Counted from the stretch's first letter, positions 1 through 64,000 are shown. The stretch is 64,000 nucleotides of DNA from Epithemia pelagica (GCA_946965045.2 OX337233.1:2728001-2792000); one strand, 5' to 3'. The notes: generated from the sequence alone by a model not told the origin. Made by a program: numbers and translations.

Positions 1-288
1 ACAAGTAGGACTCTTCAACCCCTAAGGCCATCCTCTATGGTGCGAGTATCGAACCTACATTTTAATCATTGAGGAATTCTTATCGGCAGTTTTATATCTT
101 ATGGAGTAGGGAGGTTGACTTTGTTATCGCTTTAACAAACCTTCATGAGAAAGCTCCATGGTGGTTGGGATTACGGATTCCGAAAACGCGATTCTTCCGA
201 TACTTATGTGCGATTGCAATGTGCACAAACCACGTCACCGGGCCACTTTTGGTTTGGGGTTTCCATTCTTAGATTTAGCCTGATCACC

Positions 289-867
289 ATGATGATTCGA
301 TCCAACTTGTTTCTAATCTTTTCTTCTCTGAGTTACGTGTGCTCCCTCAATGTCCATCCCCCCGTGGCGCGCAGAGACGCCGTAAAAAGCATCACCCAAA
401 TGGTATCTGCTTCTCTTGGGTCCTTTGCCATGATGCCTTCCTTGGCGGCCAGGGCATCCGAGAACGACGACCGAATTTCCGATACCGAGATCAAAGAAAC
501 GGTAGAGAAAGACATCTTGGAGCGGCAGTTCTTGGTGACTGGGAACTTGACGCCTCGGGTCTATCGTCCCACAGCAACCTTTACGGACGAAATTGATACC
601 TACCAAATGGATCAATGGATGAAAGGTACACAAAAGTTATTTGTGGGTGAAAAATCAGAGATACGGTTGGTTGGAGACGTCATGGTATCACCTGAGAAGG
701 TAGAATTCCGTTTCGACGAAGATCTCATGTTCCGAATCCCTTTTCGTCCGACTGTCTCTCTGACCGGCAAAGTTGTACTTGCGCGAGACGAAGCCGGGTA
801 CATCACATCGTACCAAGAGTTTTGGGATCAAGATGTTGTTTCTGTTCTCAAGACGGCCAAGTTCTGA
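289..867 (+). CDS. DUF2358/NTF2(SnoaL)-like protein, probably plastid-targeted
   Basis: The ORF from ATG 289 starts with a signal-peptide-like stretch (MMIRSNLFLIFSSLSYVCSL). The C-terminal ...FLVTGNLTPRVY...ATFTDEID...ITSYQEFWD pattern resembles the algal/plant DUF2358 family. Confidence 0.55.
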   Translation: MMIRSNLFLIFSSLSYVCSLNVHPPVARRDAVKSITQMVSASLGSFAMMPSLAARASENDDRISDTEIKETVEKDILERQFLVTGNLTPRVYRPTATFTDEIDTYQMDQWMKGTQKLFVGEKSEIRLVGDVMVSPEKVEFRFDEDLMFRIPFRPTVSLTGKVVLARDEAGYITSYQEFWDQDVVSVLKTAKF

Positions 868-1107
868 ACGCAGTGTCTTATTTCAGTTACCTGTTGCCTC
901 TATTAATCGTACTGCTCGTTAAAATGTTTGTGATCTTGGACCACAGTGAGTCTTGAGATCGTTCGGCTATCAGTAACTCGATACATCAGTTTAAAGAAGC
1001 ACTACTTTGCTTTTTCTTTCAGACGCTTATCAACCTTAAATACAAGCGCTACTCCCGACAAAGAACCCCATCCATTGCATCAATTGACCAGAGACATCTT
1101 GAACCAT

Positions 1108-2565
1108 TTAGTCTCCTCCACGTCTAGTGAACCTTCTTAGGAATCGTCGAAGCCCTCGTTTTCTCTCAGGGTGATCGTCGTCACTGTCACCGTCTTTGCC
1201 GTCTCCTGGCTTTTTGAACCCGCGTGTAATGGCAATGCGTGCCTCTTCCAGAGTGGCATCGGGTCCGAGTGGACTCTGCGTGTTCTTTCGTCTATCCTTG
1301 TAAAAGTTTGGATCCTTGGTTCGTTCCAAGTAATCATCTCCCTCTACTTCAGCTAGAATATCAATAGGAAGCTCTGAATCAAAATCACATGCAAGGACAG
1401 TGATTGAAATCTCTTCTTCCATGGCTGGATCAACCAAAGCACCAAAGATGATGTTGGCATTGTCATCCGCGTTCTCGTAAATAACCTCACTAGCTTCGTT
1501 GATTTCTTGAAGTCCCATATCTTCTCCACCGACAATGTTAAAGACAATGCGTTTTGCCCTTTGAATTGGGAAGTCCAATAATGGACTCGATATAGCCGCA
1601 ACAGCAGCATCCGATGCGCGATTCTTGCCAATTCCGGTACCAACACCCATGAGAGCTGTTCCAGCATCTTTCATGACAGCTCGAACATCGGCAAAATCTA
1701 CATTCACAAGACCTGCTTTCAGAATGATTTCTGAAATCCCAATGACACCCTGCCTCAAAATATCATCGGCCACAAGAAAGGCATCCGTCACGGGTGTATT
1801 GTCTGGAACGATCCGTAACAATTTATCGTTGGACACAACAATCAAAGTGTCCACATGTCTGCGCAATTCCTCAATAGCTGCTTCAGCCTGTCTCATTCGA
1901 TTCCTTCCTTCAAAGGCAAAGGGTTTGGTAACAACACCTACTGTCAAACACCCACAATCGTTCTTGGCAATTTCGGCCACTACCGGTGCCGCACCGGACC
2001 CTGTCCCACCCCCCATACCAGCCGTAATAAAAATCATATCGGCACCTTCACATATACGATGAACTTCTTTATCATTCTCCAAGGCTGCTTGTTGTCCGAT
2101 TTTGGGGTCTCCACCGGCACCCAACCCTCGTGTCAAGGCTCGGCCAATGTTCAAGACATTGGGTGCCAGGGACTTGGCCAAGGCTTGCGCATCTGTGTTG
2201 ATTGCCCAGAAACTAACACCTTCGATTTGACTCGCAATCATCCGATTGACAGCGTTGCCACCTCCACCACCTACACCGAGCACCTTGATAACACAAGGGG
2301 GACTGGGCGATGTTGCATCGTTGACATCAAAGGCATCTCCCATGTTTAGTGACGTCTGACTAAATCGCCAAGAAAACTTATCGTTGGGTTCTCTCCGTCT
2401 TGTAGTATACCAACATATTGGCTTTCTGGCAGCGCATTGAGATTGCTGTCGATATAGTTGACTTTGTTGCGTGCAGCAAAGCGGAAGTGGATTGAGATTG
2501 TAGCCCATAACATTGAGTAGATTGCATGTTATCGTCAAACCCAAAGCAAGGACCAGAAGCGACAT
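1108..2565 (-). CDS. ftsZ: Plastid division protein FtsZ (nucleus-encoded, bipartite targeting)
   Basis: Motifs [24 protein letters not shown], tubulin signature [12 protein letters not shown] and NVDFADV. Likely start is ATG 2565 ([10 protein letters not shown]... signal peptide); the ORF is open to 2754. Confidence 0.95.
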
Positions 2566-3513
2566 TGGTGATCGACTGTTGACTCGCAAATGAAGTTGGG
2601 TTGATGATCTTGATGGCCAATGGTTCCCTTCATCACCTGACATGGTGCTCGAAGTGTATTGATGACGTATCCACGTTGGATCCTTTGATGATAATATGAA
2701 GCGGGCTTTGGATATTGACCCTTCCTGCACTTTGTATGAGCTGGTTGGCATCACGGAGGCCCTATCTCTCCTCTGGATGCAAGGGTATCAACAACTCTCC
2801 ACTCGGATGACGTGCACGTTGTTGTGTTACGAACTAACACAAACAACAGAGCAATAGACCAAAGTTTTGATTGTCTACAGCTACCCTGCCATTGATATTG
2901 ATCGGCACACGCAGGGTGACATTTCAGGGGCGACGCACACGCCAAAGTCGACGAAAATGGTGCCGCGTTGAACAGAAGATTTTTGGAATTGCATTCTCGA
3001 TTAGGGTTAAAGTTCCCTCAGTTTCTTTTCTGGGATAGACTTTGGGTAGACCTATCCCCGAAAGAAATACTCCTACTCTTGGAATCGTTTGGATGAAGCA
3101 GCTGATACATCCAATGATCAACTTCGATCTAATCGAATGGTCTCCTCGGGGAAGAGCAGTGGTAAATAGTAGGAGGAATGGTCAGCACACCATTGTCGGA
3201 CTATGCGCCTCTAGCTAGAGTAGAGCTCAACGGGCTACCCCATGCTGTGAACATGATATTCCCTATCTCTCTTCTTGTCGATATAGTTGAACAAACCAAT
3301 TGAATGTAAATCATGTGGACGCGGGATTGTTTACTTGAAGATTCGAAGAATCGCGCGTCTTTCAAACAGGTGCTCGTGTTCCACGGCGGCAAAAAGTCGA
3401 GAACGCAATTGAAGATCTGCTTCCCACTTCCCACAAAGAGGAGCAAACGAACCGAACGACCAAGAGGTGAAGCTATCGAGAAAGGAGAACATTATCCTGA
3501 ACGACTTATCGCC

Positions 3514-4472
3514 ATGTTTGCCGCTCGTCCTGTTCGTACTTTAGTGCTGAATCGCGTCTCGACTCAGGCGCGAGGTGTGGCGCTCCGACGCACCTGGTTG
3601 TCCACCGAATCCGCGTCCAAAACGACCGAGGCCGCGACATCGGCGGCAAAGGAGGGTGCAAAAGAGGAAGCCAAGAGTGGAGGATGGTGGAACTCGGCCC
3701 AGTTTTGGGGTGGATTGGGAGCTCTTGCTGGGTGGGGAATGTCAGGATCGGCCATTTACGACGCCTCCCAGCAAGGACCGGAAGTGATCAGTTTGAGCAT
3801 GACGCCCGTTCTGATTGTCTACAGTTCCCTCTTTGCCAGATGGGCCTATATTGTCAAGCCACAAAATCTTCTGTTGTGTGCATGCCATGTAGCAAATGTG
3901 GCCGCGCAATCCAACCAAATGCGACGCGCTCTGGAGCACAAAATAAGCATTGGCCAGGAAGCGCAAGTCAATGACATGGCACAAAAAGCGGCAGTTGGCG
4001 GTGCGGTTCTGGCTGGAAGTGTGCTGGTCGGTCCCTCTGTTCGGTCTGCGCTCTCGAATGCCAATCTCGGCATTGTTTCGGCCACTGCAGCTGCCGATGC
4101 TGGACCATTTACAGTTCACTTTTGGTGAGTTGCATCATTTTTGTGGGCTCTTCAGCAACATGACCACTCGTGCCATGCGTAGGAGCTTTACTTGTCACAC
4201 ATGGGCTCACAGTTTTCTTTCTTTTCAGGGCTCCCATGTCAAAGTGGATGATCTCAGGGGCCAGCTTTCTCGAGTTGGACCGACCGACTGAAAAGATCTC
4301 ATTGGCGCAGTACTCTGCGTTGACCTTGACTGGCTTTTTCTTTTCGCGATATGCCCTTCTGGTCACACCCATTAATTACACATTGTGCTCTGTCAATATT
4401 GCTCTCTTTTTGAGCTCTGCCTGGCACCTGGGACGCAAAGTCAAGGCCGACTTTGTGGATCCCAAAGAATAG
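3514..4472 (+). CDS. Mitochondrial pyruvate carrier, tandem MPC1-like/MPC2-like fusion; intron 4125-4228
   Basis: Splicing TG|GTGAGT...TTTCAG|G restores HFWAPMSKW. Two MPC repeats (QFWGG...W...ISLSMT...P.N.LL and HFWAP..KW...RPTEKIS...P.NY.L) follow an Arg/Ser/Thr-rich presequence. Confidence 0.85.
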
Positions 4473-4832
4473 ATGTTGTAGCTGATTGCACTTCTCTGTA
4501 ACTATTAAACACGCATTGATTATACTTCTGTATATCCGAGAACTGGCATTTCAAACCTTTGCTGAATATTCCTGCAAACGTATTTCTAGAATTGGTTATC
4601 TCAAGAGTCTCCTGAAAATTGTGGAAACGAAAGCATCTTAGACAGCGGTTCCTTAAAATTATGAACATGAAAACAACATTATTTTTCTTCTCTATTTCTC
4701 CAGGTGTGTGAACATCTATTCAAACTGTGGCGAATGTTTCGGAGAAGGCACAATCAATGAATAGTTCAAGTGCGGTCACAACAATTCACAGTGACGGGCA
4801 AATCTTGATCTATCTCCACCAGCACCAGTCTG

Positions 4833-5238
4833 TTATACGATAGTGCACCATTCACATTCCCCAGGTGTTGTTGAATTGAAGGTGTGGCAATTTGCACAGC
4901 GCCAGGATGTTGCCTTGTCCGGAAGATCATAGGGCTGGGTACGTAAAAGCGGAACAAAAAAATCATCATTAGTTTCAAAACAAATTCCACAGAAGCACCT
5001 TAACCTCCAGTGTTCGACAAGCCATGCGACGCTTGAATTCCCCAGTACAGAGCGCTTCGCGTACCGTGTGACATTTGCTGCAGTAGAATCGTGAATGCCC
5101 AGGAGGAATGGCAGCTCCAAATTGCTGTTGCGCATCTTTCGTGAAAGGACTTGCAGCATACGACGACGACGCTGGGACGGGTACAGCCTCCACAGACATC
5201 GGCTCTACGACTTTTTCGTCTTGGTTCTTCTTTGACAT
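4833..5238 (-). CDS. Small Cys4 zinc-finger protein with C-terminal CaaX-like motif; intron 4935-5064
   Basis: A GT-AG intron joins CSKCHT to PYDLPDKATSWRCANCHTFN; the protein ends CEWCTIV*. Confidence 0.55.
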
Positions 5239-5558
5239 TCTATTACTTCTTCGTGTTGTTGTATACTTGACTCTTCTCAACGCAATTGGAGATCACCGAA
5301 ACAGTGGGGATGTGGGATTGATTCGAAACTCGCTTTTGGCGCTAGTCTACCCTTGCTAAGGTTACTATCATATTTCGCTACTCCGTACTCCATCTAGGAG
5401 TAGGAGCATTTACTCCTAGGTAGTCCTTGAGGAATAGGAATAGTTACGTATGGCCAATCAATTTGTATGACACTTTGTCTACTGGAACTTGAGCTAAACT
5501 GACTTAACCCATCGACATCTACGTATAGCAGCAAATGCTTATATCCTTGTCCAGTGGC

Positions 5559-7435
5559 TCAAACATCGATTATCTCAATCGTTTTTGTGGGCATGTTATT
5601 CTTGTCCAAAGGCGTGGGTTGATCAGGAAACCGGGTATGATCCATGTCTCTTTTTTCAGCCATAGCTATCGGGCTGGTGTATGAAGAACTGTAGCTCCCA
5701 CTCTCGTTCAAATGTTCCTTTCTCTGTCGAGGATACAATCCTGTTTCCTTGTCAAGTTGTTTCCCACAGGTTGTAGGGTCCGGTGGCAAGAAGTCTCGAA
5801 GATACAGCTCCCTGTCGGATTGCTCGAGTTGGTCAACTGGGATCGGAGAAATCTGCCACAGCCGTTTTGTCAAGAGCCTAGATATTGGTCGGATCAAAAT
5901 TGACCCACATCTTGACGAGACGGCTGAAGAATGCGACTGAGTAGACGGCGACAGGGAGCAGGGATGTTTTGCTTCCGTGTTTTGAGGTGCTTTGGAATTC
6001 ATAGGAAAGCCTTCTGTTTTTTGTTGACGGCAAGACCAAGGGACTGTTAAAGATGTTGTTGATGTTGCAGTGGCGTTCGTGGTCATGTCTGTCCTCCCAC
6101 TACTTCCGCTGAGTTCGCTAGATACGTTGCCCCCATCCGTCTTCGATTTCACTGGCGACAGAGTCAATTTTCTGTGACGGGGTGATCCAGTAGAGGGAGA
6201 AATACTTTTCAATTTGTCTTCGTCAAACTTGTACATATCTTCATCCGAGCACGAGGAAGCAGTTGAGGGTGACGTAGTATACTTCGACTTCTGATCCACT
6301 ATGCACTTCTTTTTCAGTCGTCGTATCTCTGGAGCATTTTCACGAAGTGCTTGGCATGTCTACCATTCAAGTTAGATTATGAGTACGGAAGACAACATTG
6401 AATATGGTGTTTGCGATACACATACCTTCTCCCTCGCGCGTTCGTCTCCAATATCCACCCACAAAACCTGCCCATTTGGAGCAGTTCTTTCATACCTTCG
6501 GAGAAATCTTCCTCCTTGCTTTCTCACCAGATCGACAATAACGGAGGCGACGGCCGGCTTATCTCGTTTCTTCGCCTTCAAATACCGTTCCTGAAACTTT
6601 TTCACGAATGAGCGAAACACGCGGTTTCCCGAATGAGAATTTGTGGCTCCACCCCTTCCACAAAGAACATCATTTGGGGTGATATCGCTTATCAAAAGAA
6701 TGGGCTGTGGCTGAGGAGGCGTTGGAATAGACCACATACTGGTGTTTGGTGCTGGTTGAAATGGCGGGAAAAAATGACTACTATGGTGCTGGTAACCGCC
6801 ATAGCCAACGGGATGCTGTGAGGAAGCAACAAATCCATTGTGCGATGGAATTGTGAGCGGAGAGCCGCGCTGGGAGGTATATCCTCCCCTCATTTTCATG
6901 GATCCATATTCAAGTGTAGGTGTGTATTCGTGACTAGTTGTAGAAGCGTGCAGGTAGGCACCATTGCTCGGGCTTACTGATGAGTCAAATGAAGCTCCTG
7001 GATGGGCAGGAAGATGAAAGTACTCATGGGGTGGCGGTGCCGATACAGATGGATAATGTGGGCTTGGGATCCAGCTGTGCATCATGTTTGTTGCATTGTG
7101 AGGAGGATAGTAGACCGGCACAGATGGCGCATACATTCGTGGGGACATATCAGTAGATGGCCGCGCTACTGCAGGGTTCCTCTCTTCTATACTTTTGTTC
7201 ATTCCTGCACTTCGATGCTTTGGTACCAAATTTGTCTGTATCGCAGTTGGATTCCAACATGAGTGGAGAGAAAAGGGAACAGCAGCAAGGGCATAATCAA
7301 AACACTCACATTCACAAAGTGGGATCCTTCGACAGAGTTTGGTGGTGTTGGTGTAGGTTTCTGGGTCGATTCGATTAAAGATCCTTTGGTTTTCGAATCA
7401 GTTTCCTTGATTGTATCGTCTCTTGGAGATTCCAT
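5559..7435 (-). CDS. DUF6824-domain protein (diatom-expanded family); introns 7236-7309 and 6360-6425
   Basis: NDVLCGRGG...HSGNRVFR...GGRFL...W.DIGDERAREK is joined by a phase-0 intron to TCQALRENAP. Low-complexity Pro/Ser/His flanks. Confidence 0.7.
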
Positions 7436-7697
7436 CGCGAAATATTGCATCTAGTTTGTCGAAAGTTGGTTTCTCCCGAGAATGGCGCTTTAGATCGAAG
7501 CCATATCCCTTGATTCGGGAACGAAGAAACCTGAAAGTGCGCATCGAAATCACTCCAAGCCTCACATGTCACCACGAGCACCGTGGAGGACATCCGGGGG
7601 TGGAGTATCTTCGCTTGCCATTTTTACAACGCTAAGGCAAACGTTACTTCCCAGGAAATGCCATTGCACACCCGCATATCACACATATGGATTCTAT

Positions 7698-7783
7698 CCG
7701 GTTTCGATTTTCATGGTCGTCTACTTCATAAACATGAAATTTCATGTTGATGAAATAGACGACAACATGAAAATCAAAACCGG
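7698..7783. repeat. 86-bp imperfect palindrome (cruciform-capable)
   Basis: Arms CCGGTTTCGATTTTCATG..CATGAAA and TTTCATG..CATGAAAATCAAAACCGG are reverse complements with few mismatches and no spacer. Confidence 0.85.
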
Positions 7784-8281
7784 AGTCTTGTGATTTGGAG
7801 AATTGTGTCGTTGATCGTGATCGACTGTTCAGTCGCACTTAAAGGCTTGTTGCTATCAAATCGTGCCAAAAAACGATCGATCGATCATGTTTTGTTTCTA
7901 TGGCCTTTTTGACATGATACTAGCTACTCCTAAAATCTAGTCCGCATACAAAGGGAGGCTTTGGAGATGACTTTGACAACAAATAATTAGCTACAACCAC
8001 CAATATATATCGGCAACTTATTTCATAGACATGCCTTTCGAACATCATGACAAGGAGGCGATTCAAGGAACATTAAAAAATATTTCTAAACGACTCTTCT
8101 TGACCAAAGCGTAGACCAATCCCAAATCCCATCCCCCAACCGAATACTCACGGAAAACGAGGAGAACTGAATCAAAAACTGCAATATAGCACACAGTGCT
8201 GTTTATGTCTATTTCAGTCTGCCAATTTTTTGTCGCTGTCTGCGGTAACATAGAACTATCCCATCCCACTCTTAGTCGATT

Positions 8282-9305
8282 TTAGGAGCCGTTATCATTA
8301 GGTCTCTTTGGAGTAGGTGAAAGCTCCTGTTCCTGCAGCAGCTGCCGAAGTAGCACTGCCCTTGCTGCCGTGTCACCGGAGACTGAAGATCTGTCTGGAA
8401 TATGAGCAACTTGTCGGTTCTGTTGTTGCTGTAACATCAGAATCTGTTCCCGAAGTAAAGAATCATTCGCGGAAGCCGGTCCTGCAGCAGGCTGTTGCAA
8501 GGGATTCTACGAAAATACAATTTCAGCGGTTAGTGATCCCCCTACCTGACGTATCAAGAGAAAACGTGCAACCTACCACAGTTTGCGCCCCGACACCAGA
8601 AAACCTGGCATGAACGTCTCCACGCTGCTGGGTTAAAACCTCAATTCCAGACCCAGCTGGTACTACAGTCGAGATCCTTGAAGGGAGGCTTTGTGGTGGT
8701 AAGTGCTGCAAACCTCCGAGCCCTTCCAAACGAAGTAGTTGTTCTACGGTTGTGCTGTTTTGACCAGCCCCTCCTGACACCGCAACGTTTTGTCCCATCA
8801 CGGGCTGGTTCCTTGCTTCCAAAATCCTCCGCATAGTGTCATTCGCGTCTATTTCGAATCCTCTGGTAACCAACACCTGAGGAGCCATCTGCCCATGAGT
8901 AACATTCAAGCTCGCTTGTTGTTGAGCTATCGCACTGCCATTTCGCGAAAGAATTTGAATGGTCTGCTTCGCAGCGATCAGTTCCTTCTCAAGATCAGAT
9001 ATCTGGTTTTTGTAGCTTTGATTGTTTTTGGTCAGCTCTGCTACCTGGTTCTCCAACGTCTCGATCAGAATCTTTTTTCGTTTCCGGCGCGCCCGTGCAG
9101 ATTCTCGGTTCATCGCCAATCTCTTTTCGCGCCTCAAGCGAGAAGTGCGATCAAGATGTTGTTCGCCTTGAGCTTGTTCGGAGGGAAGAACTTCATCGGA
9201 TTCATCGTCACTGTTGTCCTCGTGTTCTTGTGCGCTACGTTTCTTTTCCCCAGTCGCCACAAACTCATGACTAGATTCGTCAGAGCCAATTTTGCCATCC
9301 ATCAT
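8282..9305 (-). CDS. bZIP transcription factor; short intron ending at 8507
   Basis: Basic region RREKRLAMNRESARARRKRKK followed by a leucine zipper (LENQVAELTKNNQSYKNQISDLEKEL). An AG acceptor at 8507-8508 opens a Gln-rich last exon; the donor site is uncertain. Confidence 0.75.
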
Positions 9306-10716
9306 CGGTTCAAGCCCCGTCCTCTTTCGGTAAGATGAAACCACTATCAATGAGGTTGAGAAGATTGCTTATCGACGAATCTCGATGCTAAACACCCTCC
9401 TGAATTTGTTATTGATGGGTCAGCAATCAGCACATGCAAGCCGTTGGAAACAAACGAGGCAACAAAAAATGCGTTTGTCCAGGCCAAGAAGCACAGATGT
9501 GGGACACGGCTCCCTATCAGAAACACAAATCAGAATCAAAAAGAATTTTTATCAATCAGATATCAGCGATAGTACTGCTGGGGGCCTACTACAAGGACAA
9601 AGGCGATGACGACGAACAGCGACGAGCGACGAACCATTGAATTTAGTGTTGGAAGTTGGAACTGATTTGGGAGGTACGGTGGTGGAGTGATAGGGAGTAA
9701 GAGTATGTCATAGAGGACATCTTAGATACTGGTAGGAGTATTTCGTATAATGAGTCTTAGACATATTCTAAGTAAAGAGTGGCAGCTAGTAGATTCTTAT
9801 ACATTCGAAGTTCGAAGATCTCTAGTAGAGGTAGCTAGAGAGTGAGTATTGTACTTCTCTCTACTATCTACGAAGGTAGATCTGTCTACTCTGCTATAAA
9901 GGAAATACTTGAAAACTGGAACTAGCTAGAGAGCTAAGATTCTACTTGTATCTATCTAAGTAGATTAGAGGTAGAAGAATATCAGCTTAGTTAGAGATTC
10001 AGGATGTGGTGCTTTAGTAAGTATTTTATTGTTACTCCCTAGTTGAGCTAGAAACAAGAAACCTGCATACAGCAAGCAGCAAGTGGTCTACTTCTATTAT
10101 GACTCCGGGACGCCGACGCCGACGACGCTAGCCTCCCGGACAATTTAGAATTCGATACTCATCAAAAATCAAGATTCCGGGTTCCGGACTCGGACTCACA
10201 CCCCAGAGCGGTTCCAAATTCCAACCTGTTCCAACGTTTTGTATGAACATTTTTAAGTTCTACTCCTAATCGCTATTAGCTCCCTACTTGCAAAAGAGTG
10301 TACTTGCTTCTGGGACAGATGGTACGGATAGGGTGTGGAATTATCACTGCATCGCATTCAGTACGGAAATAATTCAATAGGGGATTGGGAATTGGGGATT
10401 GGTGGGAATTGAGCCTCACAACGAAGCGTCGTCGTTCGTCGTTGCGAATTGCGGAGTGCGAACTACGAGCCACAAACCAGAGCTCTGCTCCGTGACATGT
10501 GGCCGCGAACCCGATCAGCGCTGATCGATCACCCTGAAAGTCATTTGGGTACGCATGGGTAGCACGATCAGCGCATGCGCGACGCAACATAGCATAGGTA
10601 CTCCTAGTCACTAGTCACAGCTCTCTAGAGCTTAGGTGACATATAATAGGTGTACACGACCATGGACACATTGCATGCCCACAAAGGAACGTATAAATCA
10701 AGAAACTGAAATAAAG

Positions 10717-10929
10717 CTATGGTTTATTCTGGAAGACCATATTCCAATTATGGTTCAGGGAGTGAATGTCACTCACACTCCTGGGGTCAACAGCAGATGA
10801 TTTTGGCGTGACAATCAATCCAGTGATACTGAATGCCCACTCAGAATCACTGGCAGATGCGGGGAATCCCATGAAACAAATGACGAGATGTGTCCTCAAT
10901 GCCATCATCTTGTACCGAATCACTGTCAC
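10717..10929 (-). pseudogene. hAT transposase C-terminal dimerisation-domain remnant
   Basis: FPASASDSEWAFSITGLIVTPKSSAVDPRSV matches the hATC pattern (PA.S..SER.FS) and resembles the fragment at 12577-12819. The catalytic-region ER is changed to EW. Confidence 0.55.
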
Positions 10930-11003
10930 ATTCCTTGGCTAGTGTCTGTGGCTTCAAAGCGCTTCGATTGATGCCTTAACACTTTTCTTGCTTTAGGCGC
11001 TGA

Positions 11004-12214
11004 GGGTCGGTCTTATCGACACGATTTTTTCGCATTCTTCGCAAATCTTCGCATATATCCGGGTCGGTTTGCCCAAAATTTGCGAAGAAAATCTTCGCAA
11101 GTGGCCCATTTCGCAGATTCGAGGATTTGCGAAGGTTTTTGTGAAGGTCGTTGGGTAGCATCATTTTTCTTGGGTAGTACATGCAAATTCACCTCTAGGT
11201 ATATTTTACTCCTAGGGGACATCACACCCAATCGATGGGACCAATACAAATGACTTCTCTCCTTCTGTTAATTTTGAACAACAATCATATAGTGCAGCAA
11301 TGGACGACAAGATAAAGCAAGCTTTGTTACGGCACATGCACTCAGTGCATCTTCTGGGAGCTATTGCTGCATCACTGTCGCAAGAGGAAAGACCAAGAAA
11401 TCCAAGTGTGTTTCACCAACGGCTTCTATGGTCCAGTTTTCTAGAGGAGCATGGTCAGAGCTGGGTCTTTGAACGACACATGCGAATGCCACTCACCTCT
11501 TTCCATAAACTACTCTCATATGTGAAACCAGACTTAGCCGTGGATACACTGATGGCAGATTTGAGAGGCGGGCCCATTCTACCTGAAATTTCCTTGTATT
11601 GCACATTACGCTACCTAGCGGGTGGGTCATACGCTGACATTTTCATATTTTGTGGTATTTCTAAAGCCTCCTTCTACCAAGTAATATACAAGACTATGGA
11701 CTCCATTTGCCGGGCCCCGGAACTGTCCATAAAGTTTTGTGAGACAGTTGAAGAATGCCTGGAAGCTGCAGAAGGGTTCCAGCAGTGTACCATTGGGGGT
11801 TGCATCAACAACTGTGTTTCTGTGATTGATGGCTATCACTTAGAAATAGAGACTCCATCAAAAAGTGAAGTGGGAAACGTTCGTTCTTGCTTCTCTGGCC
11901 ATTACCAGACACACGGAGTGAACGTACAGGCCGCCTGTGAGGTGAGGATGCCCTACTGCTGTTGCAACTTCGACCGTTGTGGTTCTCCATTGTTTTCTCT
12001 GATTTTCCTCTCCTCTACTCCTATGTTACTTTTGTCATAATGCTATAAATTCTCAAAAGGCATAGCAATCATAGCGTCGTGGCGAAGGTTTACGAAGGTG
12101 TGCGTAGCTTTGCAATCGTTAAGACTGAACAGAGTTTCGCAACTTTGGGGTGCCCCCGAATGTATGCGAAGATTTGCGAAGAATGCGAAGAAATCGTGTC
12201 GATAAGACCGACCC
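11004..12214 (+). mobile_element. PIF/Harbinger element, internally deleted
   Basis: ~60-bp TIRs starting GGGTCGGTCTTATCGACACGA (3 mismatches). 3-bp TSD TGA at 11001-11003 and 12215-12217. Confidence 0.9.
11300..12040 (+). pseudogene. Truncated Harbinger (DDE_Tnp_4-like) transposase
   Basis: RMPLTSFHKLL, LYCTLRYLAGGSY, CVSVIDGYH and GHYQTHGVNVQAAC are present; similarity is lost after that, so the later catalytic residues are missing. Confidence 0.8.
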
Positions 12215-12359
12215 TGACAATTGCGCACCACCGGATTCGTCGTGGTCAATCCTCGGATCAGCTAATCGGATCAGCTGATCCAAGGCGCGGGTCGCGCGTC
12301 GCATCTCGCATCTCATCCATGTTTCATGTTTCGCATGATTCATGATGTTTCGTCAATGT

Positions 12360-12969
12360 TAGAGGTGGCTCCAGCGGTGAGCGGACGCGAAACTCTAGCG
12401 CTGGAGATCCAGCGCTGGAGAAACTCCAGCAGAGATTTTCTGTTGCTGGAAAGGTAAGCAGGTAAGCGCTACATTGGTCTCTGACTGTTGCATGTCATTC
12501 ATTTGCTCCGCACTGGTCATGACTGACCCTATGCCATTCATTTGCTCCACACTGCCTTCCACAATGTCTGATTGCAATGATAATGATGACTCATCAAAGG
12601 TGGAAGAGCATCATGTGGAAGATGAAAGTAAGTCAAGATCCCAACATTTGGTGCCTAGCAAGAAAATATCTTGCATTGCCTGCGACTGCTGCCTCTTCCG
12701 AAAGGTCGTTCAGTATTGCAGAACTGATCACATCTGCGAAACAAGCATCACTGGACCCTTCCACCGTTACAGATTTACCTTTTTTACGTGAGAATTGGGA
12801 ACATGTGTTCTCACCATAAGATAGATTCACTAGCTTCTAGCTAAGTATTTTCATCATGGTAGCACAGGTAGTCTTTTCTCCAGCGGACGCGCTTACCTAG
12901 CTCCAGCAGAGACGTCTCCAGCGCTTACCTAGCTCCAGCAGAGATGAGCTGTTGCTGGAGCCACCTCTA
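12360..12969 (+). mobile_element. Non-autonomous hAT element (610 bp)
   Basis: 16-bp TIR TAGAGGTGGCTCCAGC. Perfect 8-bp TSD GTCAATGT (12352-12359, 12970-12977). Subterminal CTCCAGC/GCTGGAG repeats. hATC fragment ARKYLALPATAASSERSFS at 12577-12819. Confidence 0.9.
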
Positions 12970-13886
12970 GTCAATGTGCTACTCCGAAAAATGGAGTACA
13001 ATGATAAACTACAGAGAGGATACAATACGACCCAGCACCATCCCATATCCCATAATATCGGATATTCGTAATTCGTATTGAAAAAATAATAAAAGTTTGT
13101 TGGACACTACAGAAATGGGGAGAGTACAGCTCCTCTATTCCTCGGAGTACTACCTACGACTAGGTAGCTTGAGTCTCTAGCTAGAGAACTTGGTATAACA
13201 TTCTTCTCTCACGTCATACTCTTGCTAACTTGCAACTTGCAACTTGTATTCATTATTCATGCTTCGACCCTCCCTCCACGCTCCACGCTCTTCATTGAAG
13301 TTTCACCCGCGTGCCTATATGATTTCTTAATAGTATGGTGTTGACTGTAGACAAAGCGTGATTAGGCATCCATTGTCCTCATGTCAAAAGCGTGTGGTCT
13401 TATGGCCAAAGGCCGGTCTTATTAGACTGGGTATTGGTATTAGTTATTAGTGCTATTGGTGTATTCTTGCTTCATATTATTATGATCTTCATATTCGTCT
13501 AAGTTCAGTATGAACGTGATGGGTAGGCCGAAGGCTTTGGGGTCTGGGGTGGAACTTCCCAGAATGACCAGCTGTTCTGTCAGCGGATGCAGAATAGCAG
13601 AAGCAGTACAAATGAGAGAAAAGGAGCGTTGTTGAAACCGTTAAATATAAACAGCTACGAATAGTTTAATGGTGAGTCATGGTATGATTTTGGGGTGCAC
13701 CGTCAACCGCGTAATCTGTGAGTATGCTATTTCCCTAAGCATATCTTTGGTATTAATGTAATACTCCCAACCATCTGTTTATGACTGAAACAGGACTTTT
13801 ACATTGAATGCTTGTTTGGGGCGTTATATTTTCGGTATCGGGCCTGCGTTCTCTCCTGTCACGTTCAGAGTTGTGAAGTACCAAAT

Positions 13887-14226
13887 ATCGAGGTTTTAGA
13901 GGACTTTAGTCCTTTCAAGTACACTAAAGAATTGATTAGTAAGTACTTTTGTACTTAAAATTACTATAAGAATTCAATACACAGCGGAATAATGACTAAA
14001 AAGTACACTATACAATTTAGACTGAAATACTTTAGTAAGAAGAAGTACTCATCCCAACTATCAATCGGATCATTACTCCTTCCAAGGCATCTGCGGTAAT
14101 CAGTAAGTACTTCATTTAGGTACTTAAGTACCTCCACCCAACCGGTATGTACTTTCATTAGGGACTTAAGTACTTCATCACTTTCCAAGAGGTACTTTCG
14201 AAAGTACCCGTCAAATTACACATTCA
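13887..14226. repeat. Subterminal AAGTAC/GTACTT motif cluster of the large hAT (left end)
   Basis: Many AAGTAC/GTACTT copies in both orientations; typical of hAT transposase-binding subterminal repeats. Confidence 0.7.
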
Positions 14227-14228
14227 TA

Positions 14229-16202
14229 CTCCCTCCTGAAAGAAAATAGTGCACGAATTTAGAAAAAAAAACGATATCTCAACGAGCGAACGTCCTTTTT
14301 TCCTAAAATTTTTTTCCCTAGAAAGCTCTACTCATTAGCTCTATATTGGTGTATAACTTATATGTTCGATTCTTGCAAGGGGATGAGATATGACCGTTCA
14401 AAAGGCGCCATTTCGAGCTTTGCTTTTCAGTGCCCACCGGTTGAGACTTCTATGGCGCCTATGAACACGTCCTCTTCAGGGCGGCCCCCCAGGGCATCAA
14501 AGTTTAAGGCTCTGCGTGAAACAGACAAGATTCGTATTGTTTCGATGCTCAATTCCATGGTCAATCAAGGCACCTTTGGCCATGGTTCCATTGCTTTTGT
14601 TGCTCGAGAGATGGGTCTCGGCAGGTCGACCATAAGTAGGGTTTGGAGTGGCGCGCGCGTCACACGTGCCACAGGCATAATTCACTCGCCTGAATTTTCG
14701 AGGAAGTTGAGCGCGCGTGGTCGAAGGCCTAAGTTTTCACCTTCCACGATTAGATCGAGAGTAAAAGCCCTTCCGTTGATGGCACGGACCACAAGGCAAA
14801 ATCTCTCCCTCGCGTTGAAGGTTTTCACACCACGGTGAACTCGTGGGTGAAAAAAGGCATCCTTCGAAGCCACAGAAACATGTTGAAGCCTACGTTGACT
14901 GAACAAAACAAGTTGTCTCGCCTTCTCATGGCAACCTCCTTTATCAAAGAGAAAGAAGGCAAGGAAGGTGAGTATGAGTATGAGGATATGTATGATCTGG
15001 TTCATGTGGACGAGAAGTGGTTCTATCTTTCCCAGGATGGGCAAAGATTTGTGTTGACAGACGATGAAAAAAACCCACATCGCACTGTCAAGCACAAGAG
15101 TCATGTCACCAAGGTGATGTTTCTCTGTGCCGTTGCAAGGCCTCGCTTCATCCCCTATCTAAACAAGTGGTGGGATGGCAAGATTGGTGTCTGGCCCATT
15201 GGTGAGTGGGTTCCTGCAAAAAGAGATTCTGCAAATCGTCGCAAGGGAACTCCTGTGTGGAAAAACACAAGCATTACAAGAGATGTCTACAGAGCTCTAC
15301 TGGTTGAAAAGGTGTTGCCAGGCATTATAGAGAAATGGCCAGTCGAGGACAGGAAGGAAAGGGTGGTAAGGATCCAACAGGATGGTGCAAAATCTCACAT
15401 CTCTGACGACGACCCTGAGTTTCTTGAGTTCCTAAAAGATCTGAAGAATGAAGGTCAGTTGGATGCCAGTCTGTACACTCAGTCTCCCAATAGTCCAGAT
15501 ACCAATATCTGTGACTTGGGGTTCTTCAGGGCCATTCAGAGTGCAAGTTTGATTGTTGGATCGTGCGAAAAGGCTTTGATTGACTCTGTGACAAAGGCTT
15601 TTGCTGAGTATCCTAGAGAAAAACTGAACAGGACCTGGTTGACACTGCAATCCTGTTTCAACAGGATTATTGAAGAAGATGGTGGGAATGACTACCAGAT
15701 CCCCCACCTGAACAAGGAGGGTCTGGAGCGCAAAGGTCAGCTCCCTACTGTCTTGGATGTCACAAAGGCATTCGACCCAAACAACAATTTGCATGTAATG
15801 GAATAGGAACACTAATGCCTAATCCTACTAAATGAATACCTGGCCGACCTCCACTTGATTCAGGAGGCGGCCAGGGGCTACGGCCAATGATTGTCATCAT
15901 AGGACCCTTAATGGATTATTTGTTGTTATGGTTGTGTTGCTCTTGTTGTGTTTTCTCGTGTGGTTGGAAGGAGACGAATGAGTTTTTCTCGCGTTAGGAC
16001 ACGCCGGGTTGTAGGAACTGAAGCCATGGATCAACCCGGGGGGCACGTGTCACTGGTTTATGTTCATCTACGAAATCAGGGTGGAGTTCGACTCCGAATG
16101 AGCCAGCCGTCCTCCTGTAGGTTTGTACCAGAGCCTACGAGAGTTTTTAACGCGACTAAAATAACCAAAAAAAATCGTGCACTATTTTCTTTCAGGAGGG
16201 AG
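14229..16202 (+). mobile_element. Tc1/mariner element of plant-mariner (Stowaway-type TIR) lineage, nested in the hAT
   Basis: Perfect 28-bp TIR CTCCCTCCTGAAAGAAAATAGTGCACGA; TA TSD at 14227-14228 and 16203-16204. Confidence 0.92.
14362..15806 (+). pseudogene. Mariner transposase (DD43D) with one frameshift near 14820-14835
   Basis: N-terminal HTH-like region (VAREMGLGRSTISRVW) in the first ORF; catalytic motifs VHVDEKWF, IQQDGAKSH and SPNSPDTNICDLGFF in the second ORF. The two frames overlap at 14835-14838. Confidence 0.88.
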
Positions 16203-16403
16203 TAGGTAATTTAGCTCTCCTTTCCTTATGTACTTTAGCACTTAATTCACGTAGTCAGCAGTCTAAACTACACGATACTTAGTAACTCTCAGTAACACAT
16301 ACCACAGACCACAGAGCACAAAGTCTTGCTGCTGTATCCTCGATCCTCGCACATCTTCACCGCCTTTTGCACCTCTGACCTTTGATGTCTAATACCCAAA
16401 CAA

Positions 16404-18176
16404 ATGGATGACTATGTTGAACGCAATTGCATCCGTTTCGAATCGAAAGGCTTCCCAATTTACTGTCTACATTCCAATGAGGCCTTTTTTTCCTTCATGT
16501 ACGACTTCATGAGAACCACTCAACACGCTTCCATGACGTCGAATGCTCTACGATGTGCCGTCCAAAGCCAAACCATCGCATGGCTCCTTCGCAACAACCG
16601 ACATATCCAATTCCAAGAAAAGAATACATGGCAATCTCGTACACACACATGCCGGATTTCGGAGTTCATTTTCTTCGAACGAGTTCAGCTGATTGTTGGG
16701 ATTATTATACGGACCCTCAAGGATGGATATTCCCCTCACCAATCCATCGATTCCTACCAACACTTCTTTGTTCCAGACGAACCTTTCTTCTCCAATCGAC
16801 TGATTCTTTCAATTTCTTGTCGTCCAAACATTACCGTAGTGAAGAACCAACACTATTGGGACTGCCTTCAATTTACCTACGGAAAAAAACCAAGCACACC
16901 ACGCCCCCCTTCCAAGGCTCATTCGATTGTATCATCCTGGTTCTTCCGTACCGGTGTATCTATTGTCTGTAAACAAGTCCCGCAGGAAATGATCGTCGAT
17001 TACTACGTCGAAGATTCAAAGGACAAGTCTACCGATTCAGAATTCTGTTTCCCTCTGTCCCTGAACCTTTATGTTTCTAAATTGGTGGCATCATTTTTGA
17101 CCGAACGTATATCTCCCAAATCACAGGACAATTCACAACCATTGGACCACACAATCCCATACAACAATTATACGGATGACGATAACAGAACCAAACAAAC
17201 GAGTCGGAAATCACGTCAAAGAAAACAACAATATCCCAAAAAGTTGTCGGTTCAGTATTCCACACACTTGTATTCAACACGATACCGCAACGCAATCATT
17301 TCCAAATTCTTGCAATCTACTTTGCATTCTAAACAAGAAATTCAATATCCGGACAGACGACATCAACCGGGAGACCCTCCAAACCTAACAACACCCGCTC
17401 GATGCTCACTTCGTATTACTCTTGTGGAAGAAACCGTTCGACAACAACGCATTTCGGAATTGTCCCAAATGATGTCTTTTCATGCTGAGCTTAAAGAGAA
17501 AGGAATATTTGCTCCACGTGATAAGTGGACTGCTTGGCTCCAATTCACTGATGACCCTACTGCTGATCGGCCTTTCATGATATTAATCACAATCTGCATG
17601 AGCTCTAGCACGTCTGATTCCCAACTGAGCTCTATAATCCCACGCTTGTTTGCCTGTGGCCTCACTTTGGCAAATGCAGTAATCGACATTGCCCAACAAT
17701 TTGGCATGAATGCTTTTTGTAGCCTTCTTTTGGAATCAGGACTGTATTACAACAACACAGAGCGGATTGTCAACGCTGCAGATTATTTTTGTCAGTACCA
17801 TGGTGGTAAAATACCTGAAGACATAACAATCTATGAGCTTACAACACTACATGGAATTGGATATAAAACTGCATGCATCGTCATCGAAGAAGCATTTCAC
17901 CGAGTTGATGGCATACCTGCGGATATTCACGTGATCCGGTGGGCCGATCATCTCTCTTGGACTCCCAACGGCATTGTTGGTATTGCCTGTTCCAAAGTGT
18001 TGGAATCATGGTTGCCCCAAGACAAGTGGTACGCAATAAACCCCCTATTTGGTGCATTCGGTCAACATTGCAGTACCATAGACTCAAAATCAAAAATTGT
18101 AGCAGCATTGACAAAGACTGACCGAGTCAGCGACCCTGTCAGAAAGAAGTTAATGACAATGATTCACAAATATTAA
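16404..18176 (+). CDS. 590-aa protein: uncharacterised N-terminal region plus C-terminal Endonuclease III/Nth-like HhH-GPD DNA glycosylase domain
   Basis: PFMILITICMSSSTSD (cf. PFELLIAVLLSAQATD of EndoIII), HhH motif LTTLHGIGYKTA (Lys488) and GIPADIHVIRW (Asp507). No C-x6-C-x2-C-x5-C Fe-S motif follows. The ORF is uninterrupted. Confidence 0.85.
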   Translation: MDDYVERNCIRFESKGFPIYCLHSNEAFFSFMYDFMRTTQHASMTSNALRCAVQSQTIAWLLRNNRHIQFQEKNTWQSRTHTCRISEFIFFERVQLIVGIIIRTLKDGYSPHQSIDSYQHFFVPDEPFFSNRLILSISCRPNITVVKNQHYWDCLQFTYGKKPSTPRPPSKAHSIVSSWFFRTGVSIVCKQVPQEMIVDYYVEDSKDKSTDSEFCFPLSLNLYVSKLVASFLTERISPKSQDNSQPLDHTIPYNNYTDDDNRTKQTSRKSRQRKQQYPKKLSVQYSTHLYSTRYRNAIISKFLQSTLHSKQEIQYPDRRHQPGDPPNLTTPARCSLRITLVEETVRQQRISELSQMMSFHAELKEKGIFAPRDKWTAWLQFTDDPTADRPFMILITICMSSSTSDSQLSSIIPRLFACGLTLANAVIDIAQQFGMNAFCSLLLESGLYYNNTERIVNAADYFCQYHGGKIPEDITIYELTTLHGIGYKTACIVIEEAFHRVDGIPADIHVIRWADHLSWTPNGIVGIACSKVLESWLPQDKWYAINPLFGAFGQHCSTIDSKSKIVAALTKTDRVSDPVRKKLMTMIHKY

Positions 18177-18264
18177 TCGCTCTCCTAGTTTGTTACCTAA
18201 TTTCATCTTTGTCATCACTCATTTCTCTTCATTCATTCATTCTTTGCTTGCATACTACTCATCA

Positions 18265-21200
18265 CTATTCATCATTCTCCTCGTCGTTCTCATCGTTGTT
18301 CTCCTCGTCATTCTCGTTCTCCTTCCTCTCGTCTTCATCTTTGTAGTCGTCATCATCCTCATTCGCATCACTATCCACGAATGTATCGTCGTTGTCCATA
18401 CTATCCACTTGCTCACTAATCTCATCCTCGCCCTGGTCTTCTTCTTTGTCGTCCTTCTTTCCCATGATGCTCTTCTTCCTGCTTTGTGCCCTTGCCATAC
18501 CAGCCATAGTATCGCTAGTTTGTTGCTTCGATGCCGCATCCTTCTTATGCCGGGGAGAGACGCGTACTGGTTCCGTTGGTTTTTTCCGTTTTGGTGTATT
18601 TGGTTTTGGCTTCTTACCAATGGACAATTTAGATTTTTTCTTGCCACTACCACTGCTGGGATTGGGTGGGCACTTTCTCTTGCGCCTTTTACTCGAGCTC
18701 AACTTCTGATTGGTCTTTCTCTTTGTTGGTGGAGTGACAACAAGTACATCGTTGGCATCGTCATCTTCAGCAGGAGCATCACCTGGAGCCAGCATGTCTT
18801 CTTCAACCACTGTATCTTTCTCATTATTCTTCCTATCACTCTCATTCAGGTCCACCAATCCTGTTCCATCCTCGAAGTTTACCTCAAAGTCATCTTGGAC
18901 ATCGACTAGTCCATCATCATCGTCATTGTTGTCCATCCATTCATCATCTAGTAGACGGTTGATGATTTCATCACTGTCTTCGTCTGGTTCTTCTGGTGGC
19001 GGAACAGATGCATCAACCGAATCGTCATCGTAACGATCATCAATGGTGACATAGACAATTCGGTTTGCATTGGCTGGAGTTGTGTCTTCTCCGTGTGTCG
19101 TTAGGGTATAGGGACTGACTTTCTTGTTCGCCTTTCGTCCTTTGGCGCTATTGCCAACAGATCCTGAGCTATTGTCTTTGTTATTGGCAGTCGGGTCAAT
19201 CTTTGCCGGTGGTTTTGTGTCCATAGAGTCATTATCCAATGGCGCATCGGGTGGTGTTTTTGTACCACCTGCACTCTTTCTACCTTGCAGGCTGTCTTCA
19301 CTTGGTATTTTGGCACCTTCTACTGGATAGAACGACATTGTTACGGCGGGGTCCTTGATTACGTCTTTAGTAATGTCTCGAGTGTTGAAGTACCTCCGTA
19401 ACGAAGACGTGGAGTCCCTCATTCCTGACACAGCAAACTTGTTATCTTGCTCTTTCAAACTCTCTTCAATAGCCGCGCTAATTGCCATGTCATCAGGATC
19501 TATTTCTCGCTTATCGTATGATTTCGTGGTACCCTTTCCTGCCTTGATGTCCTTTTCGTTACTTTCGATTTCAGCCACTAGCTGTCGTGTTATACGCTCC
19601 ATTGTGCGCATTTCATTTGTCTTCCTGTCCAAATTCGACATTAGCTTGTTCTGCAGCATCCAACTGCCAATCGAGAAAATTCGTTCTTGGAACGCATTAG
19701 TTGCCGGTTTAGCCAACCACACGATAGCGGATGGAAACACGTAGGACCAGTTACTTGAGTGTTTACGCCACCATCCCATTAAGTCAAAGAACCGACCCAC
19801 TTCCAAATAGTTCCGACTGTGACAATGTCGGGCAAACATCTGCTTCTGAGCATCGTCCCATTTCGGCCATTCCTTGGTGTAAGCCTCTGTTGGATATTGT
19901 TTGATAATATCCGCCCAATTGAAGTCAATTTGTGACTCGCAATGGCGGAGAAAGTCGTCATAGCACTCTGTGCATGCCTTTTTGAGTGCTTGTTGTACAA
20001 CTTGCTCTTCGGCGGCCTTGGACGCTTTTCCAGTTATATTCAGTAGTGCCTGTTTTCTCAGGTCACTTGCTTGGCGCATTCTTTCAAACACATCCATAGA
20101 CTTGTATTTGAGAGTGGCTCTATTTGGCTCGACGACCAATTCCGACGAGGAGTCAGATGTTTTCTTGTTTTGAGACGTCATCGCAGCTCCAATAGCCGAG
20201 ACCCGATGGTTAGTGAAGCGGTCTATCATATCGTTGATAATGATAGTGCGACCTTCCTTCACGTTGTCTTGATCGTATACACCGAAATTTACAAACATGT
20301 CGGCATAAACATTTGCCAAAAGGGGATTGCATCCAACGGCTTTTAAAGCGTCCGGATCCCGATTGTACAGATAGTAGCGAAACTCTTGGATGATTCGTCT
20401 CACCAACAATCTGGGCCCAGGATAGAGATCTTTGTATGGAATGGCTCTACGTGCCTCATCCAAGTCGTCAATACTTTTTCTAGCGTCCCAATACTTTTGA
20501 GGTTTATTGGGTCGCAACAAACACCCAACACCACAGTCGGGACCTTCCATTCTCATTCTTTGAGCATGGTAGAAGGAAGTGTAAATTTCCAGAAGAGAGG
20601 CGGAGTTGGAACCAGGGTCATCGGTCTGCAATTTCATGGCGACCATCTTTATGTTGGTTAGGATGCCTTCGTATTGCGCGAGCTGCAACCATTCGTCCTC
20701 TGAGGGATACCGCTTCTTAAAATTGGGGTCGCTTAGAGTGGCTGTCTTACAATATTCATCCATGCAGGGCTTATCGCGAAACAAATTGTGAATTGACAGA
20801 ACAAGGCCCCCAACCCGGGTGTCATTTGGCAAGGGGATCAGGACAATTTTGCCACCAAATTTCTTGACTCCGTCCTTCAATCGTTCCCACCGGTGTGGTG
20901 CCTTGCTGGAGGTCAACCAGCTCGCAAATTTCTTGAAAATACTCCATAGATCACAAAAAGAGTCGTTGGAATCTATCAAAATGCGATTTTGGTAGCGTTG
21001 TACCAAGCCAGTAGCGTGTTTTAACACGAGCTCGGCCTTGTGCATATCGCACTTGCCAGTTTTGTCGGGATTGCCAATGATATACTTACCCGCCAAAACG
21101 GCAGATGAAGTATTATCGTTGACAGCGGCACATAGGTCAGCAGTGGAAAGACCGACACTCAGTAGAAGGGAGTCGGTCAAATTGGCCACGTCGGTGGCAG

Positions 21201-22362
21201 CATGCCCGTGACACTCTGCCAACCCAATTGGGATTTTATATACCACGCAATTTCTCGGGTCGGTAAACATGATGGTGACACCGAGAACGTCATGGTTCTT
21301 TGCTTGCCATATATCGTGACAGCAGGTCACGAATGGTACAGATTGCGCACACAGACGCTTGTATTCATCACGGCTCTTGCGTATAAGATGGCCGACCGTG
21401 ATAAAGAATTGTTTGTACGAGGAGATTCGTACTTTCGTAATCTGACGTCGGCTCATAATCTCAGCACGGCTATCCTTGAGTGCTGTCGCGTTTTTGATGG
21501 CGTATTGTATGAGTTTGCAAAATTGTGGTTTCTCAACTGTCACTGCGGGTAAGCAACAGTCGTTCACAAAACGGTATATCAAGGTCTGCAGCTGAGACTT
21601 GGCTTCAGATTTCGTTGTATTCTGGCGGAAAGTCGACAGCGTCGATTGTTTGTCAGAAGTTTTCTTGTTGTTCTTAATTTCTTCATCCAATCCTTTGTGG
21701 TGCTTCAGAACATGTTGGTCAACGTTCGAAGGTTTGTAATGACTGCATAAGATGATGCATTCATTCAATGGTTTTGAACCAGTGTTGAAACAGAGTGGAC
21801 AGATAACGGCTGTCTTGCAAATAAGAGAGTATCGTTCTTTTGCAACTATGGGTTTTCGTTTTTCCGTGGTGTTCATGAAGGAGTCTTCTCCAATCTTCAC
21901 TAAGTCCTCAAAAGCGACAACCAGCTTGTCGAAACCATCGCGAGCGCCAGGAAGGTCTTCGAGTGTTCCTTTCTCTTGTTGTTCAACCAAAAACAACTCG
22001 AATTTCAACCAGTCAACGTGAGTCACCCATTTCCAATATGGGGAGGTGTTTCTGCCGTAGCTTATTAAGGGCGTAAACTTGCCATCAATGAGTGGGATGA
22101 GATTCTTTTCTTCTTGGTGAAATTGTTCCGTAGTCTGGGCAACTTGAGCAAAGTCAGCATCGACTGCTTTCTTTTTCTTCTCCAAAGCCGATGGTTTCCT
22201 GACCAGTTGAGGAGACTTCTTCTTTGTTTTCGATCCAGGATTCTTCTTTTTCACCGTTTTCTTGGCAGTGGGTAGATGCTCTTCGTCAACTTGGTCCTTC
22301 TGTTCCACTATTTCGTCATGAGGACCAGGATCTGGGGCTGCTGCTTCGTCGTCGTCAGACAT
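18265..22362 (-). CDS. hAT-superfamily transposase (~1365 aa), intact
   Basis: BED-like elements (YWKWV...CPLCF...HVLKHH), D1 CHDIWQ, D2 AVNDNTS, CxxH motif CDMH, NDTR, WWRKH and catalytic E in PATNAFQERIFS. Long acidic/basic C-tail. No stops. Confidence 0.9.
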   Translation of the reverse strand: MSDDDEAAAPDPGPHDEIVEQKDQVDEEHLPTAKKTVKKKNPGSKTKKKSPQLVRKPSALEKKKKAVDADFAQVAQTTEQFHQEEKNLIPLIDGKFTPLISYGRNTSPYWKWVTHVDWLKFELFLVEQQEKGTLEDLPGARDGFDKLVVAFEDLVKIGEDSFMNTTEKRKPIVAKERYSLICKTAVICPLCFNTGSKPLNECIILCSHYKPSNVDQHVLKHHKGLDEEIKNNKKTSDKQSTLSTFRQNTTKSEAKSQLQTLIYRFVNDCCLPAVTVEKPQFCKLIQYAIKNATALKDSRAEIMSRRQITKVRISSYKQFFITVGHLIRKSRDEYKRLCAQSVPFVTCCHDIWQAKNHDVLGVTIMFTDPRNCVVYKIPIGLAECHGHAATDVANLTDSLLLSVGLSTADLCAAVNDNTSSAVLAGKYIIGNPDKTGKCDMHKAELVLKHATGLVQRYQNRILIDSNDSFCDLWSIFKKFASWLTSSKAPHRWERLKDGVKKFGGKIVLIPLPNDTRVGGLVLSIHNLFRDKPCMDEYCKTATLSDPNFKKRYPSEDEWLQLAQYEGILTNIKMVAMKLQTDDPGSNSASLLEIYTSFYHAQRMRMEGPDCGVGCLLRPNKPQKYWDARKSIDDLDEARRAIPYKDLYPGPRLLVRRIIQEFRYYLYNRDPDALKAVGCNPLLANVYADMFVNFGVYDQDNVKEGRTIIINDMIDRFTNHRVSAIGAAMTSQNKKTSDSSSELVVEPNRATLKYKSMDVFERMRQASDLRKQALLNITGKASKAAEEQVVQQALKKACTECYDDFLRHCESQIDFNWADIIKQYPTEAYTKEWPKWDDAQKQMFARHCHSRNYLEVGRFFDLMGWWRKHSSNWSYVFPSAIVWLAKPATNAFQERIFSIGSWMLQNKLMSNLDRKTNEMRTMERITRQLVAEIESNEKDIKAGKGTTKSYDKREIDPDDMAISAAIEESLKEQDNKFAVSGMRDSTSSLRRYFNTRDITKDVIKDPAVTMSFYPVEGAKIPSEDSLQGRKSAGGTKTPPDAPLDNDSMDTKPPAKIDPTANNKDNSSGSVGNSAKGRKANKKVSPYTLTTHGEDTTPANANRIVYVTIDDRYDDDSVDASVPPPEEPDEDSDEIINRLLDDEWMDNNDDDDGLVDVQDDFEVNFEDGTGLVDLNESDRKNNEKDTVVEEDMLAPGDAPAEDDDANDVLVVTPPTKRKTNQKLSSSKRRKRKCPPNPSSGSGKKKSKLSIGKKPKPNTPKRKKPTEPVRVSPRHKKDAASKQQTSDTMAGMARAQSRKKSIMGKKDDKEEDQGEDEISEQVDSMDNDDTFVDSDANEDDDDYKDEDERKENENDEENNDENDEENDE

Positions 22363-22569
22363 TGAGTTCTTAAGCAAGCTGGGATGGGAACAATGAAGAT
22401 TGGGAAGTGGACACTGTGGAAGATCAGTTGGAAACACATTCACGAGTGTGTTTTTGAGGTAGCACAAAGCAGAGGTGCAGATGATCGATGACCCTCAGGC
22501 CTCATATCTCATCTGTTATCTCATCGTTTGTATGTGATCATTTGGAATATTGGAGATGTCAATGAATGG

Positions 22570-22926
22570 TTGGGGAATGAGAAGTACCTATTGGGTGAGA
22601 TGAGGAGTGATTTTGTACTTATTGGGCGATAAGGAGATGTAATGTGGATGGACTTCGGTAATTAAAGTACGGGTCATGTGACTCTGGGAAGGGACTTGGA
22701 TACATGAAGTACCGTCGTGGATTGGGGGGGGAAGGACTTTGGGACATAAAAGTACATGGAAATTGGGGGGTAGGTGTAATTTGGTAATTTAAATGAGATA
22801 ATTGGAAAAGGGGGTGTGGGACTTTCGTACTTTGGGCTAATATCAATGATTGTGAAAGGTGTACTTGGACTTTGAAAAATTACCGTAAAGGAAAGTACAA
22901 AATGATATAATTTGGTGAAATTGGTA
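22570..22926. repeat. Subterminal AAGTAC/GTACTT motif cluster of the large hAT (right end)
   Basis: Repeated AAGTAC/GTACTT and TTGGTAATT motifs, mirroring the left end. Confidence 0.7.
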
Positions 22927-23047
22927 ATTTGGTACTTCACAACTCTGGTCACGTTCGTGGAGAGTGCTCTGTGCCATGCTTCCCATAACCATTCGTTGTC
23001 AGGTGGAAGCAGAACGAACATGGGGAGTGGGGAGTGGGGAGTTCATG

Positions 23048-23781
23048 TACCCCCCAGCGGGGGTGGCTTTGAGGGTGTAATTTCGTGTAGCCACCCCCTT
23101 CCCTAAGAGCAAATAATAACCTATTTCTTGACGGTAGGCATATCTCATTTCCTCCACCACGACAACAACACGGGCCATGGTGTTGCACAGGTTGTTGTGC
23201 ACCTATTTGGACTCTTGAAACCTGTCTTCCCAGTCATAGACCTCAAACCAATAGTGTAGAATGCATCTGCATCACCAAAGTTTAAAGGTTAAGGCTGTTA
23301 TGCATCAGACTCATAGGCGCCATGCCTCGTGGCACAGGCACGGACGCGACGTCACACAATTTCGAACGAAGCGGACAATATGGCTCTTATCTTGCATTGT
23401 TTGAACACCTATTGATCTACAATACTCATAACAGTAGTAGTTACGCGCTGCATTGATAGCAAAACATCAACTCTCATGTATTTTCATGCCATCATGGTCT
23501 CCTATTGTGCCTGTATTACGCGTCACTGTATTGGTCATTTCCTAGAGTGGCCCGAATCCACTGTGTCCCTCACAATGCACTGCCATGGTACCCAGATGAA
23601 GCATATGATGGTCGGATCATGATGGGGTGGCCATTGGAGGTCACCAGCAACAACAAAGTTTGATTGTCGCGTTGTTATCGTGGTGGAGGAAATGAGATAT
23701 GCCTACCGTCAAGATCCAGCGAACAGAGAAGGGGGTGTTTCAACGAAATTACTCCCTCAAAAACACCCCCGCTGGGGGCTA
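23048..23781. mobile_element. Mutator-like non-autonomous element (MITE, 734 bp)
   Basis: ~120-bp imperfect TIRs (TA[C/G]CCCCCAGCGGGGGTG...CTTGACGGTAGGCATATCTCATTTCCTCCACCACGA). 10-bp TSD GGAGTTCATG at 23038-23047 and 23782-23791. Confidence 0.8.
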
Positions 23782-23839
23782 GGAGTTCATGCCTTGAAAC
23801 TGCTCCCAAACAATCACCAACGTAGAACAGCCACATCAG

Positions 23840-25230
23840 GGCTGGCCTATCGAGAACAGGTTATCATTTCCCGACATAACGTATCGGCATAAGACACGAG
23901 CAACAAGAAGAATACCATGTTTGTTCGAGTGATTGTCGATCGATTGGGATTCCCGAACGAAGAGAGAGAGAGCATGTTTGTTCGAGGGATTGTCGATCGA
24001 TTGGGATTCCCGAACGAAGAGAGAGAGCATGTTTGTTCGAGGGATTGTCGATTGATTGGGATTCACGAACGAAGAGAGAGAGGAACCAAGAATTCTCATG
24101 TGCAGAAGCGCAGTCGTTCAAAGGAGGTTTTCTTGAGACAGGTTATCATTTCCCTACATAAGCTGGCCACCCAACAAACGATGCCAGTAGCGTATCGGCA
24201 TACGACACGAGCAACAAGAAGAATACCATGTTTGTTCGAGGGATTGTCGATCGATTGGAAAACCATTGGCGAATGCGGTTTGCTTTTCACCATACGGCCC
24301 ATGGTGTTTTCAAACCAAATGGCGCCCAACAAAACGGTCGCCAGTAAAACGGCATAAGACACGAGCAACAAGAAGAATACCATGTTTGTTCGAGTGATTA
24401 TCGATCGATTGGGATTCACGAATGAAGAGATAGATAGAGAGAGAGAGGAACCAAGGATTCTTGGTGGAATTGGACATTCTCATGTGCAGAAGCGCAGTCG
24501 TTCAAAGGAGGTTTTCTTGAGACAGATATTATGGGTATCATCGAGAACTGGTTATCATTTCCCTACCTAAGCAAGACACGAGCAACAAGAAGAATACCAT
24601 GTTTGTTCGAGGGATTGTCGATCGATTTGGAAACCATTTCAACACCACCTTCTTGAGGGACCAGAAGTCTTCCGCATGCGGTTTACTTTTCACCATATGG
24701 CCCATGGTGTTTTGAAACTAAATGACGCCCAACTAACGGTCGCAAGTAAAACCCAACAAACGGTCGCCAGTAAAACCCTGGACGTCATGATGGTCGTCGG
24801 CATCTCGTGAATGACATCAAACATGTTTACGGTCACACCGTGCAGGGCACTCCCACCAGATTTGTCCTAGGCGGCCAAAATCCCTTGACCAGGGACCTTA
24901 ATTTTGGTAACACACAAGGGAGCTGACGAAGACCCATCAACAAGTCTCTCAAGTTTGGAAGGAGATTGTGGAATTGTGTGATGAGAGCTTGAATACCCCC
25001 GGCATTGGCCTCCTTGTCACATCTTGGTTCGAACAATACCACACTTGGCCGCGCGCGTCAATAATTTTCCCAATTGTGGTATTAGGTTGATGAGTTGGAC
25101 ACCACTGTCCCTTGTCCCATTTCCAAAAGGGCACCACCTTCTTGAGGGACCGCAAGTACTCCGCATTCGACTTTCTTTACACCACATGGCCCATGGTGTT
25201 TTCAAACCAAATGGCGCCCAACAAACGCTA
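23840..25230. repeat. Mosaic of short tandem/interspersed direct repeats
   Basis: AAGACACGAGCAACAAGAAGAATACCATGTTTGTTCGAG...GATTGTCGATCGATTGG recurs at ~23890, 24205, 24355 and 24572. ~55-bp tandem units at 23920-24080. CCATGGTGTTTT.AAAC.AAATG.CGCCCAAC at ~24298, 24702 and 25192. Confidence 0.8.
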
Positions 25231-25645
25231 ACATGTATTTTCGATCACAGAGTTCCTTCCTTCGACAGTCATGATTGCTGATGGCAATGATCGAGGGGTA
25301 TATTCTTCAATTGCAAATTTTGGTGATTCCGATTTTTTTTCAAGTTCCGTTGTTGCGCGGCCAAGGCCAAATGGAGAGCGCGTACGACTTTGTTGCTCGC
25401 ACTGGGTCGTCAAGAGAAGACGGACAAAATTGTTTACTCGTCGGATGTTTCTGTTCTCGCAGTAATGTATGTTTGCCGACACTGATTGTCGTCCTAAGTA
25501 GCCATCAATGCGGCTAACAACTCTATTTTTCGGATATATAACTACTAGAGCAACAAGTAGGGATAACGTGAATCGAAACAAATCTACTATAGATAAAATC
25601 TAAGTGATCTACTCATCTTCCTTGTTTCCGTCAACAGCAGAGTCT

Positions 25646-26248
25646 TCAACTTTCTTTCTGGTTATCGTTCTTGTTACCAGTTTCTTCATTGCTGGTGTCG
25701 CGAATTTCCGATTCATCCATCTCACCAAAGGAAGAATCAAAAGATTCTTCGTCTTCTTCTGACCAGTACCAGAGGTGGCGGGACAAAGCCTCCTGGTCAA
25801 CTTTCATCATCACAAGCTCAAGCGTGATGGCGTTATCAATCACATCACTATCCTCGTTGAAGACGTACGAGTTCTTCGGGATCAGCTTGGAATTATCGAT
25901 ACGGCGAAGATGTGCAAGGTCTGTAAACACACCCAAGAAGTTTTTTACCTGGTTCACGACATGACCAGCAGTCGTATGTTTTTTAATAACGTCAAGTTTC
26001 ACTCGCGAACAGTCACTGACCAAGACATAACAACCAACGAATTGATGAGGACAGTGAGCCACAAGTGTTTTCATCCGAAATGGTGAAGTCCCCATGGTGG
26101 GCATATTACCAGGGTGATGGATGAATCCAGGACGCTTCGACAACATGATAAAAGCCAATTTGCACAAATATGACACCCATGATCTGCACCTGTGATGACG
26201 TGTACAGATGACTTCGTCACCACCTGCCAAACCCTGGTTGAACCCCAA
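25646..26248 (-). CDS. Unknown ORF with acidic C-terminus, probably degraded element cargo
   Basis: ~200-codon open frame ending in an acidic tail; no recognisable domain; start unclear. Confidence 0.25.
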   Translation of the reverse strand: MGFNQGLAGGDEVICTRHHRCRSWVSYLCKLAFIMLSKRPGFIHHPGNMPTMGTSPFRMKTLVAHCPHQFVGCYVLVSDCSRVKLDVIKKHTTAGHVVNQVKNFLGVFTDLAHLRRIDNSKLIPKNSYVFNEDSDVIDNAITLELVMMKVDQEALSRHLWYWSEEDEESFDSSFGEMDESEIRDTSNEETGNKNDNQKES

Positions 26249-26413
26249 ATCCTGATGATGCCCCCGATCTGTCTAGTGGTTGAACCCAATCTGTCTGGTT
26301 GAACCCAAATCCATCTGGTCGAGCACCAATCCCTTGTTGGACCCAGTCCCTGGTTGAACCACAATCCAACCCACAATCCCTGTGCAACAATCAACTGATG
26401 TTCCATATTCATC

Positions 26414-27282
26414 ATGCCCCCAACGAAGAAGGTAAGTGGTGATTTTTGTTTCTTATACTTCATTGAGGCATTTTCATCTAAGTTTGATTGTTGTTTGTGC
26501 AAGAAGTTCAAGTTTGCTACCGCTAAGAAGAAGGGAGTTGCTCCCTCTCCCGGTCGTAACAAGACCAAGGTAACCGAGGTCCATTCCGAACGTTGTGGTC
26601 CGAATGGACAGTTTATTGTTGCATACATGCAACTTGCTGGGACCACAAAGCCCCGATCAGGCTTCATGGAGCCTGTGTTTGAGTTGATAAAGGACAAGGA
26701 GTCGCAGCTTTTCGATGAGTTTGATATCAGAATCGAGAAACTCTATCGTCGTGTTTCCCGTGACAATGATAACACCATGTTGAATGGAAACCCCGACAAG
26801 AATGGTCGGGAGTACAACTGGTCGGTTGTCGTAGGATTTTGTGAGGATGCCAAAAACAAGCTTCAGAAAGATCAAATGATGAAGAAGACGTGTGAGACGA
26901 TGGTCAGGGTGATGACTGCGGAGGACAAGAAAAATGGGTTTCTACGCACTTACAAGACCAATGAGCAGGACTTGTGCACTCCAAGAGTCCCCCTCGATCG
27001 TTGGACGAAGTCTTACCAAATGAGAATGTCGCCATGATTGTTGAGAATTATTTTCCACTTGAAAAGTGCCAGGACCTATACAAGTTCTTGGGTGGTGAGG
27101 AGGAAGGTGTGGCCGATTTGGTGTTCTCACGTGACCGCTACGACATGTTCGCGAAATGCGCGGTGGACAAGTGGGGATACCCCAAGGGTGTGCGTGAAAA
27201 GCAGGATGCCTCTCAGGATCAGGAGGAGTGTAGATCAGATGTTGACGAATCCAAAATTGGCGACGAACCCAATGACGAATGA
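26414..27282 (+). pseudogene. Unknown gene upstream of the Helitron Rep, with probable intron and a frameshift near 26990
   Basis: ATG CCC CCA ACG AAG AAG|GTAAGT...TGCAAG looks like a canonical intron. The protein-like ORF 26414-27037 continues plausibly in the overlapping frame 26974-27282. Confidence 0.4.
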
Positions 27283-27513
27283 AAATGGGCCCAAGGAGAA
27301 TACAAACAGACATAACGGTTGCGACAAAATTAGTAGTAATAACACTTTGGCTGACGAGCCTACGAGCCCCATGTCAGCGAGTAAGCAAAGTTGTCTACTT
27401 TCTACTTTCTACTTTCTACTTTGCGTCGACCAAATTATGCAAATCTTACTGCCACAAAATTTATATGCAGCTGCTTGGTAACACTCGGTGTTTCCATAGC
27501 AGGCCTAGCTAGC

Positions 27514-30500
27514 ATGTATGTTAGAGACTCTTCCATTGAGAAAGGGGTTGCTAAAGCAGCAGCATGCCGTGACTCCCTATTGTATAAAGACGGAGACAAG
27601 TTTTTTCCAAAAGTGTGTTGTGTTTGCGACCAGTTCATCAAGGTTGGACATGAGAAATGTTTGAAACTAGAAGATCTAAAGCACAGACGACTTCAACCCA
27701 AGTTTCTGAAGGCAAATCTGGATTTCACCCATTGCAGCATCTCAGAAGACAGCAAGAAAATAATCAAGGGGCATTACACACAAAGTTGTTATAATGCAAG
27801 AAACACTGCACGATATCGCTTTCTGCAGCAACTTGTTCTTTCCCCATCTTCATATGCATTGAAAAAGGGGCAGAAACGTGAAGGACTGGGATGTTGTAGC
27901 ACTTGTTACAATACTATTATTCAAATGAAGAAAGAATCATGTGATCCTGACAAGGTCCCCAAATATGCCATATTTAATGGATTGATGTTTGGTCCCACAC
28001 CTGCCTGTTTGCAAGATTTGAATGAAGTTGAGCTGGCTTTGATTTCACCTGCAAGAACAAACAAACATATCTTTTCGTTTGCCGCAGGGTCACATAAATC
28101 TATCAAGGGGTGGCATGCGTTGTACTACAATGACCTAAATGCAGTAAATGGAGTGATTAATTGGTGTCGTACAACAACAGGGCAGAATTCAACTAATGAT
28201 AATGACGCGCAAAATGGGCAGGAACTCCCTGTACACTGGGCTGAAACTGCATTGTTTGATGAAGAAAGTATTGGTGATGATAATGACAGCAATGAAGATA
28301 TCGAAAGTACTGCCAACAACTCCACTACAAATACATCTGAGGGGAACACCGGCAATGACGGCAAAGAAGAAACTGAGCATCATGACGATGAAGACATTCA
28401 AGAAGATCCACAGGATTCTCCATTACTACCACAAATTGCTGTCATTCTAACAGGACCATTCACACCCAGACAGAAAGCTCTGACATACCAGCGTACAAAG
28501 GTTCGTTGGAATAGGGTCCATATGGCATTGCAATGGCTGAAGGACAACAATCATTTATACAAAGACTTAGACTTGCCGGACGACAAAATCATTGAGCCAA
28601 TAATTATTGACAAAAGTGAGGACATTGATGAAACAGCTTCCTCATCAAATGTGGAACAAGTCTTTGAAATAACAGCTGTTTTCCCAGACTCCGATGAACC
28701 ACAGTTAATCAATGGCGGCTGTTCATCACAAAATGATTTCAAGCAGGTAACACTTGATTGTCTTTTGGCTGACCACGAGAATAAGGATGCAACTTTGATT
28801 TCGCATTCATCAAAAACATTATTGAAAGACTATCAGGGCAAAAATCTTCTTAAGGCTTTTCCGCTTCAGTTCCCATTTGGTATTGGTGCATACAACAGTC
28901 AAGGTCAACCACATTCTGGCATGAAATATTTTGAATATCTCATGAGACATTCAACTAAAAATTTCCATCGTGCCGATTTTGTGTGCATTATTCACAACAT
29001 GTTTGAGCGACAGAGAATGGTGTCAAACTCTTATTTGAGAACCAGTGAAGCACAGGCAGAATCATTTGCAACAATCACAGATAAGCAGATTGAGGAAGCT
29101 ATACAGCGACATCTTGATTCCGCACAAGGATCAGCTCCAAGTGACAATTTTTTGAAAAAGATGAAAGCAATTACTTCATCAATGGGACACACAGGTGCTG
29201 CTTCAAAGAAAGCACGGCAGAATATGTTGGCAATGATTGCAAAATTTGGCCTGCCAAGTGTCATGTTTACCATTACACCTGAGGATGCAGTGAATTTCAG
29301 AATACGTGTAATGGCAAACAAAAAAACTGGTGAAAGGAATCCTCCTGATCCAAACACAACACCGGTTCATGACCAACACGAATATATACTTGAGTGTGGT
29401 GGAATTCGGCAAGTTCATCCAGGGCTTTGTGCCATTGAGTTTGAAAATGTGATAGCAATTACTATTCAGCATCTACTTGGTTGGGATATGAACAAGAGGA
29501 AAAACATAAAAGATCTTGGAATTTTTGGTGATCTGTTAGCGTGGTGTTATGCAGTTGAGGAACAAGGTAGGAAAACACTTCATGCACATTTCCTGTTGTA
29601 TCTGATGAAATGGTCTGTGCTACTTCAAGGACTTGGAGATGAGGCAACAAGAGAACGGTTCTCGGAACAATTGGTTGAATATGCATCAAAAGTTATGAGC
29701 ACATACATGCATGGTGAAGCCATTCCTTCCTGTGTTCAACAAGATTGTACTTCATATGTTTTCGAATTCTGCTCAAAACAAATATGCTGTTCATCACTTC
29801 AGAGGTGATGAAGACCAGGAATATGCGTTCGAGGCCATAATGTCTGCATTTGTACTTCGCCTCCACGATGAACCAGCAAAAGTCACGACTGGACAAGAAC
29901 AAATGCCTGCATTCCGTAGAAGAAAAATGAATCACACAAGAGAGACTTTGCAGAAGGTTAATCAAGGATCCCAGGTCATATCCTTTCTTTCTGGAGCAGG
30001 TGGATCTGGGAAAAGCCATGTCATCAAAACACTTGTGAGATATGCCAAAAATCTCTGTTCTAACCTCAAGGTCAGGTATGACAAACGTACAATTGTTGTT
30101 ACAGTCCTTACTGGTGCAGCAGCTGTTGGAATCAATGGTGAAACGACACATATGGCTTGTGCATTAAACAGGGAAGTTACCAATGAACCAGAAGAATGGA
30201 AGAATGCTTATCTCTTGATTGTAGATGAAATTTCTTTTGCATCAAGAGATGTTGTTGATAAACTGGATTACAAATTGAGACGCATTTTGAAGCCAGATCA
30301 CAAATTTGGGGGGATTCCAATTGTCTTCGCTGGAGATTTTACGCAGCTCAAACCAGTGAAAGCTCAGCCCTTGTATTTATTCAAAGACTTTGAAAAATGG
30401 TATGAATGGGTCCATACTTTTCTTGAGCTAAAAACAAACCACAGGTTTCATTTGGATCCACCTTGGGGTAACTTACTTTCAATATTCCGGGATGAAGGGC

Positions 30501-31441
30501 CAAGTGACAGAGACGTTTAGAAGATTAACACTCGGGTTGTTGGTTCAAGAGGTGGACCAACAGAAAGTGATATACCCCCAAATGTTGTATATGCAACAAA
30601 AACCAACCTTGATTGCGCTGCCATCAATGATGCTATTTTTGGGAAACATCTCGAAAACACCCATTCAAAAGATCCAACTGTACAACCACCACTACACACA
30701 GTCTGTATAAAAGCCTCCAATTTGAAGTGGAGGAAAGCTGGGACACGTTCTGAATACATCAATTTTAACAAGTCGTGTGAAGATATCCTCTATGCAACAT
30801 GTGGAGAAGGACATCTACAAGGAAAAGACAACAAAAGATATGACCCTCTGCTGAAACTGTCCTATGGAAGACCATTGTGCATCAATGAGAATAAAAAAGT
30901 TGATTCATGTATTGCAAATGGAGCAATGTGTGAATTCAAGGCACTTGTTCTCAAACAAGGTGTTACGATGAATGACATGGAAAAAATAATGATTGATGGG
31001 TTCTATGTTTGGAGTATAAAGGTCTCCCAACTCGAAGGACTAAAAGTGGAGATGTTGGATGGTGGACGTAACCAACTCGTCATTCTAAAACCAGAAACTG
31101 TCTGTCAACAAGTACAGTTTCCATTGCCACTGCTTAACATGACAAGAGTTCGGAAAATGATGAAGATGACCCAGCTTCCTGTGAACGTATCAAGAACCGT
31201 CCATAAACTGCAAGGACGGTCAATTGAGTTCCTCTACATATCGAACTGGGATTACACTGGAAACTGGAACTATGTTTGCTTATCAAGAGTTTGTGAAATG
31301 AAGGGTCTCTTTCTAGCAAAACCTTTGATTGTAGAAAAGTGTCGCAGGATGTCAGCGGAATGTAAAGAATTCCATGTCTGCTTTAGAACAACGAAGCATC
31401 CACCACCGAGGGTTCATATAGATGACAGACATAGCTCTTAA
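27514..31441 (+). pseudogene. Helitron-type Rep/PIF1 helicase, disrupted
   Basis: DUF6570-like motifs (LNEVELALISPAR; RVHMALQWLKDNNHLY), AFPLQFPFGIG, Rep motif 1 MFTITP and HUH motif VEEQGRKTLHAHFLL. Helicase motifs GAGGSGKS, IVDEISF, FAGDFTQLKPV, TVHKLQGRS and YVCLSRV. Rep breaks at ~29800, and there is an in-frame TAG at 30518-30520. Confidence 0.88.
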
Positions 31442-31484
31442 AACATAGAAGCCATCATATACCTGTATTCGGATGTGGGATAGC

Positions 31485-34400
31485 TTATGCAGTGGGCTAT
31501 AAGTGACACCATTTTCACATTCCAAAACCTGTGGATTCTAGAGTTGTTTTCACGCAGAACAAATGGCGACAAATCTTATAGTACAATAGCCTCAAGTGGA
31601 ACAGGAACAAGTATACCATCAAAGTTGCCGAACCCAAATTGCATTGCATTATTAGATACCTTATGGCGTGGAATAAAAGTGACAACATTTTCTCTTTCCG
31701 AAACCTGTGGATACTAGAGTTGTTCTCACGCGAAACAAATGGCGACAAATCTTGTAGTACAATAGCCTCAAGTCCAACAGGAACAAGTATACCATCAAAG
31801 TTGCCGAACCCAAATTGTATTGCATTATCAGATACCTTATCATTATCAGATACCTTATGGCGTGGACTATAAGTGACACCAGTTTCACATTCCAAAACCT
31901 GTGGATACTAGAGTTGTTCTCACGCGGAACAAATGGCGACAAATCTTATAGTACTTTAGCCTCAAGTCGAACAGGAACACGTATACCATCAAAGTTGCCG
32001 AACCCAAATTGCATTGCATCATCAGCTAGCTTATGGCGTGGACTATAAGTGACAACAGTTTTACATTCCAAAACCTGTGGATTCTAGAGTTGTTCTCACG
32101 CGAAACAAATGGCGACAAATCTTGTAGTACTATAGCCTCAAGTCGAACAGGAACAAGTATACCATCAAAGTTGCCGAACCCAAATTGTATTGCATTATCA
32201 GATACCTTATCATTATCAGATACCTTATGGCGTGGACTATAAGTGACACCAGTTTCACATTCCAAAACCTGTGAATACTAGAGTTGTTCTCACGCGGAAC
32301 AAATGGCGACAAATCTTATAGTACTTTAGCCTCAAGTCGAACAGGAACAAGTATACCATCAAAGTTGCCGAACCCAAATTGCATGGCATCATCAGCTACC
32401 TTATGGCGTGGACTATAAGTGACAACAGTTTTACATTCCAAAACCTGTGGATTCTAGAGTTGTTCTCACGCGGAACAAATGGCGACAAATCTTATAGTAC
32501 TTTAGCCTCAAGTCGAACAGGAACAAGTATACCATCAAAGTTGCCGAACCCAAATTGCATGGCATCATCAGCTACCTTATGGCGTGGACTATAAGTGACA
32601 ACAGTTTTACATTCCAAAACCTGTGGATTCTAGAGTTGTTCTCACGCGAAACAAATGGCGACAAATCTTGTAGTACAATAGCCTCAAGTCCAACAGGAAC
32701 AAGTATACCATCAAAGTTGCCGAACCCAAATTGTATTGCATTATCAGATACCTTATCATTATCAGATACCTTATGGCGTGGACTATAAGTGACAACAGTT
32801 TCACATTCCAAAACCTGTGGATTCTAGAGTTGTTCTCACGCGAAACAAATGGCGACAAATCTTATAGTACTTTAGCCTCAAGTCCAACAGGAACAAGTAT
32901 ACCATCAAAGTTGCCGAACCCAAATTGTATTGCATTATCAGATACCTTATCATTATCAGATACCTTATGGCGTGGACTATAAGTGACACCAGTTTCACAT
33001 TCCAAAACCGGTGGATACTAGAGTTGTTCTCACGCGAAACAAATGGCGACAAATCTTATAGTACTTTAGCCTCAAGTCCAACAGGAACACGTATACCATC
33101 AAAGTTGCCGAACCCAAATTGCATTGCATTATCAGATACCTTATGGCGTGAACTATAAGTGACAACAGTTTCACATTCCAAAACCTGTGGATACTAGAGT
33201 TGTTCTTATGCGAAACAAATGGCGACAAATCTTGTAGTACAATAGCCTCAAGTCCAACAGGAACAAGTATACCATCAAAGTTGCCGCACCCAAATTGTAT
33301 TGCATTATCAGATACCTTATCATTATCAGATACCTTATGGCGTGGACTATAAGTGACACCAGTTTCACATTCCAAAACCTGTGAATACTAGAGTTGTTCT
33401 CACGCGGAACAAATGGCGACAAATCTTGTAGTACTTTAGCCTCAAGTCGAACAGGAACACGTATACCATCAAAGTTGCCGAACCCAAATTGCATTGCATT
33501 ATCAGATATCGTATGGCGTGGAATATAAGTGACAACATTTTCTCTTTCCGAAACCTGTGGATACTAGAGTTGTTCTCACGCGAAACAAATGGCGACAAAT
33601 CTTGTAGTACAATAGCCTCAAGTCCAACAGGAACAAGTATACCATCAAAGTTGCCGAACCCAAATTGCATGGCATCATCAGCTACCTTATGGCGTGGACT
33701 ATAAGTGACAACAGTTTTACATTCCAAAACCTGTGGATTCTAGAGTTGTTCTCACGCGAAACAAATGGCGACAAATCTTGTAGTACAATAGCCTCAAGTC
33801 CAACAGGAACAAGTATACCATCAAAGTTGCCGAACCCAAATTGTATTGCATTATCAGATACCTTATCATTATCAGATACCTTATGGCGTGGACTATAAGT
33901 GACACCAGTTTCACATTCCAAAACCTGTGGATACTAGAGTTGTTCTCACGCGGAACAAATGGCGACAAATCTTATAGTACTTTAGCCTCAAGTCGAACAG
34001 GAACACGTATACCATCAAAGTTGCCGAACCCAAATTGCATTGCATCATCAGCTAGCTTATGGCGTGGACTATAAGTGACAACAGTTTTACATTCCAAAAC
34101 CTGTGGATTCTAGAGTTGTTCTCACGCGAAACAAATGGCGACAAATCTTGTAGTACTATAGCCTCAAGTCGAACAGGAACAAGTATACCATCAAAGTTGC
34201 CGAACCCAAATTGTATTGCATTATCAGATACCTTATCATTATCAGATACCTTATGGCGTGGACTATAAGTGACACCAGTTTCACATTCCAAAACCTGTGA
34301 ATACTAGAGTTGTTCTCACGCGGAACAAATGGCGACAAATCTTATAGTACTTTAGCCTCAAGTCGAACAGGAACAAGTATACCATCAAAGTTGCCGAACC

Positions 34401-37400
34401 CAAATTGCATGGCATCATCAGCTACCTTATGGCGTGGACTATAAGTGACAACAGTTTTACATTCCAAAACCTGTGGATTCTAGAGTTGTTCTCACGCGGA
34501 ACAAATGGCGACAAATCTTATAGTACTTTAGCCTCAAGTCGAACAGGAACAAGTATACCATCAAAGTTGCCGAACCCAAATTGCATGGCATCATCAGCTA
34601 CCTTATGGCGTGGACTATAAGTGACAACAGTTTTACATTCCAAAACCTGTGGATTCTAGAGTTGTTCTCACGCGAAACAAATGGCAACAAATCTTGTAGT
34701 ACAATAGCCTCAAGTCCAACAGGAACAAGTATACCATCAAAGTTGCCGAACCCAAATTGTATTGCATTATCAGATACCTTATCATTATCAGATACCTTAT
34801 GGCGTGGACTATAAGTGACACCAGTTTGAAATTCCAAAACCTGTGGATTCTAGAGTTGTTCTCACGCGAAACAAATGGCGACAAATCTTATAGTACTTTA
34901 GCCTCAAGTCCAACAGGAACAAGTATACCATCAAAGTTGCCGAACCCAAATTGTATTGCATTATCAGATACCTTATCATTATCAGATACCTTATGGCGTG
35001 GACTATAAGTGACACCAGTTTCACATTCCAAAACCTGTGGATACTAGAGTTGTTCTCACGCGAAACAAATGGCGACAAATCTTATAGTACTTTAGCCTCA
35101 AGTCCAACAGGAACACGTATACCATCAAAGTTGCCGAACCCAAATTGCATTGCATTATCAGATACCTTATGGCGTGAACTATAAGTGACAACAGTTTCAC
35201 ATTCCAAAACCTGTGGATACTAGAGTTGTTCTTATGCGAAACAAATGGCGACAAATCTTGTAGTACAATAGCCTCAAGTCCAACAGGAACAAGTATACCA
35301 TCAAAGTTGCCGCACCCAAATTGTATTGCATTATCAGATACCTTATCATTATCAGATAATTTATGGCGTGGACTATAAGTGACACCAGTTTCACATTCCA
35401 AAACCTGTGAATACTAGAGTTGTTCTCACGCGGAACAAATGGCGACAAATCTTGTAGTACTTTAGCCTCAAGTCGAACAGGAACACGTATACCATCAAAG
35501 TTGCCGAACCCAAATTGCATTGCATTATCAGATATCGTATGGCGTGGAATATAAGTGACAACATTTTCTCTTTCCGAAACCTGTGGATACTAGAGTTGTT
35601 CTCACGCGAAACAAATGGCGACAAATCTTGTAGTACAATAGCCTCAAGTCCAACAGGAACAAGTATACCATCAAAGTTGCCGAACCCAAATTGCATGGCA
35701 TCATCAGCTACCTTATGGCGTGGACTATAAGTGACAACAGTTTTACATTCCAAAACCTGTGGATTCTAGAGTTGTTCTCACGCGAAACAAATGGCGACAA
35801 ATCTTATAGTACAATAGCCTCAAGTCCAACAGGAACAAGTATACCATCAAAGTTGCCGAACCCAAATTGTATTGCATTATCAGATACCTTATCATTATCA
35901 GATACCTTATGGCGTGGACTATAAGTGACACCAGTTTGAAATTCCAAAACCTGTGGATACTAGAGTTGTTCTCACGCGAAACAAATGGCGACAAATCTTA
36001 TAGTACTTTAGCCTCAAGTCCAACAGGAACAAGTATACCATCAAAGTTGCCGAACCCAAATTGTATTGCATTATCAGATACCTTATCATTATCAGATACC
36101 TTATGGCGTGGACTATAAGTGACACCAGTTTCACATTCCAAAACCTGTGGATACTAGAGTTGTTCTCACGCAAAACAAATGGCGACAAATCTTATAGTAC
36201 TTTAGCCTCAAGTCCAACAGGAACACGTATACCATCAAAGTTGCCGAACCCAAATTGCATTGCATTATCAGATACCGTATGGCGTGAACTATAAGTGACA
36301 ACAGTTTCACATTCCAAAACCTGTGGATACTAGAGTTGTTCTTACGCGAAACAAATGGCGACAAATCTTGTAGTACAATAGCCTCAAGTCCAACAGGAAC
36401 AAGTATACCATCAAAGTTGCCGCACCCAAATTGTATTGCATTATCAGATACCTTATCATTATCAGATACCTTATGGCGTGGACTATAAGTGACACCAGTT
36501 TCACATTCCAAAACCTGTGAATACTAGAGTTGTTCTCACGCGGAACAAATGGCGACAAATCTTGTAGTACTTTAGCCTCAAGTCGAACAGGAACACGTAT
36601 ACCATCAAAGTTGCCGAACCCAAATTGCATTGCATTATCAGATATCGTATGGCGTGGAATATAAGTGACAACATTTTCTCTTTCCGAAACCTGTGGATAC
36701 TAGAGTTGTTCTCACGCGAAACAAATGGCGACAAATCTTGTAGTACAATAGCCTCAAGTCCAACAGGAACAAGTATACCATCAAAGTTGCCGAACCCAAA
36801 TTGCATTGCATCATCAGCTACCTTATGGCGTGGACTATAAGTGACAACAGTTTTACATTCCAAACCCTGTGGATTCTAGAGTTGTTCTCACGCGAAACAA
36901 ATGGCGACAAATCTTGTAGTACTATAGCCTCAAGTCGAACAGGAACAAGTATACCATCAAAGTTGCCAAACCCAAATTGTATTGCATTATCAGATACCTT
37001 ATCATTATCAGATACCTTATGGCATGGACTATAAGTGACACCAGTTTCACATTCCAAAACCTGTGGATACTAGAGTTGTTCTCACGCGAAACAAATGGCA
37101 ACAAATCTTATAGTACTTTAGCCTCAAGTCGAACAGGAACACGTATACCATCAAAGTTGCCGAACCCAAATTGCATTGCATTATCAGATACCTTATGGCG
37201 TGGACTATAAGTGACACCAGTTTCACATTCCAAAACCTGTGAATACTAGAGTTGTTCTTACGCGAAACAAATGGCGACAAATCTTGTAGTACAATAGCCT
37301 CAAGTCCAACAGGAACAAGTATACCATCAAAGTTGCCGAACCCAAATTGCATTGCATTATCAGATACCGTATGGCGTGGACTATAAGTGACAACAGTTTC

Positions 37401-38499
37401 ACATTCCAAAACCCGTGGATACTAGAGTTGTTCTCACGCGGAACAAATGGCGACAAATCTTATAGTTCTATAGCCTCAAGTCGAACAGGAACACGTATAC
37501 CATCAAAGTTGCCGAACCCCAATTGCATTGCATTATCAAATACCTTATGGCATGGACTATAAGTGACACCATTTTCACATTCCAAAACCTGTGGATACTA
37601 GAGTTGTTCTCACGCGGAACAAATGGCGACAAATCTTATAGTACTTTAGCCTCAAGTCCAACAGGAACACGTATACCATCAAAGTTGCCGAACCCAAATT
37701 GCATTGCATTATCAGATACCTTATGGCGTGAACTATAAGTGACAACAGTTTCACATTCCAAAACCTGTGGATACTAGAGTTGTTCTTACGCGAAACAAAT
37801 GGCGACAAATCTTGTAGTACAATAGCCTCAAGTCCAACAGGAACAAGTATACCATCAAAGTTGCCGCACCCAAATTGTATTGCATTATCAGATACCTTAT
37901 CATTATCAGATACCTTATGGCGTGGACTATAAGTGACAACATTTTCACTTTCCAAAACCTTTGGATTCTAGTGTTGTTCTCACGCGAAACAAATGGCGAC
38001 AAATCTTATAGTACTATAGCCTCAAGTCGAACAGGAACAAGTATACCATCAAAGTTGCCGAACCCAAATTGCATTGCATTATCAAATACCTTATGGCGTG
38101 AACTATAAGTGACAACAGTTTCACATTCCAAAACCAGTGGATACTAGAGTTGTTCTCACGCGGAACAAATCGCGACAAATCTTGTAGTACAATAGCCTCA
38201 AGTCCAACAGGAACAAGTATACCATCAAAGTTGCCGCACCCAAATTGCATTGCATTATCAGATACCTTATGGCGTGGACTATAAGTGACACCATTTTCAC
38301 ATTCCAAAACCTGTGGATACTAGAGTTATTCTCACGCGAAACAAATGGCGACAAATCTTGTAGTACTATAGCCTCAAGTCGAACAGGAACAACTATACCA
38401 TCAAAGTTGCCGCACCCAAATTGCATTGCATCATCAGATATCGTATGGCGTGGAATATAAGTGACAACATTTTCTCTTTCCGAAACCTGTGGATACTAG
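31485..38499. repeat. Tandem satellite: ~38 monomers of 176 or 194 bp with higher-order repeats
   Basis: The CTATAAGTGAC anchor recurs every 176 or 194 bp from 31499 to 38457. The 194-bp form has an extra copy of CATTATCAGATACCTTAT. Identical or near-identical ORF-track translations recur at offsets of 2026 and 1110 bp. Confidence 0.97.
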
Positions 38500-39111
38500 A
38501 ATTCCATAACTACTCCCAGGAGTACAGAGCAAGTTCAGTTACACCGTCTCTCTTTATTCTCACTCCTAAGTAGTCTACATATTTCAGTACTTCTGGTTCG
38601 TTCAGTCACGGATTCCACTGCACAGATAACAGATACTGAACTTAGTCGACTCTTTACCGCGAAGCGGTCCAATTGGAAAGACATCGAGTCCAGGACCGAT
38701 CTATTTCTTTTGACGATAAGGACAGGTAGGTACTGCTTGCTAGAGGAGTAGGTATGGAGTTACTCCTACTACTCGTTGACTTACTCGTAGATGTCCCCTA
38801 ATCACCTCAACACACAAGCAAGAACGCGGACTCCTCTCCCTCTGTTGACATTCCATACTCCATAGTCCTCTTCAATAGTGCTAGATTCAAGTAGTTTGCC
38901 CCATCGCTCAGTTTCAACCTTTCAATTGTGGACAAGCTTGTTGTCCTGAGAAAAAGGAAGAAGTCCAGTGGACTATCCGTGACGGAACAATTCGGACACT
39001 TAATGACAGAAATAAACGCTAAAAGACTTCAGTTCGTAAAGGGTCAACGTTTTGACCAAATGCGTCATATAACGATTGTTTTCAGAATGTATATTCTAGG
39101 TACTGATAACA

Positions 39112-41556
39112 CTAAAAGTCGTCCCATCCGTCGTTCATGGAGTCCGCTGAAAGCTTCTGTACGACGGGTTTCGGTGTTGCCTTTTTGGCATTGGCAGCAT
39201 TTGAGTTTGGCACTCTGAGCTTTCCTGTTGTAGATTTGTTCGATCCCATGATGGCGGGCTTGGCAGGTGCCGCGAAAGCCGCTCCGAAGAAATCGTCGTC
39301 GTTCATTTTCATAGATGACATGGCATTTGTCACCGGTAGCGACGATCTAGTCTGAGGGGCAGGAACAGGAGAAGGCGCAGCAGAGAGATCATTGTCGTCT
39401 TCATCCCAGCCGTCATCGTCCCCCCAGCCGTCATCGTCACCAGCTTGGCTTTGAGAGACTGCGGGAATCTGCGGACGTTGCGAAGCCGCCGGAACGGGGA
39501 CTGGTTGGCTAGGCAAGCTAGGGGGAGGGAGAGGAGCTGGGGCAACAGTAGGCTTTTTCGTTGAAGACGACGTCATCCAAGAAGAGAAGTATCCGCCGCT
39601 TGACGGTGCTGGAGCAACTGGGGCAGGTGCTGTGGTTGCTGTTGGAGGAGATGTAGGGCGTCCAGAGACCGGAGGAAGAGTTTTGTGTGAGCTGCTATTC
39701 ATCGAGGTTCCAGATGATGGTACTGTGGGTTGTGGTATTTGATTCGTAGCACCTGCATTCTCCCCATTTTGAGGTAAGCGAGAGAGTCGTTCCGATTCTT
39801 GACGGAGGATGTAGAGCAACTCTTCGATGGCTGAAAAGGCTTCTTTCCTTACCCCAGCATCCGGATCAACACAGCAGGGCGTAACTGCTGGAAGGACCTT
39901 AGCTGCAACACCCTGAGCATCAAAAAATTGCTTGGCTTGAAGGGTGGACTGCAAGGCAGCAAGACGACAAGGCGTGAACGGGTCTTTCATGGCTCTAGTG
40001 AAGGCCGGCAGCAGCAACTTCTGTCTGGTCATTTCACTTAGATGGGGCGCCAACTTGGAAAAGAAATAAACTGTGTTAGTCCGAATCGCAGTTTCTTCGT
40101 CATTCTGCAACCTGACCAAATATCGACTTAGTTTCTCCAAGTTTGGTTGTGTGAGGTGAGGAACCAAACTAAGAGTGGCCTTGAGAGTCAACTCTCTCAG
40201 TGCTCCTGCAGAATCACTGAAACCGGAGCACATCGGTTCAAAGACCGATAAGTTTAGTGAGTTGTTGTCCAAGTGTTTAGCAAGTAAGGGAACCTTTTTC
40301 AGCAGCGACCCTCGAATACCACGATCATTTATTGAAAATAAGAGTGATATCATGGGAGTCAGTTCCTTTGCGAAATTATCACCAGCATAATGTTCGGCAA
40401 TATAGAACATGGGAGGAAGAATCATAAGGACTAGGGAAGCAATGAGTCAGAAACACGCTTGTGTACATAGTGGAGAAAGCAATTGCAAAGAGACGTCGAA
40501 AACGGTCGTACCTTCTTTTCGATATAGGTCTTGGGTTCGAATGGATTCCGATGAACAGATAGTTTGAACTGACGTCTTCATTAGCGGCAAAATCTTGAAC
40601 ACTGCCATATTCGGAGGGACAAGTTGTGCTTGTAAGGATGGCAAGAGGTTTTTCCAAAACTCTATTTTCGCTTCCACAGGTTGAACGGCAAATTCAAGCA
40701 GCTGCAATTGAGTCTTTTGGTACGGCGTGTCAAACAGGGGGCATTTCAGGAGAGGTTGCACACGCGGGCGCATTTTGACATTGGGTGTCTGTAAGCGTTG
40801 GACTGCCTTTTGCAAAGGGCCTGGAATATTGCCTCCGTAAAACTGCGGAATTAATACACCCAAAGAGAAAGCATCCATGTTGTGGGCAGTTCCGAGAGAC
40901 TGAATGGCATCCCATCGTTGCTCCACGCGTTCCGGCGATTGGTACTGACGAGGGGTAATTCGACTTCCAAAATCCAAAAAGACACGATGCAATCCCCCTG
41001 ATGCAGTGGCCACAGGCGTGACGAGTGAAAAATTCCAAAGCTTCACGTCTCCAGCTTTTGTCACAAAGAAAGAGGAAGGACTGACATTGCAATGACTTAG
41101 ACTGGCAGACGCATGTAAGAAGTGCAAGGCACGCACAATACCCTCCAGTCCCCACGCCAGTTCTTCTGGAGGTGGTCCGCTTCGCACCCAAGCGTCCAGC
41201 GTGATGCACGGCTCTGTTACGATAATCAAGTCACCCGTCGTTGCAGCTTGCGACGTGTTGGTAGAAGAGGAGGCAGCGGTACCAGCCTTGTCGCTTCCTC
41301 CATTGGGATCGTCCGTGTCCAGCGTGGCATGGACCGACAAAATATGAGGATGTCGAAGTTTCTTGCACTGAGTAAAATGATGAAGAGCGGGTTGCAGCAA
41401 ATTGGCCTTGACCAAAGCTGGTTTCTTGGCAACAAACACGCTCACCGCTGCACCATCACTCTTTTGTTGACCATCGTGCAGGGTCCAACCGTCACTGTCC
41501 AGCGAGGCGACTTGATTTCCAATAGAGTATGGCAACTGAGAGGCCGAGTTCCCCAT
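39112..41556 (-). CDS. SCYL1: SCY1-like pseudokinase with HEAT repeats; intron 40431-40511
   Basis: MGNS myristoylation-like start, KKLRHPHIL, degenerate kinase motifs, HEAT region (DRGIRGSLL, LRELTLK, IRTNT, DPF.P.R) and DDGWG/DGWDDF tail. Confidence 0.85.
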
Positions 41557-41989
41557 TTTCTACGAGCTCCTTTGTCTTATATTAAAGAGCAAACGACGAA
41601 GAAATGAAGCAGAATGGGAAGCAACGAATTTGGGGGGAGCAAGCGACGGCAAGCAACGGTCATTGCCCAACTTGGAGAAGTGCGCGGAAGGGGGGGGGGG
41701 GCGCGAGGGCGAAATGAAAACACTTCGATCGCGCGAGCATGCATGCCCCTCAAAAGAAAACAAAAGATCTGACGTTCGTTTCTTGTTCTTCGGGGATATG
41801 GTGTCAGTGTCACCCCCAAAATATACATCTTCTCTCCCATCTCCCATTACACTGGAGCAAACGCAACCAAGGTTGCCAATGAGGAAATCATGCCCCACAC
41901 CTGGCTTACAACAACGTCGAATCCACAACGATGATCACGCCGCAACTGAAGATCGTTGTACGGTGGCGGCAGCCGAATCACCGCAACCC

Positions 41990-42790
41990 ATGGTAGCTTC
42001 ATCTGCTCCGCTTTGTCGGTTCTACTTTCTACAGAATAGTTGTCGCTATGGTAACAATTGCTCCTATTCACATACGCTACCTGAAAATATGAGCTATGAA
42101 GAGGCGAGAAGCCAGATTCCTTGTCCTTACTATGCAAAGGGAGCATGCCGCTACGGTGATCATTGTCAGTTGCGCCACGATCCGAACGACCTGGTGGTGT
42201 CCACCAAGAGAGAAGCAAGTGTGGATGACACCTCCTCAGCCGTTTGTGGCATTTGCCTTGAAGATGTCAAGCAAGTCGGTCACAAGTTTGCGATTCTCAG
42301 CTGCTGCAAACATGTCTTCTGCTTCCAATGTCTCATGGAATGGCGCAAGGAAGGAACAGAGGAAGCAGAAGATCGTCGATCCTGTCCAACTTGTCGTAAG
42401 AAATCTGACTGGGTGATTCCTTCACCTATCATGCCCACAACGGACGCAGAAAAGGATCAAATTGCCACTCAATATAGAGAAAAGCTTGGTCGGATTCCAT
42501 GCAAACGATTCAATGGCAAGTTGGGATCTTGCCCATACGGCAGCGATTGCTTCTATGCTCACTTGTCGCCCAGCGGGCTTGATTGTAAACACGCTGACCG
42601 CTCCATGAAGCAGTTGTACGAGCAGCGTCGGCGGCATCGCAACCAGCGTCGACTGGAAAATGATATTGAAATGATATCTCGTGCCATGCTCTTGATGGAT
42701 TTGTACGCTTACCGAGGACTTAGCTACGAATTTGACTACTATGACAGCGATTTTGACAGCGACGATGAAGATGCATTCCCCTATTTTTAA
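41990..42790 (+). CDS. Makorin-type CCCH/RING E3 ubiquitin ligase
   Basis: Two CCCH fingers (CRFYFLQNSCRYGNNCSYSH; CPYYAKGACRYGDHCQLRH), RING CGICLE...CCKHVFCFQCLMEWR...CPTCR and a C-terminal CCCH. The start could be further upstream (ORF open from 41630). Confidence 0.85.
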   Translation: MVASSAPLCRFYFLQNSCRYGNNCSYSHTLPENMSYEEARSQIPCPYYAKGACRYGDHCQLRHDPNDLVVSTKREASVDDTSSAVCGICLEDVKQVGHKFAILSCCKHVFCFQCLMEWRKEGTEEAEDRRSCPTCRKKSDWVIPSPIMPTTDAEKDQIATQYREKLGRIPCKRFNGKLGSCPYGSDCFYAHLSPSGLDCKHADRSMKQLYEQRRRHRNQRRLENDIEMISRAMLLMDLYAYRGLSYEFDYYDSDFDSDDEDAFPYF

Positions 42791-43138
42791 CTCCCGCACA
42801 ACACCAGTTTTATTTAAAACCATTACGAGAATTTCTCACGTTAGGGCTGGGTTTTGTTCAATGGTCCTCTTGAGTTGATTTTGTTATTCCCATTTCGTGC
42901 ATCACATCCCTTGAACTACGGTGTGCCGGAACATGAAGAGTGCGGAGGCTTTTATAAACTTTTGTAGAATAGCACGATCGATGCTCAACCCAATATCTCA
43001 AGATTCGTTGCTCTATAATTGTATAAGCATGTAAAATCGCTAGTACATAATATTCATCACCATGCCAGTTATCTGTGGTCAATGTATAATACCCTTTTCC
43101 TTCAATCAAAGATCCAAACCCTGATTACTCCCTTTCGT

Positions 43139-43925
43139 CTAGCAACAGCTTGTTTTTGGAGTTCCATCTGTTGTGTCTCCGGCAGCCGAGAGATTGACAG
43201 TTCGATTGTCTACCGTACTGGCATTGTCCGTACTTGGAGCACCTTGGATGCCATTTTGACCACCCGTACTCTCGAATTCGTCAATTCGTTTGTGTTTAAT
43301 CGTTGTTGCTAATGCCGTGAACATTTTTTCAACGTTGTGACCGGTCAAGGCGGACGTCTCAAAGAATTGGACACCGTATTCGTCGGACAGTTGTTTGCCT
43401 TCTTCGTACGTGACAACTCTGTCATTGTCCAAATCTGACTTGTTGCCGCATAAAACAATGTCGCAGTCTGGGGGCGCTCGTGTTTTAATATCTCGCATCC
43501 AACCAATAACGTGGTCAAACGACGGTCTATTCGATATGTCATAGGTCAACACAAAGCCATCGGCTCTGCCAAAAAAGTTCGATGTAAGACTCCGAAATCG
43601 TTCTTGTCCAGCCGTGTCCCACAATTGCAATCGCATTGGAGCGCCTTCAATCTTTCGAAGTTACCCAAGTTAGAAACCCTTCAACCAGAATATTTTGCGA
43701 CACTTTCGAACTACTCCTAGGAATGCTTACCTTGACCATTTTGTCGCGGTAGTCTACCCCAATGGTTGTCACGAATTTTGTGGAAAAGACATTCTGGTCA
43801 AACCTCAGAACCAAGGATGTTTTCCCGCATGCCGAATCTCCTACCATCAACAGTCGTACTATGTAGGCTCCTTTGGCCCCCATCTGAAGGGGGCGGGGTT
43901 GTGCTGACTGGGAAGCATCCGCCAT
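43139..43925 (-). CDS. Rab8/RabE-like small GTPase; intron 43652-43730
   Basis: GDSACGKT, TIGVDY, LQLWDTAGQERFR, GNKSD, ETSA, C-terminal CC. Confidence 0.92.
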
Positions 43926-44334
43926 GGTGGTTGCGTTTTCGGTTTTCCGTCGTTGGGTTCCAAAACGAGACGGTAGAATAAGGATTTTAGAGTGCGCATG
44001 ACAGGACGCGTAAGTCGTGAACAGCACTCCTCAACCGTGTGTGACATGGAATATCAAAAAAGAATAATCTAATCATTCGTGTCGTAAACGCTCAGAATTG
44101 ACCGGCATACTTGCGTGCATGGACGGATACTTAGGCGATTGAAGCACGAGCACCAAAGACACGCCGAGTGGTGCAGTACCCCTAAAACAACGTAAAAAAG
44201 AGGGGGTACATCAGGAGAATTCTTTGATGGTCGTCAAGATCAGATTTCTTTAATCATTTTCAATGTTGAAACGTCTGAGGTGAGAGAGATTGATGGGCGG
44301 ACACAGCAAGGGGTAAAAAGATCTCGTCCAGACT

Positions 44335-46566
44335 ATGGCATGGCAAGAGAGTGGCCGAAGCAATGAATCCTCTCTTTTGAGTTTAGATTCGCCTTCCAGT
44401 CGGCAAGAGGCTGACGAGGACGAACTGGATGAGACTGAATCCTCTGCATCTCCGTCATCCTCAGATATTCCAAAAGCTCTCTTAACCAAGGTGGATACTC
44501 GGCACTTTTCCTTTGCTCAACATCAGGGGGACTCGTCTTCAAAGAATGAACCAAATACCAGTGCAGCATCGGCAGCCGCTGATGCAGAAGGTCCTAGCAC
44601 TTCTCACAATGTCCCTGCAGAACAAGAACGTCAACTTCTTTTGTTGATGCTTCTGGCACAGGTTTGTGCCTTGCATGATCCGACACCTCGCACATTTACT
44701 GTCCATGTCCTGGAACTGTTCGAACGTGGAATCTTGGATCGACAATCCATCGTTTTCCTGTTTGAACTTGGACTTGTACCATCTCTTTCGCCGTCCAAGC
44801 TCCAGCTTCCTTCTTCGTCCACCGATGCGGTTGAGGACGATGCCGAGAGAGACATGGCTTTAGCTCGAACAGGGTCCTATCCCAGCAACTTGATTTATGG
44901 TCAGAGAACCGTGGAGGCATCTGCTATTCGAGTCTCACTAGAGCAGCAGGAAAAGAGAAGCTTTCACAAGAGCCACTCGGAACCAGCAAAATCCGAGAGA
45001 CCCACCTCTTGGTCTGCCGAAAATCACCCCCTTTCTCTCTCTCGCTACCAACGCGAGTTTGTGCAGATTCGTCAGCTGTCTGCTGGGGCCTTTGGTCAGG
45101 TTTTTCATGCTACAAGCAACATGGACGGACGAGATTATGCGGTTAAGCGCATTCCCTTCTCTGCCACTGGTTATTCTCGAGAATCCGTCCAACAAGTTGT
45201 GCGTGAAGTACATTGTTTGGCCATGTGCGATCATGTTAATGTTGTGAGGTATTACACGAGCTGGTTGGAACCAAGTTGGATGACAGGATCGGGGACATCT
45301 AGCATGGTCGACACAGATCGTCATCCTATGTTGCTGAAAGATGCTAAGGAGACTAGTAACTCCGATGCATCCGATGATGAATCATCTGCCAGCGAAGAGT
45401 CGAAATCCAATCGACTTTTCAGGAGATGGTCATTTGATTCGTCGAACAGAAGCTGGAGTATCAATCACTCCAAGAAAGACTACAACAACAGTCATTTGTT
45501 GTCCAGAGATGACAGTGACATATTTGATCGATCTGATACTTACTCCATCAACCAAAAACAGTCCGCGGCGACGAGACAAAGACGAGATAAACAAGAAAGC
45601 TATCGCTACCAAATCTGTCTCTTCATTCAGATGCAACTGTGCCATTCATCAACGTTAGCTGATTGGATCCGAGAAAGAAACAATTCCACTCTTTATCCTA
45701 GAATATGCGACAGGATTGGTCCTGTTCTTGAGATCTTTCGTCAGTTAGCTCGGGGGCTTGACCATGTACACAGAAAAAACATTATCCATCGTGACTTGAA
45801 GCCAGCCAATGTATTTGCTACAGTTGACGGTGAGTTACAGTTCAAAATTGGTGATTTTGGTTTGTCGAAAAAGCTTGGACCATTGTCGAGCTCCAGTGGG
45901 GGTCATGGGGGTTTGTCTCTCTCATCTTCACAAGAGTGGGAAGAGCGGAGCCGGACGAATCCCCAACCGTGCCATTCACCATTTTCCCTTGATCCATTGA
46001 CTGCGGGAGTGGGGACTGCTTCCTATGCGTCGCCGGAACAAGCTTCGAGCAAAGTTTACGGAAAAGAGACTGATATATTCAGTCTCGGTCTTATCTTGTT
46101 AGAGATGGTTTGCTGTTTCGGAACGGAACATGAGCGATATCAAGTGTTTCAGGACTGTCGTTGTCGGAGAATTGTGCCGAAGGAGATCCATGAGGAAGTT
46201 CCTTCCTTGGCAAGAGTAATATTGTCCTGTACCGAGTCCAAAGCTTCCATGCGCCCTTCTGCCGAGCATCTTATTTCCTTCAATATCGATCATCCAAGAG
46301 ATTTGACCTCACACAGTGATATCAAGCTAGACAGAGACGACGAACTGAAGGCGCTAAGACAGCTACTTGTCGACAAAGACTCCAAAATCAGTGCACTGGA
46401 AAAGGAAATTCGCGACAAGGACCATGTCATTGCCGACTTGCGATCTGAAAATGGTCGTCTTCAACGATTACGAGCTGTGGGTGGAGTGTTCACCTACCCC
46501 ACTTCAGACACGATCGTTCATGATGATGAATGCTTGTCTAGCAGTAGCAGTGAAGAGGCGATGTAG
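44335..46566 (+). CDS. eIF2-alpha kinase family protein (HRI/PERK/GCN2-like catalytic domain)
   Basis: SRYQREF, GAFGQV, YAVKRI, HVNVVRYYTSW, kinase insert, LFIQMQLC, HRDLKPAN, KIGDFGL, GVGTASYASPEQ; C-terminal coiled coil. Confidence 0.88.
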   Translation: MAWQESGRSNESSLLSLDSPSSRQEADEDELDETESSASPSSSDIPKALLTKVDTRHFSFAQHQGDSSSKNEPNTSAASAAADAEGPSTSHNVPAEQERQLLLLMLLAQVCALHDPTPRTFTVHVLELFERGILDRQSIVFLFELGLVPSLSPSKLQLPSSSTDAVEDDAERDMALARTGSYPSNLIYGQRTVEASAIRVSLEQQEKRSFHKSHSEPAKSERPTSWSAENHPLSLSRYQREFVQIRQLSAGAFGQVFHATSNMDGRDYAVKRIPFSATGYSRESVQQVVREVHCLAMCDHVNVVRYYTSWLEPSWMTGSGTSSMVDTDRHPMLLKDAKETSNSDASDDESSASEESKSNRLFRRWSFDSSNRSWSINHSKKDYNNSHLLSRDDSDIFDRSDTYSINQKQSAATRQRRDKQESYRYQICLFIQMQLCHSSTLADWIRERNNSTLYPRICDRIGPVLEIFRQLARGLDHVHRKNIIHRDLKPANVFATVDGELQFKIGDFGLSKKLGPLSSSSGGHGGLSLSSSQEWEERSRTNPQPCHSPFSLDPLTAGVGTASYASPEQASSKVYGKETDIFSLGLILLEMVCCFGTEHERYQVFQDCRCRRIVPKEIHEEVPSLARVILSCTESKASMRPSAEHLISFNIDHPRDLTSHSDIKLDRDDELKALRQLLVDKDSKISALEKEIRDKDHVIADLRSENGRLQRLRAVGGVFTYPTSDTIVHDDECLSSSSSEEAM

Positions 46567-46680
46567 AGGTTTCACAAGAATGAACATGTTATTGGTACAA
46601 CAGAATAGCGGCGTATTTATTCTTCTATGAAATGCCCAAGCAAAACTCTAACCAACTTGTACACAAACAGCTGTTAGCTT

Positions 46681-49657
46681 TCAGGCTGACAGCTCATCTT
46701 CAAATTGTCGAAACAGTCTCTTGAATTCTAACAAGGTGATCTGTCCATCGTTATCAACGTCAACATGCTTGAGCAACGCTTTGATTTCGTCAACAGGGAA
46801 ATCAGGGTCCATCCGATGCATGAGTCCTCGAAGTTCGTCCAGACTCAACGACCCGGTATTATCAATGTCTGCGTCATGGAACGCGGCTACCAGATCGTCA
46901 TTGCTCAATCCGCGTTTCTTCTGTAGGGAATATTGCTTAACAGCTCTCTTTAAAACTCGTTTCCGGCACATGTCTCGAAGTGACTGCGCCATTTCGGGGT
47001 TGGACTCGATCAAGGCCAAGAAATCTTCCCCTTTCATTTCATACAACCTGCAGGATTTCGATGCACACGTCACAGTAGAAGAACGTGGCCGATCAAAGAG
47101 GAGGGAAGATTCGCCAAACGAGTCTCCAGAGGTGTAGCTATGGACAACGTTGTCACCATGCGAAACGTGAAGTTCCCCTCCGTTCTCATCAACTCGATAC
47201 ATAGACTTGCCAATTGTTCCCTCTTTGTAGACCACCTGACCTTGCTTGTAGGTCCTGAACGCCACATTCTTCTGTAAACGCAAAAGGGTCTTCGCATAAT
47301 TTAGACTCCTTGCTCTCCATTTGACCGCAACGTCTCGTCTCGCTTCCAGACTAGCCCCCGTATATCTTTCGAAGTCGTTCCGACTAATCTCTATCACGTC
47401 GACCGGAGTTGCACATTTAGCAGATGTAAACCGCTTACTTTCTGACTCGAGTAAACTTCCTTCTCCAAAGAAGTCCCCGCTTCGAAGAAGGGCAACCAAT
47501 TGGCCTTTTCTCGTTTGAACTTCAACTTTACCAGAGCTCAGAAAGTACATAGCGTCTCCGCGGTCGCCAGCGTGGAAGATAAAATGTCCACGTGGAAAAT
47601 GCTTATGTCGAAGACCCCGAAAAAGCTTCGAAAACTGGGATAAAGATATGTTGTTTGCTGTGGCAGACATCTCTCCACCATCTCCATGTGTTGCCAAAAT
47701 TTCTTCCATCTCCCCCGAATTCACGGCTGATCCGGTTTTCTCCTTGGTCACACGTCCCAAATCATCAACATTTACAAATCCCTTTCCTTCAGCGTCAAAC
47801 ACATCAAATGCTCGTTTTAGAATATGCACCGATGATTCATCCTGTAGAGATATTTTTCTAGAGACCCTCGCCTCTGATAAGCGCGAGTCTGCATGTGCTT
47901 GACTCACAAGCACCGCGAACATTCCGGCTTCCAACTTGTTGCGTAGATCTCGGAAACGTGACAACTTCTTGTCGGAATCCAAAATTTTCTCCGTCGTTGC
48001 TGTTTCCCCTCGTACCCAAGGATGATGCAACATATCATAAGCACTTATTCTTTTGTCGGGGTTAACGTCCATAAGTCGACGAATAAGATCAATCGAAGAA
48101 GCCGACAAATGTCCCACGAGTTCTGGGTGCAGCGGTGGACCATCGCATTCTTTTATCTCGTGTTCGGTCTAAGCGACAAAAGCGACGTGAGAAGTTCGAT
48201 ACTAAAACGAATGAAAGCGTCCAAAACTCTGGAAGGAAAACAAGAAGGACTCACCTCTTCGTCGGAAGATGTACCGTTGAGATCGTATGGATGACAACCC
48301 GTTAGCATAATATAAAGGATCACACCTACACTCCACATATCCATAGAAGGGGTGGCAAAGGAACCTTCGTGGAAGCGTTCTGGCGGCCAGTAAGCAGTCG
48401 TTCCAGTGGAGCTCGCCTTTCGATTGACGCCAACGAAATCTTGCGCTGGATCAGAGTCAGGGCTCTCCACGTCTTCCAAGACAGCGCAACCAAAGTCAAT
48501 GACTTTTATCGATCCATCAAGCCTGTTCTTGGTGGAGAGAAGCAAGTTTTCCGGCTTTAGGTCGGCATGCACGACGCCGACACCATGCAGAAAAGCCATG
48601 GCACTGGCAATTTCGTGCATCAACCGAGCAGCGTCAGCTTCACTGTACGCACCGTTTTCGATAAGATGGTCCAGCATTTCACCTCCAGAAACTAAATCCA
48701 GAATAAGATAGTAATAGTTGTGGTCATCGTACATGTCTGATAAGGCCAATGAAATACCTCGTTAGAGGATGACCGTGGTTCGGCAAAAGAGATTCGAGAA
48801 AAGAAGATAATTGCTTACCTCTTAGGCCAGAAATATTTGGATGCCCTGGATGTGGAGAGAAAGGAATTATATGTTAGGTATGTCAGAAATGAATGAGTCG
48901 GCTTGACGCCGATCGACTCACCTCCATTATCGTAGATTCGAAAAAGTGCATCTGTCTCCGTTTGAAATGACGACGAATTTGTATACCTTTTTGAAATCCG
49001 CTTGAGTGCCACCTGTTGCACGACACAGAGGATAAGGGACTTTTGTTTCATGTTGTCCAGTAAAACTCACATCATACGGACCTTTTCTCCAGTAGCAGCT
49101 AATCTTGCCGGATGAACCGTTCCATAGGCACCTTCTCCGAGGACCGTGTCCCAGTCTACCTTGTACTTGTCGTATAACCCTCGCCCCTTCATTGATTTTC
49201 TGGTATTGATCATAGCATTGCGAGGTTTCGTTGTTGTTCGCTGTGGCTCGCATGCAGTCGCTGTTTGCGCGGTCAAGGACTGGTTCTTTGATGCGGCGGC
49301 AGGATCCGTCACTATTAGTGGAGCTTGTCTTCGCGACTGCTGCATCTTCTGCTCTGGTTCTCGACGTGATGCAATAAGAGCGGCGTCTTCTTGAGGGTTA
49401 TTCTCTCGTGAACTCAGAGACCCCAGCGCCAACATGCTTCCGACGGATAAGGCAACTACGGCCACCCGATAATCATGGGCACCTCCTGCTTTGATGCTGG
49501 CCGCCACACCTGCTTCTGTATGGAGTGACCGTGCTGTGCGGAACATTGTAGCTTTGCGTTCCATGGACTTCCGCACACATTGCCAGGTTTGTCGCACTTG
49601 CGCAAGATGTAAATGCCGATATTGCGGCAATATCCGCAAGGCTTGAGATGAACTCAT
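46681..49657 (-). CDS. CAMK-type kinase fused to EF-hands and two cyclic-nucleotide-binding domains; 5 exons
   Basis: Exons 49657-49082, 49012-48922, 48845-48819, 48736-48255 and 48168-46681 splice GT-AG in frame. Motifs LGEGAYG, VALKRI, HADLKPEN, DFG, EF loops DAEGKGFVNVDD, DIDNTGSLSLDE and DVDNDGQITLLE, and two GDxFGE cNMP motifs. Confidence 0.85.
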
Positions 49658-50818
49658 TTGTTTGTTGTATCCTGATGATGTTCAGGAACGAATCACTGAA
49701 ACGAATGAGAGATTCTCGTTTGATGGCATGTGTGTCGAATCGTTGTTGGCACCGATAGGTGACGAGTCTTTGTTTTGTTGGTTGTGCTAGGAGGAGCGCC
49801 GAACATTGAAAGCGAAAAACTGCATGTGGCGTGCAGACGTGGTGGTCGTAATGTCCGATCAGTCGCAGGAGGTTGACTCTACGATCTACGAATACAAAAG
49901 TCCAAAGTCTACACGAGATGTCGATTGGTCGCGGCCGCGGGTCATAGAGGCAACCTGACGGTTTGGCGCATGAGTCACGCCATAATTCCTGAGTCACGAC
50001 CATGTTGCCCTTTTTCAACTTTAAGCAGCGGAATCGACAGAGCTAGATGAGCTCTATCTGCTGATAATATTTGTTTTGAAAAAGATCAACACCCGGTCGA
50101 GTTATTCAGGATTTTCTGGATTTCTGGATTCAGGCAAATATCTGGTCTACCTGACAATTTGGCACCGCGATAGCCCGTACTAATTTGGACCAAAATGTTT
50201 TTACACGGGCTATCACGTGAATTGACACGTAACTTCTCACTATAACACTATTTAATCGGATTTCTTCCCTATTCATTGTCTTTCATGTCCTTCATGGCTT
50301 TCTCAATAGACAGGATCAAGTTCTTCTTGTTCATACTGCTGGTTCCCTTGGAGTCGAGATAGATGCCAGTCCTTCTGGACAAGACACAGCGAGAATAGGG
50401 TTTAGCATGATGTACACGATGTGTGCTGATAATGATACTGTTGGAGCTGAAGGTAGACATTGAATGTTGATAACAATGAAGTTGTTGGGTATACACTATG
50501 CATTCATGTTACCTTGATGGATGCTGACTTTGTCATTGTCGTTTCTTGCTAGACTGCACCGAGACTGTGTGTGGGCAGGTAGCTGAGTTAGACTACCAAT
50601 TTAAACTTTCCTTCATCCATTTGGCGACAAAAACACATTTTGAAGTGCCCAATCGACAGATCTCGTTCTGGGCTTTTGAATGACACCTCAAATTCCAAAA
50701 TTGGTTAAGTAGAAGTTAAGTTATAAATTGTCAAAGTTTTCTACGGTGGCATCGCGGTGACCTCAGAATTCCGCCCACCAAATTTAGTCAGGCTGCCAAA
50801 TTAGTCAGGTTGCCTCTA

Positions 50819-51253
50819 CCGTAATTTTCGGATTCCTGTACCCCCGGAATGTGCATGGATCAGTGAGGGGGGTACAGGACCAAGAGAATTTTTACTAATT
50901 TTTTTTAAGATTCCATATGCAAGGTACAATTAACTTGATAGTGGTAGTCAACTTCAACATCGGAGTAGTAGAGAAGAGTTGGTCGCACTATTCCAGTTAG
51001 GGGAAAGACCGTGCTTCAACGCGTAGCCTTAACCCTAAGCATAATACCCATCATGCTGTATCTCTTGTTTCTCCTCTTTGATTCACTCCCATGGAATGTC
51101 AGGCAGTGTGATAGAAAGCTCGGAACGTGAGGAATGTGGGGGTAACCCTATCACCAGGAAAGAGCCTGCAGATAAAAAGTTATGGGGACATGTGCATCGG
51201 AGGGGGTGGGGGGGTACGGGAATGCGAGGGGTACAAAACACCGAAAATTACGG
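50819..51253. mobile_element. pogo/Tc1-like MITE (435 bp)
   Basis: TIR CCGTAATTTTCGG...TGTACCCC; TA TSD at 50817-50818 and 51254-51255. Confidence 0.75.
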
Positions 51254-51255
51254 TA

Positions 51256-51861
51256 AGGGCTGGGTAAGCCGATCCATGTTCGGCTAAGTAGGCTCAGTAC
51301 ATTAATCTACGTAGAGTACATAAAATCAGATAGTACACGTCACGCCGGAAATGGTCGGAATTTCAAAAAAATGCAAAAACGCTCGACAATGATGGCGAGA
51401 TCCGGTGACGCCGTATGCATTCACCCATGCATCGCATAAACATCCAACCACCGTAAGTCCTTTGCCTTTACCTTTGAAATGGTTGTCTGAAATTACAGAA
51501 GATTTGCCAAGTTGGCTGAAAAGGTACGCTCATTTTTCTGCAGTGATGAAATCGAACGACCGCCCTAACTCACTCATTTTTCAATGCTGACTCGACCGAA
51601 TTGAAAGCATAGTCACTCTAGTAGTAAATAATCTTATTGTCAAAGCGGTCGAGTCAAGCTCTATTATTGAGGAAGTTATGGCCATGGGGGTGACGGCTTC
51701 CACCATTGTCGAGTGATGGCTTCCAATTTGCATTGTTTCTCGTGGCAGCAAGTTTTCAATTTGAGACCATCCGCCCCACTTGTTACACTGATGAAAATAG
51801 TACTACGTAGATTAATGTACTGAGCCTACTTAGCCGAACATGGATCGGCTTACCCAGCCCT
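51256..51861. mobile_element. MITE (606 bp) with perfect 59-bp TIRs
   Basis: TIR AGGGCTGGGTAAGCCGATCCATGTTCGGCTAAGTAGGCTCAGTACATTAATCTACGTAG flanked by TA on both sides. Superfamily ambiguous: TA TSD, or Harbinger-like GGG ends with TAA/TTA flanks. Confidence 0.85.
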
Positions 51862-52373
51862 TAGTTCCCAAAAAATAGAATTGCCTTTCTAATATTACCT
51901 TCATTCGTTCATTCATTGGCATCCGAATCAGATGCTACTCCGAAACACGTATGACCTGCTCTACGAAATGGAAGCACCGAGTCTTGAGAGAGATGCTGTG
52001 TCGAGGAACAGGTCGGAACTGCAAATAATGAGTTCTCTAAACTTTCACAAGATCTCGGTAACAACGGTTGAGCAGGACGAGCATTGGAATTTGGAATCGA
52101 TCATGGTAAATGTGAGTTAGAATGCTTGAATGCATAGCTAGCAACATACAAAAAGAGATTGATGGTGGTTGTTGTTCTTGTGGCACGCCGACATGTCTTG
52201 GCATGATGCAAATCAACCATAGGGTTGTGATTGCAGTCTTTTCGCTTCAAACGAGATAATCACATTGACAAAAACGCCGCCTGACGCCCGAAGCAAAGCC
52301 AGGATAGGGTGCTGTCTGTCCTTTGCACAAGGGCCAGCTTACCCATTTCCAGCGAGGAGGAGCTTTGTGGAAA

Positions 52374-53159
52374 TCATTTCCACACATTGTGGACATTAGA
52401 TGGTAGTGTAACCACCACAGGTTCTTCCATATTCAAAATGCTGCGTCGTAATTCCACCTGGCATCCAAGTCGGGAATTTTCCCTTGGCTCAAAGGCCAGA
52501 TCCAGCATATCGTTTTCGGCCCGCGACGCCTTTGGTAATCGTTTCAGTGTAGCGTCATCCAAGTAGACATGACAAGTGCAACAGCTCATTTGTCCTCCAC
52601 AAGTGCCCTCCATGTATTCGCCAAGCAATTCTTCATTGTTTTTTGCCACGTCCAGCAAGGAATCACCCTTGTACCAGTCCAACTCAAACGATGTTCGGTG
52701 ATGTGGAATGTCAAACGTCACTTTCCGGCTCGGTCGTGGTGCTTGGTTGTGTTTCATCTGCTGTTGCTCGACCGAAGCAGCGAGTGCCCGTAAGCCGTCC
52801 ATGCCAAAGGATTCAAGGTTGGCCTTTGTTACATTCTTCCCATACACTGATTGCAGTGCTTTCAGCATTCCCTGATGCAGCGATGAGTCGATTTTAGCTT
52901 TCTCCTCTAGATATGAAAATAACTCGAGGGGATCTTCCGACTTGTTGGAAGATGCCGTTGCCAAGAATCGTTGTTGTTGAAGCCAGCCAATGGCTTTCAA
53001 CCCATTCAATGTCATACGGCATGGTTGCGCATTGCCGTGGTACAACCGACGAGGACGCACATCAAGTCTTCTTCGTATCGCTTCAGCACAGGTTCGACGG
53101 AATCGCGAGCTCACGAATGCAACGCCTCGCTGGACGAAGGCACATGGTTCACCAGGCAT
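52374..53159 (-). CDS. Mitochondrial adrenodoxin-type 2Fe-2S ferredoxin with N-terminal extension
   Basis: EGTCGGQMSCCTCHVY, ENDMLDLA, SRLGCQ; start codon uncertain. Confidence 0.85.
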   Translation of the reverse strand: MPGEPCAFVQRGVAFVSSRFRRTCAEAIRRRLDVRPRRLYHGNAQPCRMTLNGLKAIGWLQQQRFLATASSNKSEDPLELFSYLEEKAKIDSSLHQGMLKALQSVYGKNVTKANLESFGMDGLRALAASVEQQQMKHNQAPRPSRKVTFDIPHHRTSFELDWYKGDSLLDVAKNNEELLGEYMEGTCGGQMSCCTCHVYLDDATLKRLPKASRAENDMLDLAFEPRENSRLGCQVELRRSILNMEEPVVVTLPSNVHNVWK

Positions 53160-53473
53160 GTTTATGAACAACAAAGTCGGGTGCGGCCGATCACCGATCC
53201 AACACGTCCATTGCCAATTTGAAAGTGCAAAGGTGCGCGATCCGGGGGTTGGATTTTGCTGATGGTTGATGTTGATGTGCGACCGACAGCGGCGCCTCCC
53301 TAGCGTCTGCCATTCTCTCACTACTCAACCCTATATTAGATGGTGGATCATTACCACCGCCTTTTGCCCTACCTACTAGGCCGGTGGCCGTTGTGATGAT
53401 CTCAAATACAAATCATACAGTGGAAGACCAAGTTCGACAAAATAAAAGGGTTGATGACATTGATATCATCGTG

Positions 53474-54715
53474 CTAGGCGTTTGTTTTTGATGTACCTTG
53501 TTTCATGGCATGCTCGAACAATCGCTGACCGCCAGCTTCGACCATTCTTTTGACCGCTGGTTGTTGCATTGCACTCTTCACCATGGGATTTTCTGCAACC
53601 TTTGCTGCCTTTCCTGCGAGTTCTGCCATGTCAGCGGCGTGTTCCAAATCTGCTGCTTGTTTTCCAAAACCCATCTTTTTGGCCGTATCGGCTCCTTTTC
53701 GAATCGATCCAGCAGCTGCCCCAGCAGCCCTTGCCTTATTCACCGAGTCATCATAGCTGTCTTTGGAATCCCTTTTTGTTTCTTCATCTCTAGATTGAGC
53801 TGAAGAATCAGCCTTTTGTTGCGTTGCTTCAGTCCTATTCCGAACAGCATCTCGAGCTGCAGCTCCCATCTGTGAAAATCTACTCCGGACTGAAGCACTA
53901 ACGGAAGGCCCTTCTGACGAAGCAGTGCTTCCCGATCGCTCATGATTGGCAGTCGATGAATCTCTTGATGTTTGCGAAGATGATGCTTCGCCTCTGTTTT
54001 GCATTGCATGGCGTGCGGCGGCGAACGATTCTCCCAGCTGCGAAAACGTTTTGCTACCGGAATCAAGAGTTCGTTTGACAGCAGGTTCCTCCAAAGCCTT
54101 CTTCACTGCAGGTGTATCTGCTACCATGGCACCTATGCCAGCTACCTGAACCAATGATGCCGCCGAATCTAAGGCAGCCGCCGATTTCTTAAATCCACAA
54201 GCTCGTACGGCTGAACCCACCACTCGAAGTGAAGCCCCAGCAGCCATGGCTGCTTGTGCTTTGTACTGACCATCATTCAGGTTGAAATCCTTGTCCTTGC
54301 TTAGGAAAGTCTCGGCAAAGTACATGGCCTGTGCAACGTCAACGGCCGCCCCAGCTCTGGCACCAGCCATCATTGAAGCGACACTTGCAAACACGAACAT
54401 GGCTTCTTGGAATGAAGGACCAGATGTTCCAGCATAGTAAGTCTTCTCGCTACTCTCAGTGTCGGGCTCTTCGCCAGACTTTTCATACTTTGTTCGCGAT
54501 CGTTCGTCCGACAAGATATTGTACGCTTGTGTCACCCGTTGAAAGGCTTTGGTGGCTTGAGGATCTCCATCGTTTTTGTCGGGGTGAACTTTCACACTCC
54601 TTCGTAAGTAGGCTTTCCGAAGAATCGCATCGTCCGCTACATCTTCTCGAGAGATACCAAGCACATCGTAATGATTGGATGCGCCTAAAACAGTTTCAAT
54701 TTCAGCATTCGTCAT
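53474..54715 (-). CDS. DnaJ (J-domain) protein
   Basis: HYDVLG...LRKAYLRRSVKVHPDKN...AFQRVTQAYNILSD...YE. Confidence 0.88.
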   Translation of the reverse strand: MTNAEIETVLGASNHYDVLGISREDVADDAILRKAYLRRSVKVHPDKNDGDPQATKAFQRVTQAYNILSDERSRTKYEKSGEEPDTESSEKTYYAGTSGPSFQEAMFVFASVASMMAGARAGAAVDVAQAMYFAETFLSKDKDFNLNDGQYKAQAAMAAGASLRVVGSAVRACGFKKSAAALDSAASLVQVAGIGAMVADTPAVKKALEEPAVKRTLDSGSKTFSQLGESFAAARHAMQNRGEASSSQTSRDSSTANHERSGSTASSEGPSVSASVRSRFSQMGAAARDAVRNRTEATQQKADSSAQSRDEETKRDSKDSYDDSVNKARAAGAAAGSIRKGADTAKKMGFGKQAADLEHAADMAELAGKAAKVAENPMVKSAMQQPAVKRMVEAGGQRLFEHAMKQGTSKTNA

Positions 54716-55036
54716 GGTGGTTTGTTCCGTCGCAACAGAGTTTTTTGACTTGATCGAACGACACGAATCAAACGGATGGGAGCGTGAAAACGCGGCCTAA
54801 CAGCGACCACCTTTTTCTCCAGACTACGCACACTGCTACCTACTACGTACTCCTTAATCCTCTAGTAGGAGCACGTACTCAAATTTTCTCTTAGAGGAGC
54901 AGCTACTCCTAGAAGAGCGCTTCATCGAAGTGATATGCATCCAGGAAACTTATCCAACTACTCCTCAAAAGGCCCTGAACGACTAACTTCAGACCACCAG
55001 AAGAGAACTGTCTTTCCTTGTCACGGCGACGAAAGG

Positions 55037-56623
55037 CTAACGCTTCTTGACCGATATTTTGAGGAGTGGCTTTGTTTTCATCGTAATTGACGATGTGAAG
55101 GTGAACTCAGTTGATCGTTGAGATGGAGCAATGGCTACGCGAAAGGCACGAATCAACGGAGCCAAGATGAGTTTTGCTTCCATAGTTGCAAACTGTTGAC
55201 CAATACAACCTCGTCCACCGATCGAAAACGGAAGAAAGGCGAACCTCCGACGCTCCGCTTCCGACTCATCGAACCAGCGCTCAGGTTTGAAGTCCTCTGG
55301 ATCATCCCAGTACTTTGGATGGCGGTGCATCAAATGCGGCGAAACAACCATTCTTGTACCTTTGGGCACGAAAATGCCGTCAAAATTTTCATCCTGCGTA
55401 TTCACACGCGTAATGAATCCAACAGGAGGGTAGACTCGTAAAACCTCGTTAAGAAAGGCATCCATATACGTCATTTTCTCAATATGATCAATCTTGATCT
55501 CAGAAATGGACTTTGGGGCTTGTTTTACCACATCATCAAACAAACGATCTTGTACATCAGGATACAATGCCAAAGCATAAAGAGCAAAGTAGACCCACGT
55601 AGAAGTTGTTTCGTGACCGGCAATGATGAACGTTTTAACTTCGTCGCGCAATTCGTTATCACTTAATGTGTCAGTAGTCTTGTTGTCTTTGCTCTCTGGA
55701 TCTTTGGCATGTAGCATAAGATGTAAGATGGATTTACTCTTTGTATTTTCTTTTCTCGCATCCGAAACCACTCGGTCAACTGCTTGATCAAGCATGTAAC
55801 GATTGCGTCGCATTTTGGGGTTTATGTACCGATTAAGCTTGATCAGACCCGTGAGAGAGCATATCACGGTAATCAAGCTGAAACGAAGGGACTTGGTCAG
55901 ATACAAAACAAAAGGGTCTGAAATCTGTGCTAATTGATCCTGTTTCTTTTCTTTCTCGTCATCACCTCTATTTTGTTGCCGGTTCGACCATTCTTCGACT
56001 GAATCTAGGGCATGAAAGTCGTGAGAGAATGCCACATCACCAATCACGTCGAGGGTGAGAGCCGAGAGGTGCGAACTGAGGTCAATCTCACAGTCGGTGA
56101 ATGCCGTAGCCGCTCGCTCCCAACATTGGACAAATCGGTTCACTTTTGGGGGTACCGATTCATTGAGTGAATCTTTTAGAAAGCTAGTACTGAACGATGG
56201 CTGAAGCATTCGTCGATGTCTCATCCAATCCACACCTTCGAGAGTCACCAGGCCATCTCCCAGAATATCACTAACGATCCTTGTGAGTTTTCGAAATCTG
56301 AGTTTTTCTTTTCCATACGGTGCTGTGAGTATTGCTCGCAAAATATCCTTGTCGAGAATGAGAAGCGATGGTCTCCAGAATGAGAGGGTGTAATGAATAG
56401 CGCGAGTTTCAATACCGGCCTCTTTCCACCATCGTTTGTGCGGCTTCAAGAATGGCTCTCGTCGAATCTCAGGAAAGTTACCAAAAATTGACCCTCGATT
56501 TTTGGGACCAGTAAGCTTCCGAAGCGGCGACAGAAGCCATCTAATGTATCGATAGAAAAGAAGACATGCGACGAAGGAAATCCATCCCACTGTACCATAA
56601 ACGATGACGACGAAGATCGCCAT
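55037..56623 (-). CDS. Cytochrome P450
   Basis: N-terminal TM anchor, I-helix AGHETT, ExxR (EVLR), PERW, heme motif FSIGGRGCIG. Confidence 0.93.
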   Translation of the reverse strand: MAIFVVIVYGTVGWISFVACLLFYRYIRWLLSPLRKLTGPKNRGSIFGNFPEIRREPFLKPHKRWWKEAGIETRAIHYTLSFWRPSLLILDKDILRAILTAPYGKEKLRFRKLTRIVSDILGDGLVTLEGVDWMRHRRMLQPSFSTSFLKDSLNESVPPKVNRFVQCWERAATAFTDCEIDLSSHLSALTLDVIGDVAFSHDFHALDSVEEWSNRQQNRGDDEKEKKQDQLAQISDPFVLYLTKSLRFSLITVICSLTGLIKLNRYINPKMRRNRYMLDQAVDRVVSDARKENTKSKSILHLMLHAKDPESKDNKTTDTLSDNELRDEVKTFIIAGHETTSTWVYFALYALALYPDVQDRLFDDVVKQAPKSISEIKIDHIEKMTYMDAFLNEVLRVYPPVGFITRVNTQDENFDGIFVPKGTRMVVSPHLMHRHPKYWDDPEDFKPERWFDESEAERRRFAFLPFSIGGRGCIGQQFATMEAKLILAPLIRAFRVAIAPSQRSTEFTFTSSITMKTKPLLKISVKKR

Positions 56624-56854
56624 CGTTGGAATCTTTGATGCCAAAAACTTCTCTCATTTCCGCCCCGACATTACGGGCGCCCCCACAATGCACCCCGAGA
56701 AAGACGACGTGTTTGGATGCTGTGTTGGATGCACAAATCCCACCCGGTCAACGACCAAAGACTCGAGGTTACTGAAGCAACGACGAAGACCCTAGGCTTA
56801 AGGCTCCTACTTCTCTCATTCGCAAGTGCATAGAGTATTGATTGTAAGCTTACC

Positions 56855-57742
56855 ATGTTGCCTCAATCATCCGATCCTTCTGCCGTGGGAGGACTTTCTC
56901 CCATGCAAGACCCCGATACCTCATCGTGGTTGACCGCTCCACCCCCACAAGCTTCGGGTGCCAGCATTGAACAACATGAAAAGGAACTGTTTTCGCCCTA
57001 TTGCACACTGGATGAACCAGTCCGTGAAACCATTATGCGAGATGTCAATGCTGTTTGGGCCAAATTGAAGATTGTTCTGCTCCCTTTGGACCGGTTTGCC
57101 TATCCGTTTCAATACATGGCAGTTGCAACAACCAGTCAAGCACCGACTGCAGAAGGTGGTGCACCAGCGGCGGGCGGTGATGCTGCGAATGGTGGTCAAG
57201 TTCCACCTGCGGGAATTCCACCGCAGCAGCAGCAGCAGCCTACTCCAACCAACACCAATGGATCCACGGGAGATTTGTCGGAAAATGATCGCAAGGTGAT
57301 ACAAAGTTTGAAGGATTGGGATTTGTGGGGTCCTTTGATCTTGTGTCTTTCTTTGGCTGTATTGTTGTCTCTCAAGGCGCCGTCAAAGGAAACCTCGTTG
57401 GTCTTTGCCGCCGTCTTTTGTTCCGTTTGGGCCGGCGGATCGGTTGTCACTGTCAACGCCCAGTTGTTGGGAGGGACCATTTCCTTCTTTCAAAGTCTGT
57501 GTGTCATGGGCTACTCCATGTTTCCCTTGGTTATTGCTGCATTCATTATTGGATGTTTCAAAATTTTGATTCGAACATGGGTGTGGTTTGATCTACTCTT
57601 CGTGATCCCAGGGTTTCTGTGGTCGGTCCGAGTGTCAGCCGTCTTTCTTGGACTTTATATAAAGGAAGAACGAAGATTCTTGGCGCTGTACCCGGTCTTT
57701 TTCTTTTACACGTTTCTTTCGTGGATGATCCTTGTTTTCTAA
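56855..57742 (+). CDS. Yip1-domain protein (YIPF6-like)
   Basis: TLDEPVRETIMRD, DWDLWGPL, LLGGTISFFQSLCVMGYSMFPL, LALYPV. Confidence 0.88.
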   Translation: MLPQSSDPSAVGGLSPMQDPDTSSWLTAPPPQASGASIEQHEKELFSPYCTLDEPVRETIMRDVNAVWAKLKIVLLPLDRFAYPFQYMAVATTSQAPTAEGGAPAAGGDAANGGQVPPAGIPPQQQQQPTPTNTNGSTGDLSENDRKVIQSLKDWDLWGPLILCLSLAVLLSLKAPSKETSLVFAAVFCSVWAGGSVVTVNAQLLGGTISFFQSLCVMGYSMFPLVIAAFIIGCFKILIRTWVWFDLLFVIPGFLWSVRVSAVFLGLYIKEERRFLALYPVFFFYTFLSWMILVF

Positions 57743-58331
57743 GATCACGATATTTACATAGAAGCACTGTTCATGCATTCTGGTGTGTCTTGGTTTTTTA
57801 TCCTCAACGTTTACCTTTCGACCATTTCGTTCTGCCAAGTTGGGTTTAAGTCATCTGACCTTTGTTTCGTTGCGGAATTGGCATTGGAGAGGCGATGACT
57901 TCCTTTATCGTTCATCAACAGTAGGAGTAAGATTGAAGCATTCATGAAATGAAAAAAATAATTGCCTCCAGTGTTGCTAGCAGGGATAGCTCTAATGGCG
58001 ACAGATGTGCGATGACGCGGATCCTTCTCGGGCCGTGCCGTCTGGCGCAGAAGATTCGATTCCCATTCCATCCAAACAGCTTTTGGTTCTCAAACCCACA
58101 GATCGTAAAAACAGGCGAAAAAGCCGTATCCAAACCTTCCTTCTTGGAACATCGACCTGTTGTCGTACAAAAAGGTCGAATATCGCCCGTGCTCTCCCAT
58201 ATTCACGTTGCGACGAGAACTGATCTCTAGAATATCGAAAGAGATTCCCAAAGATACTCGTTGCCACTGTGCTCTCACAAAAAGCCAACGCTTGCGTCAA
58301 GATTCTTCCTTCCTTATAAAATCTTATCATT

Positions 58332-60547
58332 ATGCCGTCTCTGGAAACTCAATGTGTGAATACCATTCGCATGGTGTCGGCTGATCAACCGAGTGCAGCC
58401 AAATCGGGTCATCCTGGTGCTCCCATGGGATGTGCGCCCATGGCCCACGTTTTGTGGAGTGAAGTCATGAATTATTCGAGCGCTGACCCTGCATGGATCA
58501 ATCGTGATCGTTTCGTCTTGTCCAACGGCCATGCCTGTGCACTCCAGTACACCATGCTTCATTTGACTGGATACGGTTTGACCAAGGAAGATTTGTCCAA
58601 GTTCCGAAGGTTGGGATCCAAGACGCCGGGGCATCCGGAAAACTTTGTCACTGACGGTGAGTGTCAGCGGTCGAATCCAGTAAGAAAAGGAGGAATTGTG
58701 TCATCTCACATGAATCCTTCATTGTATTGAACCTTTTCAGGTGTCGAAGTGAGTACTGGACCTCTCGGTCAAGGAATCTCCAACTCAGTCGGACTGGCGA
58801 TTGCCGAACGTCACTTGGCTGCCGAATTCAACAAACCTGACTACAATGTCTTTGATCATTTCACTTATGTGATTTGTGGAGATGGTTGTCTCCAGGAAGG
58901 TGTCTCTTCGGAAGCATGCAGTCTTGGTGGTCATTTGGGTTTGGGACGCTTGATTGTTCTCTACGACGACAACAAGATCACCATTGTAAGTGTCTTGGTT
59001 TTTATCGACTGTATAGTCCAACGAATCCAAAAGGCTAACGGTCGACCATGGACAACCTGTTTTTGTAGGATGGCAAGACGGATCTTAGTTTCACAGAGGA
59101 TGTCTTGAAGCGATACGACGCCTATGGATGGCACACACAGACTGTTTCCGACGTGACGACCTCTTTGGACGATCTTCGTCAAGCCATTAAAAATGCTCAG
59201 GCAGTCACGGACAAGCCATCCATTATCAAAATTCGCACGGCGATTGGATACGGAAGTGCCAAGGAGGGTCACCACTCTGTGCATGGTGCTCCTTTGGCTG
59301 CCGATGACCTCGCCAATACCAAAAAGAAGTTTGGCTTTTCGCCCGACGAAGCCTTCTTTGTCGCTCCCGAGGTTCAGGAGTATTACACCAAGGCTGCCGC
59401 GGCGGGAGATGCCAAACGCAAGGCGTGGGAAGACATGTTCGGCAAATACACCGCTGCTTACCCTGACATGGCCGGGGAGATTTCGCGTCGCTTTGCAGGC
59501 AAGTTGCCGGAAGGAGTTGTGGACAAGCTTCCCACGTTTGAGTTTGGAAAGGACAAGGAACAGGCCACCCGAAAATACAGCCAGTTTTGCTTGTCGGCCG
59601 TCGCTCCCTCGATGCCTGAGTTGATGGGAGGATCTGCCGATTTAACTCCTTCCAACTTGACGGATTACAAAAATGTGGTTGACTTTCAAAAGGATTCGCA
59701 TGAAGGACGCTACCTGCGATTTGGTGTTCGTGAACATGGTATGGTTGCTGTTTGCAACGGAATTTTTGCGCACGGTGGGTTGCGCCCCTATTGTGCCACC
59801 TTTTTGGTGTTTACCGGGTACTGCATTGGTGCCATTCGAGTTTCGGCCTTGAGTAGGTTTGGTATTATTTTCGTCATGACTCACGATTCGATTGGATTGG
59901 GTGAAGATGGACCCACCCATCAACCCATTGAAACGCTCGGATCGCTTCGTTTGTTGCCCAATTTGATGGTGTGGCGTCCGGCGGATTTGAATGAGACGGC
60001 TGCGGCTTATCAAATTGGCTTGGAACGCCGGGAAACACCCACCGTCATTGCCTGCTCCCGTAGCGGCGTTGCGGCACTGGAATTGGCCACGCGAGAAAAA
60101 GCTTGCAAAGGTGCCTATGCCGTCATGGAAGAAGGCAGTCCAGATTTGATTATCATCGCGACGGGCTCGGAAGTGGGTCCCTCCATGAAAGCGGCAGAGA
60201 AACTAAAGGAAGATGGTATGAAGGTTCGTGTCGTGTCCATGCCTTGTCAGGAAGTGTTCTTGGAGCAACCTGAAAGCTATCAACGTGAGTTGCTCCCTGG
60301 AACCATCCCCACTCTTTCCGTCGAAGCGTCGGCGGTTTGGGGATGGCAACGCTTTAGCCACGATCAGATTGGAATGGTTGAATATGGACGAAGTGGCGCC
60401 GGGAAGGATCTCTTCAACTTCTTTGGTTTTACTCCTGAGAACATTGCTTCTCAAGCCAAGGTCATGGTCAACTTTTACAAAGATGCAGGAACTGTTCCGG
60501 ATCTTTATTTGCGGCCGCCAACCTGCAATGTGCTCCGTGAGCACTAA
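58332..60547 (+). CDS. TKL: Transketolase (no targeting peptide); introns 58657-58740 and 58986-59068
   Basis: [65 protein letters not shown]; both introns splice in frame. Confidence 0.96.
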
Positions 60548-60778
60548 GATCGTTTCGACTGTCTTTACTGGTTGGTGCAGATTTACAAAACACATCAACG
60601 ACTAGTCAGTACAAAGTAAGCTCAGTATCGGGATGGTCTCGCTCTTGAGTCACTAAATATAATTAGTATTCTATATGTCATTATAACTTGTCATCTCGCA
60701 GTGTTGGACCTTGAGACGTGCTGTTGTTTTACTATTGAGCAGCGGACCAACGCCTTTGACACTTGTTGGAAAGTCACC

Positions 60779-63448
60779 CTACATGGTCATATGCGACAGC
60801 AAAAGATCTATTTGTTCTTTGGATTTCGAGACAGAGACCGTGGGGACAATCTTGCGTGGGTTGAGAGCCTTGAGACAGGCCACCAACTCTGGAAAACTCG
60901 AATGTTCACTATATGGCACACCACAGGAAGATATTTTACCTCTCGACGTGGCTCTGATCAAGCTGCTGGTGCTTCCATCCTTGTACTTCTTTGGCTTGGA
61001 TGTCATAGACCAGCCCGTCGGGCGGAATCCAATGACTCTGTCAAAGTCTCGGGAAAAGGACTTTCCGATCTGGACAGAGGTATACGATGGAAGCTTTTTC
61101 ATGCTCACATGGCCAAGGGGAACCACCCAAAGTATGCTTTCTTTTGGATTAGTTGTGTACAACGCCATTTGTTCCTGTGGCCAGCCGAATTGAGAAACAA
61201 TTCGATAGCGGCGCCGATCAACGTACACTTTCATCTTTAATCGCTCTGCTACGGCCAGATAGATCCGTTCCTTCCCAATAGTGTACGCGCCAAACAACAA
61301 AAGAATATCCTGCTTCATGGATCGCGCCTCTCTCACCTGCCTCTCGGCGTATTCCACAGCAGCCTCAATTGCTTCCTGTTGAGATGGTAATGCATATTTC
61401 GGATTGCAGTACGTTGTGTCCAGGAACAATTCGTCCAAGCGTCCCGTTCCTCCCATTGCACCACAGAATGATCGCAAGGGACTCTCAAGAGGCTTCAACA
61501 TGACATCCGAGTTCCACCGAAAATCTCCGACGTGAAGAATTGATCGACCGCCCACTTCAAAGAGCATCATGACTGCACCAGGACAGTGATTAGCATCAAC
61601 GAGCGTAACGGTTACAGATATGCCTCGAAATGTATTGATGGAGACAGATCTGTTCATGGGAAGAGCGTGCAAGTACTTCCACTCAACACCAAGTTGCGAA
61701 TGAACAAGATTGGCCGTGGGATTGGAACAATATATTGTTCCTGAATCCCAGTGCCTGGTGATTCCACCATAGTGATCTGAGTGAAAATGGGTCAAGAAGT
61801 AGTTTTGTGTCAAAGCTGGGTTTGCGTAATGGAATCCGTCAACGACAAAGTCCGTTCCAGTGATCTTTTTGTATGCGGGACATGACGTTCGACGCCTTGC
61901 AGAGTAGCCCTCGCTATTGTAGTTTGTGTTCGATTGGAAGCGCCTGCGACCTGTTCCCGCTGTTTGTTGTTGTGTCTCTGGTTCTGGGAGCTTGCGTTTT
62001 CGACTCGCGAGTTGAGCGACCTTTCGAGCTCCTGCCATGAGCATGTCCATTACAGAAGGAGCACAGCTGGTGCTTTTATCTTTTTCCACAAATGATTTTT
62101 GACTCTGTGTTACCGTTCTTTGAGTCGCATTGCTGTTGATGCTGATGGGTTTCTGTTGATAAGGATTGACTTGAGAGAGCCTTTTTGCGTGTGATACCGA
62201 CGTAGAATTACTGTCATTTTCGTCCTGAATACAATCGTCTTCCTCTTCTTCCAGCCTTGCTTTGATGTCATTTGCTGAAATGCCATTTTGTTTAGAGCAT
62301 CGCTTCACATGATTCACCCGCCCCTTCCACGTTCTGATATGTACCAACGAAGATCCGCACGTAGGGCAAACCTCTAACTTTGCGTTTTCACCTTGATTCC
62401 CCATAGCTTTCGATACCAAAGGCTCTCCTTTCAACACAATGGTACGTTCGGGAGAAGGACTCGTACCTGTACATGGCTCACCAGGAGCACCACTGTGCAG
62501 TCTTTCGTTTTCATCCGTATCCAGCTCAATAATGACGTTACTTCTGTCTCCGTTTGCAAAGTCATGGTTTGTTGCTGTATAAGAAGAATCGAAAGGAGGA
62601 AAGTACTTCAATCCTTTGTCCGTTTCTTTATCATGGTCCAACTCGACAATCTCCCTGTCAGGTTTGTCTCTTGGCACGAATTTGCTCGTATGGATTTTCG
62701 AGTATACGTCGGGTTGATCATTTCCATTTGGCAAATGATCCGTCGGTGTCTGATCGTCCACTGGTTTCATCGTGAGACTCAAGCGACTTTTGCTTCTGGA
62801 CAAAAGTTCCGACAAGGCAAGGCCCGCTTCCTCATCGTCGTCATCGCTGCTGATTGGATCGTCTTGGTCATGGACCATGAGTTGCGTACAATGAATGTCA
62901 TCGCCTGCTTCACTTCCTTCCTTGTCACTGAATATTGCGTCATCCTCATTCTCAATTTCCATCATGTGTCGATCCAAAGTAGGATTATTTTCATGAGGAT
63001 TCAAGGGAGTCTTTTCCTCTGACGTTGCCCGAGAATTAGCATCGGCACTGGTGGCTGTCGGTGGATGTTCTGGCTCGCTTGTCCGAAGCGCACTTGGTTT
63101 GTTGGATGATTGTGGATCACAGAGTTTGCCATTGCTGCTCCGGTCGGAAGCACCAAATGAATTTGGATTTGATGCCGAGGACTTCTGGTATGGGTTGCTG
63201 ACATGGACTTTGACCGAGGACGATATCCTTGCTTTAACTGTTGGATTGTTCATAGTGCGAATCTGTGACGATCCTTGGGATTCATCCGATTTAGGATCGT
63301 TGTGTTCGGTCCTGTTGGCATTTGGATCGGTACTTGTTGTTGTTTGGGCCTCACGACAAGAGGCACACAAACACCAAGATGACGTCGTACTGGAACGACC
63401 GACAAACTTGGCTCCACAGTTTGTACAATGCTTGATGCATCGTGGCAT
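60779..63448 (-). CDS. SNM1A/PSO2-like DNA cross-link repair nuclease (metallo-beta-lactamase/beta-CASP)
   Basis: FVVDGF, FLTHFHSDHYGG, DANHCPGA, HVGDFR, LDTTYC, YTIGKE, PYSEHSSF; UBZ-like finger CPTC...NHVKRC. Confidence 0.9.
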   Translation of the reverse strand: MPRCIKHCTNCGAKFVGRSSTTSSWCLCASCREAQTTTSTDPNANRTEHNDPKSDESQGSSQIRTMNNPTVKARISSSVKVHVSNPYQKSSASNPNSFGASDRSSNGKLCDPQSSNKPSALRTSEPEHPPTATSADANSRATSEEKTPLNPHENNPTLDRHMMEIENEDDAIFSDKEGSEAGDDIHCTQLMVHDQDDPISSDDDDEEAGLALSELLSRSKSRLSLTMKPVDDQTPTDHLPNGNDQPDVYSKIHTSKFVPRDKPDREIVELDHDKETDKGLKYFPPFDSSYTATNHDFANGDRSNVIIELDTDENERLHSGAPGEPCTGTSPSPERTIVLKGEPLVSKAMGNQGENAKLEVCPTCGSSLVHIRTWKGRVNHVKRCSKQNGISANDIKARLEEEEDDCIQDENDSNSTSVSHAKRLSQVNPYQQKPISINSNATQRTVTQSQKSFVEKDKSTSCAPSVMDMLMAGARKVAQLASRKRKLPEPETQQQTAGTGRRRFQSNTNYNSEGYSARRRTSCPAYKKITGTDFVVDGFHYANPALTQNYFLTHFHSDHYGGITRHWDSGTIYCSNPTANLVHSQLGVEWKYLHALPMNRSVSINTFRGISVTVTLVDANHCPGAVMMLFEVGGRSILHVGDFRWNSDVMLKPLESPLRSFCGAMGGTGRLDELFLDTTYCNPKYALPSQQEAIEAAVEYAERQVREARSMKQDILLLFGAYTIGKERIYLAVAERLKMKVYVDRRRYRIVSQFGWPQEQMALYTTNPKESILWVVPLGHVSMKKLPSYTSVQIGKSFSRDFDRVIGFRPTGWSMTSKPKKYKDGSTSSLIRATSRGKISSCGVPYSEHSSFPELVACLKALNPRKIVPTVSVSKSKEQIDLLLSHMTM

Positions 63449-64000
63449 TTCGTCGTCTGGAGAGCCGCGCTACTTTGTCGAGAACGATTCCTCGTTCTCT
63501 CCGCAATGTCGCCAATGATGCAGAGGTGTGTTGCTCCTGTCTCGATACTGGACAACCAAACTGGAACACAATGACACACCAGAAAATTCCTCCTTCACAC
63601 TACTCGAGAAGGTACAATTGCAATGGCATTCTTTCAAATGGGTGTCTTGCCCCTTCGTACCCTTGCATTAAAAAGTCGAGAAACCCAGAAAAGAGCGCCA
63701 TCGTGGCGAGAACGGCGAAACCGGCAAATTTTCCGCGACTGATATTGGCATCAAATTTTTGCGGAGCTTGTACGGAGAGACAGACGACATATTGTAGTTC
63801 CTGTTGAAACCAGTCAACCGATCGTGCTGTACAGGCAACAAAAGGAAACCAATTTACTTCTATTTTAAAAAGAATGAGCGTTTTGTTGCGCCTCCTCAGG
63901 TTTGGAATGACTGTGCCTCTTACGTGGTTGCACCACTTGCCAATCGGCTTCCTTTGGGTTCGTCATCCACTGTACTCTCTTGGGAGTCGCGGTTTGGTCC

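What the first reader, a model, noticed from the sequence alone, without database searches (positions are those of the whole stretch)
13866..22947. Complete hAT transposon that carries its own Endonuclease III-like DNA glycosylase gene
Seen: perfect 21-bp TIRs and an 8-bp TSD enclose two intact convergent ORFs whose stops are only 88 bp apart. One is a hAT transposase. The other is a 590-aa protein with an HhH-GPD domain retaining the catalytic Lys (HGIGYK) and Asp (PADIH) but lacking the Fe-S motif. Established: hAT elements normally encode only the transposase. The HhH-GPD superfamily includes Nth/EndoIII, MutY, MBD4 and the DEMETER/ROS1 5mC glycosylases. Some transposons carry epigenetic cargo (VANC in Arabidopsis VANDAL MULEs, TET/JBP in fungal KDZ elements). 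Inference: this may be a transposon-encoded base-excision system that removes 5mC or repairs its deamination products, or one that processes hAT hairpin/excision intermediates. I know of no description of such a hAT family, but I could not search for one.
Basis: partly seen in the sequence, partly recalled or inferred. Interest (0 to 1): 0.92.

Follow-up and report, generated by a model that had tools for sequence, protein, structure and literature searches.

The report
hAT transposon carrying a DNA glycosylase
This is one intact-looking copy of an old family of cut-and-paste (hAT) jumping genes in an Epithemia-like diatom that carries, beside its transposase, its own endonuclease III-derived DNA base-excision enzyme, a transposon cargo I could not find described and whose role (most likely countering DNA-methylation silencing) is untested.

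Summary
Window 13866-22947 is a hAT element with perfect 21-bp inverted ends and an 8-bp target duplication (GTCACGTT). It has a 590-aa ORF whose C-terminal ~250 aa are an NTHL1/endonuclease III fold with the catalytic Lys and Asp but no Fe-S cysteines. A convergent hAT transposase ORF ends 88 bp away.

Corrections:
- A 1.97-kb Tc1/mariner-like element is nested at 14229-16202, which is why this copy is 9.1 kb rather than ~7.1 kb.
- The transposase probably starts at the ATG at 22362 (1365 aa).
- Pfam's HhH-GPD match is below threshold. The homology rests on PDB sequence and fold matches.

The glycosylase is not an accidental capture. Five further elements in a conspecific ENA assembly have the same tail-to-tail gene pair inside hAT ends, and three of them have their own TSDs. 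The two genes co-diverge, and both are under purifying selection (dN/dS 0.18 and 0.12). The family forms one clade of at least 31 clusters (50% identity) derived from eukaryotic NTH1. The N-terminal 236 aa fold confidently into a domain with no recognisable relatives.

Function is untested. Anti-silencing by base excision is my leading guess. CpG decay in this copy shows it does not fully shield the element.

The scan already found this family at least 8 times elsewhere in this genome.

The parts
13858..13865 (.). Left copy of the 8-bp target-site duplication, GTCACGTT
   Evidence: Read directly. Identical to 22948-22955.
13866..13886 (+). Left terminal inverted repeat, 21 bp, starting CAGAG (hAT YARNG type)
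   Evidence: 100% complementary to 22927-22947. 0 matches expected by chance. The same 21 bp ends sister copy L008.
13866..14226 (.). Left subterminal region packed with AAGTAC/GTACTT hexamers, presumed transposase-binding repeats
   Evidence: 16 hexamers in 361 bp against 1.08 per kb in the whole window. The binding role is inferred by analogy with other hAT elements.
14227..16204 (+). Nested Tc1/mariner-like transposon (element 14229-16202) with its duplicated TA. Two ORFs (14362-14838 and 14835-15806) lie in different frames, so its transposase is probably frameshifted.
   Evidence: 34-nt inverted arms, 97% complementary. Sister copy L008 has the empty site ACATTCA-TA-GGTAATT. Protein-atlas features point to DDE_3/Tc1-like transposases at score 0.90, which is a lead only. 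No Pfam or PDB hit.
16404..17111 (+). Glycosylase gene, N-terminal family-specific domain (aa 1-236). Two similar beta-hairpin/helix/helix/strand units, each with an invariant Trp (W60, W179).
   Evidence: AF2 pLDDT 81 and pTM 0.71. W60 and W179 are invariant in 15-18 family members. No significant fold match.
17112..17420 (+). Glycosylase gene, disordered linker (aa 237-291) followed by a conserved basic motif (R293, Y315, RHxPGxPPKLK around aa 319-330)
   Evidence: pLDDT below 50 for aa 237-291. Conserved columns in alignment A2.
17421..18176 (+). Glycosylase gene, endonuclease III/NTHL1-like catalytic domain (aa ~340-590) and stop codon. Catalytic Lys488 is the codon at 17865-17867 and Asp507 the codon at 17922-17924. 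There are no Fe-S cysteines, and the helical C-terminal tail ends in an invariant Tyr.
   Evidence: PDB phmmer: NTHL1 E 4e-19, EndoIII E 4e-10. Foldseek: 7rds E 3e-8. K488 and D507 are invariant in 18 family sequences and in bacterial Nth.
18177..18264 (.). 88-bp spacer between the two convergent stop codons
   Evidence: Coordinates; sequence.
18265..22362 (-). hAT transposase CDS, 1365 aa from the ATG at 22362 (the ORF is open up to a TTG at 22467). It has a BED-like CCHH motif (C188, C191, H217, H222) and hAT motifs D350-x-W, N-D416-N-T-S-S, C438-x-x-H441 and Q-E893-R-I-F-S. A long charged tail follows after about aa 960.
   Evidence: Dimer_Tnp_hAT at 21.6-22.7 bits against a cut-off of 21.4. 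Profile hit to Hermes transposase, E 0.0015. Atlas score 0.96 with 187 shared features to hAT/ZBED clusters. The motif residues are invariant in alignment A4.
22363..22926 (.). Right subterminal region with AAGTAC/GTACTT hexamers
   Evidence: 9 hexamers in 585 bp.
22927..22947 (-). Right terminal inverted repeat
22948..22955 (.). Right copy of the target-site duplication, GTCACGTT

Best explanation
**What is shown**
- Window 13866-22947 is a structurally complete copy of a multi-copy hAT DNA transposon of a Rhopalodiaceae (Epithemia-like) diatom.
- The family has two genes that have been inherited together since before its sub-families split.
- One gene is a BED/DDE hAT transposase.
- The other, convergent to it, encodes a ~600-aa protein. 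A family-specific folded N-terminal domain is joined by a disordered basic linker to an endonuclease III/NTH1-derived HhH-GPD domain.
- That domain keeps the Schiff-base Lys and the catalytic Asp but has replaced the [4Fe-4S] loop with helices.

**What is inferred**
- The protein is an active bifunctional glycosylase/AP-lyase that the element uses on DNA for its own benefit.
- My preferred mechanism is counter-silencing. The enzyme would excise 5-methylcytosine (or an oxidised or deaminated derivative) from the element's own DNA, in the manner of DEMETER/ROS1. The N-terminal domain would supply targeting, perhaps to the AAGTAC subterminal repeats. Base-excision repair would then restore unmethylated C and keep the promoters and ends of the element usable.

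**This particular copy**
- It has both ORFs open.
- It carries a later mariner-like insertion 200 bp upstream of the glycosylase ATG.
- It shows excess CpG-to-TpG decay, so it is probably an older, methylated copy.

**Confidence**
- About 0.9 that the glycosylase is a conserved, selected part of the transposon.
- About 0.4 that its role is anti-silencing by base excision.
For: **Architecture recurs in independent insertions (ENA assembly ERZ21939226)**
- L008: the same 21-bp TIR, TSD CTCACCAA, 97.7% identical to the window copy.
- L007: TIR CAGGGTTGTGTAGTA, TSD CTTAAAAG.
- L003: TIR CAGGGTATTGAAGT, TSD CTTAGGAG.
- L001: 15-bp TIRs.
- L006 also has the gene pair.
- All have glycosylase (+) followed by transposase (-).

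**Co-divergence**
- Identities of the glycosylase domain and the transposase core rank the same way in all 10 pairs: 70.6/63.0, 68.3/58.8, about 62/55, about 49/38.

**Selection**
- Window against L008: dN/dS is 0.175 for the glycosylase domain, 0.116 for the transposase core and 0.74 for the glycosylase N-terminus.
- The comparison with a 98%-identical copy in public reads shows the same pattern: 4 non-synonymous and 7 synonymous changes in the domain, against 17 and 5 in the N-terminus.
- K488 and D507 are invariant in 18 members.

**A distinct clade**
- 33 representatives at 50% identity reach E < 1e-30, followed by a gap down to about 85 bits.
- 31 of 32 fall in one clade with SH-aLRT 99, among eukaryotic NTH1 sequences.

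**Copy number**
- The window's own sub-family has 16 protein variants in the assembly, 8 of them full-length 590 aa.
- At least 8 further copies were noted in this genome.

**Relevance of methylation**
- CpG sites make up 9% of bases but carry 37 of the 145 differences between the two copies, so the family is exposed to methylation-type decay.
- In the diatom Phaeodactylum, loss of DNMT5a removes methylation and de-represses young TEs (PMC9998398).

**Precedent**
- TET/JBP demethylation-pathway genes are carried by fungal DNA transposons, including hAT7 (PMC12730594).
Against: - No substrate, expression or methylation data exist. No RNA run was shown to hold the element.
- The domain is closest to NTH1/EndoIII, which excise oxidised pyrimidines, not to DME/ROS1. 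No ROS1 or DME structure appeared among the PDB matches.
- DME/ROS1 need an Fe-S cluster and extra domains that are absent here.
- The window copy has lost 27 CpGs against 10 in its sister, and its CpG o/e of 0.87 equals the window mean of 0.86. There is therefore no sign that the element is kept unmethylated or shielded from deamination.
- The N-terminal domain's proposed DNA-targeting role rests only on weak winged-helix-like matches (Z 5.2 or lower), which is within noise.
Confidence: 0.45

Rival explanations
1. Transposition-support role. The glycosylase/AP-lyase acts during or after cut-and-paste. It might clean damaged bases or AP sites at the element's ends or at the donor or target gap. 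Alternatively it might make nicks that channel repair of the excision site towards copying from the sister chromatid, which would raise copy number.
For: The gene has been strictly co-inherited with the transposase through deep divergence. It sits tail-to-tail 45-130 bp from the transposase in every element seen. The bifunctional Lys/Asp chemistry is retained, so strand nicking is possible. It is nearest to repair-type NTH1 rather than to demethylases.
Against: Thousands of hAT families transpose with the transposase alone (established knowledge). hAT chemistry (hairpin on flanking DNA, 3'-OH ends) needs no base excision. There is no similarity or shared domain between the glycosylase N-terminus and the transposase that would suggest a complex.
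Confidence: 0.2
2. Self-repair against mutational decay. The enzyme removes T (or oxidised or deaminated 5mC products) opposite G at methylated CpGs of the element, in the manner of MBD4 or Mig. This would slow the CpG erosion that otherwise kills silenced transposons.
For: The fold search also recovers the thermostable thymine-DNA glycosylase 1kea, E 2.6e-4. In my computation its coding parts have CpG o/e of 0.87-0.91, against 0.69 for the nested mariner-like element and 0.50 for the neighbouring Helitron-like region.
Against: CpG sites are still about 3.5 times more mutable than other sites between two copies. The window copy lost 27 CpGs, including two conserved Ser codons (TCG to TTG) inside the glycosylase domain itself. 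The glycosylase domain and both arms have CpG o/e of only 0.59-0.69. T:G glycosylases of this superfamily are usually monofunctional, whereas the Lys is invariant here.
Confidence: 0.12
3. Non-catalytic or AP-lyase-only DNA-binding factor. After losing the Fe-S loop, the domain would serve mainly as a DNA-binding or bending module, for example a regulator or end-binding accessory protein, rather than as a base-excision enzyme.
For: The Fe-S cluster loop, which contacts DNA in EndoIII, is missing in all members. The Pfam HhH-GPD score is below threshold, which indicates strong divergence. A large additional N-terminal domain is present.
Against: The catalytic Lys and Asp and the HhH Gly residues are invariant across members that are about 30% identical overall. 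A mere binder would not be expected to keep them. Cluster-less active HhH-GPD enzymes exist, for example clusterless MutYX 8uuc among the fold matches, and OGG1 and MBD4 from established knowledge.
Confidence: 0.1
4. Host-beneficial or defence cargo. The glycosylase attacks modified bases in foreign DNA (viruses, other transposons), as prokaryotic antiviral glycosylases do. The element persists partly because its cargo helps the host.
For: DNA glycosylases that excise modified phage bases act as defence genes in bacteria (PMC11078745, listed).
Against: The gene is found only inside mobile hAT copies, many of them decaying, not as a fixed single-copy host gene. No relatives were found on viral contigs. 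There is no evidence for hypermodified DNA in diatom viruses.
Confidence: 0.05
5. Incidental capture. A host NTH1 fragment was picked up by one element and is carried as a neutral passenger or pseudogene.
For: hAT and other DNA transposons do capture host gene fragments (established knowledge). The N-terminal 330 aa evolve almost neutrally between close copies, with dN/dS of 0.74-0.95.
Against: Complete ORFs of about 600 aa are kept in sub-families whose transposases are only 38-63% identical. dN/dS in the domain is 0.16-0.18. The family is a separate clade only about 26-35% identical to ordinary NTH1. The N-terminus has invariant residues and a confident fold.
Confidence: 0.03

Closest known systems
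Endonuclease III / NTH1 (E. coli Nth, human NTHL1): bifunctional HhH-GPD glycosylases for oxidised pyrimidines
   Same: Best sequence and fold matches (7rdt E 4e-19, 2abk E 4e-10, Foldseek 7rds E 3e-8). Same catalytic Lys in the G-x-G-x-K-T/M-A motif and the same Asp in D-x-H-V. The nearest non-family sequences are eukaryotic 'Endonuclease III homolog' proteins.
   Different: It has no [4Fe-4S] Cys motif and is only about 26-35% identical. It carries a 330-aa family-specific N-terminal extension. It is encoded inside a transposon in many copies rather than as a single host repair gene.
DEMETER/ROS1 5-methylcytosine DNA glycosylases of plants
   Same: They are HhH-GPD enzymes thought to derive from Nth-type ancestors, are bifunctional with Lys and Asp, and have the biological logic proposed here (removing a silencing mark by base excision).
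   Different: DME/ROS1 keep the Fe-S cluster, have a split glycosylase domain and an essential C-terminal domain, and are host genes. None of these features is present here, and no ROS1 or DME structure appeared among the matches. The resemblance is functional speculation only.
TET/JBP dioxygenase genes carried by fungal DNA transposons (Kyakuja/Dileera/Zisupton, hAT7, Harbinger, EnSpm, Helitron; PMC12730594)
   Same: Cut-and-paste transposons, including hAT, carry a second gene of the cytosine-demethylation pathway next to the transposase.
   Different: The enzyme class differs (oxidase against glycosylase) and so does the host group (fungi against diatom). TET genes hop between transposon superfamilies, whereas here the cargo co-diverges with a single hAT lineage.
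VANC anti-silencing proteins of Arabidopsis VANDAL (Mutator-like) elements (recalled from the literature, not checked here)
   Same: A transposon-encoded accessory protein that acts on the element's own copies to undo DNA methylation. A sequence-specific targeting domain is proposed.
   Different: VANC is not an enzyme of base excision and has no homology to this protein. The transposon superfamily is also different.
Canonical hAT elements (Ac, Hermes, Tol2)
   Same: 8-bp TSD, short TIR beginning CAG (YARNG), subterminal hexamer repeats, BED-like finger, D-D-E motifs and a C-terminal hAT dimerisation domain.
   Different: The transposase is about twice the usual length, with a roughly 400-aa charged tail. 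There is a second conserved gene, and the transposase ORF has no introns.
Cluster-less HhH-GPD glycosylases (MutYX 8uuc, OGG1, MBD4, AlkA/MagIII)
   Same: They show that the HhH-GPD fold can be catalytically active without the Fe-S cluster. Several appear among the fold matches.
   Different: They are different subfamilies with different substrates. They match more weakly than NTHL1/EndoIII.

Membership tests
hAT superfamily of DNA transposons | 8-bp target-site duplication | tested here: met
   GTCACGTT on both flanks. Relatives have CTCACCAA, CTTAAAAG and CTTAGGAG.
hAT superfamily of DNA transposons | Short TIRs beginning YARNG | tested here: met
   CAGAG... as a 21-bp perfect TIR. Relatives begin CAGGG. 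The YARNG consensus is recalled from the hAT literature.
hAT superfamily of DNA transposons | Transposase with the C-terminal hAT dimerisation domain | tested here: met
   PF05699 at 21.6-22.7 bits against a cut-off of 21.4. Profile match to Hermes at E 0.0015. Atlas score 0.96. The margin over the Pfam cut-off is small.
hAT superfamily of DNA transposons | DDE catalytic triad with the CxxH motif, and a BED-type zinc finger | tested here: inconclusive
   D350-x-W, N-D416-N-T-S-S, C438-x-x-H441, Q-E893-R-I-F-S and C188/C191/H217/H222 are invariant in three transposases that are 33-49% identical. Assigning them to the hAT blocks rests on my recollection of those motifs. There is no residue-level alignment to Hermes apart from the C-terminal block.
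Endonuclease III / NTH1 family (HhH-GPD with Fe-S cluster) | HhH-GPD fold | tested here: met
   phmmer against PDB: NTHL1 E 4e-19. AF2 model pLDDT above 90 over the domain, and Foldseek 7rds/7rdt/1orn at E 3e-8 to 2e-6. Pfam HhH-GPD alone is sub-threshold.
Endonuclease III / NTH1 family (HhH-GPD with Fe-S cluster) | Catalytic Lys (Schiff base) and Asp | tested here: met
   K488 and D507 align to the Lys and Asp of NTHL1 and bacterial Nth and are invariant in the family.
Endonuclease III / NTH1 family (HhH-GPD with Fe-S cluster) | C-terminal Cys-X6-Cys-X2-Cys-X5-Cys [4Fe-4S] cluster loop | tested here: not met
   Absent in the window protein and in all 17 aligned relatives, while present in the bacterial Nth control. 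The tail is helical with pLDDT above 90 and ends in an invariant Tyr, so it is not a truncation. The protein is therefore derived from NTH1 but is not a canonical member.
DEMETER/ROS1 5mC glycosylases | Fe-S cluster, a split glycosylase domain with an insertion, and a conserved C-terminal domain | tested here: not met
   No Fe-S cysteines, a contiguous domain, and nothing after the glycosylase domain. The list of DME features is from established knowledge.
DEMETER/ROS1 5mC glycosylases | Excision of 5-methylcytosine | not testable with these tools
   Needs enzyme assays.
Transposons with epigenetic or anti-silencing cargo (VANC, TET/JBP type) | Accessory gene lying inside the TIRs, conserved and co-inherited with the transposase | tested here: met
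Transposons with epigenetic or anti-silencing cargo (VANC, TET/JBP type) | Cargo lowers methylation or silencing of the element | not testable with these tools
   No methylome or expression data are available. CpG decay in this copy shows only that the family is exposed to methylation-type mutation.

The most novel reading that the evidence does not exclude
The family encodes a transposon-borne 5-methylcytosine (or oxidised-5mC) DNA glycosylase that evolved from NTH1 independently of plant DEMETER/ROS1 and works without an Fe-S cluster. It would be targeted to the element's own subterminal repeats by a new type of DNA-binding domain. That would make it the first active DNA demethylase known in stramenopiles and the first glycosylase-based anti-silencing weapon of a transposon.
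Probability: 0.3. Interest if true: 0.92.

Novelty: new variant of a known kind. Interest (0 to 1): 0.78.

Why it matters
Transposons that carry genes to fight epigenetic silencing are known from only a few cases (VANC in Arabidopsis, TET/JBP in fungi). A DNA glycosylase kept by a hAT lineage through deep divergence would add a third, mechanistically different case.

It would also do so in diatoms, where TE control depends on cytosine methylation and, to my knowledge, no active demethylase has been reported. I did not verify that absence in the literature.

The case is directly testable: a ~600-aa intronless ORF, clear catalytic residues to mutate, and many natural copies with intact or broken genes to compare in methylomes.

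Two further points may interest DNA-repair biochemists, and possibly tool builders. The Fe-S-less EndoIII scaffold is unusual, and the N-terminal domain has a confident predicted fold with no recognisable relatives.

If the function turns out to be plain repair, it would still be the first example I can find of a eukaryotic cut-and-paste transposon carrying its own base-excision enzyme.

Tried and rejected
1. Pfam on the whole 590-aa ORF gave nothing, and on the domain alone only a sub-threshold HhH-GPD hit. I did not use it as support.
2. An exact look-up of the window's 1400-aa ORF in public assemblies found no record.
3. Read laying: the three runs are DNA contig sets of 'organism A'. They gave a 98% copy useful for counting substitutions but no RNA evidence, no introns and no copy number. 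One 1050-bp 'joint' in X3 has a 28-nt side and low depth, and I ignored it.
4. The metagenome scan with alignment A1 was swamped by bacterial Nth genes, because I had left a bacterial sequence in the alignment.
5. The viral-contig scan returned no relatives.
6. I tested whether the glycosylase N-terminus shares a DNA-binding domain with the transposase. hhalign gave probability 0.14, so I rejected the idea.
7. Fold searches of the N-terminal domain in PDB (Foldseek and VIA-align wide), AFDB clusters and the ESM Atlas found nothing above noise. The best was Z 5.2 over 58 residues. The winged-helix-like flavour of the weak hits is a lead only.
8. PDB searches with the transposase alone and with the mariner-like ORF found nothing significant.
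9. I considered whether the missing Fe-S motif could lie in a downstream exon. I rejected this because the C-terminal tail is conserved to an invariant last Tyr and is confidently helical, and only 88 bp remain before the transposase stop.
10. I considered whether the other loci could be the same locus re-assembled. I rejected this because their TSDs and flanks differ.

Full report
**1. The observation**

- The 21-bp inverted ends at 13866-13886 and 22927-22947 are perfectly complementary. They are the only two matches in the window even with three mismatches allowed, against none expected from shuffles.
- They are flanked by the direct 8-bp repeat GTCACGTT.
- Inside lie ORF 16404-18176 (+, 590 aa) and ORF 18265-22467 (-, 1400 aa from a TTG). 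The first ATG is at 22362 and gives 1365 aa. The two stop codons are 88 bp apart.
- Both arms are packed with AAGTAC/GTACTT hexamers: 16 in the left 361 bp and 9 in the right 585 bp, against 1.08 per kb in the window. This pattern is typical of hAT subterminal binding sites.

**2.

- A second pair of inverted repeats (34 nt, 97% complementary) at 14227-14260 and 16171-16204 bounds a 1.97-kb insert. It has two ORFs in different frames.
- A 97.7%-identical sister copy of the hAT (L008) reads ACATTCA-TA-GGTAATT across this point. The window has TA, the insert, then TA.
- This is therefore a later insertion with a TA duplication. Its protein looks like Tc1/mariner-type DDE_3 transposases by language-model features (score 0.90, a lead only). 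It has no Pfam or PDB hit.
- The insert explains the size: 9082 bp minus 1976 bp (the 1974-bp insert plus its duplicated TA) is about 7.1 kb, the length of the other copies the scan has noted in this genome.
- The insert sits 200 bp upstream of the glycosylase ATG.

**3. The transposase is hAT**

- Pfam Dimer_Tnp_hAT is just above its cut-off.
- A three-sequence profile hits Hermes transposase at E 0.0015.
- Atlas features score 0.96 against hAT/ZBED clusters.
- The residues I recognise as hAT blocks are invariant among transposases that are 33-49% identical: a CCHH finger, D-x-W, N-D-N-T-S-S, C-x-x-H and Q-E-R-I-F-S.
- Together with the 8-bp TSD and the CAGAG ends, membership is secure. The residue-level DDE assignment is motif-based.

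**4. The second gene**

- Residues from about 340 to 590 match human NTHL1 (E 4e-19) and bacterial endonuclease III (E 4e-10 to 4e-7).
- The AlphaFold model has pLDDT above 90 there and finds NTHL1/EndoIII structures first (E 3e-8).
- K488 (GIGYKTA) and D507 (ADIHV) align with the catalytic Lys and Asp. They are invariant in 18 family members and in a bacterial Nth control.
- The four Fe-S cysteines present in the control are absent from every family member. They are replaced by two confident helices ending in an invariant Tyr. The loss is therefore old and real, not a truncation.
- Pfam's own HhH-GPD model scores only 15.9 bits.
- The N-terminal 236 residues are not junk. The model is confident (pLDDT 81, pTM 0.71). 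It shows two similar beta-hairpin/helix/helix/strand units, each with an invariant Trp.
- A disordered linker (aa 237-291) and a conserved basic motif follow.
- No fold library gave a significant match for the N-terminal domain, and it is unrelated to the transposase.

**5. Is the glycosylase true cargo?**

Yes.

- A HMMER scan of 1.8 billion representatives finds 33 clusters at E < 1e-30. Most are 430-715 aa long with the domain at the C-terminus. There is then a gap down to ordinary NTH1 at about 85 bits.
- In a tree, 31 of 32 family rows form one clade (SH-aLRT 99) among eukaryotic endonuclease III homologues from Citrus, Palpitomonas, Aplanochytrium and Vitrella.
- I fetched five family loci with enough flank to see the neighbouring gene (L001, L003, L006, L007, L008). 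In all five the gene is followed tail-to-tail by a hAT transposase.
  - Three of these are complete elements with their own TSDs: L003 CTTAGGAG, L007 CTTAAAAG and L008 CTCACCAA.
  - L001 has perfect 15-bp TIRs.
- A sixth long locus, L002, holds only decayed glycosylase copies and one hAT end, with no transposase. The two short metagenome contigs, L004 and L005, show no recognisable transposase.
- Identity in the glycosylase domain and in the transposase core ranks all ten locus pairs the same way, from 70.6/63.0% down to about 48/37%. The two genes have therefore diverged together.
- The glycosylase domain is the more conserved of the two.

**6. Selection and copy history**

- Against L008, dN/dS is 0.175 in the glycosylase domain, 0.74 in its N-terminus, 0.116 in the transposase core and 0.38 in the transposase tail.
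- A comparison with a 98% copy present in three public DNA read sets gives the same picture: 4 non-synonymous and 7 synonymous changes in the domain, against 17 and 5 in the N-terminus. That copy may be close to L008, so this is not necessarily independent.
- Amino-acid differences among near-identical paralogues of other sub-families also concentrate in the N-terminus.
- The window's own sub-family has 16 protein variants in the ENA assembly, eight of them full-length. This points to recent activity.
- The window copy has both ORFs open, whereas L008 has a 1-bp frameshift in the transposase, a piggyBac-like insertion and a partial duplication.
- The window copy is nevertheless not pristine. 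Of the 145 differences from L008, 37 are CpG-to-TpG/CpA changes, although CpG makes up only 9% of bases. In 27 of them the window copy carries the decayed state, against 10 for L008.
- Two of these changes turned conserved Ser codons in the glycosylase domain into Leu (checked against A2).

**7. Organism**

- A host FtsZ gene at 1108-2754 is 100% identical to a protein in the ENA collection and 91% identical to Epithemia clementina. Amphora and Seminavis follow at about 80%.
- Most family loci come from ENA assembly ERZ21939226, which holds a 97.7%-identical copy of this element. The FtsZ result does not name the sample that carries the identical protein.
- The window therefore comes from a raphid pennate diatom of the Epithemia/Rhopalodia group, and that assembly is probably conspecific.
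- More distant family members occur on short JGI, Logan and sediment-metagenome contigs. The family is thus wider than this species, but I could not name other hosts.

**8. Mechanism**

What is shown:
- A conserved, selected protein with the chemistry of a bifunctional glycosylase/AP-lyase, encoded by the transposon.

What is inferred:
- What it does. I favour counter-silencing by excision of 5mC or a derivative (about 0.4).
- The family is visibly exposed to methylation-type mutation.
- Diatom TE repression depends on DNMT5-type methylation (PMC9998398).
- The only known comparable cargos, VANC and the TET/JBP genes of fungal DNA transposons including hAT7 (PMC12730594), serve that purpose.
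- The unexplained N-terminal domain could provide targeting.

Against this reading:
- The enzyme is nearest to oxidised-pyrimidine glycosylases.
- It lacks every DME/ROS1-specific feature.
- This copy shows no protection from CpG loss, and its CpG o/e (0.87) merely equals the window mean.

The rivals are a repair or nicking role in transposition, T:G-type self-repair, a non-catalytic DNA binder, host-beneficial defence, and a neutral passenger. They are listed with odds in the rival explanations.

**9. Novelty**

- Full-text searches for hAT, transposase and transposon together with HhH-GPD, endonuclease III or glycosylase found no description of such an element.
- The closest published concept is the TET/JBP cargo.
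- Within this scan the family has already been reported at least eight times on other pieces of this genome, with the same conclusion.
- This report adds:
  - the nested mariner-like element and its empty site;
  - domain-resolved dN/dS for both genes;
  - the co-divergence table;
  - the asymmetric CpG decay;
  - the confident but unmatched N-terminal fold;
  - the host identification.

Noticed in passing
window 14227-16204: A Tc1/mariner-like transposon (34-nt inverted arms, TA duplication, two ORFs in different frames that overlap at 14835-14838) is nested in the hAT left arm, 200 bp upstream of the glycosylase start. Its CpG o/e is 0.69.
   Followed up: yes
L008 5523-9761 (ENA ERZ21939226 ctg1270l): The sister hAT copy is interrupted about 45 bp from the same left-arm position by about 2.6 kb carrying a piggyBac-like transposase (PF13843). 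It also has a partial duplication of the first ~1.1 kb that follows the left arm. This stretch between the subterminal repeats and the glycosylase gene seems to tolerate or attract insertions.
   Followed up: partly
window 23048-23781: About 100 bp beyond the hAT's right end lie two nested long inverted-repeat pairs: 57 nt at 84% complementarity and 47 nt at 96%, with arms about 500-620 nt apart. They look like a foldback or MITE-like element.
   Followed up: no
window 27391-29808: An 805-aa ORF has Helitron_like_N and DUF6570 domains. The surrounding 28-32 kb stretch has the lowest CpG o/e in the window (0.50) and a TpG/CpA excess (1.45), consistent with an old methylated Helitron.
   Followed up: partly
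window 1108-2754 (-): A nuclear FtsZ gene (Tubulin and FtsZ_C domains) is 91% identical to Epithemia clementina and 100% identical to a protein in the ENA collection. This places the window in a Rhopalodiaceae diatom.
   Followed up: yes
window 60779-63448 (-): An 889-aa ORF has a C-terminal DRMBL (SNM1/Artemis-type DNA-repair metallo-beta-lactamase) domain. The other host genes nearby are ordinary: transketolase at 59105-60547, cytochrome P450 at 55037-56644, a cNMP-binding/EF-hand protein at 46681-48117 and a protein kinase at 44335-46566.
   Followed up: no
window 16203-22947 against L008 9807-16542: Substitutions between the two copies are strand-asymmetric in the read-based comparison: T in the window against C in the other copy 26-29 times, the reverse 11 times, while A/G changes are balanced at about 13 against 15. 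Six of the changes in the glycosylase ORF are TCG (Ser) to TTG (Leu).
   Followed up: partly
L001 7161-8498: A ~1.3-kb element with 25-bp TIRs (GGGACACCCGG...) abuts, and overlaps by 1 nt, the left end of the hAT copy in L001. It obscures that copy's TSD. A further partial end of the same element lies just upstream.
   Followed up: no
proteins P0047/P0182 and P0058 (JGI metagenomes): The nearest sequences outside the family include other long 'endonuclease III' proteins (477, 796 and even 1806 aa) with the domain at the C-terminus. They may be further lineages of extended, possibly mobile-element-borne NTH-like proteins.
   Followed up: no
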